The notes under the pieces: generated by a model
The model's database searches: none
Seen by the model: the letters and a program-made list of their open reading frames with translations, nothing else
Told to the model about the DNA's origin: nothing
Position numbers and translations under genes: made by a program
In this document: piece by piece, positions 1-64,000 of the stretch
Layout: each line of letters starts with the position of its first letter
How positions within the stretch are numbered: position 1 is the stretch's first letter
Source: Minisyncoccota bacterium
GTDB taxonomy: Bacteria > Patescibacteriota > Minisyncoccia > JBAYJV01
Reading direction: 5' to 3'
DNA: 64,000 nucleotides
Assembly (NCBI GenBank): GCA_041664925.1
Contig: JBAYJV010000001.1
Span: 361,183 to 425,182 of the forward strand

Positions 1-1922
1 GTATTGCTGTTGGTATGGCGACAAATATTCCACCCCACAATTTTGGAGAAGTTATTGATGCAACGACAGCGGTAATTAATAAACCAACGATTTCTCCTCA
101 AGAACTTTCAGAAATTATTCCGGGTCCAGATTTTCCAACCGGGGGAATAATTTATGATTCAAAGGCGATTAGTGAGGCTTATGCTCAGGGAAAGGGCGGT
201 TTTGTCTGTCGAGCCAAAGCAGAAATTGAGGAATCTAAAGGAGGCAATTATCAAATCATAGTTAGCGAACTTATTTGGCAAGTGAATAAATCTGTATTAG
301 TTGAAAGAATAGCGGAATTAGTTAAGCTAAAAAAATTAGTTGGCATTAGGGGTTTAAGAGATGAATCAAATCGCGAAGGTGTTCGGATTGTTATAGAACT
401 TAAGAAAGGTTTTCAGCCAAAAAAAATTCTCAATAAACTTTACAAGCTAACTGATCTTCAAAAAACCTATCATCTCAATCTTTTGGCTCTCGTTGATGGA
501 ATCCAGCCGCAAATTTTATCCTTAAAAGAAATCCTAGAAAAATTTGTTGAACATCGCCTTATTGTTATAAAAAAGAGATCAGAATTTGAATTAAGAGAAG
601 CTGAGGCGCGAGCGCATATTTTAGAAGGATTCAGTAAGGCAATAAAAAATATTGAAGAAATCATTGAGACGATCAAGAAATCTAAAGACAAAGATGTTGC
701 TCAGAAAAACCTTGTTTCAAAATTTGGTTTTAGTGAAATTCAGGCAGAAGCTATCTTAAAAATGCGACTGCAAGCATTGGCAGGTCTTGAAAGAAAAAGA
801 ATAGAAGATGAACTGATTGAGAAGAAAAAGCTCATCGGCGAACTTAAAGACTTAATTTCTAGCCCGGATAAAATAAAGAGCTTGCTAAAGAAAGAACTAG
901 CAGAACTTAGGCATCTATATAGCGACGAAAGACGTACCAAGGTAATTTCTCGACCCATTAAATCAATTGGCGAAGATGAGCTGGTTCAAGAACAGGATAT
1001 CTTCATTACTATTACAAATGATGGTTATATCAAGCGATCGCCCCTTGAGGTCTATAAACAACAACACAGAGCCGGTATGGGTGTTTCAGGAATTGTTACT
1101 AAAGAAGAAGATGTTGTCAGACACCTTTTGTTCGCTTCAACAACAGACCAAATTCTCTTCTTCACAGACAAGGGAAAAGTTTTATCGCTCAGAGCTTATG
1201 AGATACCCGAGGCGAGCCGCACTTCAAAAGGAAAGCCGATGGTCAATATTGTCGAACTAGATGGCGGAGAAAGGGTAACGGCGGTATTAATTCTTAAAAA
1301 ACAACATCTTGAAAACCAAGAAAATGTCTGTGTTGTTATGGCTACCCAAGGTGGTATAATAAAAAAAACACCCATAAAAGACTTTACCAATATCAGAAAA
1401 TCTGGCATAAGGGCAATCAGGCTTAACATCGGTGATTTCTTGGGTTGGGCGGACATAGCGGAGGCAGATAATGAAATTTTCTTAGCAACTAAGAATGGAC
1501 AATCAATCCGTTTCCCAGGGAAAGATGTTCGTTCTATGGGTCGCAATTCAACGGGAGTAAGAGCAATTCGCCTTAAGGATCAAGACAAAGTTAAATGTAT
1601 GACAGTTGTGGGAAAATCTGACAAGAAAATGTTAGTTTTGATCAGCGAAAATGGTCTTGGAAAAAAGACAAGTCTAGACAAGTTTCGTGCGCAAAAAAGA
1701 GGTGGATCGGGCATTAAGGCTATGAAAGTTACTCCAAAAACTGGACCAATAGCGAGCGCTTTGTTCTTAAGTGATGAAGAAAACCTGATTATTATTTCAA
1801 AACACGGCAAAGTGATCCGAATGACGCTTAGTGGCATTCCTGTTTTAGGCAGAAACACACAAGGCGTTAGGATTATGAAACTTAAAGATGGAGATAGCGT
1901 TGCCGACTTCATAGCTTTTTAA
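1..1922 (+). CDS. gyrA: DNA gyrase subunit A, C-terminal portion (5'-truncated by window edge)
   Basis: Frame is open from base 3. Sequence AVGMATNIPPHNFGEVID matches the conserved GyrA segment after the active-site region. The long C-terminal beta-pinwheel repeat region follows. Confidence 0.9.
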   Translation, partial: IAVGMATNIPPHNFGEVIDATTAVINKPTISPQELSEIIPGPDFPTGGIIYDSKAISEAYAQGKGGFVCRAKAEIEESKGGNYQIIVSELIWQVNKSVLVERIAELVKLKKLVGIRGLRDESNREGVRIVIELKKGFQPKKILNKLYKLTDLQKTYHLNLLALVDGIQPQILSLKEILEKFVEHRLIVIKKRSEFELREAEARAHILEGFSKAIKNIEEIIETIKKSKDKDVAQKNLVSKFGFSEIQAEAILKMRLQALAGLERKRIEDELIEKKKLIGELKDLISSPDKIKSLLKKELAELRHLYSDERRTKVISRPIKSIGEDELVQEQDIFITITNDGYIKRSPLEVYKQQHRAGMGVSGIVTKEEDVVRHLLFASTTDQILFFTDKGKVLSLRAYEIPEASRTSKGKPMVNIVELDGGERVTAVLILKKQHLENQENVCVVMATQGGIIKKTPIKDFTNIRKSGIRAIRLNIGDFLGWADIAEADNEIFLATKNGQSIRFPGKDVRSMGRNSTGVRAIRLKDQDKVKCMTVVGKSDKKMLVLISENGLGKKTSLDKFRAQKRGGSGIKAMKVTPKTGPIASALFLSDEENLIIISKHGKVIRMTLSGIPVLGRNTQGVRIMKLKDGDSVADFIAF

Positions 1923-1947
1923 GTATTAAATTCGTGTTTAAACTCAT

Positions 1948-2493
1948 ATGTTTGGCAAAGGAGGTTTCTTAAATCCTAAAAAACTACTTACCGATATTGG
2001 AGTTGTCGGATTAGGACAAAAAGTAGCTGATTTTGGTTGTGGTTCCGGATATTTTTCTCTACCGCTCGCAGAACTAGTGGGAAGCGATGGTGCTGTCAAT
2101 GCTGTCGATGTCCTTGAGAGTGCTTTGCAAGTTGTTACGACCCGCGCAAAAAACGCAGGTTTTTTTAATGTAAAAACGATTCATGCTAATCTTGAAAAAG
2201 AACATGGCTCGGGATTGGCAACTGATTCTCAGGATATAGTTTTGATGGCAAATGTGCTTTTTCAATCTCAAAAAAAGGAAGAAATTATTAGCGAAGCTGT
2301 TCGAGTGATCAAGCCAGGGGGCAGAGTCGTAATTATTGAGTGGTTTCCTGATAGTTATTTTATGACAGATCGTGGCTGGAGAATTGATCCGGAAAAATTA
2401 AAAAAGATTCTCGAAAAAAACGGGTTAATTTTTGACAAGGAATTTCAACCTGACGATTATCATTACGGATTGGTTTATAGGAAAATGGAGTAA
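1948..2493 (+). CDS. class I SAM-dependent methyltransferase (small, 181 aa)
   Basis: Motif I-like DFGCGSGYFSLPLA and a following acidic loop (AVDV) typical of the Rossmann-fold methyltransferase family. Confidence 0.55.
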   Translation: MFGKGGFLNPKKLLTDIGVVGLGQKVADFGCGSGYFSLPLAELVGSDGAVNAVDVLESALQVVTTRAKNAGFFNVKTIHANLEKEHGSGLATDSQDIVLMANVLFQSQKKEEIISEAVRVIKPGGRVVIIEWFPDSYFMTDRGWRIDPEKLKKILEKNGLIFDKEFQPDDYHYGLVYRKME

Positions 2494-2524
2494 AGTGAAA
2501 TTTGTTATACTATTATCGAAATAA

Positions 2525-3922
2525 ATGTCTAAATCGAGGTTAATATTTTTTAGTGTTGTTGGATTTTTGATCATTATTCTTGTAGGAGGATTTTATATTT
2601 GGTTTAAAGGAGGAAAGCCCAAAGAAGTTACCTTAACTTTCTGGGGCGTTTTTAATGATACTGACCAATACTCGGGATTAATTGCCAAGTTTCGCCAAGA
2701 ACAATTGGCGCTAAAGAGAAGTCCCAAAAAAATTACAATTAATTACAAAAAATTTAATTCTTATGAAGAATATGAAAGAGCTTTGGTTGAAGCATGGACA
2801 GGGAAAATAAAGGGTCCGGATATTTTTATGATTCATGATACTTGGCTGCCCAATTATCAGCAGTATATTTACCCTTATCCCCAAACCAGCAAAAGCTCAA
2901 TGAATGCCCAATTATATCAGCAAACCTTTATGCCGGTAGCCAGTTACGACTTTTTAAGAAATGGGCAAATTTACGCCATTCCTCTGTCAATTGATACTTT
3001 GGCGCTTTACTATAATAAAGATATTTTAGACGAAATGTATCGCGGTAATCCCGATGAAGCGTGGGTTTTAAATGCGCCAAAAACATGGGATGATGTTATA
3101 AAACTTGCTGAATATACCGCGCAAAAAGATGAATGGGGAAATATCGGCCGATCAGGCATTGCTCTTGGAACAGCAAATAATATAAAAAGAGCGCAAGATA
3201 TTTTGTCTTTGATTATGCTTCAATCAGGGACACAGATGGTAGCAGACGATTTTCTTTCAACAACATTTGATAGAACCGTCACAGTCAACGGCGCTGCCTA
3301 TAATCCGGGAGAACAATCCCTTCAGTTTTATACAGATTTTGCCAATCCAAGAAAGAAAGTTTATGCCTGGAATACCCAAAAAAATTATTCAATTGATGAG
3401 TTTGCCGATGGAAATTTAACCATGATGATTGGCTATTCGTATCTTATGGGCACTATCGAAAAGAAAAATGCCAATCTTGGCTATGAAATTGGAACAGCGC
3501 CTCAACTTAAAGAAGTTAAAAAATCAGTTAATTATGCGAACTACTGGGGACTTTCCGTTCCGCGGACAACAAGTCGTCCCCAAGAAGCGTGGGATTTTAT
3601 TGAATTTTCTTCAAGATCAGAAAATGTTTTTCTTTTTCTCAGTGCTGCCAATTGCCCGACTGCAAGAATGGACATGATATCCTGGCAAGAAAAAGAGATG
3701 CCAAAATTGGGTGTTTTTGCGCGCCAAGGATTAACGGCGCAAAGCTGGTATCAAATTAATTCTGCTTCTGCCGATAAAGTGTTTTTGGAGATGATTAATA
3801 ATGTTAATATGGGAAAAGCGACACCAGCAAGAGCGATCAACGAAGCATCCAATGAATTAACGCTTTTAATGCAGCCGCCACCGCCAGAAAAAAAACCAAT
3901 TCTAAATCCATTAGATCTATAG
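2525..3922 (+). CDS. extracellular solute-binding protein, ABC-transporter SBP family-1-like, N-terminal membrane anchor
   Basis: N-terminal TM helix followed by a ~430 aa domain with the general pattern of sugar-type solute-binding proteins. No permease genes adjacent. Confidence 0.45.
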   Translation: MSKSRLIFFSVVGFLIIILVGGFYIWFKGGKPKEVTLTFWGVFNDTDQYSGLIAKFRQEQLALKRSPKKITINYKKFNSYEEYERALVEAWTGKIKGPDIFMIHDTWLPNYQQYIYPYPQTSKSSMNAQLYQQTFMPVASYDFLRNGQIYAIPLSIDTLALYYNKDILDEMYRGNPDEAWVLNAPKTWDDVIKLAEYTAQKDEWGNIGRSGIALGTANNIKRAQDILSLIMLQSGTQMVADDFLSTTFDRTVTVNGAAYNPGEQSLQFYTDFANPRKKVYAWNTQKNYSIDEFADGNLTMMIGYSYLMGTIEKKNANLGYEIGTAPQLKEVKKSVNYANYWGLSVPRTTSRPQEAWDFIEFSSRSENVFLFLSAANCPTARMDMISWQEKEMPKLGVFARQGLTAQSWYQINSASADKVFLEMINNVNMGKATPARAINEASNELTLLMQPPPPEKKPILNPLDL

Positions 3923-3928
3923 CATATT

Positions 3929-5122
3929 ATGAAAATAGCAAAAAAAATATTTGGCATATCTTTTGTTAGTTTTCTTTTGTTTTTTGCAGTTAATGTACTT
4001 GCAATAGATCCGCCAACAGGATTAAACATAAATCATAGTGGCACTCCACCGAACGTAGCCGTTATAATTGAATGGGACGACGAATCAGCTGAATATTACA
4101 AGGTTTATGCTAATGGAGTGCAAATAGGAGACGATTTTTATAATCCGACCCCTCATCATGTTTTTGTATATACCGAGTCGTCTTCTGGGGATTATGTTTA
4201 TGGCGTAGAATCTTTTGATCCAGTCACAGGAGATGTTTCGTCGCGATTGGAACAATCATACACTGTTCCTGTTGTCGATCCGCCAACTAACCTATCATTA
4301 AATCAAGACGCAGATAATCGAGTTGATGTCAGCTGGAATGGAACATCTCAACAATATAGGGTATATAGAGATGGTAATTTAGTGAATACCACGACAGCAG
4401 GCAATACAAATTTTCAGGACGTTAATGTTCCAACAGGAAATCATTTATATAAAGTAACATCATATAATGCGACGATCAACGCAGAGTCAACTCCCATTAG
4501 CGCTTCGATTGATGTTACTGGACCAGGTTCTTTTGTGGAAGACTGTGATAATACAATGGAAGATGACGGTGATGGAAAAATTGACTGCGAAGACCCTGAC
4601 TGTTCAGCAGACCCTGCTTGTGTCCCACCTCCTATTGAAATCTGCACCGGTGGCGTAGATGAAGACAACGATGGATTAGTTGATTGTGCTGATGATAATT
4701 GTCTTGGTGATCCTGCGTGTACTGGGGGAGGAACTCATCGGCCATCAGGAGATCTTTTTCCTATTATCCAATGCGGCTATAATTGTCCTGGTGTTTTTCC
4801 CGGAGATCCGGGCGCCGATTGTTGTACGCTTTGCGATGCGTTTGAGACAATATCGCGCATTATTAATATTATTTTAATGTTCGGTTTCATTTTGGGTGGC
4901 ATGTTTTTAGTGGTTGCTGGGATTATTATGTATGCAGGGGGAGCGAGTTCTGGTTTATTAAATAAATCAAAAACTATTATAAAAGGCGTGATTTTTGGGC
5001 TTGTGATTATGCTGGTTTCTTATTTAATCGTCTTTACTATTATTCATTTCCTTTCTGCCGGCAATGCTGATACTTTATTTAGTATAAAAAATGGCGGATT
5101 TGTTATCGAATGCACGCCATAA
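3929..5122 (+). CDS. secreted protein: two Fn3-like repeats + Cys/Asp-rich calcium-binding-like module + C-terminal VirB2/TrbC-like two-helix pilin domain
   Basis: Signal peptide. Two repeats each starting DPPTGLN/DPPTNLS. Block DCDNTMEDDGDGKIDCEDPDC...DEDNDGLVDCADDNC. C-terminal ~100 aa is homologous to the three following small proteins (hydrophobic helix - GG loop - hydrophobic helix). Confidence 0.4.
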   Translation: MKIAKKIFGISFVSFLLFFAVNVLAIDPPTGLNINHSGTPPNVAVIIEWDDESAEYYKVYANGVQIGDDFYNPTPHHVFVYTESSSGDYVYGVESFDPVTGDVSSRLEQSYTVPVVDPPTNLSLNQDADNRVDVSWNGTSQQYRVYRDGNLVNTTTAGNTNFQDVNVPTGNHLYKVTSYNATINAESTPISASIDVTGPGSFVEDCDNTMEDDGDGKIDCEDPDCSADPACVPPPIEICTGGVDEDNDGLVDCADDNCLGDPACTGGGTHRPSGDLFPIIQCGYNCPGVFPGDPGADCCTLCDAFETISRIINIILMFGFILGGMFLVVAGIIMYAGGASSGLLNKSKTIIKGVIFGLVIMLVSYLIVFTIIHFLSAGNADTLFSIKNGGFVIECTP

Positions 5123-5130
5123 TATAAAAT

Positions 5131-5490
5131 ATGACAAAAAAAATATCTCTTTTCGCTATGTTTTCAATATTTTGTATATTTTTGTTTCCGACGGGATTAA
5201 TATTAGCAGAAGACACCAATGCTCCTTTTGTAACTCAGATTAATAATCCAATTGGCACAACCAGTACAATAGAATTGATTAATAGGGTTTCTAACTATCT
5301 TTTATGGATGGCGGTAATTTTGGGGCCGATGGTGATTGTGGCTGCAGCTTTAATCTTTTTGACTTCGGGTGGAAACGATAGAAAAATTACAACTGCTAAA
5401 AAAATGCTTTTGTATGCAGTTCTTGGCTTAGCGTTGGCGTTAGTAAGTAAGGGTATCGTCAGCTTAGTTAAAGATTTTCTGAGCACATAG
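5131..5490 (+). CDS. VirB2/TrbC-like pilin-type small membrane protein (paralog 2 of 4)
   Basis: Signal peptide, then two hydrophobic helices separated by the loop TSGGNDRK. Shares ...GLALALVSKGIVSLV-type C-terminus with neighbours. Confidence 0.4.
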   Translation: MTKKISLFAMFSIFCIFLFPTGLILAEDTNAPFVTQINNPIGTTSTIELINRVSNYLLWMAVILGPMVIVAAALIFLTSGGNDRKITTAKKMLLYAVLGLALALVSKGIVSLVKDFLST

Positions 5491-5550
5491 TTTGGTTTAT
5501 CCACAAAAGCACTTTAAAAGGACTAATCTTGTAGTATAATGAATTAAAAG

Positions 5551-5979
5551 ATGAAAAAAACACTCTTTTCTGTTTTGTGTGCTATCATAATTTTTTCAGC
5601 CATTGTTCCTGTGGCCGTTTTTGCTGCTCCCATTGATCCTAGTGTCGGTCCACCTCCTGGAACAATAGACGACTTAACAGCAGATGATGTTGTTAGAATA
5701 ATAATTAATATTAGAAACTGGTTTGCAGGAATCGTTTTAATTATTGCAGTTGCGGCGGTTTTAGTGTCTGCGTTTATGTTTATGACCGCTGGCGGAGATG
5801 ATAAAAAAGTTGATATAGCAAAAAAGATACTTAAAAATGCCGTGATCGGCATTGTGGTTGCCCTTCTTGCCTTTGGCATAGTCAGCCTTATTTCAAGTAC
5901 ACTAAATGATCTTAGGGGTGGTGGAACTTCTGTTCCTGCTTCCGTTATTCCAACTCCAATTCCGACAAACGGCCCATAA
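5551..5979 (+). CDS. VirB2/TrbC-like pilin-type small membrane protein (paralog 3 of 4)
   Basis: Signal peptide ending AVFA/AP. NIRNWFAGIVLIIAVAAVLVSAFMFMTAGGDDKK...IVVALLAFGIVSLIS. Pro-rich C-terminal tail. Confidence 0.4.
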   Translation: MKKTLFSVLCAIIIFSAIVPVAVFAAPIDPSVGPPPGTIDDLTADDVVRIIINIRNWFAGIVLIIAVAAVLVSAFMFMTAGGDDKKVDIAKKILKNAVIGIVVALLAFGIVSLISSTLNDLRGGGTSVPASVIPTPIPTNGP

Positions 5980-6030
5980 CATAAATAAAAAATCTAAAAA
6001 TGTGATTGAATTTCACAAAGTTGAAAGGGG

Positions 6031-6429
6031 GTGAGAAAAGTGAAGATATTAAAATTTATACTTCCGTTACTAGCTATTGGTCTTTTTGTCGCACCCAATG
6101 CCTTAGCCCTTCTTCAACCAGTTAATGTTAACGGCAACATTCTACCTCCAGACAACATGAACCAGTTAAGTTCTGCAAATATGGACAGTATTACACTAGC
6201 AATTGTTAATCTCCGTAACTGGTTTGCTGGTATAGTTCTGGTTGTTGCAGTCGCCGCCCTCTTGTTCGGTGCCCTTAAATATATGTTCTCAGGAGGTGAC
6301 AGCACAAAGACCAAGGATGCTCGTGGTTGGATTGTTGGTGGTGTTATTGGCGCAATTATCGCTGCTGTGTCATTTGGCTTGGTAACAATAGTAATGAATA
6401 TTATAAAGAGCCTTACTGCTATACCATGA
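6031..6429 (+). CDS. VirB2/TrbC-like pilin-type small membrane protein (paralog 4 of 4)
   Basis: NLRNWFAGIVLVVAVAALLFGALKYMFSGGDSTK...IAAVSFGLVTIV. The NxRNWFAGIVL block is near-identical to paralog 3. Confidence 0.4.
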   Translation: MRKVKILKFILPLLAIGLFVAPNALALLQPVNVNGNILPPDNMNQLSSANMDSITLAIVNLRNWFAGIVLVVAVAALLFGALKYMFSGGDSTKTKDARGWIVGGVIGAIIAAVSFGLVTIVMNIIKSLTAIP

Positions 6430-6451
6430 GGTAATAAACATTTTGTTTATA

Positions 6452-6488
6452 CAAAAAAAGACCTCGTTTTAAAGGGGGTCTTTTTTTG
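6452..6488. terminator. bidirectional rho-independent terminator between convergent genes
   Basis: A-run, hairpin AAAGACC...GGTCTTT, T-run. Sits between the + gene ending 6429 and the - gene ending 6499. Confidence 0.6.
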
Positions 6489-6498
6489 TTAAAAAAAT

Positions 6499-8301
6499 TT
6501 ACAAAACTTCAAAGATTATTGATCTTAAATAATAATCTTTTCTTGGTACTTCACGAAATAAATCCGGTCTCGATTTTAATAAATACACAAGTTCTTTTAT
6601 TGCCCATCTTTCACGATTGTTAATAAAAAAATATTTTGCAGGGAAATAATTTTTAATTGTTTTATAAATATTTGAAGCATTTTGAGGGGTGCATATTTTT
6701 TGGTAATCAGGACACTTTTGAGAATCACAAACTGTACCGCTGAGCATATTTGCCCAAAACCAATAAAGTTTTTCGCTGTAAACATACATGAAGGTTGGAT
6801 CCATAGCGGAAATATAGTAGCCTTTATCGTTAAAATAAAATAATCCGGGAAAATCAGACCAATATGTGTGTAAAATCAATTCTTTTTCTTTTGTGTTTTC
6901 CCTGAGAAACGAAGAAGTTTCCCTAAAGGCATAAAAATTATTTTCATATCTGTTTACGGAAAGCCAAAAAGAACACTCTAAGTAACTTAGAAATAAAAAT
7001 AACAAAGGAAGGACAAAAATAATCATTCTTTTTAAGTCAAAACAACGAAATTTTTCTACGGTAGATGATTGTTCTTTTAAGAAAAAATAGCTAATGATTA
7101 TACTGAGCGAAAAAACAGTCAAAGGCACAAAATATTCGATAAACCTGTTTGCGAACAAAGAAAAAGCCAAAAAAATACTTGTCAATACGAAAAGATAAAA
7201 AATAAAAAAACTGTTATCATTTTTTGTTATTTCTTTTCGGGAAAAAAGTAATGAAAATCCAATAACAGGCAAAATAAACCAACAAATTAAGATTAGCATG
7301 GAATAAATTATTCCTAATTTGCTTGAAATGATTGATGAATAAGTAAAAATTATCAAATTAAAGCCAAGAACCAGATTAAAGAGGCAAAAAACCACAACCT
7401 TTTTAGGGCTAATAATTGTTTTATGGCTAAATTTATAAAAAATCAAAAAAACCAAAAACAAATAAGCAACTAAAATTAAGAGTCCCCATCCGTCAAAAGG
7501 ATTAAAACCAACCGACAACTCAGCTCCAAAATTTAACCCAGCACCCTTAATTTTATAGAATATTGTCAAGAAATTTTGAACAAAAAGCATTTTTAAATTA
7601 TTAGGAAAATCTGGGCGTAAAACTAAGCCAAAAATGATACCGGGAATAATCGAAGTTAAAATTTTAAAATCGAATATTTTTTTATAAATAATCTCTAAAG
7701 CAAGATAAACAAGGGCAAGAATACCAAGCAGAATGAAGGCAGCAGGGTAGGTTAGAGCAAAAAACCAAGAAACAAAAAAAAGCGCAATATACTTGCGCTT
7801 AAAAATGAAATAAATACTCAAAAAGAGACAAATAATAGAAAAAATGAAATCGCGCGGCAAAAGCAATCTAAATAAGAAACTAAAATTGACCAATAAAAGA
7901 AATCCTGTCCAAAAAAAAGGAAACTTAATATTTAATTTATTTAGTAGATAGTAGAAAACCAGACAAAACAAAGCAGAAAAAATAACTGAAGATAATTTAA
8001 TTCCAAAAACTAAATCTTTAAAAAAAGTAAATGGCAACAAAAGCAAGTGATATCCGAGCCAAATATCCGACGGATATTTGCTTAGAATTGAATATTGCGT
8101 CCACGGAAAACTTTGAATTGCAGACAATCCTTCTGTTCTAATAAGATAAGCGTGCTTAATATGATAGTAGCTGTCTGGATCGAGAGATCCAGCAAATGAA
8201 AATTGCAATAATGCAAAAAAAATCACAAAAATAATAAAAAATGATAGAAATCTGTATTTATTCAACTCTTTAAAAACATTTTCTATTATTTTAATTTTCA
8301 T
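6499..8301 (-). CDS. polytopic membrane protein, putative GT-C-fold glycosyltransferase (PMT/ArnT-like) with C-terminal soluble domain
   Basis: More than 10 predicted TM helices followed by a ~150 aa Cys-containing hydrophilic C-terminal domain. Sits in an operon with GT2 and methyltransferase genes. Confidence 0.35.
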   Translation of the reverse strand: MKIKIIENVFKELNKYRFLSFFIIFVIFFALLQFSFAGSLDPDSYYHIKHAYLIRTEGLSAIQSFPWTQYSILSKYPSDIWLGYHLLLLPFTFFKDLVFGIKLSSVIFSALFCLVFYYLLNKLNIKFPFFWTGFLLLVNFSFLFRLLLPRDFIFSIICLFLSIYFIFKRKYIALFFVSWFFALTYPAAFILLGILALVYLALEIIYKKIFDFKILTSIIPGIIFGLVLRPDFPNNLKMLFVQNFLTIFYKIKGAGLNFGAELSVGFNPFDGWGLLILVAYLFLVFLIFYKFSHKTIISPKKVVVFCLFNLVLGFNLIIFTYSSIISSKLGIIYSMLILICWFILPVIGFSLLFSRKEITKNDNSFFIFYLFVLTSIFLAFSLFANRFIEYFVPLTVFSLSIIISYFFLKEQSSTVEKFRCFDLKRMIIFVLPLLFLFLSYLECSFWLSVNRYENNFYAFRETSSFLRENTKEKELILHTYWSDFPGLFYFNDKGYYISAMDPTFMYVYSEKLYWFWANMLSGTVCDSQKCPDYQKICTPQNASNIYKTIKNYFPAKYFFINNRERWAIKELVYLLKSRPDLFREVPRKDYYLRSIIFEVL

Positions 8302-8882
8302 TTTTTATTTTGAAAAAGATATAGACAATTAAGTCCAAGCTCAAACGATTTTTGTTTTATGATCTTAAAATTATATTTTTCAAGTATTTGTATTAAGTTT
8401 TTTGGTGAATAATATAATTTATGCCCTGTAATTTCTTCACGGCTTATCAAGAATAATTTTGCAGATAATTTCAATATGGATTTAGATAGGGGTTTCGGAG
8501 TTGTGATTAATAAAAAAGCATTTTTTTTCAGAATGCGACCAGATTGTTCTAATAGAAGTTCTAATTCTCTAAATTCGAGATGTTCAATCACAGCTAGAAG
8601 AGTAATAATGTCGAAAAAGTTATTTTCAAACTTAGGCAAAATATCCTTAGCAACCCCTCTCTTTATATGAATATTTTTCTGATCTAAATTATTACTTTTT
8701 GGGTCTAAGCCCCATCCGCCAAACTTATTTACTAAAAAATAATCGCTTCCACAACCAATATCAAGAAGACGAAAAGTGTTTTTATTAAAAAGCGTTTTTA
8801 TTAATGATTTTGCCTTATTTATTCTAATGTCTCTGATAAGAATATCAATTTTATTAAAATCATTTTTTTTAAGGAATCGCAT
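8298..8882 (-). CDS. class I SAM-dependent methyltransferase
   Basis: LLDIGCGSDYF motif I. Start overlaps the stop of the upstream gene by 4 bp (operon). Confidence 0.55.
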   Translation of the reverse strand: MRFLKKNDFNKIDILIRDIRINKAKSLIKTLFNKNTFRLLDIGCGSDYFLVNKFGGWGLDPKSNNLDQKNIHIKRGVAKDILPKFENNFFDIITLLAVIEHLEFRELELLLEQSGRILKKNAFLLITTPKPLSKSILKLSAKLFLISREEITGHKLYYSPKNLIQILEKYNFKIIKQKSFELGLNCLYLFQNKK

Positions 8883-8886
8883 TTTA

Positions 8887-9591
8887 TTAGTCCTTAAAAC
8901 GGTATTTTATTAAAGTTAGAATTGCAACCAAACCATCTTTCCAATTGATTTTTTTGCCATGTTTTTTATTGCGGGGAAAATATTTAATCGGTAATTCATA
9001 AATTTTTATTTTCTTTTTTGCAATTTTTGCTGTTACTTCTGGACAAAACTCGAAATGGGAACACTTCAGGTCAAGGCCCTTGATTATTTCTTTTTTGAAC
9101 ATTTTATAACAAGTTGGTTCGTCGGTAATTCTTGTATTATATAAAAAATTAGTTAAGAGGCTTAAGAATAATCCACCTAGGTAAAAGGTTGGACTTGAAA
9201 TCTGGTTTTTGCCTCGTGTTCTTGATCCATAAACTACTTCTGCCAAACCATCTTGAATAGGTTTAATAAGTCTTAGGAGGTCTTGGGGATCATATTCTAG
9301 GTCAGCGTCTTGAATTACCACTACATCTCCGTTAACATACTTCAATCCTTCTCGAATTGCATAGCCCTTGCCAAAATTTCGTTCCAGAAGGATAATTTTT
9401 AAATTTTGGTCGTTATTTAATATAATTTCTGACAAAAGATCGCGAGTTCCATCTACCGAACCATCATCAACGATAATAATTTCTTTATCAATGTCTAGTT
9501 CTATAACTTTCTTTAAAATCTCATTGACTGTTAATTTCTCGTTATATATTGGAATGATAATAGAAAGCTTCATAATTCTACTTAATACCAA
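8887..9591 (-). CDS. GT2-family glycosyltransferase (polyprenol-phosphate sugar transferase, DPM1/ArnC-like)
   Basis: LSIIIPIYNE...IIIVDDGSVDGT...VIQDADLEYDP: canonical GT-A DXD-containing GT2 motifs. Confidence 0.7.
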   Translation of the reverse strand: MVLSRIMKLSIIIPIYNEKLTVNEILKKVIELDIDKEIIIVDDGSVDGTRDLLSEIILNNDQNLKIILLERNFGKGYAIREGLKYVNGDVVVIQDADLEYDPQDLLRLIKPIQDGLAEVVYGSRTRGKNQISSPTFYLGGLFLSLLTNFLYNTRITDEPTCYKMFKKEIIKGLDLKCSHFEFCPEVTAKIAKKKIKIYELPIKYFPRNKKHGKKINWKDGLVAILTLIKYRFKD

Positions 9592-10948
9592 TTAGACGAC
9601 TCAATGGAATTCTGTAAACAGGCAATAAACTAGACCTTAAGTCTTTATAAATTAAATAAACTACTGCAAAAATCAGAAAAGTGAGTGCAATAGATTCAAA
9701 AAATACATAAGACAAAAGACCCAGAGAACACCAAAAAAATATGGGCCTATGTAATCCTTTTATAATAAAGAATGGCATCATCCACATCAAATACCATGGA
9801 TGCAAATGAGGCATTACCAAAACATACAGAGCAAGAAAAATATGAATTGAAAAAGTCGCAATACCGTCTGATTCGATTAATCTATTAAAACAAAAGAACC
9901 CAAAGATCAATAAGCCCACAGCTACAATAGCGCAGTGTTGCATATAGTCAAATTTTATTCCTAATAAGTTCCCTATGAAAAATACAGGAGAGGAATAATG
10001 AGACTGAGGGAGTAGTAATTGAACGAATAATCCGTTTGACGAAAACGAACTAGAGCATATACAAAACAAAAAAAACACCAACAAAGCACAGAGAATAAAG
10101 CTGTATATCAATATGGATAATTTTATATTTTTTTGAACGATCTTTTTGAAAAAAAACAACAATGGAAGCCAAAATATATATTTAACTAATCCAGATAATA
10201 ACAAGAAAAAAATAGACAAAGATTGTTTTTTTGTGAAAAGAAAATAACAGCCAATTACTCCAATAAATATCATAACAATATCATTATGACCATTGTTAAT
10301 AAATTCAATCAAGCACAACGGATTCCACGCCATTAAAAAGATAGCTTTTTTGTTAAAATTTTTATTTAGATGATTGATTAATTTATATATAAATAAAATG
10401 GTTAGTGAGTAAAATACAAAATTAACCATTTTAAACAAGAATAAATTAAGCGTGGTATTTGTCGCAGAAACTTTTACTAGCAGGACACTAAGCCAATGAA
10501 ATAATGGTCCGTTTTGCTGAGGAATGGTTTGCCACGACGTATAAGCAGATAATGGATCATTAGGAAAAGATGATGGGGCTACTACATAAGCATTTTCTTT
10601 ATAAATTGTGGCAATACGAGCAGAGAAAATAGAATGATATAGGTCTACCGAATTCATCAAAGGCGTCAATAAAAGTACGACGCAAAACAAAAAATAACCA
10701 ATTAAGATCTGGTTAATGGTTATTTTTCTAATATTTCTGTAGGCGAAATAAAACAACAAAAGTAAAGCACAATAAATAAAACCAATTAAGTAATAGCGAT
10801 AAGAATAATATCCCATTAAGTAACTAAAAACTGGCAATTTTACCTCTTGCAATCTAAGGAAAGCCAAAAAAATGTATAAAAAAAATGTTGCACCAAAAAA
10901 AAGATAAAACTTTTTATAATTTTTTATAGACAACAATAACGATTGCAT
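9578..10948 (-). CDS. polytopic membrane protein (putative membrane glycosyltransferase)
   Basis: 12+ hydrophobic segments, no soluble domain, operon context with GT2. Confidence 0.3.
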   Translation of the reverse strand: MQSLLLSIKNYKKFYLFFGATFFLYIFLAFLRLQEVKLPVFSYLMGYYSYRYYLIGFIYCALLLLFYFAYRNIRKITINQILIGYFLFCVVLLLTPLMNSVDLYHSIFSARIATIYKENAYVVAPSSFPNDPLSAYTSWQTIPQQNGPLFHWLSVLLVKVSATNTTLNLFLFKMVNFVFYSLTILFIYKLINHLNKNFNKKAIFLMAWNPLCLIEFINNGHNDIVMIFIGVIGCYFLFTKKQSLSIFFLLLSGLVKYIFWLPLLFFFKKIVQKNIKLSILIYSFILCALLVFFLFCICSSSFSSNGLFVQLLLPQSHYSSPVFFIGNLLGIKFDYMQHCAIVAVGLLIFGFFCFNRLIESDGIATFSIHIFLALYVLVMPHLHPWYLMWMMPFFIIKGLHRPIFFWCSLGLLSYVFFESIALTFLIFAVVYLIYKDLRSSLLPVYRIPLSRLIGIK

Positions 10949-10959
10949 TATTATAAAAA

Positions 10960-12441
10960 TTACAGTATTTTTCCAATTAAATATTCTACGGGTGCGAAAG
11001 AGTCAGTTAGAATAGGTGTTTCAGAAGGAATAATTATATGATTTTCTAAATTATTAAAATAGGTTTCAAATTCTGTGCCGGAAATACTGTTGAGCATTGC
11101 TGATAAATCGAAATCTTTATTTTTTAAAGAGACAATCATAATATTTTGGACAGTCTTTTGATCTTGAGTTTCAACGGGAAAGACCAAAACATTGGGAAAT
11201 ACCGTTTTTAATGTTTTATATTCTGCTTTGAAAAACTCGCTCTTTTCTCCTGAAAGCGCAGAAATAACATTTGTGATCAAAACTCCATTTTTATTGAGAG
11301 CATTATGCATCTTTTCAACAACTTCTTTTGTTGTTAATTGATGCGGAATGGCGTAAGTTGAACTAAAGGCATCGTTATAAATCACATCATATTTTTCTTG
11401 ATTATTGTTTAGATAAATTCTTCCATCCTCGTGAAATACCCTAAGTCTTTCATCTTCTTTTAAGTCAAAGTAGGTTTTGGCTAGTTTTGTTACTTCAGGA
11501 TCAATCTCTACAACATCAATCTCGCCTTGAGAATGTCTTTTTAAGAAATCTTTTGGCACAGAATAGGCGCCACCACCAATCATAAGAGCTTTTTTGATAT
11601 TAGAATAAAAAAAATCACCGAGACGGTAAAATTTGGTATATTCAAAAACCAATTCATCGGATTGATCGAGGTACATAGCCGAATGAAAATCGCTTCCCAT
11701 TCTCAGAATTCTAATTGGTCGATCTTCTTTATTTCTTGTATCGTAAATTTCTATATGGTTATATGCGCTGTCTTTTTCAACTAGGTATTTTGCATTTAAA
11801 CTTTCTGATAAAAATACAAGCCCAGAGAAAGTCACCAAAAAGAATGCAGATAAAAGAATTGCTCTTTTCAAAGAGTACGCCATTATTGATGTTAAAATAA
11901 GAACTAAACTAATGCCAAAAAGAATATGTTCGAGCTTGAAGTAGGGGATTAACCAAAAACCTGCTAAAAATGTCCCAAAAATACTACCCAAAGTTGAAAG
12001 CGCGTAAAGTGTGCCAGCCGTTTTTCCTGATGTTTGGATATTTTTTATTTTAAGTTTTAGTGCGTAAGGAGAAACCATGCCCAGTAAAATTGAAGGAATC
12101 GCAAAAAGAAAAAAGGCGGCAAAGATTCCGCCCAATTTTATATTCATCAAAGCACCAAATTCTAGAATAGAGTCTTTAAACAAAGGAAGTATTCCAATAA
12201 AGACAGCGCTTGCAAGAATTATGCCAGCAAGATAGTTGGGTTTAGGCTTAAGGTCAGCCAATTTTCCTCCTAGCCAATAACCAAGACTCAGGGCGCCTAA
12301 AATAATCCCTATCAAGCTTGCCCAAATATAAATAGATGTCCCTAGGTAGGGAGCAATAATTCGAGCACCCAAAAGTTCCAAAATCATCACAGATGCTCCG
12401 CAGATAAAAACTATCAGTTCTAGCTTGCTAATCTTTTTCAT
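10960..12441 (-). CDS. spermidine/spermine-synthase-like aminopropyltransferase fused to N-terminal multi-TM domain
   Basis: N-terminal ~200 aa with 6-7 TM helices, then a PABS-like domain: ALMIGGGAYSVPKDF (GGGDG-like), DVVEIDPEV, DVIYNDAF. Confidence 0.55.
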   Translation of the reverse strand: MKKISKLELIVFICGASVMILELLGARIIAPYLGTSIYIWASLIGIILGALSLGYWLGGKLADLKPKPNYLAGIILASAVFIGILPLFKDSILEFGALMNIKLGGIFAAFFLFAIPSILLGMVSPYALKLKIKNIQTSGKTAGTLYALSTLGSIFGTFLAGFWLIPYFKLEHILFGISLVLILTSIMAYSLKRAILLSAFFLVTFSGLVFLSESLNAKYLVEKDSAYNHIEIYDTRNKEDRPIRILRMGSDFHSAMYLDQSDELVFEYTKFYRLGDFFYSNIKKALMIGGGAYSVPKDFLKRHSQGEIDVVEIDPEVTKLAKTYFDLKEDERLRVFHEDGRIYLNNNQEKYDVIYNDAFSSTYAIPHQLTTKEVVEKMHNALNKNGVLITNVISALSGEKSEFFKAEYKTLKTVFPNVLVFPVETQDQKTVQNIMIVSLKNKDFDLSAMLNSISGTEFETYFNNLENHIIIPSETPILTDSFAPVEYLIGKIL

Positions 12442-12444
12442 AAA

Positions 12445-12466
12445 AAAATGCCGGGGACAGGACTTG
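12445..12466. repeat. 22-bp exact direct repeat of the 3' end (plus 4 flanking nt) of tRNA-Leu(TAG); copy at 13146-13167
   Basis: AAAATGCCGGGGACAGGACTTG is identical at both sites, ~700 bp apart. att-site-like arrangement. Confidence 0.7.
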
Positions 12467-12583
12467 CCATAAAGTACATAGACTTCGGGGCAAAAACAAC
12501 CATTTCCAGTTTTAAGCTGGGAATTTTTCTTTTCATTAAAAAATCTGATACACTCTTAACTATTTATCGTAAACTATAACTGA

Positions 12584-13027
12584 TTAGAGTAAATCTTTCA
12601 CTATAATGGCTTCTCTATCTCTTGCTGCTTGACTTGCAATTTCATCAATATTTTTATTTCCAACTCTGGTATTTAACGTTCTATCAACGGCTATGCCAGA
12701 ATACTTTACCCATAATTTTTGTGCAATCTCGGGATTTATCGTTGTTCCGTCTACTTTTCCAAAAAATATCTGTTCTTCGTTTTCTGGGATATAAGATATT
12801 TCAAGATTATGCCCACTAATGTCTCCAGTAAACATACCGCCTTCGTTCGAAGAATTTATTTCTATTTCTATATATCCTTCTTTTCCCATTGCTCTTAAAC
12901 CTTCAATCATCTTTTCGCGCTGTTCTGATAATTCTTTCTGATCATCTCTCATAACTTCTTCGGCTTTAATTTCTTCTAGGGATTTCTCTGATCCGGATTC
13001 TTGTGATTCTCCTTTTAATATACTCAT
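12584..13027 (-). CDS. hypothetical acidic protein (147 aa) lying between the tRNA-Leu 3'-end repeats
   Basis: Clean ORF, no recognisable motifs. Confidence 0.3.
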   Translation of the reverse strand: MSILKGESQESGSEKSLEEIKAEEVMRDDQKELSEQREKMIEGLRAMGKEGYIEIEINSSNEGGMFTGDISGHNLEISYIPENEEQIFFGKVDGTTINPEIAQKLWVKYSGIAVDRTLNTRVGNKNIDEIASQAARDREAIIVKDLL

Positions 13028-13149
13028 ATTTTTATTATTTAATAATTTAAGGTCAAATTAAGACTAAGGTCGACCGATTAAAATATGCGGACGGAGAGAC
13101 TCGCCATGAAGTACTAAAACTTCATGGTAAAAAACTCTTTGTCGCAAAA

Positions 13150-13231
13150 TGCCGGGGACAGGACTTGAACCTGCACGGGTTTCCCCACAAGGTCCTAAAC
13201 CTTGCGTGTCTGCCAGTTTCACCACCCCGGC
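13150..13231 (-). tRNA. tRNA-Leu (anticodon TAG), long variable arm
   Basis: Cloverleaf read by eye. Acceptor GCCGGGG/CCCCGGC+A. Anticodon loop TTTAGGA. T-loop TTCAAGT. Confidence 0.8.
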
Positions 13232-13299
13232 GCATATCTCTTAATATAATCGTTAAGTTTTAAACTGTAAAGCCCTATTATGATTTTACACTTTATTTT

Positions 13300-15075
13300 T
13301 TATTGAGGATTGGTGCTTGTCGGTTGTTCTTGAGGGGCTGAAGGAGTGACTGGAGTTGTTGTCGGAGGAGTTGTTGGGGCGGCTGGAGTCGTTGTTGCTA
13401 CAGGGAAAAGGCTAGGTGATTGGTAATATGACCAAAAGCCTTTCTTTAAAATCTGATTACCGTCTTTATCGTACACTTCTTGCCATAAAACTGTCTTAAA
13501 TGAATCTTCTTCGGCGTTTCTTTCAAAAACAGTTGGTCCTTTAATCTTTACAGTTCTTCCTTCGTCTTTACCATACATCTGAAAAGTTAGTTTATTACCC
13601 ACAATTTCTCTTTGGATTAAAACATATCCAGAAGTGTTATTGATAAACCTTAAATCAGGATGGGGCGGGTAAATAGTCGCATCAAATCCCTGAGGATTAT
13701 AATAACTTACTGGAAAAGAGTGGGGATAGCGCTCCGTGATTTCTAGGCCTGAATTAACAGCAGCCCTAAACATGGTAGTTGATACTTGGCAAATGCCACC
13801 GCCATACTCAGGAATCAATTGATTGTTTTTAATAACTAAACCGGGCAAATATCCTTCTGCGCTGGTAATATCTCCGAGGATAGTATTGAAAGAAAATTCT
13901 TCTTGGGGCTTGATTAAATATTCATCAAATTTTGAAGAACCAACCCGAATATTATTAACACGGCTCAAGGACGAACCAGAATAATCCGAAGTCCCTTCGC
14001 CGATTAGTTTTTCAATTCCCAAATTACCAAGGGTATTTTTGCTAATTTTAGCAGGAGTAGTTTTTGCGATTAAATTAATCTGTGGGACTCCGCCGAAAAT
14101 ATCTTTTTTAATTTGAGAGGCGCTATCTTCTATTAAAAGTTCGATCCCAGGAACACTCTCCTTGTTTATAGTCAAAACACCGTCTTTAAAAATTAGTCTT
14201 GCATCTTGGGGGAGTCGATTAACTTCAGGAACGATATTAAGAAGGTAATTAGCAATCAAAGATTCGTCTAAATCTAAGCCAAGAATTTTATTATTTTTAT
14301 CTAATTGGTCATAAACAGGAACAAATTTGAACCAAGAAGCCAACAAGTCTTTCTCTATAGACCAAGTTTTATTCTCGAAGGATAGAAGATAAGGGGCGCC
14401 GCTTAGTAGTTCAGAGGCTTTTTTCATCGCCAAATCAGTTTCGTCGTCTTTAATTTCGGGAAGTTGGGCGGTAATCATAAGCTTGTAATCGGAAAATGGC
14501 TTTAAATATGACGCTTTTGACTCAACAGCCCTCATTAAATCATTCCAATTTGGCTGTCTTCCTGATTTAGATTGAATTAGTTCAATAGAACTATTTTTAT
14601 AAATGAGCGAAGCATTTTGAGTCTCTTTAATTTCGTCTCCAAAATTAATCTTTGTAAAAATCTTTAATACATTATTATTCCAGCTTATTTTAAGAGGTAA
14701 ATTGTAACCGCCTAAAAGTGCCTTAAACTGCTGAAAAATATTGCGGAAAAATCCATGATTTTTTCCAATCAATGATGCTGTTTTGATGGTACCTTCGTTG
14801 TCGAAAGAGAATCCCAAGGATTCCCATGAAGTAGCAATATTTTTTTCTCTTAGTTTTAGATCTATTTTCTGAGATAACCATTTATTCTCATTTTTTTCCA
14901 GAATTACCTGTGTTTCTTTTGTTGTTTTTCCGCCAACATCAATGCCAGCTATCCTTATTCCAGAAACAAGATGATTTTTATTAAACAAAAAAAGGGCGTT
15001 TACACAAACACCAATAACAAGAAAAACGACCAATAATACTATTGGAAAAATTTTAAACGAAAACTTCTTTTTCAT
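13300..15075 (-). CDS. VanW-family protein with N-terminal membrane anchor and Pro/Thr-rich C-terminal tail
   Basis: YGGGICQVSTTMFRAAVNSG matches the conserved VanW GGG(V/I)CQVS(T/S)T motif. Confidence 0.6.
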   Translation of the reverse strand: MKKKFSFKIFPIVLLVVFLVIGVCVNALFLFNKNHLVSGIRIAGIDVGGKTTKETQVILEKNENKWLSQKIDLKLREKNIATSWESLGFSFDNEGTIKTASLIGKNHGFFRNIFQQFKALLGGYNLPLKISWNNNVLKIFTKINFGDEIKETQNASLIYKNSSIELIQSKSGRQPNWNDLMRAVESKASYLKPFSDYKLMITAQLPEIKDDETDLAMKKASELLSGAPYLLSFENKTWSIEKDLLASWFKFVPVYDQLDKNNKILGLDLDESLIANYLLNIVPEVNRLPQDARLIFKDGVLTINKESVPGIELLIEDSASQIKKDIFGGVPQINLIAKTTPAKISKNTLGNLGIEKLIGEGTSDYSGSSLSRVNNIRVGSSKFDEYLIKPQEEFSFNTILGDITSAEGYLPGLVIKNNQLIPEYGGGICQVSTTMFRAAVNSGLEITERYPHSFPVSYYNPQGFDATIYPPHPDLRFINNTSGYVLIQREIVGNKLTFQMYGKDEGRTVKIKGPTVFERNAEEDSFKTVLWQEVYDKDGNQILKKGFWSYYQSPSLFPVATTTPAAPTTPPTTTPVTPSAPQEQPTSTNPQ

Positions 15076-15087
15076 TATCTAATCTTT

Positions 15088-15591
15088 CTAGACAGTCTTA
15101 ACTTTGATTTTTCTTTGGTTAGATGCCTCCTTCTTAGGTAATTTAACAGTCAGAATGCCATTTTTAAGTTCAGCTTCAATATTTTCTTGATCAACTTCAG
15201 TTGGAAGAATGACGCTTCTAGAAAAACTTCCCCAATAAAGTTCTTGATAGAAATAATCCTCACTACGAACTTTCTCATTAAACTTTCTTTCTCCCTTAAT
15301 GGTGATCATGCCGTTATTAAAGCCAATATCCAGATCGTCGGGATCAACGCCGGCAATTGTAGATTTAATAATGATGTCTTTGTCGGTCTGATAGACATCT
15401 AATGTTAGTTGTCCGTCTTCTCCTGCTTCAGCCAGCCAGCTTTTTTCATCGAGAGGAATGCGTTCCTCCATTGGCGGTAAATTCATGCCAAAATTAACGC
15501 TTCTATTAGCTTCCAGAGAGGAATCCATTGTCGCCTCGTCCTTATTGGAATTTTTCGTAAGTAGATCAAGAAAACTTTTTCTTTTTTTCAT
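15088..15591 (-). CDS. Hsp20/alpha-crystallin family small heat-shock protein
   Basis: GMITIKGERK...GSFSRSVILP...ELKNGILTVKLPK alpha-crystallin domain signature. Confidence 0.8.
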   Translation of the reverse strand: MKKRKSFLDLLTKNSNKDEATMDSSLEANRSVNFGMNLPPMEERIPLDEKSWLAEAGEDGQLTLDVYQTDKDIIIKSTIAGVDPDDLDIGFNNGMITIKGERKFNEKVRSEDYFYQELYWGSFSRSVILPTEVDQENIEAELKNGILTVKLPKKEASNQRKIKVKTV

Positions 15592-15601
15592 GTTTGTATG
15601 A

Positions 15602-16384
15602 TTACTTTTTTAAAGACTGATAATTGAGGCGGCGAAACTCTCTAGTAACAACGAATGACAAGACAATTAAGAATCCTGCCACTAGATAAAGAATCCCTCC
15701 TTCTTTCAGATTATTACTCTCTATTATAAGAAAATTAAAGATACCATGCAAGCCGGTCGCTATTAGTGTTCCCAGTACGACAAAACCAACTCTTAGGGGA
15801 AAACGGCGACGATTTTTTTTCCAAAAAACAGCTTTTGCAAGAAAAAATCCTAGCGTTGCTGAAGAAAGAACATGAATTAAGGTTGCGCCTAAAAACCTAA
15901 CAAATAATAAAACTGACAACGATTTTAAGTTGCTATAATTGGCGCTAATTAAGATGTTTTCCACGGCTGCAAACGCCAATGCAACAATAATCATGTATTC
16001 CATTGCATCGACAGGTTCGTCAAATTCAGGGTTTTTAAAAATCGAAAAACGAACTACAAGATATTTCAAAACTTCCTCCCAAAAAGCATTAATAAAAATT
16101 ATTATAATCGGAATTGTCAAAATGTAAGGAAAATGGTCTTTAATAAAAAAACCTCTTTTAGCAAAATCACTTTCGAGTGATGCAAAGAAAAAAATAATAA
16201 AGGCTGCTACGATTGTGGTTATCATTCCCCAAACAAAAACGCGCATTATCAAGTGATTGGGTTCTGGATGAACATCCTTTCTTAAATAAAATAAAAGCCA
16301 AATGAGGCTGGGTAATAGGGCTAGGGGAATAGCGATAAGAAAAAACATAGTTAATTTTTCAAATAAATCAGAAACCCGAAGCAC
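15602..16384 (-). CDS. PrsW-like intramembrane metalloprotease family protein
   Basis: Polytopic membrane protein with EEVLKY (EExxK), FAAVENI (FxxxE), HVLSS and HGIFNF motifs, in the PrsW-family order. Confidence 0.4.
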   Translation of the reverse strand: MLRVSDLFEKLTMFFLIAIPLALLPSLIWLLFYLRKDVHPEPNHLIMRVFVWGMITTIVAAFIIFFFASLESDFAKRGFFIKDHFPYILTIPIIIIFINAFWEEVLKYLVVRFSIFKNPEFDEPVDAMEYMIIVALAFAAVENILISANYSNLKSLSVLLFVRFLGATLIHVLSSATLGFFLAKAVFWKKNRRRFPLRVGFVVLGTLIATGLHGIFNFLIIESNNLKEGGILYLVAGFLIVLSFVVTREFRRLNYQSLKK

Positions 16385-16500
16385 GAAAACCGAAACAAAT
16401 CATAATTTTCAAAATTCAAAATCTCAAACACTTTGTCATTAAATATTCGAATTTAGATATTGTTTCGAATTTCGGATTTAGAACTTCGAATTTAAACGGT
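16365..16500. repeat. intergenic repeat element copy A (homologous to 31141-31282): AAACCCGAAGCA...CCGAAACAA...TTCAAAA...3x TTCGAATTT
   Basis: Shares multiple 8-12 nt blocks in the same order with copy B. TTCGAA palindromic hexamers at 16446, 16464 and 16485 (spacing 18 and 21 bp). Confidence 0.6.
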
Positions 16501-18624
16501 TGGCCATTTCTCAATCATTATAAATTTTTCCTTGTTTTTAATAGGCAGTGCTTGATAAATTTGTTCGGTGATGAATGGGATGAACGGATGAAGGAGCTTG
16601 ATAGAATCGAAAAGAACGTAAAGTAAAATACTCTGAGTTTTAATTTTTATCTCTTCTGAGGGCGGATTAAAGACTTTGTCCTTTGATTTTTCTATATAAG
16701 TGTCGCAGAAGTCATGCCAGAAAAAATTATAAAGAGTTTCGGTAGCCTTATTAAACCTAAACTTTTCTACATATAAACTTACCGACTTAATAGTGTTTTT
16801 AAGCTGGTCGATAATAGCTTTATCGTCTTCATCTAAATCAGTTTGGACTAATTTTTTTTCAAAATCAGCATCAATCTGCGGAGGATTATTTAATAGAATA
16901 AATCTAGTAGCATTCCATATTTTATTGCAAAATTTTTGACCCATTACAACAGAATCTTCATTAAATCTAATAGATTGGTTTGTGCCGGTAAGCCAAAGAA
17001 GTCCAAAACGAGTAGCATCAGCTCCGTATTTTTCAATAAGATCAAGCGGATCAATACCTGTGCCTAGGGATTTAGACATTCTGCGACCATCTTTTGTGAG
17101 CACAACTGGATGGATATAAACATTTTTAAAAGGTTCTTTTCCCATAAATTCTATGCCAGAAAAAATCATTCGCGTTATCCACAAATAAAGAATTTCAGGG
17201 GCACTTGTCACCAAATCGGTTGGATAAAACTCTCCAAGATCGTCTTGTGGAGTTAAGCATTTTTTGTCATTGGCGATACTTTTGCATTTTTGGGGCCATC
17301 CAAGAATTGCAAAGGGCCAAAGGGCCGAAGAAAACCAAGTATCTAAGACATCTTCAGAGTTTTTTATTGGAAGTTCGTGTCCCCACCAAATCTGGCGAGA
17401 AATACACCAATCACGAATATTTTCTAGCCAGTTAAAATAAGGTTTTTCCCATCTTTTTGGGTAAAACCTAATTTTTCCATCCCTAACAGCTTTAATCGCT
17501 AAAGGCGCGAGCTTGTTCATCTTCAAAAACCACTGAGAAGATGTCAGTGGTTCAATGTAGGCGTTACAGCGATAACAATGAGATACGCTGTGGGTGTGTT
17601 TTTCAATTTTTTCTAGAAGATTTTCTTTTTTGAGTTGTTCAAGAACTTTTTCGCGCGCTTCAATAGTTTTTAAATCTTTAAAATCCTTACCAACCTCTTC
17701 TGTCATTCGTCCAAATTCATTGATAATTTTTACAGAAGAAAGACTGTGACGTTCTGCTATTTCAAAGTCTATCAAAGAATGGGCAGGGGTTACCTTAACA
17801 GCGCCGGTGCCAAAATCTTTATCTATAATTTTATCTGCTATTAAAGGAATTTCTCTTCCGATAATAGGAAGAACCAAGGTTTTGCCAATTAACTTTTTAT
17901 AACGCTTGTCGCTTGGATTGACCGCAACGGCAGTGTCGCCAAGCATTGTTTCTGGTCTGGTTGTGGCTACTACCACATAATTATCAGAGTCTTTTAGGGA
18001 ATATTTAATATACCAGAGATTGCCTTCCTCTTCGCTATATTCAACTTCAAGATCAGATAGGGCAGTAGAACAGCGAGGACACCAGTTAACCAATCTTTGT
18101 CCTTGATATATCCAACCTAGTTTTTGATAATGATCGAAAGCGGTTTTTACAGCTTCTTTATAATTTTCATCCAAAGTAAAACGACTTCGTGTCCAGTCTA
18201 CAGAAATTCCTAGTTTTTTAAATTGACCTAAAATAATATTACCATATTGTTCTTTCCATTCCCAAACCTTGTTAACAAATAACGATCTTCCAAGGTCTTT
18301 CCTTTTTATATTTTCCTTGGCAAGCTTTTTTTCCACGACATTTTGGGTTGCAATTCCCGCGTGATCAGTTCCCGGGACCCAAAGTACGCGAAATCCTTCC
18401 ATGCGTTTTTTTCTTACGATAACATCAACAAGAGCATTTTCTAGGGCATGCCCCATATGAAGATTGCCAGTAATATTTGGGGGAGCCATAACTGCCGTAA
18501 AAGCTTTGCCATTATTATCTTTTCTGGTATTTTCTGGGCTAAAAAAACCTGAGATTTCCCAATCATGGTAAATTTTTTCTTCAGTTTCTTTAGGCTGGTA
18601 CTTTTTGTCGAAAGAAGCATCCAT
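16492..18624 (-). CDS. valS: valyl-tRNA synthetase (short form, lacks the C-terminal coiled-coil extension)
   Basis: PPNITGNLHMGHAL (class I HIGH region, ValRS-type), KMSKS loop, editing domain region. Confidence 0.8.
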   Translation of the reverse strand: MDASFDKKYQPKETEEKIYHDWEISGFFSPENTRKDNNGKAFTAVMAPPNITGNLHMGHALENALVDVIVRKKRMEGFRVLWVPGTDHAGIATQNVVEKKLAKENIKRKDLGRSLFVNKVWEWKEQYGNIILGQFKKLGISVDWTRSRFTLDENYKEAVKTAFDHYQKLGWIYQGQRLVNWCPRCSTALSDLEVEYSEEEGNLWYIKYSLKDSDNYVVVATTRPETMLGDTAVAVNPSDKRYKKLIGKTLVLPIIGREIPLIADKIIDKDFGTGAVKVTPAHSLIDFEIAERHSLSSVKIINEFGRMTEEVGKDFKDLKTIEAREKVLEQLKKENLLEKIEKHTHSVSHCYRCNAYIEPLTSSQWFLKMNKLAPLAIKAVRDGKIRFYPKRWEKPYFNWLENIRDWCISRQIWWGHELPIKNSEDVLDTWFSSALWPFAILGWPQKCKSIANDKKCLTPQDDLGEFYPTDLVTSAPEILYLWITRMIFSGIEFMGKEPFKNVYIHPVVLTKDGRRMSKSLGTGIDPLDLIEKYGADATRFGLLWLTGTNQSIRFNEDSVVMGQKFCNKIWNATRFILLNNPPQIDADFEKKLVQTDLDEDDKAIIDQLKNTIKSVSLYVEKFRFNKATETLYNFFWHDFCDTYIEKSKDKVFNPPSEEIKIKTQSILLYVLFDSIKLLHPFIPFITEQIYQALPIKNKEKFIMIEKWPTV

Positions 18625-18662
18625 AGTAAGTTAAAATTTAACCTGAAATTATTTAATTAAAG

Positions 18663-19733
18663 TTAATTTATGACAAGATTTGGATTTACTTCCAAATATT
18701 TCCAGTTATTTTTTGATTTTGATATTATCTCAGAATTGAAATAAGCTGCTAAGGCGATGATTGATGCGTTATCGCCACAATACCTTTTTTGAGGCAAGTA
18801 AATGGTTTGTTCAAGATTAATCTTACCTATAGCATCTCTCAGCGCTTGATTAGCAAGGACACCGCCTCCTAAGAATATACTTTTTGGATTGAATTCTATG
18901 ATTGCAGATTTTAGTTTTGCAATCAAAGTATCTATAACAGATTGCTGGAAACTAGCAGCTAAGTTTTTAATGGTAATATCGTCAATTTTTTTCTGGCCTT
19001 TGTTATTTTTTTGAATTTCTCTGACCTTATATAAAACAGCGGTTTTTAGACCAGCAAAGGAAAAATTATAATTACCAGAATTTATCATTGGTCTTGGAAA
19101 GTCAAAAGTTCGTGGATTGCCATCTTTTGCAATTTTTTCAATAATTGGTCCACCGGGGTAGCCTAGACCGAGCAATCGAGCTACTTTATCAAATGCTTCT
19201 CCTGCGGCATCGTCCAGAGTTTCTCCCAAAAGTTTATAACTACCAATCTTATTTATTAAGATTAATTCTGTGTGTCCCCCAGAAACAATAAGACCAATAG
19301 CAGGGAACAAGGGCAATTTAACGTCTATTTTCTGATCCAAGCTCAATAAGCCAGAGTACAAATGACCGTCCAAATGATTTGTTCCAATAATCGGCTTTTG
19401 ATATTTATACGCAAGCGCTTTAGCAAAAGCGACGCCCACAAGTAAGCACGGCATTAATCCCGGTCCATGCGTTATAGCAATTAAATCAACCATCTTCATT
19501 ATTTTTTCTATGTCCCTTTTTGTTTCCTTAAATAGAATCGGCAGATTCTTTATATGTTCTCTCGCTGCCAAACCTGGAACAACTCCGCCAAAGGGCTCAT
19601 GGGTTTTTATTTGAGATGCAACCTTATCTGCTAAGATATTAATCTTTAGAGATCCTCTTGTTCCTTGTTTATTAAATTCAACCAAAGCTATGGCTGTTTC
19701 ATCACACGATGTTTCTATGCCTAAAATATTCAT
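18663..19733 (-). CDS. tsaD: tRNA N6-adenosine threonylcarbamoyltransferase TsaD (Kae1/YgjD family)
   Basis: MNILGIETSCDETAIAL N-terminus and ...HLDGHLYS... metal-binding histidines. ORF track starts 33 nt earlier, at 19766. Confidence 0.85.
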   Translation of the reverse strand: MNILGIETSCDETAIALVEFNKQGTRGSLKINILADKVASQIKTHEPFGGVVPGLAAREHIKNLPILFKETKRDIEKIMKMVDLIAITHGPGLMPCLLVGVAFAKALAYKYQKPIIGTNHLDGHLYSGLLSLDQKIDVKLPLFPAIGLIVSGGHTELILINKIGSYKLLGETLDDAAGEAFDKVARLLGLGYPGGPIIEKIAKDGNPRTFDFPRPMINSGNYNFSFAGLKTAVLYKVREIQKNNKGQKKIDDITIKNLAASFQQSVIDTLIAKLKSAIIEFNPKSIFLGGGVLANQALRDAIGKINLEQTIYLPQKRYCGDNASIIALAAYFNSEIISKSKNNWKYLEVNPNLVIN

Positions 19734-19845
19734 GTTTATACTGAATTTTAAACTTAAATAACGCAAAAATCAAATATAAACACAAAATCTCGCTATTAAA
19801 CGAGATTTTGATTTTTGTCAGATAAATTTCAATTGAGCGGCAGAG

Positions 19846-19919
19846 CGGATTTGAACCGCCGACCTTCTCCTTGGCAAGGAGACGTTCTAGCCAACTGAAC
19901 TACTGCCGCATTTTTATAA
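19846..19919 (-). tRNA. tRNA-Gly (anticodon GCC)
   Basis: Acceptor GCGGCAG, anticodon loop TTGCCAA, discriminator U. Confidence 0.8.
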
Positions 19920-19925
19920 TCTGTG

Positions 19926-19998
19926 TGCCGTGAGAGGGAATTGAACCCCCGACGCAAGGCTCTTCAGGCCTTCGCTCTACCACTGAGCTACCACGGCT
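19926..19998 (-). tRNA. tRNA-Phe (anticodon GAA)
   Basis: Anticodon loop CTGAAGA, T-loop TTCAATT, discriminator A. Confidence 0.75.
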
Positions 19999-20009
19999 CA
20001 TAATGAATG

Positions 20010-20082
20010 CGCCCCCACGGGGAATCGAACCCCGGTTTTCAGGATGAAAACCTGACGTCCTAGGCCTCTAGACGATAGGGGC
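20010..20082 (-). tRNA. tRNA-Glu (anticodon TTC)
   Basis: 5' GCCCCTATCGTCTAGAGGCCTAGGAC typical of tRNA-Glu. Anticodon loop TTTTCAT. Confidence 0.8.
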
Positions 20083-20205
20083 ATCAATTAATTTTTGACA
20101 AACAATAGAAGTATTTTAAATGATAACTGAAAAATGAAAAAAATCAAGCCCTTTCTTACTACTATGATGCTTTTATCTTATTTGACCAATGTTATCTTGT
20201 TTCTT

Positions 20206-20234
20206 CTACCCAAAAAGCTCCCGAAGGAGCTTCT
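20206..20234 (-). terminator. rho-independent terminator downstream of hup
   Basis: On the minus strand, hairpin AAGCTCC-TTCG-GGAGCTT followed by a TTTTTGGG T-run. Confidence 0.55.
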
Positions 20235-20283
20235 TGAGTTCGATTTACGATCTTATCTTTGACCGCATGCCATCAAAGAAAGA

Positions 20284-20556
20284 TTACTTAACAGCAGTTT
20301 TAAGAGCTTTACCAGGCTTGAATTTTGGAACACGGGCGGCAGCAATTTTAATGCTTGCGCCTGTCTGAGGATTGCGGCCTGTGCGAGCTTTTCTGTCGTA
20401 AGTCTTGAAGGTACCAAATCCTGTGAAGGTAATGCCATCGCCCTTTTTAAGAGCAACAGTGATACCGTCTAAAGTAGCATCGATGCACTTCTTAACTTGA
20501 GCTTTAGCTAAAGCAGTTTTTGAAGCGACATGATCGATTAGAGCTTGTTTTGTCAT
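20284..20556 (-). CDS. hup: HU-family nucleoid-associated DNA-binding protein
   Basis: 90 aa: ...GFGTFKTYDRKARTGRNPQTGASIKI... HU arm signature. Confidence 0.85.
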   Translation of the reverse strand: MTKQALIDHVASKTALAKAQVKKCIDATLDGITVALKKGDGITFTGFGTFKTYDRKARTGRNPQTGASIKIAAARVPKFKPGKALKTAVK

Positions 20557-20617
20557 TTGTTTTCACCTCCTTTCATCGCCCACAATGGGGCTTTAGAGAT
20601 TAATTTGTATTGTATGT

Positions 20618-22135
20618 TTATCTAGCAAACTCAATAGCGCGAGTTTCTCTAATTACATTTACTTTAATTTCACCGGGATAAACCATTTCTTTCTCTATTT
20701 TTTCCGCGATTTTTTTAGCTAATTGATATGCTTCTAAATCGCTAATTTTTTCTGCATCGACAAAGACTCTTATTTCACGACCCGCTTGAATGGCGTAAGT
20801 TTTCTTAACACCATCAAAGTTGTTACTAAGGCTTTCTAATTCTTCAAGTCTTTTAATATAAGCTTCGTAATTTTCTCTTCTTACGCCTGGGCGTGAAGCA
20901 GAAAGAGCATCAGCTACCTGGATAACACGAGATTCGATATCGGTGAAGGGATAATCTTCGTGATGAGAAATTACAGCGTCAATAATTTTTTGATCAACCT
21001 TAAATTTCTCCAAAATTTTCTTGCCAATTTCTACATGAGAACCTTCAACTTCGTGGCTGACGGCCTTGCCAATATCATGAAGAATGGCAGCCCTTTTTGC
21101 AATACCGACATTGGCGCCCAACTCTTCGGCCATAATGGCACTTATGCCCGCAACTTCAATCGAGTGGCGCAAGATATTTTGACCAAAACTGGTTCTGAAA
21201 TAGAGCATGCCGATAAGATAGACTAATTGTGGGTCAAAATCAGCAATACCTAATTCATAAACAGCTTCTTCTCCGAGTTGGCGGATTTTTTCAGTGAATT
21301 CTTCTTTTACTTTAGTAACAATCTCTTCTATGCGAGCTGGTTGAATTCTGCCGTCAATGATTAATCTTTCAAGGGCAACCTTGGCTATCTGTCTTCGTAA
21401 TGGACTAAATGACGAAATAACTACTGCATCGGGAGTTTCATCAATAATTAATTCAACGCCAGTTGCTTTTTGGAAAGTACGAATATTACGACCTTCTTTT
21501 CCAATAATACGTCCCTTAACATCTTCATCTTTAATGGCCACAGTTGTCGTGGTGAATTCTTCGGCCTGGGAAGTAACAATTCTCTGCATTGACTGAGCTA
21601 TGAGATCAGCCGCTTTTTGGTCGATTTCTTCGTGTTTATGTTTTTCAAGTTTTTTAATGAGCTCAGTAATGATTTCTTCGTTTTCCTTTTCGGCCATAGT
21701 CATTACTTTTTCTTTAGCTTGCTTTACTGTTAGTTTTGCAATGCTTTGGAGTTTTTCTTGAGCTTCCTTTTCGATTGCTTGAACATTTTTTTGAATCTCT
21801 TTGATTTTCTCTACTTTCTCTAGTAAAGATTTTTTCTGGCGATCAATTTCTTCTAAATCTTTTTCAATTCTTTCTTCTCGAACAGCTAAGCGTTCTTCTT
21901 GCCTATTGAGTTGCTTCTGTCTTTCTTGTTCCTCTATCTTTACCTTCTCGAGAGTGTCTATAGCCTTCTTTTTCGCCTGAAGAATCATTTGCTGTGTTTC
22001 TTCGCGAGCTTTTCTTAAGAGTTCATTGGCTCGTTTTTCACTCGAACCAACTTTTCTAAGAGATAACCAATGACGGAAGAGGTATCCAGCAAAAACACCT
22101 AAAACTATCGCTATTGCTGCAAAATAATTACTCAT
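20618..22135 (-). CDS. rny: ribonuclease Y
   Basis: N-terminal TM helix, coiled-coil, KH domain (GRIIGKEGRNIRTFQKATGV), HD domain (HSIEVAGISAIMA...LHDIGK). Confidence 0.85.
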   Translation of the reverse strand: MSNYFAAIAIVLGVFAGYLFRHWLSLRKVGSSEKRANELLRKAREETQQMILQAKKKAIDTLEKVKIEEQERQKQLNRQEERLAVREERIEKDLEEIDRQKKSLLEKVEKIKEIQKNVQAIEKEAQEKLQSIAKLTVKQAKEKVMTMAEKENEEIITELIKKLEKHKHEEIDQKAADLIAQSMQRIVTSQAEEFTTTTVAIKDEDVKGRIIGKEGRNIRTFQKATGVELIIDETPDAVVISSFSPLRRQIAKVALERLIIDGRIQPARIEEIVTKVKEEFTEKIRQLGEEAVYELGIADFDPQLVYLIGMLYFRTSFGQNILRHSIEVAGISAIMAEELGANVGIAKRAAILHDIGKAVSHEVEGSHVEIGKKILEKFKVDQKIIDAVISHHEDYPFTDIESRVIQVADALSASRPGVRRENYEAYIKRLEELESLSNNFDGVKKTYAIQAGREIRVFVDAEKISDLEAYQLAKKIAEKIEKEMVYPGEIKVNVIRETRAIEFAR

Positions 22136-22190
22136 ATGCGTTCTTTCTTTTTGTCAGAACTTCTATCTAGACCTTCAATAACAAGGAATA

Positions 22191-22778
22191 CTAACGTTTT
22201 TTTGTTGTTACGATTTTATCTACCAAGTGATAATCTATAGCCTCGTCAGCAGTAAGATAAAAATCGCGATCTGTATCTTTCTCTATTTTCGCCAGCGTCT
22301 GACCAGTGTGATGCGCCAAGATCTTATTAATCTTTTTCTTGATACTCAAGATATGTCTGGCTGAAATTTCGATTTCCGTTGCTTGTCCTTGAGCTCCACC
22401 CATAACTTGATGTAGCATTGCTTCGGCGTGGGGGAGCATAAACCTTTTTCCTTTAGTTCCAGAAGTTAGCAATAGAGCAGCGGCTGAAGCGGCGAGACCA
22501 GTACAAATAGTAGAAACATCACACTGTACATGTTGCACTGTGTCATAAATTGCTAGTGCTGCTGTAACTGAACCTCCGGGACTATTAATATAGAGCTTGA
22601 TATCTTTCTTGGAATCTTGACTCTCCAAAAAAAGAATCTGGGCTATGACAATATTGGCAACTTCGTCATTAATAAGCCCAGAGATAAAAACGATACGCTC
22701 TTTAAGTAGGCGTGAATAGATATCATAAGCTCTTTCGCCACCGTGAGTTTTTTCGATAACTGTAGGAATTAGGTTCAT
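22191..22778 (-). CDS. clpP: ATP-dependent Clp protease proteolytic subunit
   Basis: MNLIPTVIE...RIVFISG...[17 protein letters not shown] with catalytic Ser/His/Asp context. Confidence 0.9.
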
Positions 22779-22802
22779 CTTACGGTCTAAAAAGAAATCT
22801 TA

Positions 22803-24086
22803 CTAATTTACACAAATATTTTTTTCCAAAAGCCAATCGATGACCTTCTGATTGGTTAAGTATTCAAAAGTATAACTCTCTAATTTGTCCAAGTCAATAT
22901 CTTTGAGGCTTTTCTGAGAATTTTGACTTTTTTTGAGCCATTCATTAATTTCTTTTTCAACTTCCTCATGTTTCGGGAAAAGCTCTTCTGTCTTGGCGAT
23001 TTCGTTAATAACAAATGTTGAATTAAGGCGATCTATGGCATTTTTATGAAAATTTTTCTCCAGTTCTTTATCAGTAGCTTTAACCTGCTTAAGATAGTCT
23101 TTGATCGTTATATTTTTTTCTTTCAACTGCGCCTCAAAATCTTCCTTGATTTTTTCTTCCTCTTTTTGGATCAAAATCTGAGGAAGCTCAATAGATGAAA
23201 TTTTAATAATTCTATCAAAAATCTCCTTTTTGATTCGCATTGTTTCCTGTTGATCTTTTTCCTGCCTCAATCCATCCCTGAGAGATTTTTTAATTTCATC
23301 TAGATTTTTAAAATCTCCTAAAGATTTAGCAAATTCATCATTAAGAGTAGGTAAGACTACTTCTTTAATAGAATTTAAGGTTACGCTAAAATCTATTTTT
23401 TTTCCTGCAAAATCTTTCTGAGGCCATTCTTTGGGAAAACTAATTTGGAATGATTTTTTCTCACCAATTATCATGCCAAGTAATTGTTTTTCAAAATCGG
23501 GATGGAGCTTGCTCTTTCCCAATCTTAGGGGATAGTGACTAGAAGAACCTTCTTCGTTTTTTTTGCCTTCAAAAAAAGCCTCAAAACTAATATCTAAGAG
23601 ATTATCTTTTTCGGCTGGTTTACTAGAATCATTAAAACTCGCGCGGGATTGTCTTAAAAATTCTAGGGCTTTATCAATCTCTTGCTCATCAACATCAATG
23701 ATCTTTTTCTTTATATTTAGATCTTGGTATTTACCAAGTCTTATATTTGGATATGACACTACAGTAACTTCGTATTCAAAAACATCACCAGGAACCGATT
23801 TTAGTATTTTTACCTCTGGTCTCAAAACTGGTTTTATGCTTTCCTTTTCTATTGCCTTGGTTAGGGTTCTGGTTAAGGCGTGCTCCTCATAAAGGTCAAA
23901 GATGCGGCCCTTAGCATTCTTTTCAATGATTGATTCAGGAACATTGCCCTTGCGAAATCCTTTGTGCGCAAAATTTGATTTTATCTGCTGAAATGCATGT
24001 TTGTAACATATTTCAGCTTCAGATTTTTCTAGACTAACGCTTATTTTAATTTCTCCATTAGATCCAACTGATTTACTTGTTTTCAT
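22803..24086 (-). CDS. tig: trigger factor
   Basis: N-terminal ribosome-binding motif GFRKGNVP and overall domain length; follows clpP as is typical. Confidence 0.8.
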   Translation of the reverse strand: MKTSKSVGSNGEIKISVSLEKSEAEICYKHAFQQIKSNFAHKGFRKGNVPESIIEKNAKGRIFDLYEEHALTRTLTKAIEKESIKPVLRPEVKILKSVPGDVFEYEVTVVSYPNIRLGKYQDLNIKKKIIDVDEQEIDKALEFLRQSRASFNDSSKPAEKDNLLDISFEAFFEGKKNEEGSSSHYPLRLGKSKLHPDFEKQLLGMIIGEKKSFQISFPKEWPQKDFAGKKIDFSVTLNSIKEVVLPTLNDEFAKSLGDFKNLDEIKKSLRDGLRQEKDQQETMRIKKEIFDRIIKISSIELPQILIQKEEEKIKEDFEAQLKEKNITIKDYLKQVKATDKELEKNFHKNAIDRLNSTFVINEIAKTEELFPKHEEVEKEINEWLKKSQNSQKSLKDIDLDKLESYTFEYLTNQKVIDWLLEKNICVN

Positions 24087-25257
24087 CTTTTTTTGCTTTT
24101 GATTTTGATGATTTTTTCTCGCTTTTCTTTACTTTACTTTTTTCTTCAATCTTTTCGTCAGTTTTAATTTCTTCTGGTTTTATTTCGATTGGTTGATTTT
24201 TATCAGAGGAAACATCAATCTTGCAACCAGTGAGCTTAGCGGCCAATCTTACGTTTTGTCCGCCTTTTCCAATGGCTAAGGAAAGTTGATCGTCAGCAAC
24301 AACGACTTTTGCTATGTTTTCTTTTTTGTCAATTTTTACATCTAAAACCTTTGCGGGAGCAAGAGCGTTAGAAATAAGTTCTTGAGGATTTTCGGACCAA
24401 AGAATAATATCAATATTTTCTCCACCCAACTCACTAATGACAGCAGAAATGCGAGTTCCTCTTTGACCAACACATGCTCCAATTGGATCTATTCCTTCTT
24501 CTTTAGAAACAACAGCAACTTTTGATCTTTTACCAGCTTCTCTAGCAATAGCTTCAATTTTTACGCTTCCGTTTGCAACTTCAGGGATTTCAAATTCTAA
24601 AAGTTTTTTAAGGAATTCTGAACGATTTCTTGAAAGAAAAATAACAGGACCACGAGCATCTTCTTTGATACTTAAAAGCAGAAACTTAAGCCTTTGGCCA
24701 ATATTGTATCTTTCGTTGGGAACTTGTTCTTGAGGTGGCAAAATACCATTCGTTCTGCCAATGTCAATATAGACGACTCCATGCTCTTCTCTTTGGACAA
24801 TGCCGCTAATAGCGTCACCTTCTTTAGTTTTATATTCGCCAATAGTGATATCTCTTTCGATCTCTTTAATTTTTTGAATAATAACCTGTTTGGCAGTTTG
24901 AGTGGCGATTCTGCCATAATCATCAATGACCTTGAGAGGAATTACCACGGTATCTCCAACTTTAATGCTTTTCTTTTTCTTTTTTGCATCCTCGAGCATT
25001 ATTTGTTTTTTTGGATTAAATTTCTTTTCCTCTTCTTCAAGAGATTCTTCGGTTACAACGGTAAGTTCTTGCCAGACCTCGGTTTGTCCGCCATCTGGGT
25101 CAAGTTTTGCCTTAACTTTGCAACTTTGAAGATCGTTTTCTTTTTTGTATGCTGCTGCAATAGCGTATTCTACTGCTTCCAACACTTTTTCTTTTGGGAT
25201 GTTCTTTTCAGCAGCTAGTTGTTCAATAGCGATGAGAAATTGTTTAATATCAAGCAT
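24073..25257 (-). CDS. nusA: transcription termination/antitermination factor NusA with Lys-rich C-terminal tail
   Basis: N-terminal domain, S1 domain, and two KH domains (GACVGQRGTRI... and IGKGGQNVRLAAKLTG). ORF track extends to 25293 through AT-rich sequence; MLDIKQF is the likely true start. Confidence 0.85.
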   Translation of the reverse strand: MLDIKQFLIAIEQLAAEKNIPKEKVLEAVEYAIAAAYKKENDLQSCKVKAKLDPDGGQTEVWQELTVVTEESLEEEEKKFNPKKQIMLEDAKKKKKSIKVGDTVVIPLKVIDDYGRIATQTAKQVIIQKIKEIERDITIGEYKTKEGDAISGIVQREEHGVVYIDIGRTNGILPPQEQVPNERYNIGQRLKFLLLSIKEDARGPVIFLSRNRSEFLKKLLEFEIPEVANGSVKIEAIAREAGKRSKVAVVSKEEGIDPIGACVGQRGTRISAVISELGGENIDIILWSENPQELISNALAPAKVLDVKIDKKENIAKVVVADDQLSLAIGKGGQNVRLAAKLTGCKIDVSSDKNQPIEIKPEEIKTDEKIEEKSKVKKSEKKSSKSKAKKDENK

Positions 25258-25504
25258 GTTAATGTAATACGGATAATAATTTATATAAAACAAAAAAAAC
25301 AGTAATCATATCTATTCTATAATATCAAATATCAAGTATAGGCGAGAAATCAAGCAGTGTCAATGAACATGGGCACTAGAGGACTCGTTCTGAACCAGAG
25401 CAGAGCACGGTTCAGGACTAATCTGAAGTATGTTTTATTCTACTTTTCAGGGCAAACCTATGACCTCTATGGTGTTTTATTTGGGGTACTCTATTTCTTA
25501 TGCG

Positions 25505-25578
25505 TGGGCACTATAGGATTCGAACCTATGACCTTCTGGATGTAAACCAGACGCTCTAACCAACTGAGCTAAGTGCCC
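25505..25578 (-). tRNA. tRNA-Val (anticodon TAC)
   Basis: Acceptor GGGCACT, anticodon loop TTTACAT, T-loop TTCGAAT. Confidence 0.8.
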
Positions 25579-25843
25579 GCCTTCGCCAAGGCTTCGATCG
25601 GGCAAGCCCTTAAATTTTGAAGAAATCCCTACAAGAGCTAATTTATCACTATTTATGCTAATAATCAAGCAATTAGGTTTAACGAGTCGCGAGTTCCGAG
25701 TTGTGGGTTTCGTATTGTCATTTAATTCAAAAAGAACATCGTGGTTTTATTATTTTGATTTTTATCACATTTTTTGTTATAACAGAAATAATAATTGAAA
25801 ATTGTATCATTTAAAAATTGATTGAAAATTTGAAATTTGGAAT

Positions 25844-26827
25844 TTGAAAATTAATCATACTATGTTTGACATTACTACAATCGGGACAGCAACGAGAGAT
25901 ATCTTTTTTAAATCAGATGATTTTAAAATTCTGGACGATTTGCGTTTTGTGAACGGTAAATCAATGGCTTTTGAGGCAGGGGCAAAAACCGAGATAAAGG
26001 AAATGATCTTTGAAACAGGCGGTGGAGCGACGAATAGCGCTGTTACATTTGCAAGACTTGGTCTAAAAACTGCTATTTGTTGCAAAGTGGGGAATGATTT
26101 AGCGGCAAAAAATATAATAGAAGTGCTAAAAAAAGAAAAAATAAAAACTGGTTTAATAAAACAAGATAAATTAAATCCAACAAGTGTTTCAATAATATTT
26201 CTAAGTGATTCAGGAGAGAGGAATGTGTTTGTGTATAGAGGGGCCATGATTGGCAAAGATGACATTTTATTTAAAAAGATAAAAACTAAATGGCTTTATG
26301 TTTCGTCGGTTGGTGGCAATATTGATTTGCTTGATAAAATTGCGGAATTTGTAATCAGTAAAAACATAAAGCTTGCTCTAAATCCTGGAAGCAAAGAATT
26401 AAATTTTGGCTCTAAAAAATTGTTCAATATATTTAATGCTACGACAATATTAATTTTAAACAGAAAAGAAGCATCCGATCTTATGGGTATTCCTTATAAT
26501 TTTAGGAAAACAATTTTTAGGCGCTCTTGCGGATTAACACCAGGAATAGAAGTGATTACTGATGGTCCCGATGGCGCTTACGTAGCTGACGAAGGACAGT
26601 CTTATAAAATAGGAATCTATAATTGGCCATTAGTTGATCGATTGGGAGCAGGGGATGCGTTTGGTTCAGGATTTGTGGGGGGGTATATTAAATACCATGA
26701 TGTCACTAAAGCACTTCAATATGCGGCGACCAATGGATCGTCGGTTGTGACAAAAATAGGCGCAAAAGCGGGGATTATAAAACATTTTCCACCTGAGCCG
26801 CTAGATGTAAAAATAGAAGCATTATAA
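25844..26827 (+). CDS. PfkB-family carbohydrate/nucleoside kinase (ribokinase-like)
   Basis: N-terminal TIGTATRDIF, GGGATNSAV, C-terminal GAGDAFGSGFVGG anion-hole motif. Confidence 0.7.
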   Translation: MKINHTMFDITTIGTATRDIFFKSDDFKILDDLRFVNGKSMAFEAGAKTEIKEMIFETGGGATNSAVTFARLGLKTAICCKVGNDLAAKNIIEVLKKEKIKTGLIKQDKLNPTSVSIIFLSDSGERNVFVYRGAMIGKDDILFKKIKTKWLYVSSVGGNIDLLDKIAEFVISKNIKLALNPGSKELNFGSKKLFNIFNATTILILNRKEASDLMGIPYNFRKTIFRRSCGLTPGIEVITDGPDGAYVADEGQSYKIGIYNWPLVDRLGAGDAFGSGFVGGYIKYHDVTKALQYAATNGSSVVTKIGAKAGIIKHFPPEPLDVKIEAL

Positions 26828-26880
26828 TATTAAAAAAAGAACTTTTTTTGCGAAAGTCCCTTTTTTGTTTTTTAGATGAC

Positions 26881-27216
26881 TTACTCGCCTTGTTTTATAA
26901 AATCAATTTGCTTTTGAGACATGCAATAACTAAGACAAGTCTCGATAGAGGGAAAATCTCTATTTTCTTCAACAAATTCTGACTTATATCCCCATGGACG
27001 ATATTCCCAAAGACTACTGCTTTTATTAAAGTAGCAAACACGATAACATTCTTTTAAAAACCCTCTGTGATATGTATATTTTACAATAAGTGCCGAGGTT
27101 GCTATCGCTATGAGAAAGATAAGGATAATTACTAAAACTATTAAAAAAGTCTTCCGTTTATTGTTATTTTTTTTCCTGTCTTTTAAAACAACAGTTTTTC
27201 TGTTATTTTTTTTCAT
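26881..27216 (-). CDS. hypothetical single-pass membrane protein with 4-Cys ectodomain
   Basis: Lys/Asn-rich N-terminus, one TM helix, C-terminal CYRVCY...CLSYC. Confidence 0.25.
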   Translation of the reverse strand: MKKNNRKTVVLKDRKKNNNKRKTFLIVLVIILIFLIAIATSALIVKYTYHRGFLKECYRVCYFNKSSSLWEYRPWGYKSEFVEENRDFPSIETCLSYCMSQKQIDFIKQGE

Positions 27217-27559
27217 GTTTTTTAAAAAACAATTTTCTATACTTATTTCTCAATTTTTGTAATCTTTTTTCAACATAAATTATTTTCCACCAAAAGAATC
27301 CTTGCCATAGCCCAAAAAATATTCCCACTAAGAATAAAATAACCGTTAGGATGCTGTGAAGAGAAAACCATTGCGCCCAAGACATGCCAAGACTATACTT
27401 ATTAAAATTCCCAACAAGAAGACCAATCCACCAAACTTCAAGACCGACATGAATCAGTCCTTGAAGAATAATTCCCAACAAAACAAATAATGTGATATAA
27501 ATAATCTTTTTAAGCATTATATAGTCATTATATCTTTTAAGGGAAATTTTATCAAACAA
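27203..27559 (-). CDS. hypothetical small polytopic membrane protein (3 TM)
   Basis: Hydrophobicity pattern only; overlaps the downstream gene by 14 bp (operon). Confidence 0.25.
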   Translation of the reverse strand: MFDKISLKRYNDYIMLKKIIYITLFVLLGIILQGLIHVGLEVWWIGLLVGNFNKYSLGMSWAQWFSLHSILTVILFLVGIFFGLWQGFFWWKIIYVEKRLQKLRNKYRKLFFKKHEKK

Positions 27560-27610
27560 CTAAAAAGACAGGCACTAGGCCTGTCTTTTTGCGAATCGTA
27601 TATATTTTTA

Positions 27611-28597
27611 TTAATTACAAGAACCAGCTGCTGCAGGCGTTGTCGTGGAACTTTCCTGAAGAGTCGTATTGCATACTTCTGGTTTTGTAGTAAAGGCACC
27701 ACATATTGCAGTTTGGTAATCGCTTATTGATCTAGAACCATCATAGTACATATCGTTAATGATGAGAGTTGGAGAACCAGAAATTTTTTCTGTTGCATTG
27801 CCTTGATGGCTTGTAGAATCTTGAACCTGATAATCTTTACTAGTTAAAACAACTTCTTGATCTAGAAGGGCAGTTGCTTCGTTTTTCTGACAAGTCTTAA
27901 TTTTGGCAACATCAATACCTAATTTTTTAGCAATTGCTTCCCATTTCGAATCAGAATCTTGAGCGGTACTATTAGCATTCATTTCTCCAACAAAGCTCCA
28001 TAATTTTTCTTTTTGGTATTTTTGAACGCAAAGTTCACGAACATCTTGATTTACTTCTTGGGTGCCATGCATTGAACAATATTTGTTTTCTTTATCAATG
28101 CAAAAATCAGGATAACCCGAAGAATAATTGCTGTAAATAACATAATGGAGTTCAATATCTGTTGTGTTTTTTAAAAGATTAACAACGGGAATTATTGCAT
28201 CTTCTGCTTGATTACCGTAAGGGCAATAAGACATAACAAACAATTTTACATTTGGCCTTTCTGTTTTGGAAATCTCCTTTGGTTTTGCGGGATTCAAATC
28301 AACTTTCTGGGGAAAAAGATAATTTCCATCAAGTGTGGCATAAGATTCATAACTTTGCCCTAAAACATTAAGGGAAACTTTATACAAAGAGCCTGATAGT
28401 TCAATTTTGTCTACAGAAACTTTACTTGGATCACCAACTTCTTTTCCAATGACCTCAACAATTTTTTTACTAACTGCTTCTTTTGAAAGAGCATTTGAGC
28501 CGCCTGGATTACCAAAATTTTGGTAGGCCAAAGCTGCAGCTAAAACTAAAACTATTCCTCCCAAAATGACTATTGGTAAAGTATTTTTTTTAGTCAT
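27611..28597 (-). CDS. secreted/membrane-anchored Cys-rich protein with thioredoxin-fold-like segment (DsbA-like, atypical CPYG motif)
   Basis: N-terminal TM anchor. FVMSYCPYGNQAED resembles a thioredoxin-fold active-site region but has a single Cys. Several Cys pairs lie further on. Confidence 0.3.
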   Translation of the reverse strand: MTKKNTLPIVILGGIVLVLAAALAYQNFGNPGGSNALSKEAVSKKIVEVIGKEVGDPSKVSVDKIELSGSLYKVSLNVLGQSYESYATLDGNYLFPQKVDLNPAKPKEISKTERPNVKLFVMSYCPYGNQAEDAIIPVVNLLKNTTDIELHYVIYSNYSSGYPDFCIDKENKYCSMHGTQEVNQDVRELCVQKYQKEKLWSFVGEMNANSTAQDSDSKWEAIAKKLGIDVAKIKTCQKNEATALLDQEVVLTSKDYQVQDSTSHQGNATEKISGSPTLIINDMYYDGSRSISDYQTAICGAFTTKPEVCNTTLQESSTTTPAAAGSCN

Positions 28598-28649
28598 AAT
28601 TTTTTATTTATTCCAAATTAATATATTAACCCTCCTTAGCTTGTATAGA

Positions 28650-28732
28650 TGCCCAGGACAGGACTTGAACCTGCACGCTCAAAAGAGCCAAGCTCCTCAA
28701 GCTTGTGTGTATACCAATTCCACCACCTGGGC
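28650..28732 (-). tRNA. tRNA-Leu (anticodon GAG), long variable arm
   Basis: Acceptor GCCCAGG, anticodon loop TTGAGGA. 3' half is near-identical to tRNA-Leu(TAG). Confidence 0.8.
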
Positions 28733-28754
28733 TTGCTAATTATTCAATGATTAT

Positions 28755-29213
28755 TTATTTTTTCGTATCAGTAACAACATCTTTTGTTCCTTCTCTATCT
28801 TTTTCTTTTGAGATACCTTCTGGTTTAACTTTATTATTTCCTGTTTTTTTTCCTGAACCTTGTTCGAGCCTGAGTCTCTTTTGAATTTCCTTTTCTGTCT
28901 TTTTTCTTACCCAGTAAAGTTTTGCCTTGCTGACACGTTTCGGCTTTTTAACAATTTCAATCTTTTTAATGCTTGGCGAATATAGTGGAAAAATCTTTTC
29001 AACACCTATACCAGAAATTACTCGACGTACCGTAAAAGTAGCACCTGTTTCATCTCCGTGCTTTCTAGCTATGACAAGACCTTCAAAAGATTGAATTCTT
29101 TTTTTGTCTCCCTCTTCGATTTCTTGAAAAACTTTTACAAGATCTCCAGCTCTAAAGCCTAGTAAATCTTGTCTTTTTTGATTCGTAAGTAATTTATTTA
29201 CTGAATTTGTCAT
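28755..29213 (-). CDS. rplS: 50S ribosomal protein L19 with Lys-rich C-terminal extension
   Basis: FRAGDLVKV...EGLVIARKHGD...FTVRRVISGIGVE core L19 motifs. Confidence 0.85.
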   Translation of the reverse strand: MTNSVNKLLTNQKRQDLLGFRAGDLVKVFQEIEEGDKKRIQSFEGLVIARKHGDETGATFTVRRVISGIGVEKIFPLYSPSIKKIEIVKKPKRVSKAKLYWVRKKTEKEIQKRLRLEQGSGKKTGNNKVKPEGISKEKDREGTKDVVTDTKK

Positions 29214-30207
29214 GTTTTAAATTATTTAAAAAACTAGTCAAACTAACTGGCAATGGAGAGTAAAATTGATAATACTCGTTCTTGAATTTAAATGCAAGCT
29301 TTTCGGCGTGTAAAAACATTCTTTTAATTTTTACTACTGGTAATTTTTTAGTCGTGTAAAGAGGATCGCCAACGATCGGATAATTCATGGAAAACAATTG
29401 AGCTCTTAACTGATGAGTGCGACCGGTTTCTGGAAATAATGAAAGCAATGTATAGGGGATATTATCGCGATCAATTAGTTTTTTTTCAACCCGATAATAA
29501 GTAATAGCTTTTCTAGCCTTTAAATCTCCTCGCGGCTTTACTAAACTAACTCTTGCATTTGGTTTTTTATGAGAACGAGAAAGGTAACTCTCGATCTTTC
29601 CTTCTTTTTCCCTAAAATGTCCAAATACCAAAGCTTTATAGGTTTTTTTAACTTGTCTTTCCTTGAATAGTGATTTTAATTCAAGAAAAGAATTTTGATT
29701 TTTAGCAACTAGGAGAAGTCCTGATGTTTCCTTATCTAGCCTATGAACAAGACCTGGTCTTAATGGATGTTCTCCGACATTTTTTAACTCTGGGCAATGA
29801 ACTAAAAGCCCACCAACTATTGTCTTGATATTAGGATTACGATCAGGATGAACCAAAATGCCTGCTTGCTTATGAAGAACTAAAAAATCTTTATTTTCAA
29901 AAGCGATCCATAGTTTTACTGAACTATCTTGTGAAATTTTAACCTGCTTTTTTTCTTGAACAGCAATTTTTATTTTATCACCTCTTTTTAAAATATATCT
30001 TGATTCTGTTTTATGATCGTTGACACTAACAGATCCTTGCTTAATCATTTCTTGGAGCCAATTTCGCGACAACTCAGGAAACTGTTTTTTTAAAAACACA
30101 TCTATTCTTAATCTGTCATCGTTTTTAATTAAAAAAAATTTTATCAGCATGTTTTGTGGGGCAAGATGGACTCGAACCATCGACCCCGACTTTAATGTCG
30201 TAGACAA
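29194..30207 (-). CDS. RluA-family 23S rRNA pseudouridine synthase (RluD-like, S4 domain + catalytic domain)
   Basis: HRLDKETSGLLLVAKN catalytic Asp motif. The first 19 codons of the ORF overlap a partial tRNA-Ile copy, so the true start is probably the ATG at 30150 (MLIKFF...). Confidence 0.8.
   Translation of the reverse strand: MSTTLKSGSMVRVHLAPQNMLIKFFLIKNDDRLRIDVFLKKQFPELSRNWLQEMIKQGSVSVNDHKTESRYILKRGDKIKIAVQEKKQVKISQDSSVKLWIAFENKDFLVLHKQAGILVHPDRNPNIKTIVGGLLVHCPELKNVGEHPLRPGLVHRLDKETSGLLLVAKNQNSFLELKSLFKERQVKKTYKALVFGHFREKEGKIESYLSRSHKKPNARVSLVKPRGDLKARKAITYYRVEKKLIDRDNIPYTLLSLFPETGRTHQLRAQLFSMNYPIVGDPLYTTKKLPVVKIKRMFLHAEKLAFKFKNEYYQFYSPLPVSLTSFLNNLKHDKFSK
30152..30194 (-). repeat. 43-nt exact partial duplicate of the 3' half of tRNA-Ile(TAT)
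   Basis: TTTTGTGGGGCAAGATGGACTCGAACCATCGACCCCGACTTTA is identical to 30253-30295. There is no upstream 5' half or acceptor partner, so it is not a functional tRNA. Confidence 0.7.
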
Positions 30208-30257
30208 AAGTCGGGTACTATGAGGCTAAGCGAATATTATTAAAAACCTTGTTTTTG

Positions 30258-30330
30258 TGGGGCAAGATGGACTCGAACCATCGACCCCGACTTTATAAGA
30301 GTCGTGCTCTACCGACTGAGCTATTGCCCC
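30258..30330 (-). tRNA. tRNA-Ile with UAU anticodon
   Basis: GGGGCAA-TA-GCTC-AGTCGGTA-GAGC-A-CGACT-CTTATAA-AGTCG-GGGTC-GATGG-TTCGAGT-CCATC-TTGCCCC-A. Loop C32 U33 U34 A35 U36 A37 A38. Confidence 0.75.
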
Positions 30331-30341
30331 TTACAAGGACA

Positions 30342-31028
30342 TTAAATTTCTATGTGTTTTATTTCTGGTGGCTGCTCTTCTTTTTGTTTTGTGCCTTTCT
30401 CTCTTTTTTCATAAGGCCTACCAAATGGATCCAGAATTTCACTAAATGGAATTTTTATCATTCCTTGGGGTGTTCTAAAAATTGCTATTTCGCTATCACA
30501 ATATATTAATTCACCGTTTATAATACCAAGTTCGGTTCTGTGACCCCTTGATCCGACAGATGGCCAATCTGGGAATATTTCTGTTATTGTCGGTTGTTCT
30601 GTTTTGGAAACAATTAACTGTAATTCTTCTGGAGATAATTCTTTCGCTGATGGTGGCAAAATCGGGGGATTCTCTGGAGACTCTTCTATAGGATATTTTT
30701 CTCCTTTTTTCAACAAAATACACGAAGCAACAACTCCTTTTCTCTTTAATATATCAAGCATCTGTCTCAATTCTTCTTCGTGATATGGGTTATAATTTTT
30801 AACAAGAATTTCTGGTCTATCTTCGGAGAGCACATCGATTTCAATATTGCCCTTATCGAAAGTATCTATAATTATCGTAATTCTCCCATCTTCGCAAGTG
30901 TTTTGTGATTCCAATTTACAGCCCAGACTTTCAAATGCCTCAGCAATAGATCGTGCAGTACTTTCTGTTATTTTTTCTCGAGAGAGTATTTTCTCTCCTT
31001 CTTTTGGTGAAAATTCCCCAGAATGCAT
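30342..31028 (-). CDS. hypothetical protein (228 aa)
   Basis: Clean ORF; no recognisable family motif. Confidence 0.3.
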   Translation of the reverse strand: MHSGEFSPKEGEKILSREKITESTARSIAEAFESLGCKLESQNTCEDGRITIIIDTFDKGNIEIDVLSEDRPEILVKNYNPYHEEELRQMLDILKRKGVVASCILLKKGEKYPIEESPENPPILPPSAKELSPEELQLIVSKTEQPTITEIFPDWPSVGSRGHRTELGIINGELIYCDSEIAIFRTPQGMIKIPFSEILDPFGRPYEKREKGTKQKEEQPPEIKHIEI

Positions 31029-31061
31029 ATATTTTTAATATTAAATGATATTGCGAATTTG

Positions 31062-31135
31062 TGGGCTCGACAGGACTTGAACCTGTGACCTTCTCAATGT
31101 CACTGAGACGCTCTAGCCAACTGAGCTACGAGCCC
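31062..31135 (-). tRNA. tRNA-Val (anticodon GAC)
   Basis: GGGCTCG acceptor, anticodon loop GTGACAT, T-loop TTCAAGT. Confidence 0.75.
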
Positions 31136-31140
31136 ATTTT

Positions 31141-31282
31141 TATTAAACCCGAAGCATTAAACCTGAAATCCGAAACAATATTTAAATTATAATTCTTAAA
31201 TTCAAAACAGTTTTTTTAAAATAAACATTTAGATTTTGAATTTGTCTCGAATTTCGAAATTCGATATTCGAATTTATTAATG
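31141..31282. repeat. intergenic repeat element copy B (homologous to 16365-16500), contains perfect 16-mer palindrome CGAATTTCGAAATTCG
   Basis: Blocks AAACCCGAAGCA, CCGAAACAA, ATTCAAAA and TTCGAATTT in the same order as copy A. Palindrome at 31248-31263. Confidence 0.6.
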
Positions 31283-31286
31283 TATG

Positions 31287-31360
31287 CGTCCCCAGCTGGG
31301 CTTGAACCAGCAACCTACAGCTTAGAAGGCTGTCGCTCTATCCAATTGAGCTATAGGGAC
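31287..31360 (-). tRNA. tRNA-Arg (anticodon TCT)
   Basis: GTCCCTA acceptor, anticodon loop CTTCTAA, T-loop TTCAAGC. Confidence 0.75.
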
Positions 31361-31373
31361 ATTAGAAACATTA

Positions 31374-32009
31374 TTATGCCTTCCTTAAAATAACAAGCTT
31401 GGTTTTTTCTCGATTTAATTTTTCCGGTTCTAATTTCAACTTATCCAATTCTTCTTTTTCTTGGCCTATTTCCTGAATAAAATAATCAGCATTACTAAGA
31501 CCCATCTTGTCATCATGATCAGCGTCTGTTTTATAGAACATAGGAATGACTATAGCGGGCTCTATTTGATGAACGATTTCTACTGCATCGGTTGCCTCAA
31601 GCACAGATTTGCCACCAACAGGTATCATTAAAACATCAACCCCATCTATTTTTTCCAATAACTTTCCTACCGAAGATTTTTGCCTAATCGTGCCCATATG
31701 GACCAATGTTGAGCCATTCCAATGAATGACAAAAATATTATTCATTGTTTTATCCGGACCAGCAGAAGAATGCACCTGAATACTGATATCTTGAACTTCA
31801 TATTCTCCTGGGTAGGTAAATGTATATTTTGTTTTATTAATAGTATTCTTATCGTACTTGAGAAAATCAGGATTACTCAAAAGACAAACATCTGGAGTGT
31901 CTTCAGATGGTTTTATGTCGTAAGTCTTATTGTCTACTGGATCAATCCAAAGGCTAATACTTCCATCATTGATTTTGAAAAATGATAAACCTTGCCAATC
32001 AATAGTCAT
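31374..32009 (-). CDS. MBL-fold metal-dependent hydrolase-like protein (Lactamase_B_3-like)
   Basis: C-terminal VDVLMIPVGG...LEATDAVEIV..IEPAIVIPMFY resembles the UPF0173-type beta-lactamase-fold hydrolase C-terminus. His motifs are degenerate. Confidence 0.4.
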   Translation of the reverse strand: MTIDWQGLSFFKINDGSISLWIDPVDNKTYDIKPSEDTPDVCLLSNPDFLKYDKNTINKTKYTFTYPGEYEVQDISIQVHSSAGPDKTMNNIFVIHWNGSTLVHMGTIRQKSSVGKLLEKIDGVDVLMIPVGGKSVLEATDAVEIVHQIEPAIVIPMFYKTDADHDDKMGLSNADYFIQEIGQEKEELDKLKLEPEKLNREKTKLVILRKA

Positions 32010-32269
32010 AAAATAGTTATTTAAAAATTAATCTTTGTATTCTTATTATACCTGATTGTAAGTTTTTTTTCTAAAAAAGCAAGTTTATTCTTAAAAAAAC
32101 GTGCTTTATTTTCGAAAAACACAATAAATCACTTGAAAAAAATAAAATACCGGCTATAATAGAAAATCTACAGCATCCAGCTGATCATTTTTTGTGCTGG
32201 TACTGTTTTCATTCCTTGAATGAATATTTGTTTATTCAATGGCATGAATTAATTTGAAAGGAGCTTTTA

Positions 32270-33406
32270 ATGACTAATGTAAAAATAAGTAAAAAGGACA
32301 AAGATAAAAAAAATAAATTCGATATAGATTTTCTAAAAAAAGGGGAAATTGTCGAAGCTAAAGTTATAAGTAAGGGGCGCAAGATTATCTATTTTGATTT
32401 GGGCGCCAGAGGAATGGGAATATGCTATAAAAGTGAATTTTTTGATTTACCCCAAGATATGAGGGAAATTGAAGAGGGAAAAGCGATTGCTGCTAAAGTC
32501 TTACAGCTTGAAAACGAAGAAGGGTATGTTGAGTTATCTCTTAAGAGAGCAGGAGAAGAGAAGAGCTGGGATTACATTAAAGACAAGATGGAAAAAGGAG
32601 AGGATATTACAGTTAAAATCGTCGGAGCTAATAGGGGTGGTCTTTTAGCCAAGGTTAGAGACATTGACGCTTTCTTGCCAGCCTCTCAATTGTCTAAAGA
32701 CAATTATCCAGATTTTGGCGGAGACAGCGAAAGAATTCTCAAAGAACTTAAAAATCTGGTTGGAAAAGATCTGCAAGTACGCATCGTTGACATTGAGAAA
32801 AATGACAAAAAACTAATTTTATCTGAAAAAGCAGACGAAACAGAGAAAATTAAAGAGAGAATCAAGAATCATCAAATTGGTGACATTGTTGAGGGAAAAG
32901 TTTGTGGAATTGTTGATTACGGAGCGTTTATTAAATTTGACGATAACCTAGAAGGACTAGTGCACATATCAGAAATAGATTGGCAACTCATTGAGGATCC
33001 TAGAGATGTTTTGAAGGTTGGTCAAGACGTTAAAGCAAAAATTATCGGGTTAAGAGATAATCAGGTATCTCTTTCCCTTAAGGCGCTAAAGCAAGATCCG
33101 TGGCTTGAAATTAAGGATAAATATCAGAGGGGCGATGTGGTTAAGGCAGAAGTTGTAAAATTAAATCCTTATGGTGCTTTTGTAAAACTTGACGAGAAAA
33201 TTCAAGGATTAGTACCAATCTCAAAACTTCCAACGAAAGATGGACAAATATCAATTGAAATTGGGAAACAGTACAAATTCAAAATATTCTCAGTTAATAT
33301 TTTGCGCCACCGCATGGCATTAATACCAGCCGAAGAGGCAGAAAAGACTGAGAAAAAAACAGAAAAGACAGAAAAAGTAAATGAGATAGAAAAAGAAAAA
33401 AAGTAA
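32270..33406 (+). CDS. rpsA: 30S ribosomal protein S1 (short, 4 S1 domains)
   Basis: Four tandem S1/OB repeats (GEIVEAKV..., DITVKIVGANRGG..., GDIVEGKVCGIVDYGAFI..., GDVVKAEVVKLNPYGAFV...). Confidence 0.8.
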   Translation: MTNVKISKKDKDKKNKFDIDFLKKGEIVEAKVISKGRKIIYFDLGARGMGICYKSEFFDLPQDMREIEEGKAIAAKVLQLENEEGYVELSLKRAGEEKSWDYIKDKMEKGEDITVKIVGANRGGLLAKVRDIDAFLPASQLSKDNYPDFGGDSERILKELKNLVGKDLQVRIVDIEKNDKKLILSEKADETEKIKERIKNHQIGDIVEGKVCGIVDYGAFIKFDDNLEGLVHISEIDWQLIEDPRDVLKVGQDVKAKIIGLRDNQVSLSLKALKQDPWLEIKDKYQRGDVVKAEVVKLNPYGAFVKLDEKIQGLVPISKLPTKDGQISIEIGKQYKFKIFSVNILRHRMALIPAEEAEKTEKKTEKTEKVNEIEKEKK

Positions 33407-33435
33407 AACAATAGAATAAAAATAAGTATAAAAAA

Positions 33436-35301
33436 ATGAAAAATTGGCTTAAAAATTTTCTTTTGATTTTTGTTCTACTTTTAGTTTTCTCAAGCCTGTT
33501 TAGTTTAACGGATAATGGGTATTTAAAAAAAGTAGAGGAAGTTTCTATTACTCAGCTCGTTTCGCAAATTGAACAGAAACAGGTAGAGAAAATAACAATT
33601 CAAGGAAATAATTTAGAAGTATTGTTGGTTGGTGGGGTGAAAGAAATAGTTATTAAAGAAGATGGAGCACCCTTAACGACTACTCTAAAAAATCTTGGAG
33701 TAAATGAAAGTTATCTTAAGGGGATTGATGTTCGAGAGAAGATGCCGAGTGGATTTTTCATTTTTGCGACAACATTTTTACCCATTCTGTTTCCTTTTGT
33801 TATTATCGGAGTTTTCGTCTGGTTTATGTGGCGTCAAGCTCAAAAAGGACAGTCTCAGGCGTTTATGTTTGGCAAGACGAAAGCGCGTCTTTTCTATAAT
33901 CCTGACGGAAAGAATAAAATCGGCTTTGATGATGTTGGTGGACTAGCTGAAATAAAAGACGAACTTAAAGAAATTGTTGAATTTCTCAAAAGTCCCAAAA
34001 AATTTCTAAACATGGGAGCAAAAATTCCTCGAGGCGTCCTTTTGGTTGGGCCTCCGGGAAGTGGGAAGACTTTAGTGGCAAGAGCAATCGCAAATGAGGC
34101 AGGAGTTCCATTTTTTAGTATCTCTGGATCGGAGTTTGTTGAAATGTTTGTCGGTGTGGGCGCTGCCAGAGTTCGTGACACTTTTAGATTAGCCAAGAAG
34201 CATGCGCCATCAATTTTATTTATTGATGAACTTGATGCGATCGGTCGTCATCGAGGCGCAGGGCTTGGCGGTGGTCACGATGAAAGAGAGCAGACCTTAA
34301 ATCAAATTTTGGTTGAAATGGATGGTTTTGCCAAAGAAACAAGCGTTATTGTAATGGCAGCAACTAATCGTCCTGATATTCTTGATCCGGCATTATTGAG
34401 ACCGGGTCGCTTTGATCGTCGAGTTATTCTTGAACATCCTGATATCAAAGATCGAGAGAAAATTCTAGGAATTCATTCAAAAAATAAACCATTTGATAAA
34501 AATGTAAAGTTAAAAACTATCGCAGAGCGAACACCTGGTTTTTCTGGAGCTGACTTAGAAAATCTTTTAAACGAAGCAGCAATTTTAGCTGCCGGACAAA
34601 ATAGGAAAAATATTTCTCAGCAAAACCTAATTGATTCTATTGAGAAAGTTATGCTAGGACCAGAAAGAAAGAGCAAGTTGCTTAGTGTAAAAGAAAAAGA
34701 ACTTACTGCTTACCATGAAGCAGGACATGGTCTTGTAGCGGCGCGTCTTCCTTACGCAGATCCGATTCACAAGATTTCCATTATTTCTCGCGGAATGGCA
34801 GGTGGCTATACAATTAAACTTCCAACAGAAGATAAATACTTTCATTCAAAATCGGAATTTTTGACTGACATTTCGGTGCTTTTGGGTGGTTATGCTGCCG
34901 AGAAGGTAATTTTTAATGAGATTACCACAGGCGCATCTAGCGACCTTCAAAGATCTACCGAATTGGCAAGAGAATTAATTACTAAATATGGGATGAGTGA
35001 AACCCTTGGGCCTATTACTTTTGGCAAGAGAGAAGAACTGATCTTTTTGGGAAAAGAAATCCACGAAGACAGAAATTATTCAGAAAAAGTTGCTGCTCAA
35101 ATTGATCAAGAAATTTCAAAAATGGTTAAAACCGCTCTCGTAAAAGCTGAAGAGATTATTAAAAAAGACAGAGATCTTATTAAAAAAATCGCTCAAATCT
35201 TAATTAAACAAGAGACCATAGAGCGAGATGAATTCGAGAAGTTAGTAAAAGCAAAAACGACAAAAACAGTTACTAAAAAAGAAATCGTAAAAGGGAAATG
35301 A
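33436..35301 (+). CDS. ftsH: ATP-dependent zinc metalloprotease FtsH
   Basis: Two N-terminal TM helices, Walker [17 protein letters not shown] zinc motif ([10 protein letters not shown]). Confidence 0.9.
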
Positions 35302-35437
35302 AAAATAATTAAGACTTAAGGTTTATGTGGAGTCCTGCACCAGAACCCTACAGCAGAACAAGTTCGCTTCAGGGCGAGCAAGTTCGATGCAGGACACAAA
35401 AAACACTAAACTCATAAATTTACTAAGTGTTTTTAGT

Positions 35438-35510
35438 GCCCTCGTAGCTCAATTGGATAGAGCAGGTCTCTCCTAAGGACAAGATGGAAGTTCGATTCTC
35501 CCCGAGGGCA
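35438..35510 (+). tRNA. tRNA-Arg (anticodon CCT)
   Basis: GCCCTCG acceptor, anticodon loop CTCCTAA, T-loop TTCGATT. One mismatch each in the anticodon and T stems. Confidence 0.6.
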
Positions 35511-35532
35511 TATGTTAGCATAAAAAATCTAT

Positions 35533-35605
35533 GGGTTGGTAGCTCAATTGGCAGAGCAGAGGCCTCTTAAGCCTAAGGTTGAGGGTTCGATTCCCTCCCG
35601 ACCCA
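35533..35605 (+). tRNA. tRNA-Lys (anticodon CTT)
   Basis: GGGTTGG acceptor, anticodon loop CTCTTAA, T-loop TTCGATT. Confidence 0.7.
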
Positions 35606-35740
35606 CGTCATGTTTTATTAAAACACCTCTTTCGGTGTTTTTTTAAATAATTAATAAAAACTTTTCCACAGTTGCTTTTAATTTTTTTCTCTGTAGGATA
35701 AAGATATGGTTGTTCTTTAAAACAAGGAGGAAAGATATCA

Positions 35741-36391
35741 ATGAGAGTTGATGGGGAGGACAAGACCATGATTCTTTGTGAGGGAAATATCGGTGCAGGA
35801 AAAAGTACCGTCGGAAAAAGACTTAGCGATACAAAATTAGTTGCTTTTGTTGAAGAACCAGTTGGAGCATGGAAAGGAGATTTCGAAGAGAACCTGCTTG
35901 ATCTGTTTTATCGAGATGCTCATCGATGGGCATTTACCTTCCAACTAGCGGCATTTACAACTCGAGCAAAAACATGGACCGAAGTTTTGGCGATGACAGA
36001 TCATCGAAATGTCGTTCTTGAAAGGTCTATTTATTGTGATCGGTATGTATTTGCCAAAAACTGCTATCAATCAGGATTAATGACAAAAACAGAATGGCAG
36101 TTATATTGCAAACTTTGGGATTGGCTCCAATCAAATTGGTGTGCTGATCCGGATAAAATTGTTTATCTAAGGACGCCAGCAGAAGTTTGTCTTAATCGTA
36201 TCAACGAGAGAGGAAGGGCAGAGGAAAGCAGTATTCCTATTGAATACCTGAAAGACCTCGAGAGATTACATGATGAATGGCTTTTGGGCAATTCCAAGGC
36301 AATTGTCGTAAATGGTACGCAAAAAGAAGAGGAAATAGTTCAAGAAATATTGCGCAGACTTAAGGAAAGCGGCATCGTACTTGGTTCATAA
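35741..36391 (+). CDS. deoxynucleoside kinase (dNK/dCK/dGK family)
   Basis: P-loop EGNIGAGKST, ERS motif (LERSIYCDRYVF), LID region. Strong SD AGGAGG 9 nt upstream. Confidence 0.75.
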   Translation: MRVDGEDKTMILCEGNIGAGKSTVGKRLSDTKLVAFVEEPVGAWKGDFEENLLDLFYRDAHRWAFTFQLAAFTTRAKTWTEVLAMTDHRNVVLERSIYCDRYVFAKNCYQSGLMTKTEWQLYCKLWDWLQSNWCADPDKIVYLRTPAEVCLNRINERGRAEESSIPIEYLKDLERLHDEWLLGNSKAIVVNGTQKEEEIVQEILRRLKESGIVLGS

Positions 36392-36400
36392 GCATAACAA

Positions 36401-36430
36401 AAGGGCTCGTAAAGAAATGAGCCCTTTTTT
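36401..36430 (+). terminator. rho-independent terminator
   Basis: AAGGGCTC-GTAAAGAAAT-GAGCCCTT followed by TTTTTC. Confidence 0.6.
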
Positions 36431-36602
36431 CTTTCTTTCTTTATTTAAAAGAGTAAAATAAGATTAATATGGGAATTATATCAAAACTTATCGCGCTTAT
36501 AATTATTGTGTTAATTGTAGTTCTTTGCATTATCTATTTGGCAAGATTTATTAATATTCCTTTTATAAAAGGAATTTAATTTTTAATTATACAAAAAATA
36601 AT

Positions 36603-36827
36603 ATGAAAAATGAGATTATAGAAAAAATTGCTGCTTTAGCAACTGCCGCCTTTGGACTAGTAGCAGCTTTGGCGTGGAATGATGCTATTCAGACAATCTT
36701 TAAGAAAGTTTTTGGCGATGCCAGTAGTATTGGCGCGATGATTGCTTATGCGGTTATAATTACAGTCATTGCTGTTTGGGTAACTATAATGATTGGTAAG
36801 GCTGCGTCAAAAGCTAGTAAGAAATAG
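36603..36827 (+). CDS. small membrane protein (74 aa, two hydrophobic helices, Lys-rich C-terminus)
   Basis: Hydrophobicity pattern only. Confidence 0.3.
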   Translation: MKNEIIEKIAALATAAFGLVAALAWNDAIQTIFKKVFGDASSIGAMIAYAVIITVIAVWVTIMIGKAASKASKK

Positions 36828-36832
36828 TTTTT

Positions 36833-37255
36833 ATGGAAAAACGTTGTCCTTTTTGTGATATTCTCGAAACAAAGAAGAGAATTATAAAAGAAGGGAAGAG
36901 TATTTTTGTTATTTTGAGTGATCCTCGATTAATGGTTGGACACATTTTGGTTATTCCAAAAAGGCATGTTGAAAAAATTTCAGAACTTGAAGAAGAAGAA
37001 AGACGAGAATTGTTCAATTTTACAGTAAAATTTCAAGAAAAGATCCTCGAGAAGATCGCCCCTGGATGTGATATTAGGCAACATCATCGGCCATTTATCT
37101 CTCAAAACGATCTTAAAATTGACCATCTCCATATTCATCTTCAACCAAGATTTTTAGATGACGAACTTTATAAGAAATCCCAAATTTATCATCGGAATAT
37201 TTTTAAGCCATTAACTGAAAAAGAGGCAAATAAAATTAGTAAACTATTAAAATAA
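36833..37255 (+). CDS. HIT-family (histidine triad) nucleotide hydrolase
   Basis: GHILVIPKRH ... HLHIHLQP histidine-triad motif. Confidence 0.75.
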   Translation: MEKRCPFCDILETKKRIIKEGKSIFVILSDPRLMVGHILVIPKRHVEKISELEEEERRELFNFTVKFQEKILEKIAPGCDIRQHHRPFISQNDLKIDHLHIHLQPRFLDDELYKKSQIYHRNIFKPLTEKEANKISKLLK

Positions 37256-37424
37256 TATCGCGATGTCTTTCATGAACAAGAAATTAAAATGGTGGGTAGT
37301 TATTTTAATCGGTTTTATTGTAAGTATTTTAATTATGTTAGCAGAGGTTTTAGTAACGAGATAATCATGGAGGAGAATAGGAGGTATCGTATAAAAAACA
37401 ATTGAAGGAGAAAAACTGGAGGTA

Positions 37425-37452
37425 TGAAAAAAGAGCATTAATTCTGCTCTTT
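37425..37452. terminator. bidirectional rho-independent terminator between HIT operon and xerC-like gene
   Basis: AAAAAAGAGCA-TTAATTC-TGCTCTTTTTG: A-run and T-run flank a 6-bp GC-containing stem. Confidence 0.5.
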
Positions 37453-37472
37453 TTGTTTGGAAAATTATTTTT

Positions 37473-38384
37473 TTATTTTCTTGTCTTGTCGTGAAATTTT
37501 TGATGAATTTCTTTTAATCCCTTATCGGTAACATGGGTATAAATTTGAGTTGTGGATACATTGGCATGACCCAATAGGGCTTGAACTGATCTCAGGTCTG
37601 CTCCTCCTGCCAATAAATCGGTAGCAAATGAATGTCTTAAGGTATGCGGAGTAATCTGTTTTACTATTCCGGCCCTAATTGTCCATTTTTGCACAATTCT
37701 TTGAACTGATCTGGGGGTAAGTCTTAAGTTGTCTCGTTTTCCAACTTTTTTAATGCGGGCAAATAGGGACGGATCAACATCTGTGCGTTTTTCTAAGTAC
37801 TTCTTTATGGCTTCTTTGGCTTTTTCAGAAAGAAAAACAATTCTGATTTTATCCCCCTTACCCTTAATGCTAAAATCTGTTTTTTCTAGGTTAATTTTTT
37901 CTCTATTTAAACTACAAAGCTCTGATACCCGAAGGCCAGTGCTAAAAAGAGTTTCTAAAATTGCTTTATCCCTGAGATTAGTTATTTTGACACGGTCTTT
38001 TTCTTTCTCTAATGGCGTTGCCAATAATCTCTCAAGCTCGTTACCATCTAAAATTTCAATTTCGTGCTGACCACTTTTTGCGAGTTCTATTTTTTCTGGA
38101 GAAAGCGAAGTAATATTATTTTTAGAAAAGTAAAGCAAGAATCCTCGAAGAGCAATTAGGTGATAATTTTGAGTAATCTTTTTAAGTTGACCGTTATTCA
38201 GGCGATTAAGGTAAAGACGATATTCTCGAACTAAATCGCCAGTAATCTGCTCTGGTTTTTCTATTTTTGCCCACTCCAAGAAACGATTTAAGTATCTTCT
38301 ATAATTATCTAAGGTTTTTTGACTAGAACCTCTCTCAATTTCAAGGTAGTCAAGGTAGCGCTTAATAAGATCATTTATGGTCAT
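37473..38384 (-). CDS. xerC: tyrosine site-specific recombinase, XerC/XerD-like
   Basis: N-terminal SAM-like core-binding domain. C-terminal catalytic motifs R...HTLRHSFATDLLAGGADLRSVQALLGHANVSTTQIYTHV (His-x-x-Arg, catalytic Tyr). Confidence 0.8.
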   Translation of the reverse strand: MTINDLIKRYLDYLEIERGSSQKTLDNYRRYLNRFLEWAKIEKPEQITGDLVREYRLYLNRLNNGQLKKITQNYHLIALRGFLLYFSKNNITSLSPEKIELAKSGQHEIEILDGNELERLLATPLEKEKDRVKITNLRDKAILETLFSTGLRVSELCSLNREKINLEKTDFSIKGKGDKIRIVFLSEKAKEAIKKYLEKRTDVDPSLFARIKKVGKRDNLRLTPRSVQRIVQKWTIRAGIVKQITPHTLRHSFATDLLAGGADLRSVQALLGHANVSTTQIYTHVTDKGLKEIHQKFHDKTRK

Positions 38385-38535
38385 ATTTTTATTATAGTAG
38401 AAAAAATCTAATTCTATTATACGACATATAATTTGTAAAATCTACAACTATACTTGTTTTTTTTGAATTTTGTGCTATCATGGGAAGGAAGAAGGGCGAA
38501 GTCTTCTAATATTTGTCTTTATTGATTTTTTGTTT

Positions 38536-38802
38536 ATGTTATCAATTAAAAAGAAATCTTCTATTATCTCATCTTTCCAAAGTCACAAAACTGATACTGG
38601 ATCATCTCAGGTTCAGGCGGCAATTTTAACGGAAAAAATTAAAGAGTTAACCAAGCATTTAAAAAAGAACCCAAAAGACAATCATTCCAGGAGAGGTCTT
38701 CTTAAAATGGTTGCCAGAAGGAAGAAGTTGCTTGAATACGTGGCTAAAAAGGACGAAAAAGGGCACAAAACAATAATTGAGAAGTTAGGAATCGGCAAAT
38801 AA
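38536..38802 (+). CDS. rpsO: 30S ribosomal protein S15
   Basis: ...GSSQVQAAILTEKIKELTKHLKKNPKDNHSRRGLLKMVARRKKLLEYV... The ORF-track start at 38470 is an upstream extension; MLSIKKK is the likely start. Confidence 0.85.
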   Translation: MLSIKKKSSIISSFQSHKTDTGSSQVQAAILTEKIKELTKHLKKNPKDNHSRRGLLKMVARRKKLLEYVAKKDEKGHKTIIEKLGIGK

Positions 38803-38817
38803 TTTCGTTTTTAAACT

Positions 38818-39348
38818 ATGATTCCTCTTTTATTTCAGAAAAGAATTCAGCACAATGATCAGAGAGTTGCTGTTTTAATAGATGTTCAGAATATGTATCA
38901 TTCTGCCAAACATCTATTTAGGGCAAGAGTTAATTTTCAAGAAGTTCTTAAAGAGGCAGTAGCTGGAAGGCGATTAGTAAGAGCGATAGGCTATGTGGTT
39001 GAGAGTGAAACAGCAGAAGAAAAGTCATTTTTTGAAGCCCTTTTAAAACAAGGAATTGAACTGCGATCAAAAGATCTTCAAGTTTTTTATGGTGGACTAA
39101 AAAAGGCTGATTGGGATGTTGGTATTACTTTAGATGCGGTTAATTTGTCCTCAAGCGTTGATGTTATAGTCTTAATTTCTGGCGATGGGGACTTTATTCC
39201 TCTTGTTGATTATTTAAAAAATAGAGGAAAAATAGTTGAGGTAGTAGCCTTTGCTAAAAGCGCATCAAGTAAACTTCAACATGAAGCTCATAACTTCGTT
39301 GATTTGGGATCTGATCCAAAAAGATTTCTTCTCAAAAGTAGAAATTAA
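38818..39348 (+). CDS. NYN-domain (LabA-like PIN-fold) protein
   Basis: VAVLIDVQNMYHS ... LISGDGDFIPLV: conserved acidic residues of the NYN/LabA fold. Inserted between rpsO and pnp. Confidence 0.6.
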   Translation: MIPLLFQKRIQHNDQRVAVLIDVQNMYHSAKHLFRARVNFQEVLKEAVAGRRLVRAIGYVVESETAEEKSFFEALLKQGIELRSKDLQVFYGGLKKADWDVGITLDAVNLSSSVDVIVLISGDGDFIPLVDYLKNRGKIVEVVAFAKSASSKLQHEAHNFVDLGSDPKRFLLKSRN

Positions 39349-39452
39349 AAAATTAAATTAATAATATTATATAATTCGTGTTTGAGATTGGTCTGTAAAT
39401 CGGTAGATTAGTTTTTTTCTAACTAGTCTAGAATTTACAGGCGAGTCTCTTA

Positions 39453-41660
39453 ATGAGAATGGAAAAAAGATTTGAAACTAAGCTGGGAGATAAGTCTTTG
39501 GTTATTGAAACAGGACTAGCTCCTCAAGCGGACGCAGCTCTTAAACTGACATACGGAGAAACAGTTGTTTTAGTGACCGCTGTTTTAAGTAAAAACATCA
39601 AAAACGGGGCTGATTATCTTCCTTTAACAGTAGAATATGAGGAGAAAATGTATGCTGCAGGAAGAATGAAAGGATCTCGTTTTATGAAAAGAGAAGGAAA
39701 GGCCACTGACGAGGCTGTTTTAACAGGACGATTAATCGACAGAATCATTAGGCCATGTTTTGACCAGAGAATTCGTAATGATATTCAGGTTGTGGCCACG
39801 GTGTTATCATTTGACGGCATCAATGATCCGGACATTCCGGCAATTATTGGTGCTTCTTTTGTTTTGGGCATATCTAATATTCCATGGAGAGGGCCATTGT
39901 CTGCAGTACGCGTTGGTAAAGTAGATGGTAAATTTATTATTAATCCATCATATGAAGAAAGAGGAGAAAGTCTTATTGATCTAACTTTTGCGAGTGATGG
40001 TGAAGTGATTAATATGATCGAATTTGGATCTAATGGGGCAGACAACAAAGAAATTATGGATGGAATTAAATATGGATTAAAAGAAATTAAACAAAACATT
40101 ACTTTTCAGTCTAGCGTGATAAAAGAAATTGGATTAAAGAAACAGGAAATAGAGTTGGTTGAAATAGATAAAAAAATTACCAAGAAGGCTGAAGAATATC
40201 TAAACAAAAATTTACCGAGTGTTTTTGGGGGAAATAAACTGATGTTCAAGGAAAATCTTGATAAAGTTTACGGTGATTATATTGGATTATTTAAACAAGA
40301 AGCCAAAGAAAGCGATAATCCGTTATCTTTTAAAGATGGGCTTATGGTCTTTTTTGAAAAGAAGGTTGACGAAATGGTTCATATTAATATTCTGAAAAAA
40401 AATGACAGACCCGATGGTCGCAAGTTAGACGAAATAAGGGAACTTGGATGTCAAATTAGTATTTTACCAAGAACTCACGGGTCGGGATTATTCAAGCGAG
40501 GATTAACTCATGTTTTATCAATAGTTACGCTAGCAAATCCCAGCGAAGAACAATTATTAGATGGTATGGAAATTGTTGGAAGCAAGGGTTTTATCCATCA
40601 TTATAATTTTCCACCATTCAGTGTTGGTGAAACTGGACCATTTCGAGGTCCGGGCAGGAGAGAAATAGGTCACGGTGCACTGGCGGAAAAAGCCCTAACG
40701 GCAGTTATGCCAGGTAAAGAAAAATTTCCTTACACGATTAGGATTGTTAGCGAAGTTTTATCATCCAATGGTTCTTCATCAATGGCTTCAACGTGCGGTT
40801 CGACGCTAGCCTTACTAGATGCGGGAGTTCCTATAAAAGAATCAGTAGCTGGCATAGCCATGGGATTAATATTAGACGAAAAAAACACTAATAATTATAA
40901 AATTCTTACAGATATTCAAGGACCAGAAGATCATTACGGTGATATAGATTTAAAAGTAGCTGGCACTAAAGAAAAAGTGACAGCTATGCAGATGGATGTT
41001 AAAATAGAAGGAATTAGCGAGAAAGTCCTAGGAGAAGCACTAGAACAAGCCCACAAGGCAAGAAAAGAAATATTAGGGGTGATGAATAAAACCATTAGTG
41101 TTCCAAGAAACGAGCTTTCTCAATATGCTCCTAAGATAATGACACTAAAAATTGAAAAAGAACAAATAGGAGAGGTTATTGGTGGTGGCGGTAGAACAAT
41201 TAATGGTATAATAGAAAAAACAAGTACAAGTATAGATATTAATGATGATGGAAAAATTTATGTAAGCGGAGAAAAGTTAGAAAATGTCCAGGCAGCAATT
41301 GATATTATTAAGAATATGACTAAAAGATATGAGGCAGGAGAGATTGCAGATGGTGTAATTACTAGAGTTCTTGAATTTGGAGCTTTTGCCAAAATATCTC
41401 CGGTTCATGAGGGATTAATCCATGTTTCTAAACTAGCTCCTTACAGAGTAGAAAATGTTCGTGATATTGTTCATGAGGGAGATCGAGTTAAAGTCGAAGT
41501 AACTGATACGGATGAATTAGGAAGAATCAATTTCAGATTGATAGAAAATTTCGACAGAAAACCAACAAAAAATTCATCAGGCCCGTTTGTTCCAGATAGA
41601 AAAGATGGGTACAGCAAAGGAAGAGGACAAGGCGGAGATTTTAGAAGAAAAAAGTATTAA
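39453..41660 (+). CDS. pnp: polynucleotide phosphorylase
   Basis: Two RNase PH domains, KH and S1 domains (GEIADGVITRVLEFGAFAKI), Arg/Gly-rich C-terminus. Canonical rpsO-pnp linkage. Confidence 0.9.
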   Translation: MRMEKRFETKLGDKSLVIETGLAPQADAALKLTYGETVVLVTAVLSKNIKNGADYLPLTVEYEEKMYAAGRMKGSRFMKREGKATDEAVLTGRLIDRIIRPCFDQRIRNDIQVVATVLSFDGINDPDIPAIIGASFVLGISNIPWRGPLSAVRVGKVDGKFIINPSYEERGESLIDLTFASDGEVINMIEFGSNGADNKEIMDGIKYGLKEIKQNITFQSSVIKEIGLKKQEIELVEIDKKITKKAEEYLNKNLPSVFGGNKLMFKENLDKVYGDYIGLFKQEAKESDNPLSFKDGLMVFFEKKVDEMVHINILKKNDRPDGRKLDEIRELGCQISILPRTHGSGLFKRGLTHVLSIVTLANPSEEQLLDGMEIVGSKGFIHHYNFPPFSVGETGPFRGPGRREIGHGALAEKALTAVMPGKEKFPYTIRIVSEVLSSNGSSSMASTCGSTLALLDAGVPIKESVAGIAMGLILDEKNTNNYKILTDIQGPEDHYGDIDLKVAGTKEKVTAMQMDVKIEGISEKVLGEALEQAHKARKEILGVMNKTISVPRNELSQYAPKIMTLKIEKEQIGEVIGGGGRTINGIIEKTSTSIDINDDGKIYVSGEKLENVQAAIDIIKNMTKRYEAGEIADGVITRVLEFGAFAKISPVHEGLIHVSKLAPYRVENVRDIVHEGDRVKVEVTDTDELGRINFRLIENFDRKPTKNSSGPFVPDRKDGYSKGRGQGGDFRRKKY

Positions 41661-41669
41661 ATTATTACT

Positions 41670-43598
41670 TTGTTACTTTATATGGAGGGAAAAGACGATC
41701 AATCAAAAACTATGCCGATACCTATCGGCAATAAAAAAGATGAAATAAAAACACCGCCAGAAGCGGTGCCTTCAAAAGTGGCTCCACAAAATGTTGGTGA
41801 CAAAATTTTAGAGAGTAGAAATATCTTACAAGACAATACAGACGTACCTTATGACAAAGAAAGTGTTTTAGAAAAAAAAGATAGTTATGAAGTTAGGACA
41901 ATGCAACATGACATTGATGAGGCGAAAGGGAAGAAGCTTAAGTCTGTTAATATAGCTAGAGAGGCGCCAGAAAATTTAGCAAAAAGAGGCGTGATTGCCA
42001 AAGGAGTGGCAATGTCTAATTTTGAAAATTCTAAACTCACCAGACAGGACGTTGAAGAAGGAGTTATAGGTAAGACAGATGAATCAATAAAAATAAAGAA
42101 AACGAAGATTTCTTTTTTGGCCAAAGTAAAGAGTTTTCTGTTCCGCAGGAAAATGGAACAAGAAAACCAACCAAAAAAGACAGGACTAGTTATAGCGCTG
42201 ATTTTGTTAGTTTTTATTGGTGGTGCGGGATATTATCTTTATACCAGCGGTACATTCTCGAGCTTGGGCGATATGCTTCGAAGTCTTTTTGAAGGAGGAG
42301 CACAGCCACCTACACCAACCTCAACTCTGCCATTAGCGACGACTACAACACCTCCGATTCTGCCCAATACTACCAGTTCTACATCAACTCTTCCGATTAT
42401 CCCAACTACAACTTTGGATTTTATAAAGTCTGGATCTTTCTTTAGTCCAGACGAAGAAGAAATTGTCTATATCAACAGACTAGAGGATCTTTATACTGGA
42501 ATACAAGAAAGTTATTACAAAGATCTGGGAAGTGGCAAATTTAGGAGAATTATAGTTGCCGCAAAAAATGATTTTTCTAATCTAAGCTCTAGTGTGAATT
42601 TAGGACAAATTTGGAAAAGCGTTAAGGCCTTAGCTTTAGGTGGCGATAAATACAGCGAATTGGTAAGCGCTGAAGTGGTTGATAATTTAGGATTAGCAAT
42701 GCCTACGAGTGTTTATAAGAATATTTCTGAAAAATATAATATTTTCTTTTACGGACAACCTGACGACAATAGTTCTAGGGTTGTTTTGGTTTTTAAACTG
42801 AACAGTCTTGATGGGGCAGAACAAAGTATGCTTTCGTGGGAAAGTACAATTCTTTATGATTTAAAAAATATTTTCTTGGGCAAAGAGCATGGTATACAAA
42901 GTACAGATACTTTTCAGGATAATTACTATAAAAATACCCATATTCGTTATTTGAATCTTCCAGAACCAACACTGACAATGGATTATACTATTTTCACAGA
43001 AGGAGAATATTTTGTGTTGACTACATCAAGAGAAGCTGCTTGGGCAACGATTGATAAGCTTTTAGGCGAGAAAACTCCCAGCATAGAAGATAATATCGAT
43101 ACTTCTGCTTGGAAAACTTATAAAAACGATCAATATGGATTTGAAATAAAATATCCCGCAAAAGCATTAATAACAACAGACCAGAATGACGAAGAATTTT
43201 CATTAGTAAACATATTCTCAACTTCTAGCAATTCGTCTTTTTTATTCGATGGAGTTACAAATATTGAAATAGATATTGGTGAAAAAAAAGGAGAATATAT
43301 TCTTGATGAAAAATGTATTAGTCCACTAGACATCAGGATAGACGGTGGAGCAAAAGATCTGCAAGCGAACCAGATTGCAGGAATAAATTTTATTAAAGAA
43401 GATGGTTTTGCTGCTACGATGGGGGGTAATGAGACGGCTGCTGAAGTTATAGGGTTTACCACAGAAAAAAACAATGTTTGTATTAGTATAAATTTTATTT
43501 ATAGCGTTAAAAGATATGGAACTAATCTATCATTTGATGATGAGATTAAAGATAAGACAATAAGCTCAACTATGAATACATTTAGGTTCACAGAATAA
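41670..43598 (+). CDS. hypothetical membrane protein: ~170 aa cytoplasmic N-terminus, one TM, Pro/Thr-rich linker, ~400 aa extracytoplasmic domain
   Basis: TM at LVIALILLVFIGGAGYYLY, then PPTPTSTLPLATTTTPPILPNTTSSTSTLPIIPTTT. Confidence 0.3.
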   Translation: MLLYMEGKDDQSKTMPIPIGNKKDEIKTPPEAVPSKVAPQNVGDKILESRNILQDNTDVPYDKESVLEKKDSYEVRTMQHDIDEAKGKKLKSVNIAREAPENLAKRGVIAKGVAMSNFENSKLTRQDVEEGVIGKTDESIKIKKTKISFLAKVKSFLFRRKMEQENQPKKTGLVIALILLVFIGGAGYYLYTSGTFSSLGDMLRSLFEGGAQPPTPTSTLPLATTTTPPILPNTTSSTSTLPIIPTTTLDFIKSGSFFSPDEEEIVYINRLEDLYTGIQESYYKDLGSGKFRRIIVAAKNDFSNLSSSVNLGQIWKSVKALALGGDKYSELVSAEVVDNLGLAMPTSVYKNISEKYNIFFYGQPDDNSSRVVLVFKLNSLDGAEQSMLSWESTILYDLKNIFLGKEHGIQSTDTFQDNYYKNTHIRYLNLPEPTLTMDYTIFTEGEYFVLTTSREAAWATIDKLLGEKTPSIEDNIDTSAWKTYKNDQYGFEIKYPAKALITTDQNDEEFSLVNIFSTSSNSSFLFDGVTNIEIDIGEKKGEYILDEKCISPLDIRIDGGAKDLQANQIAGINFIKEDGFAATMGGNETAAEVIGFTTEKNNVCISINFIYSVKRYGTNLSFDDEIKDKTISSTMNTFRFTE

Positions 43599-43678
43599 TT
43601 TCTAGGTAAAAAATTAACTCGTTTTCTGGCTGAATCTGCGAAAATCTGCTTGCCCTGAGTTTATCGAAGGGTTTAAAT

Positions 43679-43700
43679 GATCCTCAAAAGGATCTTTTTT
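43679..43700 (+). terminator. rho-independent terminator
   Basis: GATCCTCAAAAGGATC hairpin followed by TTTTTT. Confidence 0.55.
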
Positions 43701-43829
43701 GATTCATAATATTTTATTATGCATACCAGAAGTCATTACCAGTCGTGTATTTCATAGAACTGCTCGCAGCGTACCGTAATGGGCGAAGCTCATTTCTGGT
43801 ACGCTGTGGATAACTTGACACATAGACTA

Positions 43830-43858
43830 TTGCACGTGAAACTTTAATATGCTATAAT
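43830..43858 (+). promoter_or_regulatory. sigma70-like promoter: -35 TTGCAC, 17-nt spacer, extended -10 TGcTATAAT
   Basis: Read directly: TTGCAC at 43830-43835, TATAAT at 43853-43858, TG at 43850-43851. Confidence 0.5.
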
Positions 43859-43976
43859 AGAATTGTTAGTGAAACTTTCACTAACAAATAAAGAGGACTG
43901 TTTAGGAGGAATAGTCCTGCGGCTATCTGAGACAACGGATATCACAAAGAGTTCTTTTCAAAACAAGGAGGATAAT

Positions 43977-44129
43977 ATGTGTACTTTTTTCCCTGTCTTG
44001 GGTTGCCGAAGCTGGAGCCTTGGAAAGGAGCCGAGGTTCTTCTTCGAGAGGGCGACGCCCTCAAACATCGTTTTAGTGGCGTTTCGCCCTCTTTTGTTTT
44101 TCCTTTGTTTTTTTACTTGCTTTTTTTAG
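43977..44129 (+). CDS. candidate small ORF (50 aa; Phe/Cys-rich, C-terminal hydrophobic segment) within the leader region upstream of the dksA-like gene
   Basis: AAGGAGG 5 nt upstream of ATG. MCTFFPVLGCRSWSLGKEPRFFFERATPSNIVLVAFRPLLFFLCFFTCFF. Overlaps alternative hairpins and a T-run. Confidence 0.2.
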   Translation: MCTFFPVLGCRSWSLGKEPRFFFERATPSNIVLVAFRPLLFFLCFFTCFF

Positions 44130-44220
44130 AGATAGGATTAAAATGAATTTATATTGAGAATATAGCAGGCTTTTTGATTAAATCGTTCTTAAGTCTGCAT
44201 CTTTTGAATTTTTTAAAAAT

Positions 44221-44679
44221 ATGCCACAGAGAATAATTAAAAAAATACAGGATTTAACAAAACAAGGACTAGAAAAAAGAAAAAAGACTATTCTTGACAA
44301 GAAAGAAAATGTCAAAACATCAAAAAATCAGTATACAAATCAAGAAAAGGTGCTTAAAAAGAAAGAAAAACAGCTTCAAAAGCAGCTGGTTCATATAGCG
44401 CGCAAAAAAAAATCTCTTAAGGGAGATTACAGAGCTCGCTTTCCCTTTTTTGGTCGTGGAAAAGATGAAGATGCTCAAGAGGTGACCCAATATGAATCTA
44501 GGCTTTCACTAGAGCATCAACTGGAGTCTGAGCTTGAAAAAGTTCAAAGAGCTATTAAAAATATTAACGATGGTAAGTATGGGGTTTGTAAGATTTGTGG
44601 AAAAACTATTTCTCACGAGAGATTAAAAATTTATCCTGAAGCGGAACGTTGTATGGAATGTCATAAAAAAGGGTTATAA
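44221..44679 (+). CDS. DksA/TraR-family C4-type zinc-finger protein
   Basis: N-terminal coiled-coil. C-terminal CKICGKTISHERLKIYPEAERCMEC (CxxC-x17-CxxC). Confidence 0.6.
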   Translation: MPQRIIKKIQDLTKQGLEKRKKTILDKKENVKTSKNQYTNQEKVLKKKEKQLQKQLVHIARKKKSLKGDYRARFPFFGRGKDEDAQEVTQYESRLSLEHQLESELEKVQRAIKNINDGKYGVCKICGKTISHERLKIYPEAERCMECHKKGL

Positions 44680-44692
44680 TTAATAAAAAAAC

Positions 44693-44722
44693 AAAGAGTT
44701 TCTTAAAAAGAAACTCTTTTGT
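44693..44722 (+). terminator. rho-independent terminator
   Basis: AAAGAGTTTC-TTAAAAA-GAAACTCTTT followed by TGTATT. Weak T-run. Confidence 0.4.
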
Positions 44723-44781
44723 ATTAGACAGTAAATAAATGATTTGATAAGATTGAAGATTAAGCTCTAATATTTTTACTT

Positions 44782-46320
44782 ATGTCAGCTAAAGTTTTTT
44801 CAGCTGCTATTATTGGTCTTGAAGCTACGCCAATTGAAGTAGAAGTTGATATATCGGGCGGCCTGGCTCTATTTAATATTGTCGGTTTGCCAGATAAGGC
44901 CGTTGAGGAATCAAAAGAAAGAGTTAACGCTGCGCTAAAAAACAGCGGAGCTATTTCTCCCCAAAGCAAAAGCCAAAGAATTACAGTTAACTTAGCGCCT
45001 GCTGATCTAAAAAAACAAGGATCTCTATATGATCTTCCTATTGCAGTTGGGTATTTATTAGCATCAAAACAGGTTAGTTTCTCATCAGAAGGAAAGATTT
45101 TTTGCGGAGAACTGTCTTTAGAAGGAAAACTTCGTCATGTTAATGGGATTTTGGCTGTTGCAGATATGGCTCGTAAGAAAGGATTTGAAGAAATATATGT
45201 TCCAATTGTTGACGCTGAAGAAGCGGCTCTAATACACGACGTTAAGGTTATTCCTGTTCAGAACTTGAAAGAACTTATTAGGCATCTTAAGGGAGAGAAG
45301 TTTATTGTTGAAAGTCCTAAAACAGATATTTTCAAAAGGCTGTCTTTTGAAAAAGACTTTGATGAAAGTCTTGATTTTTCATACATAAAAGGACAAGAGC
45401 ATGCCAAAAGAGCTCTAGAATTAGCAGCGGCCGGTGGTCATAATGTTATCTTTAGTGGCACTCCCGGATCTGGTAAAACTATTTTAGCAAGAAGCTTTTC
45501 AACAATTTTACCGCAAATGGATATTGATGAAGCCCTTGAAGTTACTAGAATATTTAGCGTTGCAGGTCTTTTATCTCCAGACGAACCACTCTTAATAGAG
45601 CGTCCATTTAGGAGTCCTCATCATTCAGCTTCAAGCATTAGTTTGGTTGGAGGAGGAAGTTATCCAAAGCCAGGAGAAGTAACTTTAGCACACAGAGGAG
45701 TTTTGTTTTTGGACGAATTTCCTGAGTTTCCTAGACGAGCCCTTGAAGCTCTAAGACAACCAATGGAGGATGGGTATGTAACTATTTCACGAGCAGCGGG
45801 TACAATAAAATTTCCAGCTAATTTTACTCTTGTAGCAGCGATGAACCCTTGTCCTTGTGGTCATTTAAACGACTCCTCCAAAGAATGTATTTGCACTCCT
45901 TCGCAAGTTGCTCGTTACCAAAGAAGGGTTTCGGGACCAATTTTAGATAGAATTGATATTCATGTTATTGTTTCGAGAGTTAAATATGAAAAATTAACAT
46001 CAGAAAATCAAGAAGAAAACTCAAAAGACATCAGAAAAAGAATAGAAGAAGCAAGAACAGTTCAAAAAGAAAGATTCCAAAATACAAAAACCAAACTTAA
46101 TAGTGACATGAACAATCCTCAAATAAAACAATTCTGCGAACTCGACCTTTCTTCTCAACAATTAATGAAAACCGCAGTCAATCAGTATCATTTATCTGCA
46201 AGAAGCTATTTCAGAATACTAAAAGTAGCTCGCACCATAGCCGATCTAAATAAATCTGGAAATATACAACAAAATCATTTGGCGGAAGCAATTCAGTACA
46301 GGGTTAAAGAGGAAAATTAA
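44782..46320 (+). CDS. comM: YifB/ComM-family Mg-chelatase-like AAA+ ATPase
   Basis: N-terminal Lon-like domain (AAIIGLEATPIEVEVDIS), Walker A GTPGSGKT, Walker B LFLDEFPEF, C-terminal ComM helical domain. Confidence 0.85.
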   Translation: MSAKVFSAAIIGLEATPIEVEVDISGGLALFNIVGLPDKAVEESKERVNAALKNSGAISPQSKSQRITVNLAPADLKKQGSLYDLPIAVGYLLASKQVSFSSEGKIFCGELSLEGKLRHVNGILAVADMARKKGFEEIYVPIVDAEEAALIHDVKVIPVQNLKELIRHLKGEKFIVESPKTDIFKRLSFEKDFDESLDFSYIKGQEHAKRALELAAAGGHNVIFSGTPGSGKTILARSFSTILPQMDIDEALEVTRIFSVAGLLSPDEPLLIERPFRSPHHSASSISLVGGGSYPKPGEVTLAHRGVLFLDEFPEFPRRALEALRQPMEDGYVTISRAAGTIKFPANFTLVAAMNPCPCGHLNDSSKECICTPSQVARYQRRVSGPILDRIDIHVIVSRVKYEKLTSENQEENSKDIRKRIEEARTVQKERFQNTKTKLNSDMNNPQIKQFCELDLSSQQLMKTAVNQYHLSARSYFRILKVARTIADLNKSGNIQQNHLAEAIQYRVKEEN

Positions 46321-46333
46321 TATATTTAATATT

Positions 46334-47326
46334 GTGAACTTAATAAAAAAATCCATTATTTCAACTTTGGCATATGGAGAAACTCGGCAATGGCCATTTA
46401 CTTTTTGGGAAATTTTTCGTTATCTGACAAATCCTAATCGAATTGAACCTGAAAGTAAAAATATAAAAATATCTTTATTGGAATTGATAAGTTATCTTGA
46501 TGAATTAAAAAAGGACGGAATTATTTCAGAGAAAAACGGTTTTTATTTCTTGAGATCAAAGAATCTAGAAAAAAATATAAAAAAAAGAATCACAAGTGAC
46601 AAAATAAGCGATCTTAAAACAAAACTAATTCTAAGAAAAATTCACTACTTATCTTGTTTGCCATTTATTAGAGGAATTTTATTAAGCGGATCTCTTGTTT
46701 TTGGATGGTCTAATCAAGAAAGTGACATAGATCTCTTGATTGTAACCGAAAAGAAGAGAATATGGACAGCTCGTTTTTTTCTTTCTGGTTGTTTAATGTT
46801 ACTTGGAATGAAGCGCACAAAAAAGAGAATTAAAAACAAACTTTGCCTTAATCACTTTATATCCTCAGAGAATTTACAAGTTACGCTTTATAGTCTTTAT
46901 AATGCTGAAACTTACACAAGACTAGTGCCTTTGTGGTTGAACGAAAAACTTTTAAAACAATTTATTGGCGCAAATTCATGGACAAAAGATTATGTTTTTT
47001 GGGGATTTGGTAAATATTATGGAGATTCTAGATATTTTTCAGGAAGTTATTTTCAAATTTTTATCCAGAAAATTTTCGAAATCGCAATACAAATAACTGG
47101 CATTGGACCTGTTTTGGAAAAATTATTGAAATTTTGGCAGATTGATCGTATTAAAAAAGACCCACTAACCAACAAAGAAGGCGGGAGGGTCTCTTTTGAT
47201 AATATGCAGATTGAGTTTCACCCGAATTCTCCAGAAAAAGAAGCAATTGATTTTTATAATAACAAACTAAAATCGTTAGGCCTCTTTGGTTTTAAACCTG
47301 AAGAGAATTCTGGGTTGAAAACATAA
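46334..47326 (+). CDS. Pol-beta-superfamily nucleotidyltransferase domain protein
   Basis: LLSGSLVFGW-x6-SDIDLLIV = G[GS]-x(9-13)-DxD NTase signature. N-terminal ~90 aa possible winged-helix. Confidence 0.4.
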   Translation: MNLIKKSIISTLAYGETRQWPFTFWEIFRYLTNPNRIEPESKNIKISLLELISYLDELKKDGIISEKNGFYFLRSKNLEKNIKKRITSDKISDLKTKLILRKIHYLSCLPFIRGILLSGSLVFGWSNQESDIDLLIVTEKKRIWTARFFLSGCLMLLGMKRTKKRIKNKLCLNHFISSENLQVTLYSLYNAETYTRLVPLWLNEKLLKQFIGANSWTKDYVFWGFGKYYGDSRYFSGSYFQIFIQKIFEIAIQITGIGPVLEKLLKFWQIDRIKKDPLTNKEGGRVSFDNMQIEFHPNSPEKEAIDFYNNKLKSLGLFGFKPEENSGLKT

Positions 47327-48463
47327 TCTAGTTTTCTTGTAAATTTTTTCAGTTTTTTTTGCAACGACTTCCCAATTATAATCATTGGTAACCATTTTCT
47401 GGCCCAAAAGGCCTATTTTTTTTAATTTATTTTCTGGAAGAGAAAGCATGTAACTAAGTTGTTGATATAAGCTTTCTTGATCCTTATTCTTAAAACAGAA
47501 ACCAAGACCTTTTATTACTTCCATGTTAGCGGGAATATCACTAACCAGTAAAGGAAGTTTATGGCTTAGAGCTTCAAGCAAGGAGAGTGATAATCCCTCG
47601 GACTCTGATGGGTGAACATAAATATAAGCGTTGGCAAAAAGTGCTCCTAGGGATTCTCCTGTTTGTTGTCCTGCGAAGATAATATTTTTATTATTTTTTG
47701 CCAAAGCCTTAATTTCTTTTTCATAATCTTCTGTAAAAACAGGGTCACCAACGATAACTAATTTTCTTTTTTTCTGAGTTTCTGAATCGAGTTTTTTAAA
47801 GGCCTTAATTAAAGTATGGATACCCTTATGACGCACTAAGCGGTTGACAGTAATAATATATTCACTTGGTTTAAGTTCCCATTTTTTCAGAATTTTTAGG
47901 GTTTTCTTGTTTGATATTTTATCATTGCCTAATTGGACAGCATTTGGGATGTAGGTTACTGATCGGTGGTATTTTTGGTTAACGTACTTTTTAAGTGTTT
48001 TTGAAACAACGATTGTTTTATGAGGAAAATAGACAGAAGAAAATTCTCCTAATCTAAGAAACAAGCGAGCCATTAATGACCATTTTTGATGGTAGTAGTC
48101 CTGGCAATGGAAAGTAGAAATTATCTTGGCGGTTGGTTTTAAAATCCGGGCAAGTGGTATGAAAAGGGAAGGGCCAATGCCATGATAATGAATTATGTCT
48201 AAATCTTTAATTTTAAAAATTGCATGAAGTGTTGCCAGTAAAGTATGTGAAGCAGCGTCAAAGTGCTTGGTTTTTAGAGAAGGTATATTTATTAAATTGA
48301 TACCACTAAACTTTTTGATATTTTTAGAGATGTAGTATGGCCTGGTATAGACAATTACTTCATGGCCCTGTCTCTTTAATTCCAAAGCTAAACCTTCGAC
48401 ATGTTTTTCAATGCCGCCTGATTTTGCCGGTATGCCTTTTTGGCCAATCATTACTACTTTCAT
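47276..48463 (-). CDS. GT4-family glycosyltransferase (GT-B fold)
   Basis: C-terminal EGLSLSLLEALSHKLPLLVSDIP: E-x7-E GT4 motif. Confidence 0.7.
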   Translation of the reverse strand: MKVVMIGQKGIPAKSGGIEKHVEGLALELKRQGHEVIVYTRPYYISKNIKKFSGINLINIPSLKTKHFDAASHTLLATLHAIFKIKDLDIIHYHGIGPSLFIPLARILKPTAKIISTFHCQDYYHQKWSLMARLFLRLGEFSSVYFPHKTIVVSKTLKKYVNQKYHRSVTYIPNAVQLGNDKISNKKTLKILKKWELKPSEYIITVNRLVRHKGIHTLIKAFKKLDSETQKKRKLVIVGDPVFTEDYEKEIKALAKNNKNIIFAGQQTGESLGALFANAYIYVHPSESEGLSLSLLEALSHKLPLLVSDIPANMEVIKGLGFCFKNKDQESLYQQLSYMLSLPENKLKKIGLLGQKMVTNDYNWEVVAKKTEKIYKKTRLCFQPRILFRFKTKEA

Positions 48464-48503
48464 ATTTTAAACACTAACTTAAATATTTATAAAATGCAAT
48501 AAC

Positions 48504-49745
48504 TTAAATATTTTTCTGATCAATCGCTTTTTGATAGACATTCATCAGGTTTTTATAGTGGACTTGCGGAGAAAAATTCTTTTCAACGAATAACCTAGCT
48601 GTCAGTCCCATAGTACGAATATCGCAAGGGTGTTCATAAAGATATTCGATTTTTTTTCTAAGGTCCTTTATATTGCCAGCCTCGAATAGAACGCCTGTTT
48701 TTCCGTCTTCAATGAGCTCGGGTAGGCCGCCTAGATTGCTAGCGATAACAGGCTTTCCCATGGCGAATGATTCTATAACAGAAAAGGGAGAATTTTCATA
48801 AGATACTGATGGCACGACGACGAAAGCTGAATTTCCAATGGTCTCTTTCAAATCATTGCCGTATTTTGGTCCGATCATCTCTATATTTGACCATTTTTTT
48901 TCTTTGATTAAATCTTTCAATTTTTCTTGATCAGGACCGCTGCCAACAATTTTTAAATTTATGTTTGGTAATTCTGAAACAGCCTCAATCAAGTCTGTAA
49001 TTCCTTTTTGAGAGTGAATTCTGCCAAAGAAGAGAATATAATTTCCCGGGGAGAGTTTTGGTGAATACTGATCAATTTCTATAAATGGCTTCAGATAAAT
49101 CATTTTGTCTTTGGGAAAATTATTATTAATGTACTTATCTTTTATAAACTTAGAAGGAGCAAGAAAGTAATTAATATTCTTTGAATAAATTTTACTAATT
49201 TTTTCAAAATAAAGCCTGATGGTAGCTGCAAGACTTGCGCTTCGTGAATTTTTAACACATTTATGTGTTATTGCTTTCCAAAATTTTCCATGACTACAAG
49301 ACTCGTGAACTCTATTATTAAAACAAAGATTGTAATTAGGAGAAATTAAATGGAAATCGTGCAATGTCTGTACAACGGGTATTTGGTATTTCTTAAAAAC
49401 AGAAAGAATTGATGGTGTAATATGATGATAAATGTTATGAACATGAGCAATGTCTGGTTTTTCCTTTTTTATCAATTCTTCAATCTTTCGTTTGGCTTCA
49501 AGAGAATAAATAAATTTAGGGAAATTTTTAATTGATCTTAAAGACAATTTTGGTTTTGAAAAGTCTTGTTCTTCAACAAAATATGAGCTATAAATAGAAG
49601 GGGCACTGTCTTTGTCTTTCATTGCGAAAATCTGGATTTCATGACCGGCCTTACCAAGTAATTCATTTAGCGCAAAAAGATATCGTCCGACTCCGCCCGA
49701 CCTGCCCTTTGTATGATAGAATTTATTGATTTGAAGAATTTTCAT
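48504..49745 (-). CDS. GT4-family glycosyltransferase (GT-B fold)
   Basis: YENSPFSVIESFAMGKPVIASNLGGLPELIEDGKTGVLFE. Confidence 0.7.
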   Translation of the reverse strand: MKILQINKFYHTKGRSGGVGRYLFALNELLGKAGHEIQIFAMKDKDSAPSIYSSYFVEEQDFSKPKLSLRSIKNFPKFIYSLEAKRKIEELIKKEKPDIAHVHNIYHHITPSILSVFKKYQIPVVQTLHDFHLISPNYNLCFNNRVHESCSHGKFWKAITHKCVKNSRSASLAATIRLYFEKISKIYSKNINYFLAPSKFIKDKYINNNFPKDKMIYLKPFIEIDQYSPKLSPGNYILFFGRIHSQKGITDLIEAVSELPNINLKIVGSGPDQEKLKDLIKEKKWSNIEMIGPKYGNDLKETIGNSAFVVVPSVSYENSPFSVIESFAMGKPVIASNLGGLPELIEDGKTGVLFEAGNIKDLRKKIEYLYEHPCDIRTMGLTARLFVEKNFSPQVHYKNLMNVYQKAIDQKNI

Positions 49746-49754
49746 TTAAAATAA

Positions 49755-51104
49755 ATGGACAAAAAAACACAATACATATTTTTCGTTTCTGGGTTATTGA
49801 TCATTTTTTTGTTTGCCATTTTATTGGGACTTAATTTGATCCAAGGATTATTCTTGTTTGCATTATCTTTGCTTGGATTATTAATGTTTTTCCGGCCACT
49901 CTGGGCACTGATAATTTTATTAATCACAAGACCGGCGATTGATTTGTGGGGGACAGCCCCCCTTATAGATATTAATACTATATCGTTAAACTATAATAGC
50001 CTTATCGGACTATTGGTCTTTGTTGCTGGTATTGCTTATTTGTCAAAAGAGCGAAAAAGATTACCCGCGATCCCGTCTATTTATCTTATAGTATCGTTTA
50101 TTCTTTTAGCGCTTATTAGTCTTATCTGGTCGCCAAGCATCATTGATGGCCTTAGAGAATTCATTAGAATTTCAGGTATCTTTATTATATTTGCAGTTTC
50201 CTTTTTGACCATCTCCAATAAATCTCATTTCAAAATTCTTTTAAAAGCATTCATTATTTCATCGCTGATACCTTTAATAGTTTCAATTATTCAATATTTC
50301 ACTGAAACAGGAGAAGTAATTTTTGGAGAATTTTTTAAAAGACTTTACGGAAGCTTTTTTTACCCGAACAGTCTTGCTTTCTTTTTAGTTTTTATTATTG
50401 CAATCTTACTCTTTCAGTTTTCTCAATCGAGAAAAATTGAAACTAAATTTCTATATGGACTATTTACTCTAATTATCTTTCTTGTGCTTTTGGGAACATA
50501 TACCAGGGGAGCATGGCTTGGAGGAATACTAGTTTTTCTTGTCTTCGGTCTTGTAAAGTTCAGGAAGATTTTACTTGGAGGAGTTTTGTTAATAGTTTTA
50601 ATGTGTCTATTTGTGCCAATCATCCAAGAGAGAGTGGGAGATGTTGTAAGTCTTGAGCCATTTAGTTCTTTATTTTGGCGAATCAAGTTGTGGCAGGGGA
50701 TGATAGATTTTTTCATGCAAAAACCAATTCTTGGTCACGGACTTAATGCATTCCAAGTTCTTTCTCAAGATCTTCAAGGACTTAGCATTTTACCAGCACC
50801 AGAAGCTCACAATGATTATTTAAAATTATTAATAGAACTTGGCATTGCCGGTTTCATTCTTTACTTCGCTATCAACATTAAGCTATTAATCTTTAATCTC
50901 AAAAATTTTCTTAAGAATAAAGATAAATTTCTTAAAGACGCCAGCCTGTTGGCAGTAATACTTGTCGGTGTTTTCATTCTAATGGCTTTCGGTGACAATA
51001 TAATGCGTGGAACTGCGACTGAATGGTGTTTGTTTGCGTATCTGGGAGGGTTAGCGGGTATTATGAAAGTAGGTGTTTTTGGTAAAAAACTTCAGAAACG
51101 ATAG
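49755..51104 (+). CDS. O-antigen ligase / polymerase-like (Wzy/WaaL family) polytopic membrane protein
   Basis: About 11 TM helices with a mid-protein periplasmic loop (YTRGAWLGGILVF) characteristic of the Wzy_C family. Divergent from GT4 genes. Confidence 0.5.
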   Translation: MDKKTQYIFFVSGLLIIFLFAILLGLNLIQGLFLFALSLLGLLMFFRPLWALIILLITRPAIDLWGTAPLIDINTISLNYNSLIGLLVFVAGIAYLSKERKRLPAIPSIYLIVSFILLALISLIWSPSIIDGLREFIRISGIFIIFAVSFLTISNKSHFKILLKAFIISSLIPLIVSIIQYFTETGEVIFGEFFKRLYGSFFYPNSLAFFLVFIIAILLFQFSQSRKIETKFLYGLFTLIIFLVLLGTYTRGAWLGGILVFLVFGLVKFRKILLGGVLLIVLMCLFVPIIQERVGDVVSLEPFSSLFWRIKLWQGMIDFFMQKPILGHGLNAFQVLSQDLQGLSILPAPEAHNDYLKLLIELGIAGFILYFAINIKLLIFNLKNFLKNKDKFLKDASLLAVILVGVFILMAFGDNIMRGTATEWCLFAYLGGLAGIMKVGVFGKKLQKR

Positions 51105-51121
51105 TTAATAAGAAGAAAATA

Positions 51122-51162
51122 GGGCAGAAAGAAGACAGTTCCTCCTTCTGCCCTTTTGTTTT
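51122..51162. terminator. bidirectional rho-independent terminator
   Basis: GGGCAGAA-AGAAGACAGTTCCTCC-TTCTGCCC followed by TTTTGTTTT, with an A-run before it. Confidence 0.6.
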
Positions 51163-51164
51163 CT

Positions 51165-51899
51165 CTAGGTACAAGGAATCTTTATTGGTTGAAAATTGCT
51201 CCGATCAAAGACGCCGTTGATGATTTCTCCAAATGCGTCTCGATCCTGACAATCAATCACCCAATATTGATCATGATCTCTGGTGTCCATCCATCCTGGA
51301 TTTAACCAGACATGATCAACCGTTCCATCGGGATTTCCCGGGTATAGAAAGATGAGTTGACCGTGCACGGTACCACTGATCGGGATGCCATGCAAGACGA
51401 AGATCACTTCTTCCCACGTACCGTCACTATCCGTTCTTACGGTTCTGGAATAGATTTCCTGACGATACGTGGCGTCGTGATCTCTGAGCCTACTCAATTC
51501 CCAGCCCGTTTGATCACTTGACCAGAAAATCCCTGCTAACTGCTTACCGATGCTGTCGTAAGAAAAGACACTCTGGATAAATTCAGGCGTCGATAAACCA
51601 CGCGTCTGAACTAATCCGTTAAAAGCAATTTCCTCTTGGATATGTCCCTTCCAACTTGCTCTTACTGTCTGGCCGGCGGCCACGATGTAGATATCTCTGA
51701 CTAGGACGTAAGCCGTGATTGTTCCATCAGGCTCAGGCACAAGCTTCATCCGACTTGCATCCCATGCCCTTGACTGGCCATCGAAGACTAGCACATTCCA
51801 CGGATAGTTATTGTTCTGGCCATTGGCTGCGGAAACAGCAATGCCGAACAATAAGATACCCAACAAAATTGAGACAACCAACGAGATCTTTCTCCTCAT
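51165..51899 (-). CDS. secreted hypothetical protein encoded by a compositionally atypical (GC-rich) gene
   Basis: Signal peptide MRRKISLVVSILLGILLFGIAVSAA. Strong SD AGGAGGAAGGG upstream. G+C visibly ~15 points above the surrounding sequence. Confidence 0.35.
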   Translation of the reverse strand: MRRKISLVVSILLGILLFGIAVSAANGQNNNYPWNVLVFDGQSRAWDASRMKLVPEPDGTITAYVLVRDIYIVAAGQTVRASWKGHIQEEIAFNGLVQTRGLSTPEFIQSVFSYDSIGKQLAGIFWSSDQTGWELSRLRDHDATYRQEIYSRTVRTDSDGTWEEVIFVLHGIPISGTVHGQLIFLYPGNPDGTVDHVWLNPGWMDTRDHDQYWVIDCQDRDAFGEIINGVFDRSNFQPIKIPCT

Positions 51900-51985
51900 T
51901 TTCCCTTCCTCCTTTTAGAAGGTACTTCTGGCCAAACCATTTGACCGCAAGGCAAAGAAAGTTTCTTTGCCCTTCGCTCAAATCG

Positions 51986-52759
51986 TTAAATTATTGGAAG
52001 ATTACTAGGCGCGCTAGCTTTTTTTGTCAATTCCTCTGAAGGATTATTAATAATTCTTTTTTTATTTTCTTCAGACTTAACTATATTTTTCAATACTGTT
52101 TTCTTAGTTCCTTTCTCTGGGAACATAAAGACAAATCCGGCACTTGCTAGAAATCCAACAATGAGTCCAAGAAAAGTATTAACTAAAGCATGTGGCTTAA
52201 CAAATTTATTACTCACAATAGCGTCACCCAGAGTAATGGTTTCAATTTCTTGATTACTACCCAAGAACAAGTCACGATCATTTTTAATTATTTGGGTTAT
52301 TGCTTGATCAATATCATAAGCCTCTTTTTGATCAGGATGAAAAACATCTATTCTCAATATACCAGTATTGGGAACAGTTTCAACAATTGCAGTTTTTCGC
52401 CATTTTTTAATGATTTTTTCCTGGTTTTTCCCAAAGTATGCAGTATCGATGTTAAAATTTGACTTCGAAATTCTTTCCCAAAAAGCGGAAGAATAAATGA
52501 TTTGCTTAAAGGTATAAGCAAGTTGTTCTGCGCCCTTGATGGCGGTATAGGCATCAATGTTTGGGTTTTGTTTCTGGATAATCAAATACTCACTAGAGGC
52601 TCTGTAATAATGAGGGAGAAAGAAATTTATGTACAAACCGAAGGTAGCAGAAATGATCACAGTAATCAGAACCGCTTCCCATCTATTTTTAATTTTTTTG
52701 AAAAAGTCTTGAATATTCATGGTAATCCCCATCCTATCATATTCTAGTTCATTTGTCAA
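51986..52759 (-). CDS. Wzz/PCP-like polysaccharide chain-length-determinant family protein
   Basis: N-terminal TM (VLITVIISATFGLYINFF) and C-terminal TM (FLGLIVGFLASAGFVFMF) bracket a ~170 aa periplasmic domain. Confidence 0.35.
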   Translation of the reverse strand: MTNELEYDRMGITMNIQDFFKKIKNRWEAVLITVIISATFGLYINFFLPHYYRASSEYLIIQKQNPNIDAYTAIKGAEQLAYTFKQIIYSSAFWERISKSNFNIDTAYFGKNQEKIIKKWRKTAIVETVPNTGILRIDVFHPDQKEAYDIDQAITQIIKNDRDLFLGSNQEIETITLGDAIVSNKFVKPHALVNTFLGLIVGFLASAGFVFMFPEKGTKKTVLKNIVKSEENKKRIINNPSEELTKKASAPSNLPII

Positions 52760-52932
52760 TAGATTTGGTCGTTTTTTTAGATTATTTGGAAAAAATGATT
52801 AATCAAGAGAAGCCTTGACAATTTATAAAAGCGCGCTAATATATAGGGTAATGATAAAATTAGCACACTACACATTAGAGTGCTAATTTAAAAAACCAGT
52901 TTTTATTAAAAATACTTGTGTTTTAAAGCAAT

Positions 52933-53226
52933 ATGAATATCAAACCTTTAGCAGACAGAATCCTCATTGAACCTATCTCTTCTGAAGAAAAAACAAAATC
53001 AGGCATTGTTTTACCAGATACTGCAGAAAAAGAGAGACCAGAACAAGGCAAAGTTGTTGCGGTCGGTCCAGGAAAGATTTTAGATAACGGAAATCGCCAA
53101 AAAATAGAAGTTGAAAAAGGGGACATTGTGCTTTTTTCTAAGTATGGTCCTACGGAAATTAAAATTGACAATAAAGATTATCTAATTGCCAGAGAAGACG
53201 ATATTTTGGCTGTTATAAAGAAATAA
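52933..53226 (+). CDS. groES: co-chaperonin GroES
   Basis: [14 protein letters not shown]...[24 protein letters not shown]. Confidence 0.9.
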
Positions 53227-53240
53227 TAACTAAACTGTAA

Positions 53241-54881
<1,641 letters not shown>

Positions 54882-54902
54882 AACTGAATAATATTTGATA
54901 AT

Positions 54903-54932
54903 AAAAAAGCAGGAGAATTTCTCCTGCTTTTT
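54903..54932. terminator. bidirectional rho-independent terminator after groEL
   Basis: AAAAAGCAGGAGAATTTCTCCTGCTTTTTG. Confidence 0.65.
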
Positions 54933-54950
54933 GTTATCAAGGACGAATCA

Positions 54951-57887
54951 TCAAGGAACACTAATTGATTTATTAGCGTTCTGACTTACGGTTGGCCAAT
55001 GGAAACTTAAAATATCTATATTCAACCAGAAGCGGCAACTAGCGGAAATATTTTTACTTCCTCCACTTGAATAAGAGTGAGAAAGACCATCACCTTGAGC
55101 TGCTTTGTAAAGAGAGTCTTTCTTTGAGCCATCTTTCCAATCAATTTGATTTGTTGTTGGCATGTCAAGTCTTAATTTTGTTCCTCGATAAGCAATGGGT
55201 CCAACTTTAAAGTTAATTCCTTGAATAATTGGTTCGCCCAAAATACTTATATAAATATTTGGCACAGAACAAATGCCGATAGATGCTGGCCTTATATCTT
55301 GGTCATAGAGCTTCACGGTATGGGGAGGAGACGAGACGGGTAATGGATTAAGACTTCCAATGCTGCAATCTTCCCAATTATTTGCATTAAGTAAGGTACA
55401 GACAGCAGAAACTAAATCAGTCGGACAGGCGAAATTTCCATTAATTTCGACAGTAATCAATAATTTTTTGACAATACTGATTAGATCTAAATGAATAATA
55501 TCTTGGATGAGATTTTGATTGATAACAATTTTAAAAAGTCTATGAAGAATGTCGTAACGAATTCCAGTTAATTTCTCAGCTGCCTTGGCAGTAAACTCTA
55601 CAATCAAATCCTTTACTTTAGTTTCCGCATAACTCTTAAGGCTTTCTAGGGATATGTTTTTTGTTTCGGTTAAAAATTTAGCGAAACGAGCAATTTCTGC
55701 AATTAATTTTGGATCAATACCCAATGATTCTTCGATAAAGGGAGCAACAAAATCAGTAGCTATTTGAGTTAGAATTGCTTTTCCGCGAGATTCAAGATAG
55801 CTTTTGAAAGAACTAATAAATTGAGAAGGATTGAAGTTCAAGAAACCATTAAGGTTTCCACCGGTACTTATGGCGTAATTAGCAAAATCAATAATATACT
55901 TTGAAAGATCAGGGTTTATCTTTAATTCATTTTTTAGGAATGAATAGGCCTGCTGAGAAACAAATTTAACGGCGTTTTTAATAAATACCTGACTATCAAT
56001 ATCTATGGTTATTCCAGCACTGCTTAGGGAAGCAGAAAATCCAGTTCCATCAACTTCAACAGATAAATCTGCTAAACTAAGGCCCTTGTCAAAGAGATAA
56101 TATTTTAGGAGACGGATAGTTTTTTCAACTAACTGACTATCAATTGCTTTTTGAATAGTATTCCCATCAACATCCGGAACATTTAATTTGACGATATCTA
56201 TGAGCTTATTGACTGCCTCAGCGGCAATATCGTAAGCAACGTTCTGAATTATTTCAATTCCTTTCTGAAGAGTAATATTATTAGCAGATGCATAAGATTG
56301 CCAAAGAGACTGAATGTCGGCTTTGGTTTTTTGAATAATGTCTTTTAGACTTAGACTCCTTGAATCAACCAAATACCTGACAAAACCAACAACATTGTTG
56401 ATTTCCTGATCAGATAGGCCGTTTTCTCTCTTAAATCTATTAATTGTGTCTGAAGCCAAACTATTTACTGCTTGAATAATTTGACTTTTGGTTGTACTAG
56501 CAAAAGTATCAATACTTAGGCCAGTTTTTATAAAATTAACTAATTTTTCAGCTTGAACAAGTTTTTGAAGCACAGGCGAGGTACTTTCCTGAGCGTACTG
56601 GAGAAGAAAAGTACCAATACTAGCAGGGGAGGAAAGAATATTGCCAAGTTCTTGTCCGTTTTTAACTAGATATGCTGAGAAATTACCGAGTTCTTGAGCA
56701 ACGCCGGGGTCAAGGTTTAAAGTAAGTGAAAAATTAACTATAAACTCTTTTACAACATTAGCAGCTACTCCTTTGAGGGCGCTAACGCCTAAATCTATGA
56801 ATTTATTGAGATTATCAGCAAAATAATCTGGATCACTAACAGCTTGTTGAATATTGATGCCCTTTGCCTGAAGCCAGAAATAAAAATCAACTAATCCCTG
56901 AACCTTTTTAGCAATGTCTTCACCAAAAAGTCCAACGATAACTTCACCTGAGAAATCTTTTGCAAAACTTCCTAAAAGAGCGGAAATAATAGAGCCAGTA
57001 ATATTACACAAATCTAACTTAAGAGCTTCCTGATCGCCTTGGTCAGTGGGATTTTCTTTCCATCCTTTCTCGGTACACTGATAATTCTCTCCGGGTCGTG
57101 GATCTTTTTTTGGTTCTCCGCATGACCATTGGTAATACCCAGAAGAGTTTTTTTGGCAGGTAGAATTGTTATAGTAACGGCAATATTCTGTGCCATTTTC
57201 TTCTATAATTCTAGCTAGATCACAAGTGTCTGAAGGGGATCCCTGAGATAGATAGCAATTAAATGAACTATCTATTCCGAGAAGATTTTCAACGCTAAAA
57301 TTTATGACTGGCTCTGTAATGGTGCAGGCGCTTTTGACTTTTACCCAGTAACCTCTAAAAGGCTCAAGGTTGGCCGCCGGGACAAGCATTTTATAATCAG
57401 ACCCAGTCGCTTCAAAAAGCCAATTAACGTCTAATTGGCAAGTTCCTTTAAGTTGGTTCCAGTTATAGTTGGTGGTAGACGAGACAAGATTCCATCCAGC
57501 CTTAAGCGTTGTGTTTTTTTCACTCCTATTTCCTTGGCCGGTAGATCCAATATCAAGACTGCAATCTTCGTCAACCCTTACCCAATAGGCATTTAGCGGT
57601 TTTAAGGTGGTTACTTTTTGATATTTGAAAAGAGTAGAATTCCACTCCCATGGACCAGAAGCAATTCTGCAACCAGAAAGGTATGTTGATGATAAAGTTT
57701 CATCGGAAGGAGAAATCAAATTCCATCCCTTTTTAAGACTAATTGTTCCTTGGGGATCCGGAACAACTCCTGCTATAGCTTTTTTAGGTGACAAAAAAGA
57801 GCCTGCATAAATGAGGCCTGTTTGTGAGATAATAAGCGATATTAAAACAAAAATAATCGTTATTTTCTTTGTTAATCCAATGTGCAT
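54951..57887 (-). CDS. large secreted protein (978 aa) with N-terminal internal repeats; unknown function
   Basis: Signal/anchor MHIGLTKKITIIFVLISLIISQTGLIYA. Repeated module LKKGWNLISPS / LKAGWNLVSST. Long helical middle region. Confidence 0.35.
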   Translation of the reverse strand: MHIGLTKKITIIFVLISLIISQTGLIYAGSFLSPKKAIAGVVPDPQGTISLKKGWNLISPSDETLSSTYLSGCRIASGPWEWNSTLFKYQKVTTLKPLNAYWVRVDEDCSLDIGSTGQGNRSEKNTTLKAGWNLVSSTTNYNWNQLKGTCQLDVNWLFEATGSDYKMLVPAANLEPFRGYWVKVKSACTITEPVINFSVENLLGIDSSFNCYLSQGSPSDTCDLARIIEENGTEYCRYYNNSTCQKNSSGYYQWSCGEPKKDPRPGENYQCTEKGWKENPTDQGDQEALKLDLCNITGSIISALLGSFAKDFSGEVIVGLFGEDIAKKVQGLVDFYFWLQAKGINIQQAVSDPDYFADNLNKFIDLGVSALKGVAANVVKEFIVNFSLTLNLDPGVAQELGNFSAYLVKNGQELGNILSSPASIGTFLLQYAQESTSPVLQKLVQAEKLVNFIKTGLSIDTFASTTKSQIIQAVNSLASDTINRFKRENGLSDQEINNVVGFVRYLVDSRSLSLKDIIQKTKADIQSLWQSYASANNITLQKGIEIIQNVAYDIAAEAVNKLIDIVKLNVPDVDGNTIQKAIDSQLVEKTIRLLKYYLFDKGLSLADLSVEVDGTGFSASLSSAGITIDIDSQVFIKNAVKFVSQQAYSFLKNELKINPDLSKYIIDFANYAISTGGNLNGFLNFNPSQFISSFKSYLESRGKAILTQIATDFVAPFIEESLGIDPKLIAEIARFAKFLTETKNISLESLKSYAETKVKDLIVEFTAKAAEKLTGIRYDILHRLFKIVINQNLIQDIIHLDLISIVKKLLITVEINGNFACPTDLVSAVCTLLNANNWEDCSIGSLNPLPVSSPPHTVKLYDQDIRPASIGICSVPNIYISILGEPIIQGINFKVGPIAYRGTKLRLDMPTTNQIDWKDGSKKDSLYKAAQGDGLSHSYSSGGSKNISASCRFWLNIDILSFHWPTVSQNANKSISVP

Positions 57888-57955
57888 GATTTTAAATTCA
57901 CAGATTTTGTTGTATATTAAAACTACATCCCCATTATACTCTTAATTCTAATCAA

Positions 57956-58783
57956 ATGACTGTGGATAAAAATAAAACAAAAACCTCATTTCTGTCGGAA
58001 GATATAAAACCGCAAAAATCTTTAGGGCAAAATTTTCTTTTAGGTCAAGAAATACTTAATGAAATAGTTGATCTGGCAGAAGTGAAAACGAGCGATACAG
58101 TTCTTGAGATTGGACCAGGAACAGGATCTTTAACAAAAGAATTGGCAAAAAATGCCTCAAAAGTTATTGCGGTGGAAAAAGACGAGAAATTAATTTTCGT
58201 TCTTAAGGAAGAATTAAAAAACTACAAAAATATTGAAATTATTTGTAGCGACATTAGGGAGTGGCTTAATAGTGATAATTTAAAAATACAGGAACCATAC
58301 AAGCTTGTGGCCAATTTGCCATATTATTTGAGCAGTTTTATCATTAGACGGTTTTTAGAAATTAAACAAAAACCGGAAATGATTGTTTTAACTCTCCAAA
58401 AAGAACTTGTTGAGAGAATTTGCGAAAGAGAAGGAAGAATGAGTCTTATTTCAATCATGGTAAATCTCTATGGGAAACCTCAGTTGGGGCCTATTATTAC
58501 CAGAGATAAATTTTATCCTGCTCCTCAAGTTGATTCACGGGTTTTAATTATAAAAGATATAAAAAAGCCGGAGAATATTGATGAAAAATATTTTTTCCGG
58601 ATTCTTCGAATTGGATTTTCAAGCAAAAGAAAAAAACTTTTAAGCAATCTTAAAAATGGAACACGACTTTCAAAAGAAAAATTAAAAGAAATTTTTAATG
58701 ATTTATTCATTAGTGACATGGTCAGAGCTCAAGAATTGTCACTAGATCAATGGAAGAAATTGAGTGCCAAGATAAAGACATAG
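57956..58783 (+). CDS. rsmA: 16S rRNA (adenine1518/1519-N6)-dimethyltransferase
   Basis: SLGQNFLLGQEI...VLEIGPGTGSLT...NLPYYLSS: KsgA/RsmA motifs. Confidence 0.85.
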   Translation: MTVDKNKTKTSFLSEDIKPQKSLGQNFLLGQEILNEIVDLAEVKTSDTVLEIGPGTGSLTKELAKNASKVIAVEKDEKLIFVLKEELKNYKNIEIICSDIREWLNSDNLKIQEPYKLVANLPYYLSSFIIRRFLEIKQKPEMIVLTLQKELVERICEREGRMSLISIMVNLYGKPQLGPIITRDKFYPAPQVDSRVLIIKDIKKPENIDEKYFFRILRIGFSSKRKKLLSNLKNGTRLSKEKLKEIFNDLFISDMVRAQELSLDQWKKLSAKIKT

Positions 58784-58895
58784 GAAACCTAGAATTGACA
58801 ACTAAAAAATAGGTGTCAGAAACTATAGAAAATATGCCCAGTTGTCCCCAGTTTTCGTGGTTTAACTTGGGATTTTTTTTGTTATAATTGAACCA

Positions 58896-59747
58896 ATGAA
58901 GAAAAAAGTTTTTTTCCTAGTTTTTGGTATTGGAGGGATTTTGTTGTTGGCAAGTTTTGTAATGTCAGGAGGACAGGACAATAAAGCATCACTAGGTGAA
59001 GCAGTAAGCTCAACTGCAGAAAATCAGACAACCTATTCGTTTTATAAAGATGATGACGTAGATGGCCTTTCGAATGCCGAAGAGGTAATTTTTGGTTCGT
59101 CAATTAATGTGACAGACACAGATGGCGACGGTTATCTTGATGGTGAAGAAGTAAGGAATGGTTATGACCCAATCAAGGCCGGGACAGCGCGCCTTTCTGA
59201 TAGAGAAAATCTTAATGCATCAATCCGTTACTATATTTGGCTTAGAGAGGAAAAGGGAATTAGTGAATTCAAAATGGACCAGGGATTACTTGATGAATTT
59301 GCTAGTCGTTACCCTGAATCTGTTCAGATTGGTGAAATTCAAGACAGCGACATAAAACTTATTTCTCAGGATAACGAAGAAAGTGTTCGTAAATATTTAG
59401 CAGATCTCAATAAAATTGGACTTCCGGAAGGCCTCACAAGTTATCAAGAAATTGTTAAAGGATATGATGAAACCAGCAATGCCTTAATTGATGATCTTTT
59501 AGGGAAAATAGAATTGGCGCGTCTTGATTTTTCTTATTTAGAAACGCCTTTGTCTGCCAAAGAAATTCAAAAAGGCTATTTAACAATTGTTAGAGAATTT
59601 TCTAGTATTTTTTCTGACTTAAAAAGTTACTATCAAAACCCGATTCAAGTGGAGCTAAATATTAAAAAAGCCCAAAAACTTATTGATCTAGCCCAACAAA
59701 TAGAGAATATTAAGCTTGAGCTTATAAGAAAATACCAAATCAGTTAA
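58896..59747 (+). CDS. secreted protein with thrombospondin-type-3-like Ca-binding Asp-rich repeats
   Basis: Signal peptide. DDDVDGLSNAEEVIFGSSINVTDTDGDGYLDGEEVRNGYDP. Confidence 0.3.
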   Translation: MKKKVFFLVFGIGGILLLASFVMSGGQDNKASLGEAVSSTAENQTTYSFYKDDDVDGLSNAEEVIFGSSINVTDTDGDGYLDGEEVRNGYDPIKAGTARLSDRENLNASIRYYIWLREEKGISEFKMDQGLLDEFASRYPESVQIGEIQDSDIKLISQDNEESVRKYLADLNKIGLPEGLTSYQEIVKGYDETSNALIDDLLGKIELARLDFSYLETPLSAKEIQKGYLTIVREFSSIFSDLKSYYQNPIQVELNIKKAQKLIDLAQQIENIKLELIRKYQIS

Positions 59748-60463
59748 TGAAAAAGATCTTTCGCAAACTTACAAAAACTTTCATAATCTTGGTTGTTTGC
59801 TTTATTGTTTTTGTTGTTTTGGTAGTTATTTTTGTCCATCGCGATGAAACTACAGGAAAAATCACAATTTCATTTAAATCAAATGCCAATAAAATTTCTG
59901 ACAACGGTTTTAGTGATATTCTTTCAAGAGAGGCAAGTTTAGCAAGCTTAACTCAAGTTGATTGGGCCGAGGCATATAACCAAGCATTAAATAAACAAAA
60001 TACACAGATTGCTGATACTAAAAACAATCAAACAGGAAATCTTAAAGAAACAATTTCAACGCAAAAAGGGCCGAATAGCAATCAAAAGGTATACGAAAAA
60101 TTTGTAAAATATCTCCAAGCATCAAATGTTCAACTTGATGGATCTCAAAATCCGCTAAATTTGGCAATTCAGTATCGTGATAATGATCAAAAAGACAAGA
60201 TTAATGGGCTGATCACTAATCTAGATAAAAAAATAGCCAGCATTGAGACTATTGTTCCGCCGGAGGAGGCAGTGGGTTATCATCTCGCAAAATTAAGACT
60301 TTTAAGAGAAATAAGCGCTATTTTAAGCAAAATTAAGGCCTCAGACAAAGGAGTGGCGCTGGAGCAAATTATTCCAGAAGAAGAGTTTTCTTATTTAGCT
60401 GGACTTGATATTATCCTTCAAAAATACTTAACTTACTTTTTTTACTCAAAGATAAGTGGTTAA
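59747..60463 (+). CDS. membrane-anchored hypothetical protein (238 aa)
   Basis: N-terminal TM IILVVCFIVFVVLVVIFV. Start overlaps the previous stop (ATGA). Confidence 0.3.
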   Translation: MKKIFRKLTKTFIILVVCFIVFVVLVVIFVHRDETTGKITISFKSNANKISDNGFSDILSREASLASLTQVDWAEAYNQALNKQNTQIADTKNNQTGNLKETISTQKGPNSNQKVYEKFVKYLQASNVQLDGSQNPLNLAIQYRDNDQKDKINGLITNLDKKIASIETIVPPEEAVGYHLAKLRLLREISAILSKIKASDKGVALEQIIPEEEFSYLAGLDIILQKYLTYFFYSKISG

Positions 60464-63311
60464 AAAAGCCATAAAATTTACTGGTTTTGGATTTTTCTTA
60501 GCGGCACTAGTTCTTTTTGCGCTGAATATTTTTGCTACAAAAACAAATGCTACTACCGAAATAAACAAAGATGAAATTCTTGATAATCATTTTGATATGG
60601 ACATTCCTGGTTTTAAAATCTGCCAAGAACTTCGTCGCTTGACAGAAGATTTAATAGATCCATCAGTAACTCCTCCCTATGAGGTTTTTAATTTTGGGGT
60701 CAATGAAAATACAGATGATAGTGAAGGGGCTTTGGATGGGAGCGACACAGATTCTGTAACGACCCAAGACGGCAGTGTTTTTCAAAAATGGTTTCTTGAT
60801 GCGTGCATTATGGATGGCTACATCACAGAAGTAAGACATGTAGCGACAATTCATAATTTTGATGTGACTGACTCCATTTTTAGCGATGAAAATGCAATCA
60901 AAGAACTCAATCTAGGTGAACTTTTCGAGGAAGCATTTATGCAAGTTACTAAAGAAGGTGTACTTGATGATAAGAGTGGTCTTAGTGATCAGGATCAAAA
61001 AAACTTACAAGAGGCAAGTCTAAAAGATTTCTTCCTTTCTCTTAAAGACTCAAACGAACAATTCATGACGGATTTAATGACAGCCATATCAGAAAAACAG
61101 AGAATTGACCTCGAAGAACTTCAAAAATATGAATTAGCGAAAATAGAAAAAGCGAGAGAAGATGTTAATAAACTTACTTATGAAGTTTATCGAGAACTTG
61201 TAGATGAGTCTTTAATTTACCAAGATACTCTCCAAGGCGAGCTTGTTCGCGGCTTAGGACTTAAGGAAATTATTCCGCAAGGAGAAACTGCCGACAGTTG
61301 TCCTTTTGGTGTTTTGATTCCAAATACTTCGGATGGCGCTCAATGTATGATAATAAAGAAAGAGGGCAGAGTCATTAGCAATGTTGATAATTTCATTAAT
61401 GAAGAATCGCTTCAAAAAGCAAGAGATTTTCTAATGTGCTATTTGGCTCCTTGGAGGCATTTCCCTGTTGGAGAAGATTATTATTTTGCGGCATCAGCAG
61501 CGGAAAGAACTGCAATAAAAAATAAGAACAATCAAAAATTTCGTGATAATACCGACCCTGATTTTAAATATATCGACGAAGCAATGAGAACTGCTAATAG
61601 TGGAGTTCCTTTTTGTGGAACACAGGCAGTTGCAGAAATAATAAGGACTGATCCTGATATCAAGAAGCCATTTATTTTGGCTAATTATCCTACAAGCACT
61701 TATCCTCTTTTTAAACAGGAGCTTTACGATGGCAGCAAAAATATTTGCCAAGTTGCCGAAGAAAATGGTTCAGAACCCAATTTAGCAAGACTATGCAGAG
61801 AGGCAATAAGAAAAGTAATGGATAATAAGAGTGGTAGTGGCGACGATAGAAGTTGTGACACACAAAATATTTGCGAAAAAACAAGAATAAAATTAGACGA
61901 TCCAAATACTGGTTTCCCATATGACTATATTAACGCAAGTGGACAAACAGAGACTGCAAAAGGAAGACCGGATATTTTTGATACTGATTTTGAAGGATAT
62001 GTGAAATATTTATGCCCGAGTGATCAGATGAAAGAAAGATTAAAAAAAGATCTTTTATTAGAGATGGCTCGAAAATACCAGTTTATTTACGATGCTCCTC
62101 CGGAGCATTGGTATTATACTTCCGGTACTGGTGATGATAAAACCAGATGTGGTTTGATTTTAGGGAACTTAGGTTACGATGTTGAGGGAATCATAGGAGA
62201 GATTTCAAGTGATAAACTATCTTCCCAAACATTACTTTCTTATCAAAAATATCAAGAAAAAGTCTGGAAGTCAGATCTAAAAATCGCTCTAGCTTACAGA
62301 CCAGATAATGACGATACCGATTATGCTACATATAGCGGCAATCCTTACAAAAATAGCTTTGATGGCGTAACTTCATTCTTGTCGTCTGCGATGGATAAAA
62401 TTAAAAATGACTACAAATCATCAAGAACCGCTGAATATTTAGCAGGAGAAGGGCTAAGATCAGATAAATATTTGGTCGGATTTTCTGATTATCAAACAAA
62501 TAAATACTTCTTTATAAACACGGAAAACATTATTTCTCCGGCGCTATTCTTAAAAGACAAAGTCATGGCGGCTACTCAAGCGCAGTTTGATTTAGCGCAA
62601 ATGGCGTTCAAACAGCAGCCCGAAGGATCTGGAGAAACAACAATATGGACTTGTCCGACACCTTATGTAACGGGCGATGACCTTAAAAAGGATGATTTCC
62701 CAACAGCTGGTCCGTACAATAGTCTAAAAGGAATTTGCGCTGACCAAAACAAGGGATTGAAGAGTGGCTGGTATTTGATTGATTTAACTCCGGACGAGTC
62801 AGATCCAAGCAAAAAAAATTATGATTGTCGCTGGCCCCAGTTTAATAATATAACCTGTGAAGTTTTTGGTTACACAACGACCCAAGCTATAAAAGAATAC
62901 AAGATGCCCAATGAATTACCGGCGCCATGGGAAGATGCAAGCGAGTATATGAAAATACCTGATGAGTATAAGAAATGGTTTGAAGGTGATATTACAGTTC
63001 AAGCAGGAACAAGTAGCAATGGAACACCAATTAAAGTTACAAAAACTGGCGAGGAACTGGGACTAACAAAATCACCACCAGCGTTTGACATAGCTGAATA
63101 CGGGAAGGACCCGTATGACAATTGGAGCGAGCAATATCCAGAAATCTATGGCAAGGCTTACGGAAACGATTATATGGCTCCTGCAACAAGCTCAGATTAT
63201 TATATTAACAAATGGTACAAGGGCATTACTCAGCTTTATGAAAAACCGATGTCAGAAATTTTAAGAACTTGGTTTAGACAAGAAGCGACAACAACACCAA
63301 CGGGTCCGTAA
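60456..63311 (+). CDS. large secreted protein (951 aa), Cys-containing, unknown function
   Basis: N-terminal anchor/signal FTGFGFFLAALVLFALNIFATKTNA. 8-bp overlap with the upstream gene. Confidence 0.35.
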   Translation: MVKKAIKFTGFGFFLAALVLFALNIFATKTNATTEINKDEILDNHFDMDIPGFKICQELRRLTEDLIDPSVTPPYEVFNFGVNENTDDSEGALDGSDTDSVTTQDGSVFQKWFLDACIMDGYITEVRHVATIHNFDVTDSIFSDENAIKELNLGELFEEAFMQVTKEGVLDDKSGLSDQDQKNLQEASLKDFFLSLKDSNEQFMTDLMTAISEKQRIDLEELQKYELAKIEKAREDVNKLTYEVYRELVDESLIYQDTLQGELVRGLGLKEIIPQGETADSCPFGVLIPNTSDGAQCMIIKKEGRVISNVDNFINEESLQKARDFLMCYLAPWRHFPVGEDYYFAASAAERTAIKNKNNQKFRDNTDPDFKYIDEAMRTANSGVPFCGTQAVAEIIRTDPDIKKPFILANYPTSTYPLFKQELYDGSKNICQVAEENGSEPNLARLCREAIRKVMDNKSGSGDDRSCDTQNICEKTRIKLDDPNTGFPYDYINASGQTETAKGRPDIFDTDFEGYVKYLCPSDQMKERLKKDLLLEMARKYQFIYDAPPEHWYYTSGTGDDKTRCGLILGNLGYDVEGIIGEISSDKLSSQTLLSYQKYQEKVWKSDLKIALAYRPDNDDTDYATYSGNPYKNSFDGVTSFLSSAMDKIKNDYKSSRTAEYLAGEGLRSDKYLVGFSDYQTNKYFFINTENIISPALFLKDKVMAATQAQFDLAQMAFKQQPEGSGETTIWTCPTPYVTGDDLKKDDFPTAGPYNSLKGICADQNKGLKSGWYLIDLTPDESDPSKKNYDCRWPQFNNITCEVFGYTTTQAIKEYKMPNELPAPWEDASEYMKIPDEYKKWFEGDITVQAGTSSNGTPIKVTKTGEELGLTKSPPAFDIAEYGKDPYDNWSEQYPEIYGKAYGNDYMAPATSSDYYINKWYKGITQLYEKPMSEILRTWFRQEATTTPTGP

Positions 63312-63339
63312 AAATTAAGATTATTTAAATATCCTCCTA

Positions 63340-64000
63340 ATGTTTAGTTTTTCTAAAAAACTAAAATCAAAAAGATGGTTTTTGCCCACGCTTTTATTAG
63401 TCGTGGCAGTTGTTTTATTTATTCCCAAAGGATCTGCTTTGGCAGCAGGGGATTTACAGATAGGAATGTTGGGAGGAATAGTCTGTGCAATCATTGCCAC
63501 TGTTCTTTATATTCCGGCAATGATAGCTACTTATCTAATGCAGCTTGGTGGAAAGGTTTTATCCGCTGTCATGGCAAAGAGTTTTAATGAGAATTTATAT
63601 ATCCATTCACCATTTGTTCAAATAGCTTGGGGATTTTGCCGTGATTTTGCCAATATTTTCTTTATTGTCTGGCTGGTCATTATAGCGGTTTGCCTAATGC
63701 TTGACATCAAGAGTTTTAATGCAAAAAAACGACTAATTCAGCTTGTCTCGATTGCGCTATTGGTCAATTTCAGTTTGATTTTCTGCGGCTTTATGATTGA
63801 TATTGCCCAAGGACTAATGTACTTCTTTACTCAGACCATGGTTCGTATTAATGACGGGCAACAGCCTTATTCATTAGCCGATGGTCTAACTAAAGCATTT
63901 AGACAAAATGAATTATTCGGTGCTGCCGTGCCTCCGGCTTGGGAATTTGTTGGCATTGATTCGGCTGGAAGTCTTAATGTCGCTTTAAAAAACCTTATGG
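63340..64000 (+). CDS. polytopic membrane protein, 3'-truncated by window edge (possible TrbL/VirB6-like)
   Basis: Not in the ORF track (no stop within window). ATG at 63340, open to 64000. MFSFSKKLKSKRWFLPTLLLVVAVVLFIPKGSALAAGDLQIGMLGGIVCAIIATVLYIPAMIATYLMQLGG... Signal peptide plus at least 4 TM helices. Confidence 0.35.
   Translation, partial: MFSFSKKLKSKRWFLPTLLLVVAVVLFIPKGSALAAGDLQIGMLGGIVCAIIATVLYIPAMIATYLMQLGGKVLSAVMAKSFNENLYIHSPFVQIAWGFCRDFANIFFIVWLVIIAVCLMLDIKSFNAKKRLIQLVSIALLVNFSLIFCGFMIDIAQGLMYFFTQTMVRINDGQQPYSLADGLTKAFRQNELFGAAVPPAWEFVGIDSAGSLNVALKNLM

Follow-up and report, generated by a model that had tools for sequence, protein, structure and literature searches.

Reading AUA as isoleucine without misreading AUG as isoleucine is a classic decoding problem, and lysidine, the product of TilS, is the answer in nearly all bacteria. 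The cytoplasmic tRNA-Ile(UAU) of eukaryotes carries pseudouridine at positions 34 and 36, and tRNA-Ile(UAU) genes have been reported in Nanoarchaeum and Korarchaeum. Among bacteria an anticodon for AUA that starts with U is known in a handful of organisms, and biochemistry is available only for Mycoplasma mobile, in which tilS is absent, U34 of tRNA-Ile2(UAU) is unmodified and IleRS carries Arg865 in place of a conserved Trp (Trp905 in E. coli), all of which was shown experimentally (Taniguchi 2013, PMC3575796). Bifidobacterium and Neorickettsia, discussed in the same paper, have tRNA-Ile(UAU) together with an IleRS of eukaryotic type and no tilS. LAU and UAU systems coexist in some bacteria (PMC3575796), and loss of tilS therefore does not follow automatically from the presence of a UAU gene. 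The 2014 release of tRNADB-CE contained TAT tRNAs from 19 bacterial species (PMC4013482), and a 2026 preprint still treats bacterial tRNA-Ile(UAU) as 'rare cases'. In the literature searched, lysidine is not mentioned together with Patescibacteria or the Candidate Phyla Radiation (CPR), and class-wide conservation of tRNA-Ile(UAU) in a major CPR class was likewise not found.

The locus considered here belongs to a Candidatus Paceibacterota (CPR) bacterium and lies within a 64-kb stretch of its DNA, referred to below as the window. Six proteins of the window have exact matches in GenBank under this organism name, on a contig of 433,204 bp, with accessions that ascend in order along the DNA from MFA6437011 to MFA6437040. 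The window has the makeup of a normal bacterial chromosome, with G+C near 35%, and encodes GyrA, ValRS, TsaD, RNase Y, ClpP, trigger factor, NusA, L19 and S1 as well as FtsH, XerC/D, PNPase, GroEL and KsgA, and its open reading frames indicate that TGA has not been reassigned. Taken jointly, the observations are very probably best explained by a functional, AUA-reading tRNA-Ile(UAU) that sits in a conserved tRNA-Val(GAC)/tRNA-Ile(UAU) cluster linked to rluD-rplS and S1-ftsH and is accompanied by a half-copy that probably represents the displaced 3' half of a tRNA. The features on which this rests are collected in the table. Several of the neighbours merit comment. The ATG of rluD at 30150 lies 7 nt past the half-copy, and gene callers instead start from position 30180, where an in-frame ATG falls within the T-arm copy; the gene call for RluD in locus L001 is 328 aa long. 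Between tRNA-Val and tRNA-Ile stands an open reading frame to which no function is assigned and for which a protein look-up gave no record; frames in the same position have 224 aa in L031 and 219 aa in L033, with a weak match to HTH_23, and the frame is absent from L022, L028, L029, L035 and L037. The gene for TsaD, 11 kb from tRNA-Ile(UAU), is expected to supply the modification at A37 of tRNAs that read ANN codons, tRNA-Ile(UAU) included.

Coordinates of the tRNA-Ile(UAU) locus and associated features, in positions of the window
Feature	Position	Strand	Basis or remark
tRNA-Ile(UAU), type-A allele, 73 nt	30258..30330	minus	ARAGORN; Rfam RF00005; covariation across 6 alleles
Anticodon T34-A35-T36 (UAU)	30295..30297	minus	Sequence; loop C32-U33-U34-A35-U36-A37-A38
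Direct-repeat copy 1: tRNA positions 36-73 plus trailer CAAAA, part of the intact gene	30253..30295	minus	100% identity
Spacer of 58 nt, from trailer of the intact tRNA to the half-copy	30195..30252	minus	About 80% homologous in L022, L029, L031
Direct-repeat copy 2: probable displaced tRNA 3' half, positions 36-73 (30157-30194) plus CAAAA (30152-30156)	30152..30194	minus	
RluD-like pseudouridine synthase (RluA family, S4 domain)	29194..30150	minus	Pfam PF00849 and PF01479; NCBIfam TIGR00005; translation
228-aa open reading frame, function not assigned, between tRNA-Val and tRNA-Ile	30342..31028	minus	
tRNA-Val(GAC)	31061..31135	minus	Neighbour of tRNA-Ile(UAU) in all lineages
tRNA-Arg(UCU), first of the Arg-Val-Ile tRNA cluster	31286..31360	minus	ARAGORN
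TsaD, t6A37 transferase subunit	18663..19766	minus	Pfam PF00814; NCBIfam TIGR03723 at 377 bits

A preliminary description of this DNA had claimed a genuine tRNA-Ile with a genomically encoded UAU anticodon and had proposed running tRNA-finding programs on the locus, and the claim holds. ARAGORN returns a tRNA-Ile with anticodon tat at 30257-30330 of the minus strand, a strand that the description had left unstated, and the Rfam model RF00005 matches 30258-30330(-) over its full length (1-71) at 74.4 bits (threshold 29), with E-values of 1.9e-14 for the whole window and 7.5e-17 in a 246-nt search. The minus-strand sequence, GGGGCAATAGCTCAGTCGGTAGAGCACGACTCTTATAAAGTCGGGGTCGATGGTTCGAGTCCATCTTGCCCCA, folds into the very cloverleaf that had been listed, with acceptor GGGGCAA/TTGCCCC, D stem GCTC/GAGC, anticodon stem CGACT/AGTCG, loop CTTATAA, T arm GATGG-TTCGAGT-CCATC and discriminator A; CCA is absent from the gene in the allele of the window. 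An identical sequence recurs in independent assemblies from JGI, ENA, NCBI and Logan. Position 34 is T in all eight lineages sampled, not the C34 of canonical tRNA-Ile2(CAU), and for that reason the formation of lysidine on this tRNA is chemically impossible. Assigning the isotype by pairwise identity is uninformative, as values range from 55 to 77% against the other tRNAs of the window and against tRNAs of E. coli and B. subtilis alike. The isoleucine identity set of E. coli, reportedly worked out by Nureki in 1994, is said to consist of A73, A37, A38, U12-A23, C4-G69 and C29-G41. Measured against these E. coli rules, which may not transfer, A73, A37 and U12-A23 are invariant among the tRNA-Ile(UAU) alleles, A38 is found in 6/8 and C4-G69 in 5/6 aligned alleles (the allele of the window having G4-C69), and pair 29-41 is A-U or U-A (A29-U41 in the window) in place of C29-G41.

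The wider distribution of the gene was followed through syntenic loci of relatives, fetched by way of their S1 and FtsH homologs, with FtsH identities from 98% down to about 63%. tRNA-Ile(UAU) is present at the syntenic site in 9/9 reachable contigs, equal to eight Paceibacteria lineages, and the relatives sampled include metagenome-assembled genomes labelled Portnoybacteria and Azambacteria. It stands beside tRNA-Val(gac) in loci L022-L025, L028, L029, L031 and L032, in L033, L035-L037, L039 and L040, in L041 (Azambacteria label, GCA_016234725.1) and in L042 (a 553-kb JGI contig), and in every relative fetched this pair is close to rluD-rplS and/or S1-ftsH. A metagenome scan yielded 3 contigs, and among the GTDB representative genomes, queried with RluD, the best match is 41% identical and no close relative was found. 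Across six aligned alleles 126/126 stem cells are paired and 13/21 pairs show compensatory changes, values that 0/500 shuffles match, and sliding the partners lowers pairing to 25-43%. These six share an invariant loop CTTATAA. None of the eight lineages departs from the anticodon UAU or from A37, and U38 occurs in the two alleles farthest removed. Judging from these comparisons of sequence, the gene is kept by selection across Paceibacteria as a working tRNA. Because of the synteny, the full pairing and the compensatory changes in relatives it is not a pseudogene or a one-off, and with a full-length match of 74.4 bits, compensatory covariation and synteny in eight lineages the pseudogene that the preliminary description had named as a possible refutation is excluded. 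Its emphasis on rarity fared less evenly: the literature does treat bacterial UAU genes as rare, but the gene is no oddity of one genome, given that all nine contigs reached carry it. What is new is its breadth across a wide part of Paceibacteria; the kind of gene, that of Mycoplasma mobile, was already known.

A codon count, which had also been suggested at the outset, gives 400 AUA among 17,910 codons in the long open reading frames of the window, that is 22.3 per thousand and 24% of isoleucine codons, a frequency that falls in the 'high' class of PMC12514573. At the AUA sites of the window, 365 ortholog cells contain I in 54%, L in 14.5%, V in 13.2% and M in 2.5%, a residue profile indistinguishable from that of AUU/AUC sites, whereas AUG sites have M in 44%; the comparison of AUA sites was also made for FtsH alone. 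Since the ortholog residues at AUA sites are those of isoleucine and not of methionine, AUA means isoleucine here, and tRNA-Ile(UAU), as its anticodon and these codon profiles indicate, is the reader of an abundant AUA as isoleucine in this bacterium.

Components of the lysidine system were sought in the window and around it. Searches of the 64 kb with Pfam and NCBIfam profiles and with ARAGORN found no tilS, no IleRS and no tRNA with a CAT anticodon, the last in 0/11 tRNA genes. A position adjacent to ftsH is common for tilS, and no PF01171 gene lies near the conserved S1-ftsH in any relative locus fetched. The PP-loop motif SGGxDS has Rho as its sole match in the window and loci L001-L032. 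A 710-aa class I synthetase considered as a candidate IleRS was rejected, being ValRS and the only class Ia enzyme of the window, and two open reading frames of about 950 aa considered for the same role gave no Pfam match.

Relatives also differ in the body of the tRNA. L022-L025, L031 and L032 have a quite different allele of tRNA-Ile(UAU), here called type B, with acceptor GGGCCAT. Outside the anticodon arm it is identical at 56/56 positions to a tRNA with a CAT anticodon on a 220-kb phage contig, whose anticodon arm resembles that of tRNA-Ile2(CAU), judged by the E. coli sequence. This match is a hint that fits the model of Taniguchi, in which TAT genes would derive from Ile2(CAT) genes; the pattern is that of a mosaic, with a swapped arm, and not of a single C-to-T change.

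Beside the intact gene lies a feature absent from the preliminary description and therefore a new observation, a 43-nt half-copy of the tRNA. The two copies of the repeat are exact and 101 nt apart, with 2 matches against 0 expected and a match in 0/100 shuffles, and this is the only duplicated piece of a tRNA in the window. Two independent Logan assemblies break exactly within the repeat, as expected for a true repeat. The half-copy reaches 15.4 bits where the gathering score is 29, covers model positions 10-63 only and is without the 5' acceptor strand, so that it is not a tRNA gene. The spacer holds CCCGACTTT, which is inverted and complementary to AAAGTCGGG of the half-copy, along with a degenerate TAGC(C)TCA motif that is D-arm-like, and spacer and half-copy together are predicted to form an extended hairpin resembling an anticodon arm next to a T-arm hairpin. 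The unit folds better than its shuffles, with z from -2.2 to -3.0, and scans of the unit for promoters and terminators stay at chance level. Scans of viral sequences for an attP-like copy gave 0 matches to the unit or to the type-A 3' end, and a scan with the type-B 3' end matched only unrelated phage tRNAs, one of which is the CAT tRNA with the type-B body.

The half-copy also has counterparts in relatives. In L028 and L029 a type-A tRNA is followed by at least 3 identical units with a period of 99 nt, and copy number among relatives runs from 1 to 3 or more units with periods of 99-101 nt. A CRISPR-like reading of the arrays in L028 and L029 was rejected, as the spacers within an array are identical. 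Strains with the type-B allele (L022-L025, L031, L032) have a homologous spacer and then a type-A fragment whose variable loop is enlarged by an inserted hairpin of 20 nt. The junction in which fragment, CAAAA and the ATG of rluD follow one another is common to the window, L031 and L032. In L022-L025 an island comes directly after the fragment, with a gene for a 531-aa large serine recombinase and restriction-modification-like genes for an HTH protein, an N4/N6-methyltransferase and an HNH protein, and in L029 an unrelated island with HTH and methyltransferase genes occupies the same insertion point; the site is thus empty in the window, L031 and L032 and occupied in L022-L025 and L029. More distant relatives have no fragment and an intact tRNA directly upstream of rluD, with 33-107 nt between tRNA and rluD in L033 and L035, and with the rluD ATG 0-2 nt past the 3' end of tRNA-Val in L039 and L042. 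Species that bear the half-copy are 82-84% identical in the MBL gene and in the region from tRNA to rluD, and the fragment of 38+5 nt is the same in each, if the 20 nt inserted in type-B strains are set aside. Neutral drift would give such identity with a probability of about 3e-4, and the perfect conservation of the fragment suggests some function.

How far these observations bear on the lysidine system is a matter of weighing alternatives. The preliminary description took the UAU anticodon to imply either loss of tilS or a distinct wobble modification; loss is likely here but not a necessary consequence. In this genome tRNA-Ile(UAU) is, on balance, the most likely main or only decoder of AUA, and lysidine would then be unnecessary. 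Small CPR genomes rarely keep redundant systems, a consideration that counts, together with selection on the UAU gene in all eight sampled lineages, the high usage of AUA and the lack of tilS beside ftsH in any relative, against a tRNA-Ile(UAU) that is functional but redundant in a genome with TilS and tRNA-Ile2(CAU) in addition, where LAU and UAU would both read AUA. Redundancy of this kind nevertheless comes near to an even possibility, in that Taniguchi 2013 describes bacteria at such an intermediate stage, about 98% of bacterial genomes with annotation are reported to contain tilS (PMC12514573), the 64 kb surveyed for tilS and a CAT tRNA are part of a contig of at least 433 kb, and nature has a tRNA(CAT) whose body is precisely that of type B. 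Going further than the preferred reading of a main or only decoder in this genome, the proposal that Paceibacteria as a class gave up TilS and lysidine and read their heavily used AUA codons via tRNA-Ile(UAU) is tentative, and more doubtful than not; AUA would then be told from AUG by some other solution, for which the candidates are an adaptation of the ribosome or of IleRS, or a modification of U34/U36, possibly pseudouridine, the modification of eukaryotic tRNA-Ile, from the conserved neighbouring RluA-family enzyme. RluD orthologs normally modify helix 69 of 23S rRNA. Most improbable of all is that the gene is a pseudogene, mobile-element cargo or an assembly artefact, or that AUA has been reassigned (for example to methionine), and that this is hence no isoleucine tRNA. 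A hotspot for mobile elements does adjoin the gene, two very different alleles stand at the same site in close relatives, and a tandem repeat could mislead assemblers, but a full-length tRNA of 74 bits, synteny down to 63% FtsH identity, covariation, the agreement of AUA sites with Ile/Leu/Val and not Met, and the same tRNA in independent assemblies all speak against it.

The origin of the half-copy calls for a similar weighing. It probably derives from an ancestral type-A tRNA-Ile(UAU) as its displaced 3' half and has kept the old place of that gene before rluD, a reading adopted because the half-copy occupies the position of the intact tRNA in outgroups and because its identity with the tRNA begins in the anticodon loop. 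An insertion or recombination in the anticodon loop would have made the direct repeat, in the classic geometry of tRNA att sites; unequal crossing-over between the 43-nt repeats would vary the number of units, and islands of different kinds may now insert at the 3' end of the half-copy. As at tRNA att sites, the repeat begins at position 36 in the anticodon loop and reaches 5 nt beyond the 3' end of the tRNA, and islands occur at the site in relatives; unlike att remnants, the repeats of the window are 58 nt apart with no integrase or element DNA between them, and the units are tandemly amplified. The islands of relatives lie beyond the fragment and not between repeats. Two candidates for an integrase were rejected, the open reading frame downstream of the repeat being the RluD-like pseudouridine synthase and the tyrosine recombinase at 37473-38384 being a conserved housekeeping gene of the XerC/D type found in all relatives. 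The large serine recombinase of relatives fits poorly, as its class does not create long direct repeats, and in both its halves the intact type-B tRNA is of another allele than the fragment, an outcome that one crossover in the anticodon loop cannot give. Were the half-copy instead a functional cis-element, serving the rluD-rplS transcript as a structured leader or as a signal for processing, the unit would have been retained since expression of rluD needs a tRNA-like 3' end just before its start codon. With the fragment unchanged (100%) between species of about 83% identity elsewhere, even beside another allele of the intact tRNA, with the rluD ATG 7 nt past the fragment in the window, L031 and L032 and 0-2 nt past tRNA-Val in L039 and L042, and with folding z of -2.2 to -3.0 against shuffles, this idea has points in its favour. 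It is nonetheless unlikely, as islands separate the fragment from rluD in L022-L025 and L029 and the linkage is therefore breakable, the gap between tRNA and rluD reaches 33-107 nt in L033 and L035, and a fragment without the 5' acceptor strand is not a standard substrate of RNase P/Z.

Should a CPR class that uses AUA heavily depend throughout on tRNA-Ile(UAU), the exception would be far commoner than the literature states, TilS would be neither a universal antibacterial target nor a universal marker, and Paceibacteria would offer a natural system for learning how U34 avoids wobble with G. If loss of TilS were class-wide, what passes for a rare bacterial exception would be the norm in a substantial fraction of bacterial diversity, Paceibacteria being among the largest radiations. 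The half-tRNA unit, for its part, represents a small and well-defined recombination hotspot at a tRNA gene in ultra-small genomes, where the biology of mobile elements is poorly described.

In light of the systems described at the outset, decoding at this locus may be pictured by analogy with M. mobile: U34, unmodified or lightly modified, would pair with the A of AUA, t6A37, for which TsaD is present, would stabilise the A36-U1 end, and IleRS would accept the UAU anticodon. The likeness to M. mobile lies in an encoded UAU that reads AUA as isoleucine, in an AT-rich reduced genome with frequent AUA and in an A37 available for t6A, and the difference lies in breadth, the M. mobile tRNA being an isolated case within the Mollicutes and the Paceibacteria gene being conserved across a broad CPR class. 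In Bifidobacterium and Neorickettsia a UAU tRNA replaces the lysidine system, and these bacteria rely on an IleRS of eukaryotic/archaeal type. Unlike the eukaryotic tRNA-Ile(UAU), the Paceibacterota gene has no intron; like it, it has an anticodon for AUA that starts with U, and here an RluA-family pseudouridine synthase is the conserved neighbour. With canonical tRNA-Ile2(CAU) and TilS, finally, it has in common the task of making AUA mean isoleucine and the loop context C32-U33-N34-A35-U36-A37-A38 in which that task is performed.

The 3' half of tRNA-Ile(UAU), copied between the intact gene and rluD, is part of a unit consisting of half a tRNA and a spacer. One such unit is present in the window, and at least three, identical and with a 99-nt period, occur in the Paceibacteria relatives L028 and L029. 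The flanks are only ~83% identical between species, yet the fragment is perfectly conserved. In strains carrying the type-B allele of tRNA-Ile(UAU), a 20-nt hairpin is inserted in the variable loop of the fragment, and in two of them (L031 and L032) the spacer is also longer.

Further, in the type-B relatives L022 and L024 the fragment borders an island that codes for a 531-aa large serine recombinase, an HTH protein, an N4/N6 methyltransferase, an HNH nuclease and two unknown ORFs. The 3' end of the recombinase gene overlaps the tRNA fragment in antisense. Between the two samples compared, the island is 100% identical except for the orientation of a 3.3-kb block, which is inverted and flanked by inverted repeats of ~106 bp; another inverted repeat, of 124 bp, adjoins the fragment. 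The island looks like an invertible restriction-modification-like cassette.

Coordinates of the tRNA-associated features in the window and in related or phage loci
Feature	Location	Context
Half tRNA + spacer unit	window 30152-30252	downstream of tRNA-Ile(UAU)
Half tRNA + spacer unit(s) in relatives	L028 1-316; L029 693-980; L022 5169-5287; L031 1072-1219	
Island	L022 1-5261; L024 1-5172	directly after tRNA fragment
rluD start	window 30148-30180; L039 12306-12382; L042 11893-11967	near tRNA or tRNA-like 3' end
228-aa ORF	window 30342-31028	between tRNA-Val and tRNA-Ile
tRNA with CAT anticodon	L043 3423-3496	phage contig IMGVR_UViG_3300012983_000032, 219.5 kb

The start codon of rluD, a pseudouridine synthase gene, always falls near the 3' end of a tRNA or tRNA-like sequence in these loci; in the window and in L031/L032 it lies 7 nt past the fragment. 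In the relative L039 the final base of tRNA-Val falls within the rluD start codon, which in L042 lies 2 nt past tRNA-Val. None of these tRNA-adjacent starts leaves space for a Shine-Dalgarno sequence. The alternative start given by gene callers for the window rluD is an ATG within the T-arm copy (328 aa).

The 228-aa ORF had no match in a family search, and L031 and L033 carry ORFs in the corresponding place (224 aa and 219 aa, respectively) with a weak match to HTH_23. The ORF is missing from L022, L028, L029, L035 and L037. An exact look-up of the 228-aa protein in a large protein collection found none, whereas neighbouring proteins are present there.

Several other genes deserve mention. 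In L039/L040, a relative labelled Portnoybacteria, ARAGORN reports a tRNA-Leu (13497-13583) whose anticodon, AAG, puts an A at position 34; bacterial anticodons starting with A, Arg-ACG aside, are very rare. At only 710 aa, the window ValRS (16492-18624) is shorter than the reference models (~860 aa) and seems to be missing the C-terminal extension, in keeping with the overall trend to shorter proteins in CPR bacteria. For two very large window ORFs, 54951-57887 (978 aa) and 60456-63311 (951 aa), Pfam gives no match at E<=1e-5. Both adjoin a gene for a TSP3-repeat protein, and their products are possible surface proteins specific to the lineage.

Antisense to tRNA-Ile(UAU), at 30257-30330 (+), the Rfam Plastid-ycf2 5'UTR model scores 31.5 bits, below its gathering score of 65.7. 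Given that the reverse complement of the model consensus reads like a CAU-anticodon tRNA, resembling plastid trnI-CAU, the match is a tRNA-shaped echo rather than a separate element.

The phage tRNA, whose anticodon is CAT, shares every base at positions 1-26 and 44-73 with the type-B tRNA-Ile(UAU) of Paceibacteria; the anticodon arm alone differs, and in the phage tRNA it looks Ile2(CAU)-like. Such a mosaic suggests an exchange of the anticodon arm. No match was seen for the remaining tRNAs of the phage island.

Follow-up and report, generated by a model that had tools for sequence, protein, structure and literature searches.

The window (the whole 64-kb stretch of DNA analyzed here) ends in four co-directional genes, designated g1 to g4, that follow an rsmA/ksgA gene, while an array of pilin genes lies 52 kb upstream of the operon that they begin.

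3929–6429, plus strand: VirB2-type pilin array (PF18895 matches)
57956–58783, plus strand: rsmA/ksgA, 16S rRNA dimethyltransferase (Pfam RrnaAD, E 1.2e-48)
58896–59747, plus strand: g1, 283-aa exported or membrane-anchored protein (ORF, Pfam TSP3_bac, synteny)
59747–60463, plus strand: g2, 238-aa single-pass membrane protein (ORF, hydropathy, AF2 model)
60456–63311, plus strand: g3, Cys-rich protein of 951 aa, exported or anchored (ORF, GTG start)
63340–64000, plus strand: g4, multi-pass membrane protein, 5′ 661 nt only (ORF, TM helices, family matches)

The initial annotation described g1–g4 as tightly packed or overlapping, and all four ORFs were recovered accordingly between 58896 and 64000. 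Each has homologues at the same positions in other genomes, which marks all four as real genes. The g2 ATG and the g1 stop codon overlap as TAATG, g2 and g3 overlap by 8 nt, and g3 and g4 are separated by a gap of 28 nt, an arrangement that suggests co-translation. We also infer co-transcription of the operon; promoter and terminator scans of 57800–64000 gave counts no different from those of shuffled sequence. A putative start site, TGTTATAAT, occurs at 58880–58888. In most related loci, rsmA/ksgA is found directly upstream of g1, and KsgA has been reported to be abundant near virB4 (PMC12102498); the gene delimits the operon at its 5′ end and is not a T4SS component. GC content across the region is uniform. 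A dnaA gene was sought at the strand and GC-skew switch near 32 kb and was absent there.

Because the VirB4 part of the operon lies beyond the window, it was taken from a near-identical public Paceibacterota contig (GCA_041671265.1 JBAZBV010000002.1, hereafter L001) that matches the window apart from 2 bases in an overlap of 13.5 kb. Past the window end, L001 carries the rest of g4 and then genes for PrgI/VirB3, a TrsD-like protein, VirB4 and a T4SS pilin, rather than unrelated housekeeping genes. The VirB4 ATPase (L001 18753–20762), 5.4 kb past the window end, scores 390.4 bits against conju_CD1110, its best NCBIfam model (cutoff 325), and also matches Pfam P-loop_TraG (96.7 bits), AAA_10, DUF87 and CagE_TrbE_VirB. 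PrgI/VirB3 (L001 17122–17520) has two TM helices and reaches 34.4 bits against Pfam PrgI, where the cutoff is 27. Upstream of VirB4, the TrsD-like protein (L001 17991–18656) matches the N-terminal parts of VirB4_plasma (E 5.6e-13) and conju_CD1110 (2.1e-8) as well as TrsD NF041427 (3.6e-6, below the curated cutoff), and carries a precomputed PF26593 TraC-like assignment. The pilin at the operon end (L001 21383–21841) matches PF18895 T4SS_pilin at 40.3 bits (cutoff 26.6). Together, these matches identify VirB4, PrgI, TrsD and the pilin. The full order is rsmA, then g1-g2-g3-g4, then g5, PrgI (VirB3), a 23S_rRNA_IVP insert, TrsD, VirB4, g10 and the pilin.

The pilin array at 3929–6429, likewise recognized in the initial annotation as VirB2-like, adds to this set. 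Three of its genes (5131–5490, 5551–5979 and 6031–6429) match PF18895 at 29.1, 47.5 and 35.8 bits, respectively, all above the cutoff of 26.6, and the fourth (3929–5122) encodes a 397-aa fusion protein whose C-terminus is a pilin-like pair of TM helices. Presumably, the array supplies filament subunits of the same T4SS.

The arrangement is far from unique to this genome. More than 40 loci share the order rsmA-g1-(g2)-g3-g4-(g5)-PrgI-TrsD-VirB4-pilin, among them L004 and L006, 17 loci in the genomes of GTDB species representatives and 29 metagenome loci. Protein identity among the syntenic loci is only 25–50%, and g4 directly follows g3 in all 38 of the loci that cover the junction. Moreover, the cluster keeps the same chromosomal position, by rsmA, groES/EL and Wzy_C, in many species, which points to vertical inheritance. 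Together with the genes downstream, this recurrence supports the earlier suggestion, made from gene order and topology, that the four genes resemble the front end of a T4SS operon. With a probability of about 0.85, g1–g4 form the promoter-proximal half of one chromosomal operon of ~12.9 kb and at least 11 genes that encodes a Patescibacteria-type T4SS, a system related to the conjugation apparatus (class MPF-FATA) of bacteria with a single membrane.

The link between g4 and the secretion machinery runs through its family. Its ATG at 63340 is the earliest start codon to follow an in-frame TAA, and the 220 codons that stay open to the window end contain several predicted TM helices. The mechanical ORF list, which leaves out ORFs running off the end, lacked g4 and held just a 70-aa wrong-frame ORF (63375–63587), as the initial annotation had pointed out. 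On L001 (12885–16157), g4 is complete, encodes 1090 aa and ends 2612 nt past the window. A simple hydropathy scan, used for the TM topology of all the proteins described here, shows a signal-like segment and ~7 TM helices in residues 1–345, followed by a charged, hydrophilic C-terminal extension of ~740 aa. This tail starts with positive charge, is low in complexity and coiled-coil-like, and has a weak TPR-like end; its length varies widely among relatives, which range from 466 to 1472 aa. A TrbL/VirB6 match (PF04610) had been anticipated. For g4 itself, none was found among Pfam models even at E up to 10, but 4 of 27 family members match PF04610 on rescanning (best E 3.3e-7), and the family search returned seven members with precomputed PF19590 TrbL_3 and one with precomputed PF04610. 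Comparison of the family profile with the PDB gave no VirB6 chain, only coiled-coil noise from the tail. Through this transitive homology, g4 is read as a probable extended VirB6/TrbL-like channel subunit. Like extended VirB6 proteins, such as the Rickettsiales VirB6 paralogues (PMC12857230), g4 has an N-terminal block of at least five TM helices and a very large hydrophilic C-terminal domain; unlike them, it shows no direct TrbL/VirB6 match, and its tail is charged, low-complexity and variable in length.

The first two genes of the operon appear to be related to each other. The g1 protein has an N-terminal hydrophobic segment, no Cys, two TSP3-type repeats at about residues 50–95 and a C-terminal helical domain. 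The repeats, already noticed in the initial annotation, match Pfam TSP3_bac (PF18884) at 36 bits (cutoff 25, E 6.3e-9) in two stretches spanning DTDGDGYLDGEEV; they are Asp-rich and predicted to bind calcium. The same domain occurs in 19 of 20 g1 family members (best E 2.9e-16), and g1 homologues occupy the same operon slot in L004, L006–L008, L011–L023 and other loci. The g2 protein is fast-evolving. It has an N-terminal TM anchor (one very hydrophobic helix, residues 12–30, in keeping with its earlier description as membrane-anchored) and ends in a helical bundle, and it also contains a disordered linker and the conserved motif HRDExTGK. In its AF2 model, which is all-helical, pLDDT is ~85 over residues 112–237 and poor outside the C-terminal bundle. 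Nearly every related locus encodes in the equivalent position a protein of 220–265 aa with one N-terminal TM helix and no Cys. When the g1 and g2 families were compared by hhalign, a shared C-terminal helical domain emerged (97.1% probability, E 6e-11), which makes g1 and g2 probable paralogues. This helical domain found no match among solved structures, and Foldseek and PDB profile searches lent no support to a VirB5/TraC-like identity. The size and single-pass topology of g2 would fit the missing VirB8, but its model is all-helical after the TM segment rather than NTF2-like, Foldseek against the PDB returned nothing with E < 1, and neither Pfam nor NCBIfam gave a VirB8 match; the assignment was rejected.

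The third gene encodes the largest of the exported proteins. First described as secreted and Cys-containing, g3 combines an N-terminal hydrophobic segment with 16 Cys; its conserved motifs include AREDVNKL, CYLAPWRHFP, AGQGIRPEKY, ATQAQFDLA and LPAPWED. The family is small (57 clusters) and lineage-restricted, and all of its members with genomic context examined lie in the same operon context. It had been proposed that g3 might carry a VirB1, CHAP or lysozyme domain; SLT, CHAP, NlpC/P60 and lysozyme domains with a catalytic motif were sought and none was recognized, nor was there a match to any known domain or solved structure. However, five relatives of g3 do carry a C-terminal VirB1-type SLT lytic transglycosylase domain, with AES, GxMQ and YNAG motifs, and two loci (L024 and L025) place such a protein in the same operon slot. 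This fusion suggests that g3 is a cell-wall-associated scaffold.

A competing view of g3 is that it is not a passive scaffold but a new-fold enzyme, a hydrolase of the cell wall or of the host envelope. Confidence in the predicted model is only partial (mean pLDDT 65), but its well-predicted core gathers many invariant charged residues along with Cys and His (E201, R234, E235, D236, R305, D311, E316, R323, D324, C328 and H335) that would make up the active site, and SLT fusions such as those of its relatives are characteristic of VirB1-like, multi-domain hydrolases in bacteria with a single membrane (PMC12102498). Since g3 resembles no hydrolase family in sequence or fold, and the invariant residues are equally explicable as structural or interface positions, an enzymatic role seems rather unlikely.

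As for the three genes together, no homologue of g1, g2 or g3 was detectable among known T4SS components. From topology, synteny and one domain fusion, we infer their roles as parts of the apparatus. Tentatively, g1–g3 may be unrecognized structural subunits of the T4SS that build a lineage-specific extracellular stalk or platform of new fold, replacing VirB8, VirB5 and VirB1 and coupling the membrane complex of VirB6, VirB3 and VirB4 through the wall to the VirB2 pilus; g3 would then have carried the VirB1 SLT domain ancestrally. The same lack of homology could instead mean that g1–g3 are an independent envelope module for a surface layer, adhesion or wall maintenance, lying between rsmA and a T4SS that starts only at g4. 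Housekeeping genes surround g1–g3, and TSP3 repeats are present in many unrelated surface proteins (e.g., MtsD, CglD and Bap matches). Such a separation is improbable, however, given that each g3 homologue found is directly followed by a g4 homologue despite the low sequence identity, that the tiny g3 family shares this operon context, that the genes overlap or abut, and that the SLT domain of g3 relatives is typical of T4SS operons.

A mobile-element reading was rejected, as no integrase, relaxase or T4CP adjoins the cluster. That the cluster belongs to a Gram-positive-type integrated conjugative element mediating DNA transfer is very improbable. In its favor, VirB4 falls in the CD1110 family, whose members are ATPases of conjugative elements, TrsD and PrgI are of the conjugation type, and a TrwB/VirD4-like gene lies 8 kb upstream in the distant relative L006. 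Against it, no relaxase, adjoining integrase, coupling protein or replication gene was found in the 64-kb window plus 8.5 kb downstream (relaxases and T4CPs being scanned for in all ORFs of 500 aa or more and in most of 200 aa or more), the sole tyrosine recombinase (37473–38384) is 20 kb away, chromosomal position and GC content are as constant as described above, and most such clusters lack relaxases (PMC12102498).

The apparatus, regarded at first as uncharacterized, belongs to a class that is already known, the chromosomal T4SS of the ultra-small Patescibacteria, or CPR (PMC10633639, PMC12102498). Published systems comprise VirB4, TrsD, VirB3, VirB6 and VirB2 arrays with KsgA nearby, mostly without VirB8, VirB1, a relaxase or an adjacent T4CP (PMC12102498), and their VirB4 clade falls within MPF-FATA (Quinonero-Coronel et al. 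2025, PMC12102498). Southlakia epibionticum cannot grow as an epibiont without its T4SS cluster SEML1_0006–0019 (Wang et al. 2023, PMC10633639; PMC12857230), and Paceibacterales co-cultures show high expression of T4SS pilins (PMC10936435). The locus described here agrees with these accounts in its VirB4, TrsD-like, PrgI/VirB3, probable VirB6-like and VirB2-type components, its separate pilin array, its chromosomal location, its adjoining KsgA, and the absence of an adjacent relaxase or T4CP and of a recognizable VirB8. It differs in the fixed module of three exported proteins, g1–g3, upstream of the probable VirB6, which characterizes a subgroup of Paceibacteria/Parcubacteria that includes Terrybacteria-type MAGs. 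It also differs in lacking a VirB1-type SLT domain, which is fused to g3 in sister lineages, whereas S. epibionticum has peptidase and lysozyme genes downstream of virB4 instead.

The cluster can also be compared with Gram-positive conjugative systems of class MPF-FATA (pCF10 prg/pcf, pIP501 tra, pGO1 trs and C. difficile CTn of the CD1110 type). With them it shares the single-membrane architecture, VirB4, a PrgI-like VirB3, TrsD and, upstream, genes for exported accessory proteins that are anchored in the membrane; g4 would match their multi-pass VirB6 analogue. Those systems, however, have a relaxase, a T4CP, a PrgK/TraG-type VirB1 hydrolase and a VirB8-like PrgL/TraM, but no VirB2 pilins, while the present cluster has pilins, no VirB8-like fold for g2 and no hydrolase domain in g3.

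On the reading of g1–g3 as T4SS subunits, the machine would work as follows. The multi-pass, VirB6-like g4, together with PrgI/VirB3, would anchor the VirB4 hexamer and form the membrane channel and pilin-assembly platform, its long charged tail probably being cytoplasmic. The g1, g2 and g3 proteins, all of them mostly extracellular and either exported or anchored, would make up the wall-crossing part of the machine beyond the membrane, in place of VirB8-, VirB1- and adhesin-type components that are not recognizable here. In this assembly, g1 would add calcium-binding TSP3 repeats to the helical domain that it has in common with g2, and g3 would be a large scaffold, probably stabilized by disulfides, which in related lineages bears a VirB1-type SLT muramidase for opening the cell wall. 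Polymerization by the machine would involve VirB2-like pilins, one from the operon end and four from the array at 3929–6429. With no relaxase or coupling protein nearby, and by analogy with S. epibionticum, it may well serve an epibiotic life attached to a host cell rather than conjugation.

The Patescibacteria T4SS is the first shown to be essential for its bearer, and it is unusual in joining Gram-positive-type machinery to VirB2 pilins (PMC12102498, PMC12857230). Since the system itself has already been published, the only new points here are the three conserved envelope proteins; no description of the g1–g3 module was found in the accounts of Patescibacteria T4SS consulted here, and the supplementary tables of PMC12102498 make no mention of TSP3, TrbL_3 or 23S_rRNA_IVP accessions. 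The literature still asks how these systems cross the wall and what replaces VirB8 and VirB1 (PMC12102498, PMC12857230). Always found alongside the probable VirB6 in one large lineage of Paceibacteria, g1–g3 are specific candidates for the extracellular components that have been missing, with g3 tied to the missing VirB1 function through domain fusion, and they can be tested by complex prediction, cryo-ET and expression work in Paceibacterales co-cultures.

The initial annotation described the four genes closing the window as co-directional and tightly packed, and both the ORF list and direct translation bear this out; the ORF list also confirms that the 70-aa ORF at 63375 lies in the wrong frame. 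The g1/g2 junction reads TAATG, g2 and g3 overlap by 8 nt, and a 28-nt gap separates g3 from g4. Exact-sequence look-up of g3 matched the window to contig JBAZBV010000002.1 (208.5 kb) of GCA_041671265.1; the name given with protein record P0062 makes this assembly a Candidatus Paceibacterota MAG. Across the 13,545-base overlap there are 2 mismatches (window 50758 and 50775), both outside the g1-g4 region. The window was probably taken from an assembly nearly identical to this one. The same proteins are also present on a 433-kb JGI contig. Read across the window end into the public contig (L001), the genes are as follows.

58896-59747, + strand: g1, TSP3 calcium-binding repeat protein, 283 aa
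59747-60463, + strand: g2, single-pass membrane protein, 238 aa
60456-63311, + strand: g3, Cys-rich exported protein, 951 aa, GTG start
63340 (ATG) to window end, + strand: g4 (5′ part), multi-pass membrane protein, open for 220 codons by direct translation
Public contig, first gene of the downstream series: g4 in full, 1090 aa
After g4: g5, 292-aa soluble protein
After g5: PrgI/VirB3 homologue, 132 aa, 34.4 bits (cutoff 27)
L001 17559-17924, between PrgI and TrsD: 23S_rRNA_IVP (PF05635) four-helix-bundle gene, 121 aa
After the 23S_rRNA_IVP gene: TrsD/VirB4-N-terminal-like protein, 221 aa, E 5.6e-13 against the N-terminal portion of a VirB4 model
After the TrsD-like gene: VirB4 ATPase, 669 aa, conju_CD1110 390 bits (cutoff 325)
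After VirB4: tail-anchored protein, 193 aa
After the tail-anchored protein gene: T4SS_pilin gene, 40.3 bits (cutoff 26.6), incomplete at the contig end

The suggestion that these genes belong to a type IV secretion system (T4SS) stands, because the sequence past 64000 encodes PrgI, TrsD-like, VirB4 and T4SS_pilin proteins rather than unrelated housekeeping functions. Together they show the operon to be a Patescibacteria-type T4SS, with g1-g4 as its conserved front end. The 23S_rRNA_IVP gene, some 4.0-4.4 kb past the window end, is missing from most related operons, sits at another position in L018 and is weakly resembled by a short ORF in L026 (E 2e-4), pointing to a small inserted element, mobile or selfish.

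In distant relatives the order begins with rsmA and g1, continues with a single-pass g2-like protein, g3, g4 and a small soluble protein, and ends with PrgI, TrsD, VirB4, a small TM protein and a pilin, often Cys-rich. This arrangement was found in the related loci L004 and L006, in 17 loci of GTDB species representatives (Parcubacteria and Terrybacteria MAGs among them) and in 29 metagenome loci, and g4 directly follows g3 in 38/38 loci covering the junction. Some lineages carry a tandem duplication of g1 or an inserted Cys-rich exported protein. Among L019, L021, L042, L045, L046, L050 and L051, Terrybacteria-type relatives have two tandem g1 paralogues, and in several loci one more exported protein, very rich in Cys (up to 58), is encoded between rsmA and g1. 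The VirB4 of the Parcubacteria relative L004 (14609-18397; 1262 aa) contains an intein with Intein_splicing and LAGLIDADG_3 domains, as does that of L027.

The operon is flanked by housekeeping genes (groES/EL, rsmA, Wzy_C, PNPase, FtsH, LeuRS, gyrA and others), and neither a relaxase, a T4CP coupling protein nor an adjacent integrase was seen among the ORFs scanned in the window and the 8.5 kb downstream. The cluster is thus a chromosomal operon inherited vertically, and on the same grounds an ICE was rejected.

The TSP3 repeat claimed for g1 is supported by a Pfam match of 36 bits (cutoff 25), and the sole match of the g1 family profile is the calcium-binding segment of a Bap surface protein. 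By hydropathy scan, g1, g2 and g3 each have one N-terminal hydrophobic segment and g4 several TM helices. Profile-profile comparison of the g1 and g2 positional families gave 97.1% probability (E 6e-11, 123 columns); the two therefore have a C-terminal helical domain in common, and they appear to be paralogous. In the AF2 model of g2 a disordered linker joins the TM helix to a helical bundle (pLDDT ~85), and Foldseek found no match for the model in the PDB; a VirB8-like NTF2 protein was accordingly rejected for g2. The g3 protein has 16 Cys, and its family is fused with SLT, the VirB1-type cell-wall-cutting domain, in some relatives. A word-indexed search gave 35 g3 matches, and an exhaustive profile search only 57 clusters among 1.84 billion cluster representatives, with no tail of marginal matches; judged from sequence, the family is small and isolated. 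None of g1, g2 and g3 matched a solved structure.

The proposed TrbL/VirB6 relationship of g4 held for some of its homologues, although g4 itself has no Pfam match. Precomputed domains among 26 homologues include PF19590 (TrbL_3) in 7 and PF04610 in 1, and a TrbL rescan matched 4/27 family members (best E 3.3e-7). About 7 TM helices fall within the first 345 residues, followed by a ~740-aa tail with abundant E, R, K and G; the 13 K/R against 2 D/E at the tail start suggest that it is cytoplasmic. We tentatively read g4 as an extended VirB6-like subunit.

The array at 3929-6429, annotated initially as VirB2-like pilins, proved real, with three PF18895 matches above cutoff; it also includes a 397-aa fusion protein whose C-terminus is pilin-like. 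This fusion, encoded by the first gene of the array (3929-5122, +), combines a signal peptide with repeated beta-rich modules and Cys-rich DGDGKIDCEDPDC-type motifs (14 Cys); its C-terminal TM helix pair resembles a VirB2 pilin, and it has no PF18895 match of its own. Pilins ending related T4SS operons are likewise extended and Cys-rich (8-23 Cys). At 27611-28597 (- strand) lies the gene for a thioredoxin/GILT-like protein (PF25011, PF03227), which may bear on disulfide handling in the many Cys-rich exported proteins that this genome encodes. Divergent from and adjoining the rsmA/T4SS operon, a 978-aa protein (54951-57887, - strand) with an N-terminal hydrophobic segment and 16 Cys has no Pfam, NCBIfam or PHROGs match; its gene keeps this place and orientation in relatives both close and moderately distant (L006, L007, L031, L033, L038, L039, L052), and the protein is possibly another exported part of the T4SS or one of its substrates.

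Upstream of g1, TGTTATAAT (58880-58888, +) is a perfect extended -10 motif ending 7 nt 5′ of the ATG, without a convincing -35, and may direct a leaderless or near-leaderless transcript. A generic promoter scan, overall no better than on shuffled sequence, did not report it. On a larger scale, gene orientation and GC skew both change sign near 32 kb (~30000-33000), where cumulative skew is lowest. A replication origin may lie here, ~27 kb from the operon, which would fit reports that Patescibacteria T4SSs are located near the origin; dnaA is not at the switch, which is flanked by genes for a metallo-beta-lactamase-fold protein and ribosomal protein S1.

T4SSs of this kind have already been published. 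An essential T4SS with pilins was described in a Saccharibacterium (Wang et al. 2023; PMC10633639), and high T4SS pilin expression in Paceibacterales co-cultures (PMC10936435). A survey of 3,035 Patescibacteria genomes (Quinonero-Coronel et al. 2025; PMC12102498) placed their VirB4 clade within MPF-FATA, with TrsD, PrgI/VirB3, VirB6, VirB2 arrays and KsgA near virB4, VirB8 and VirB1 mostly undetectable, and relaxases rare; the repertoire here is exactly that one. A 2025 FEMS review covers extended VirB6 proteins and notes that pilins are unusual in single-membrane T4SSs (PMC12857230). The g1-g3 module is mentioned in none of these four papers, nor in two supplementary files of PMC12102498 searched by TSP3 accessions.

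In a working model, g4, PrgI, TrsD and VirB4 would constitute the translocon in the membrane and the platform on which pilins are assembled, while g1, g2 and g3, with their bulk outside the membrane, would make up an extramembrane part crossing the cell wall. Here g3 would serve as a scaffold, bearing a VirB1-type muramidase in sister lineages, and the pilins from the operon end and from 3929-6429 would build the filament. Because no relaxase or T4CP lies nearby, the system probably functions in host-cell interaction rather than conjugation, in line with the published view. The new points are modest: g1-g3 without solved-structure matches, the likely g1/g2 paralogy, the g3 family-SLT fusion and, in one Paceibacteria lineage, a constant set of three genes for exported proteins ahead of the putative VirB6.
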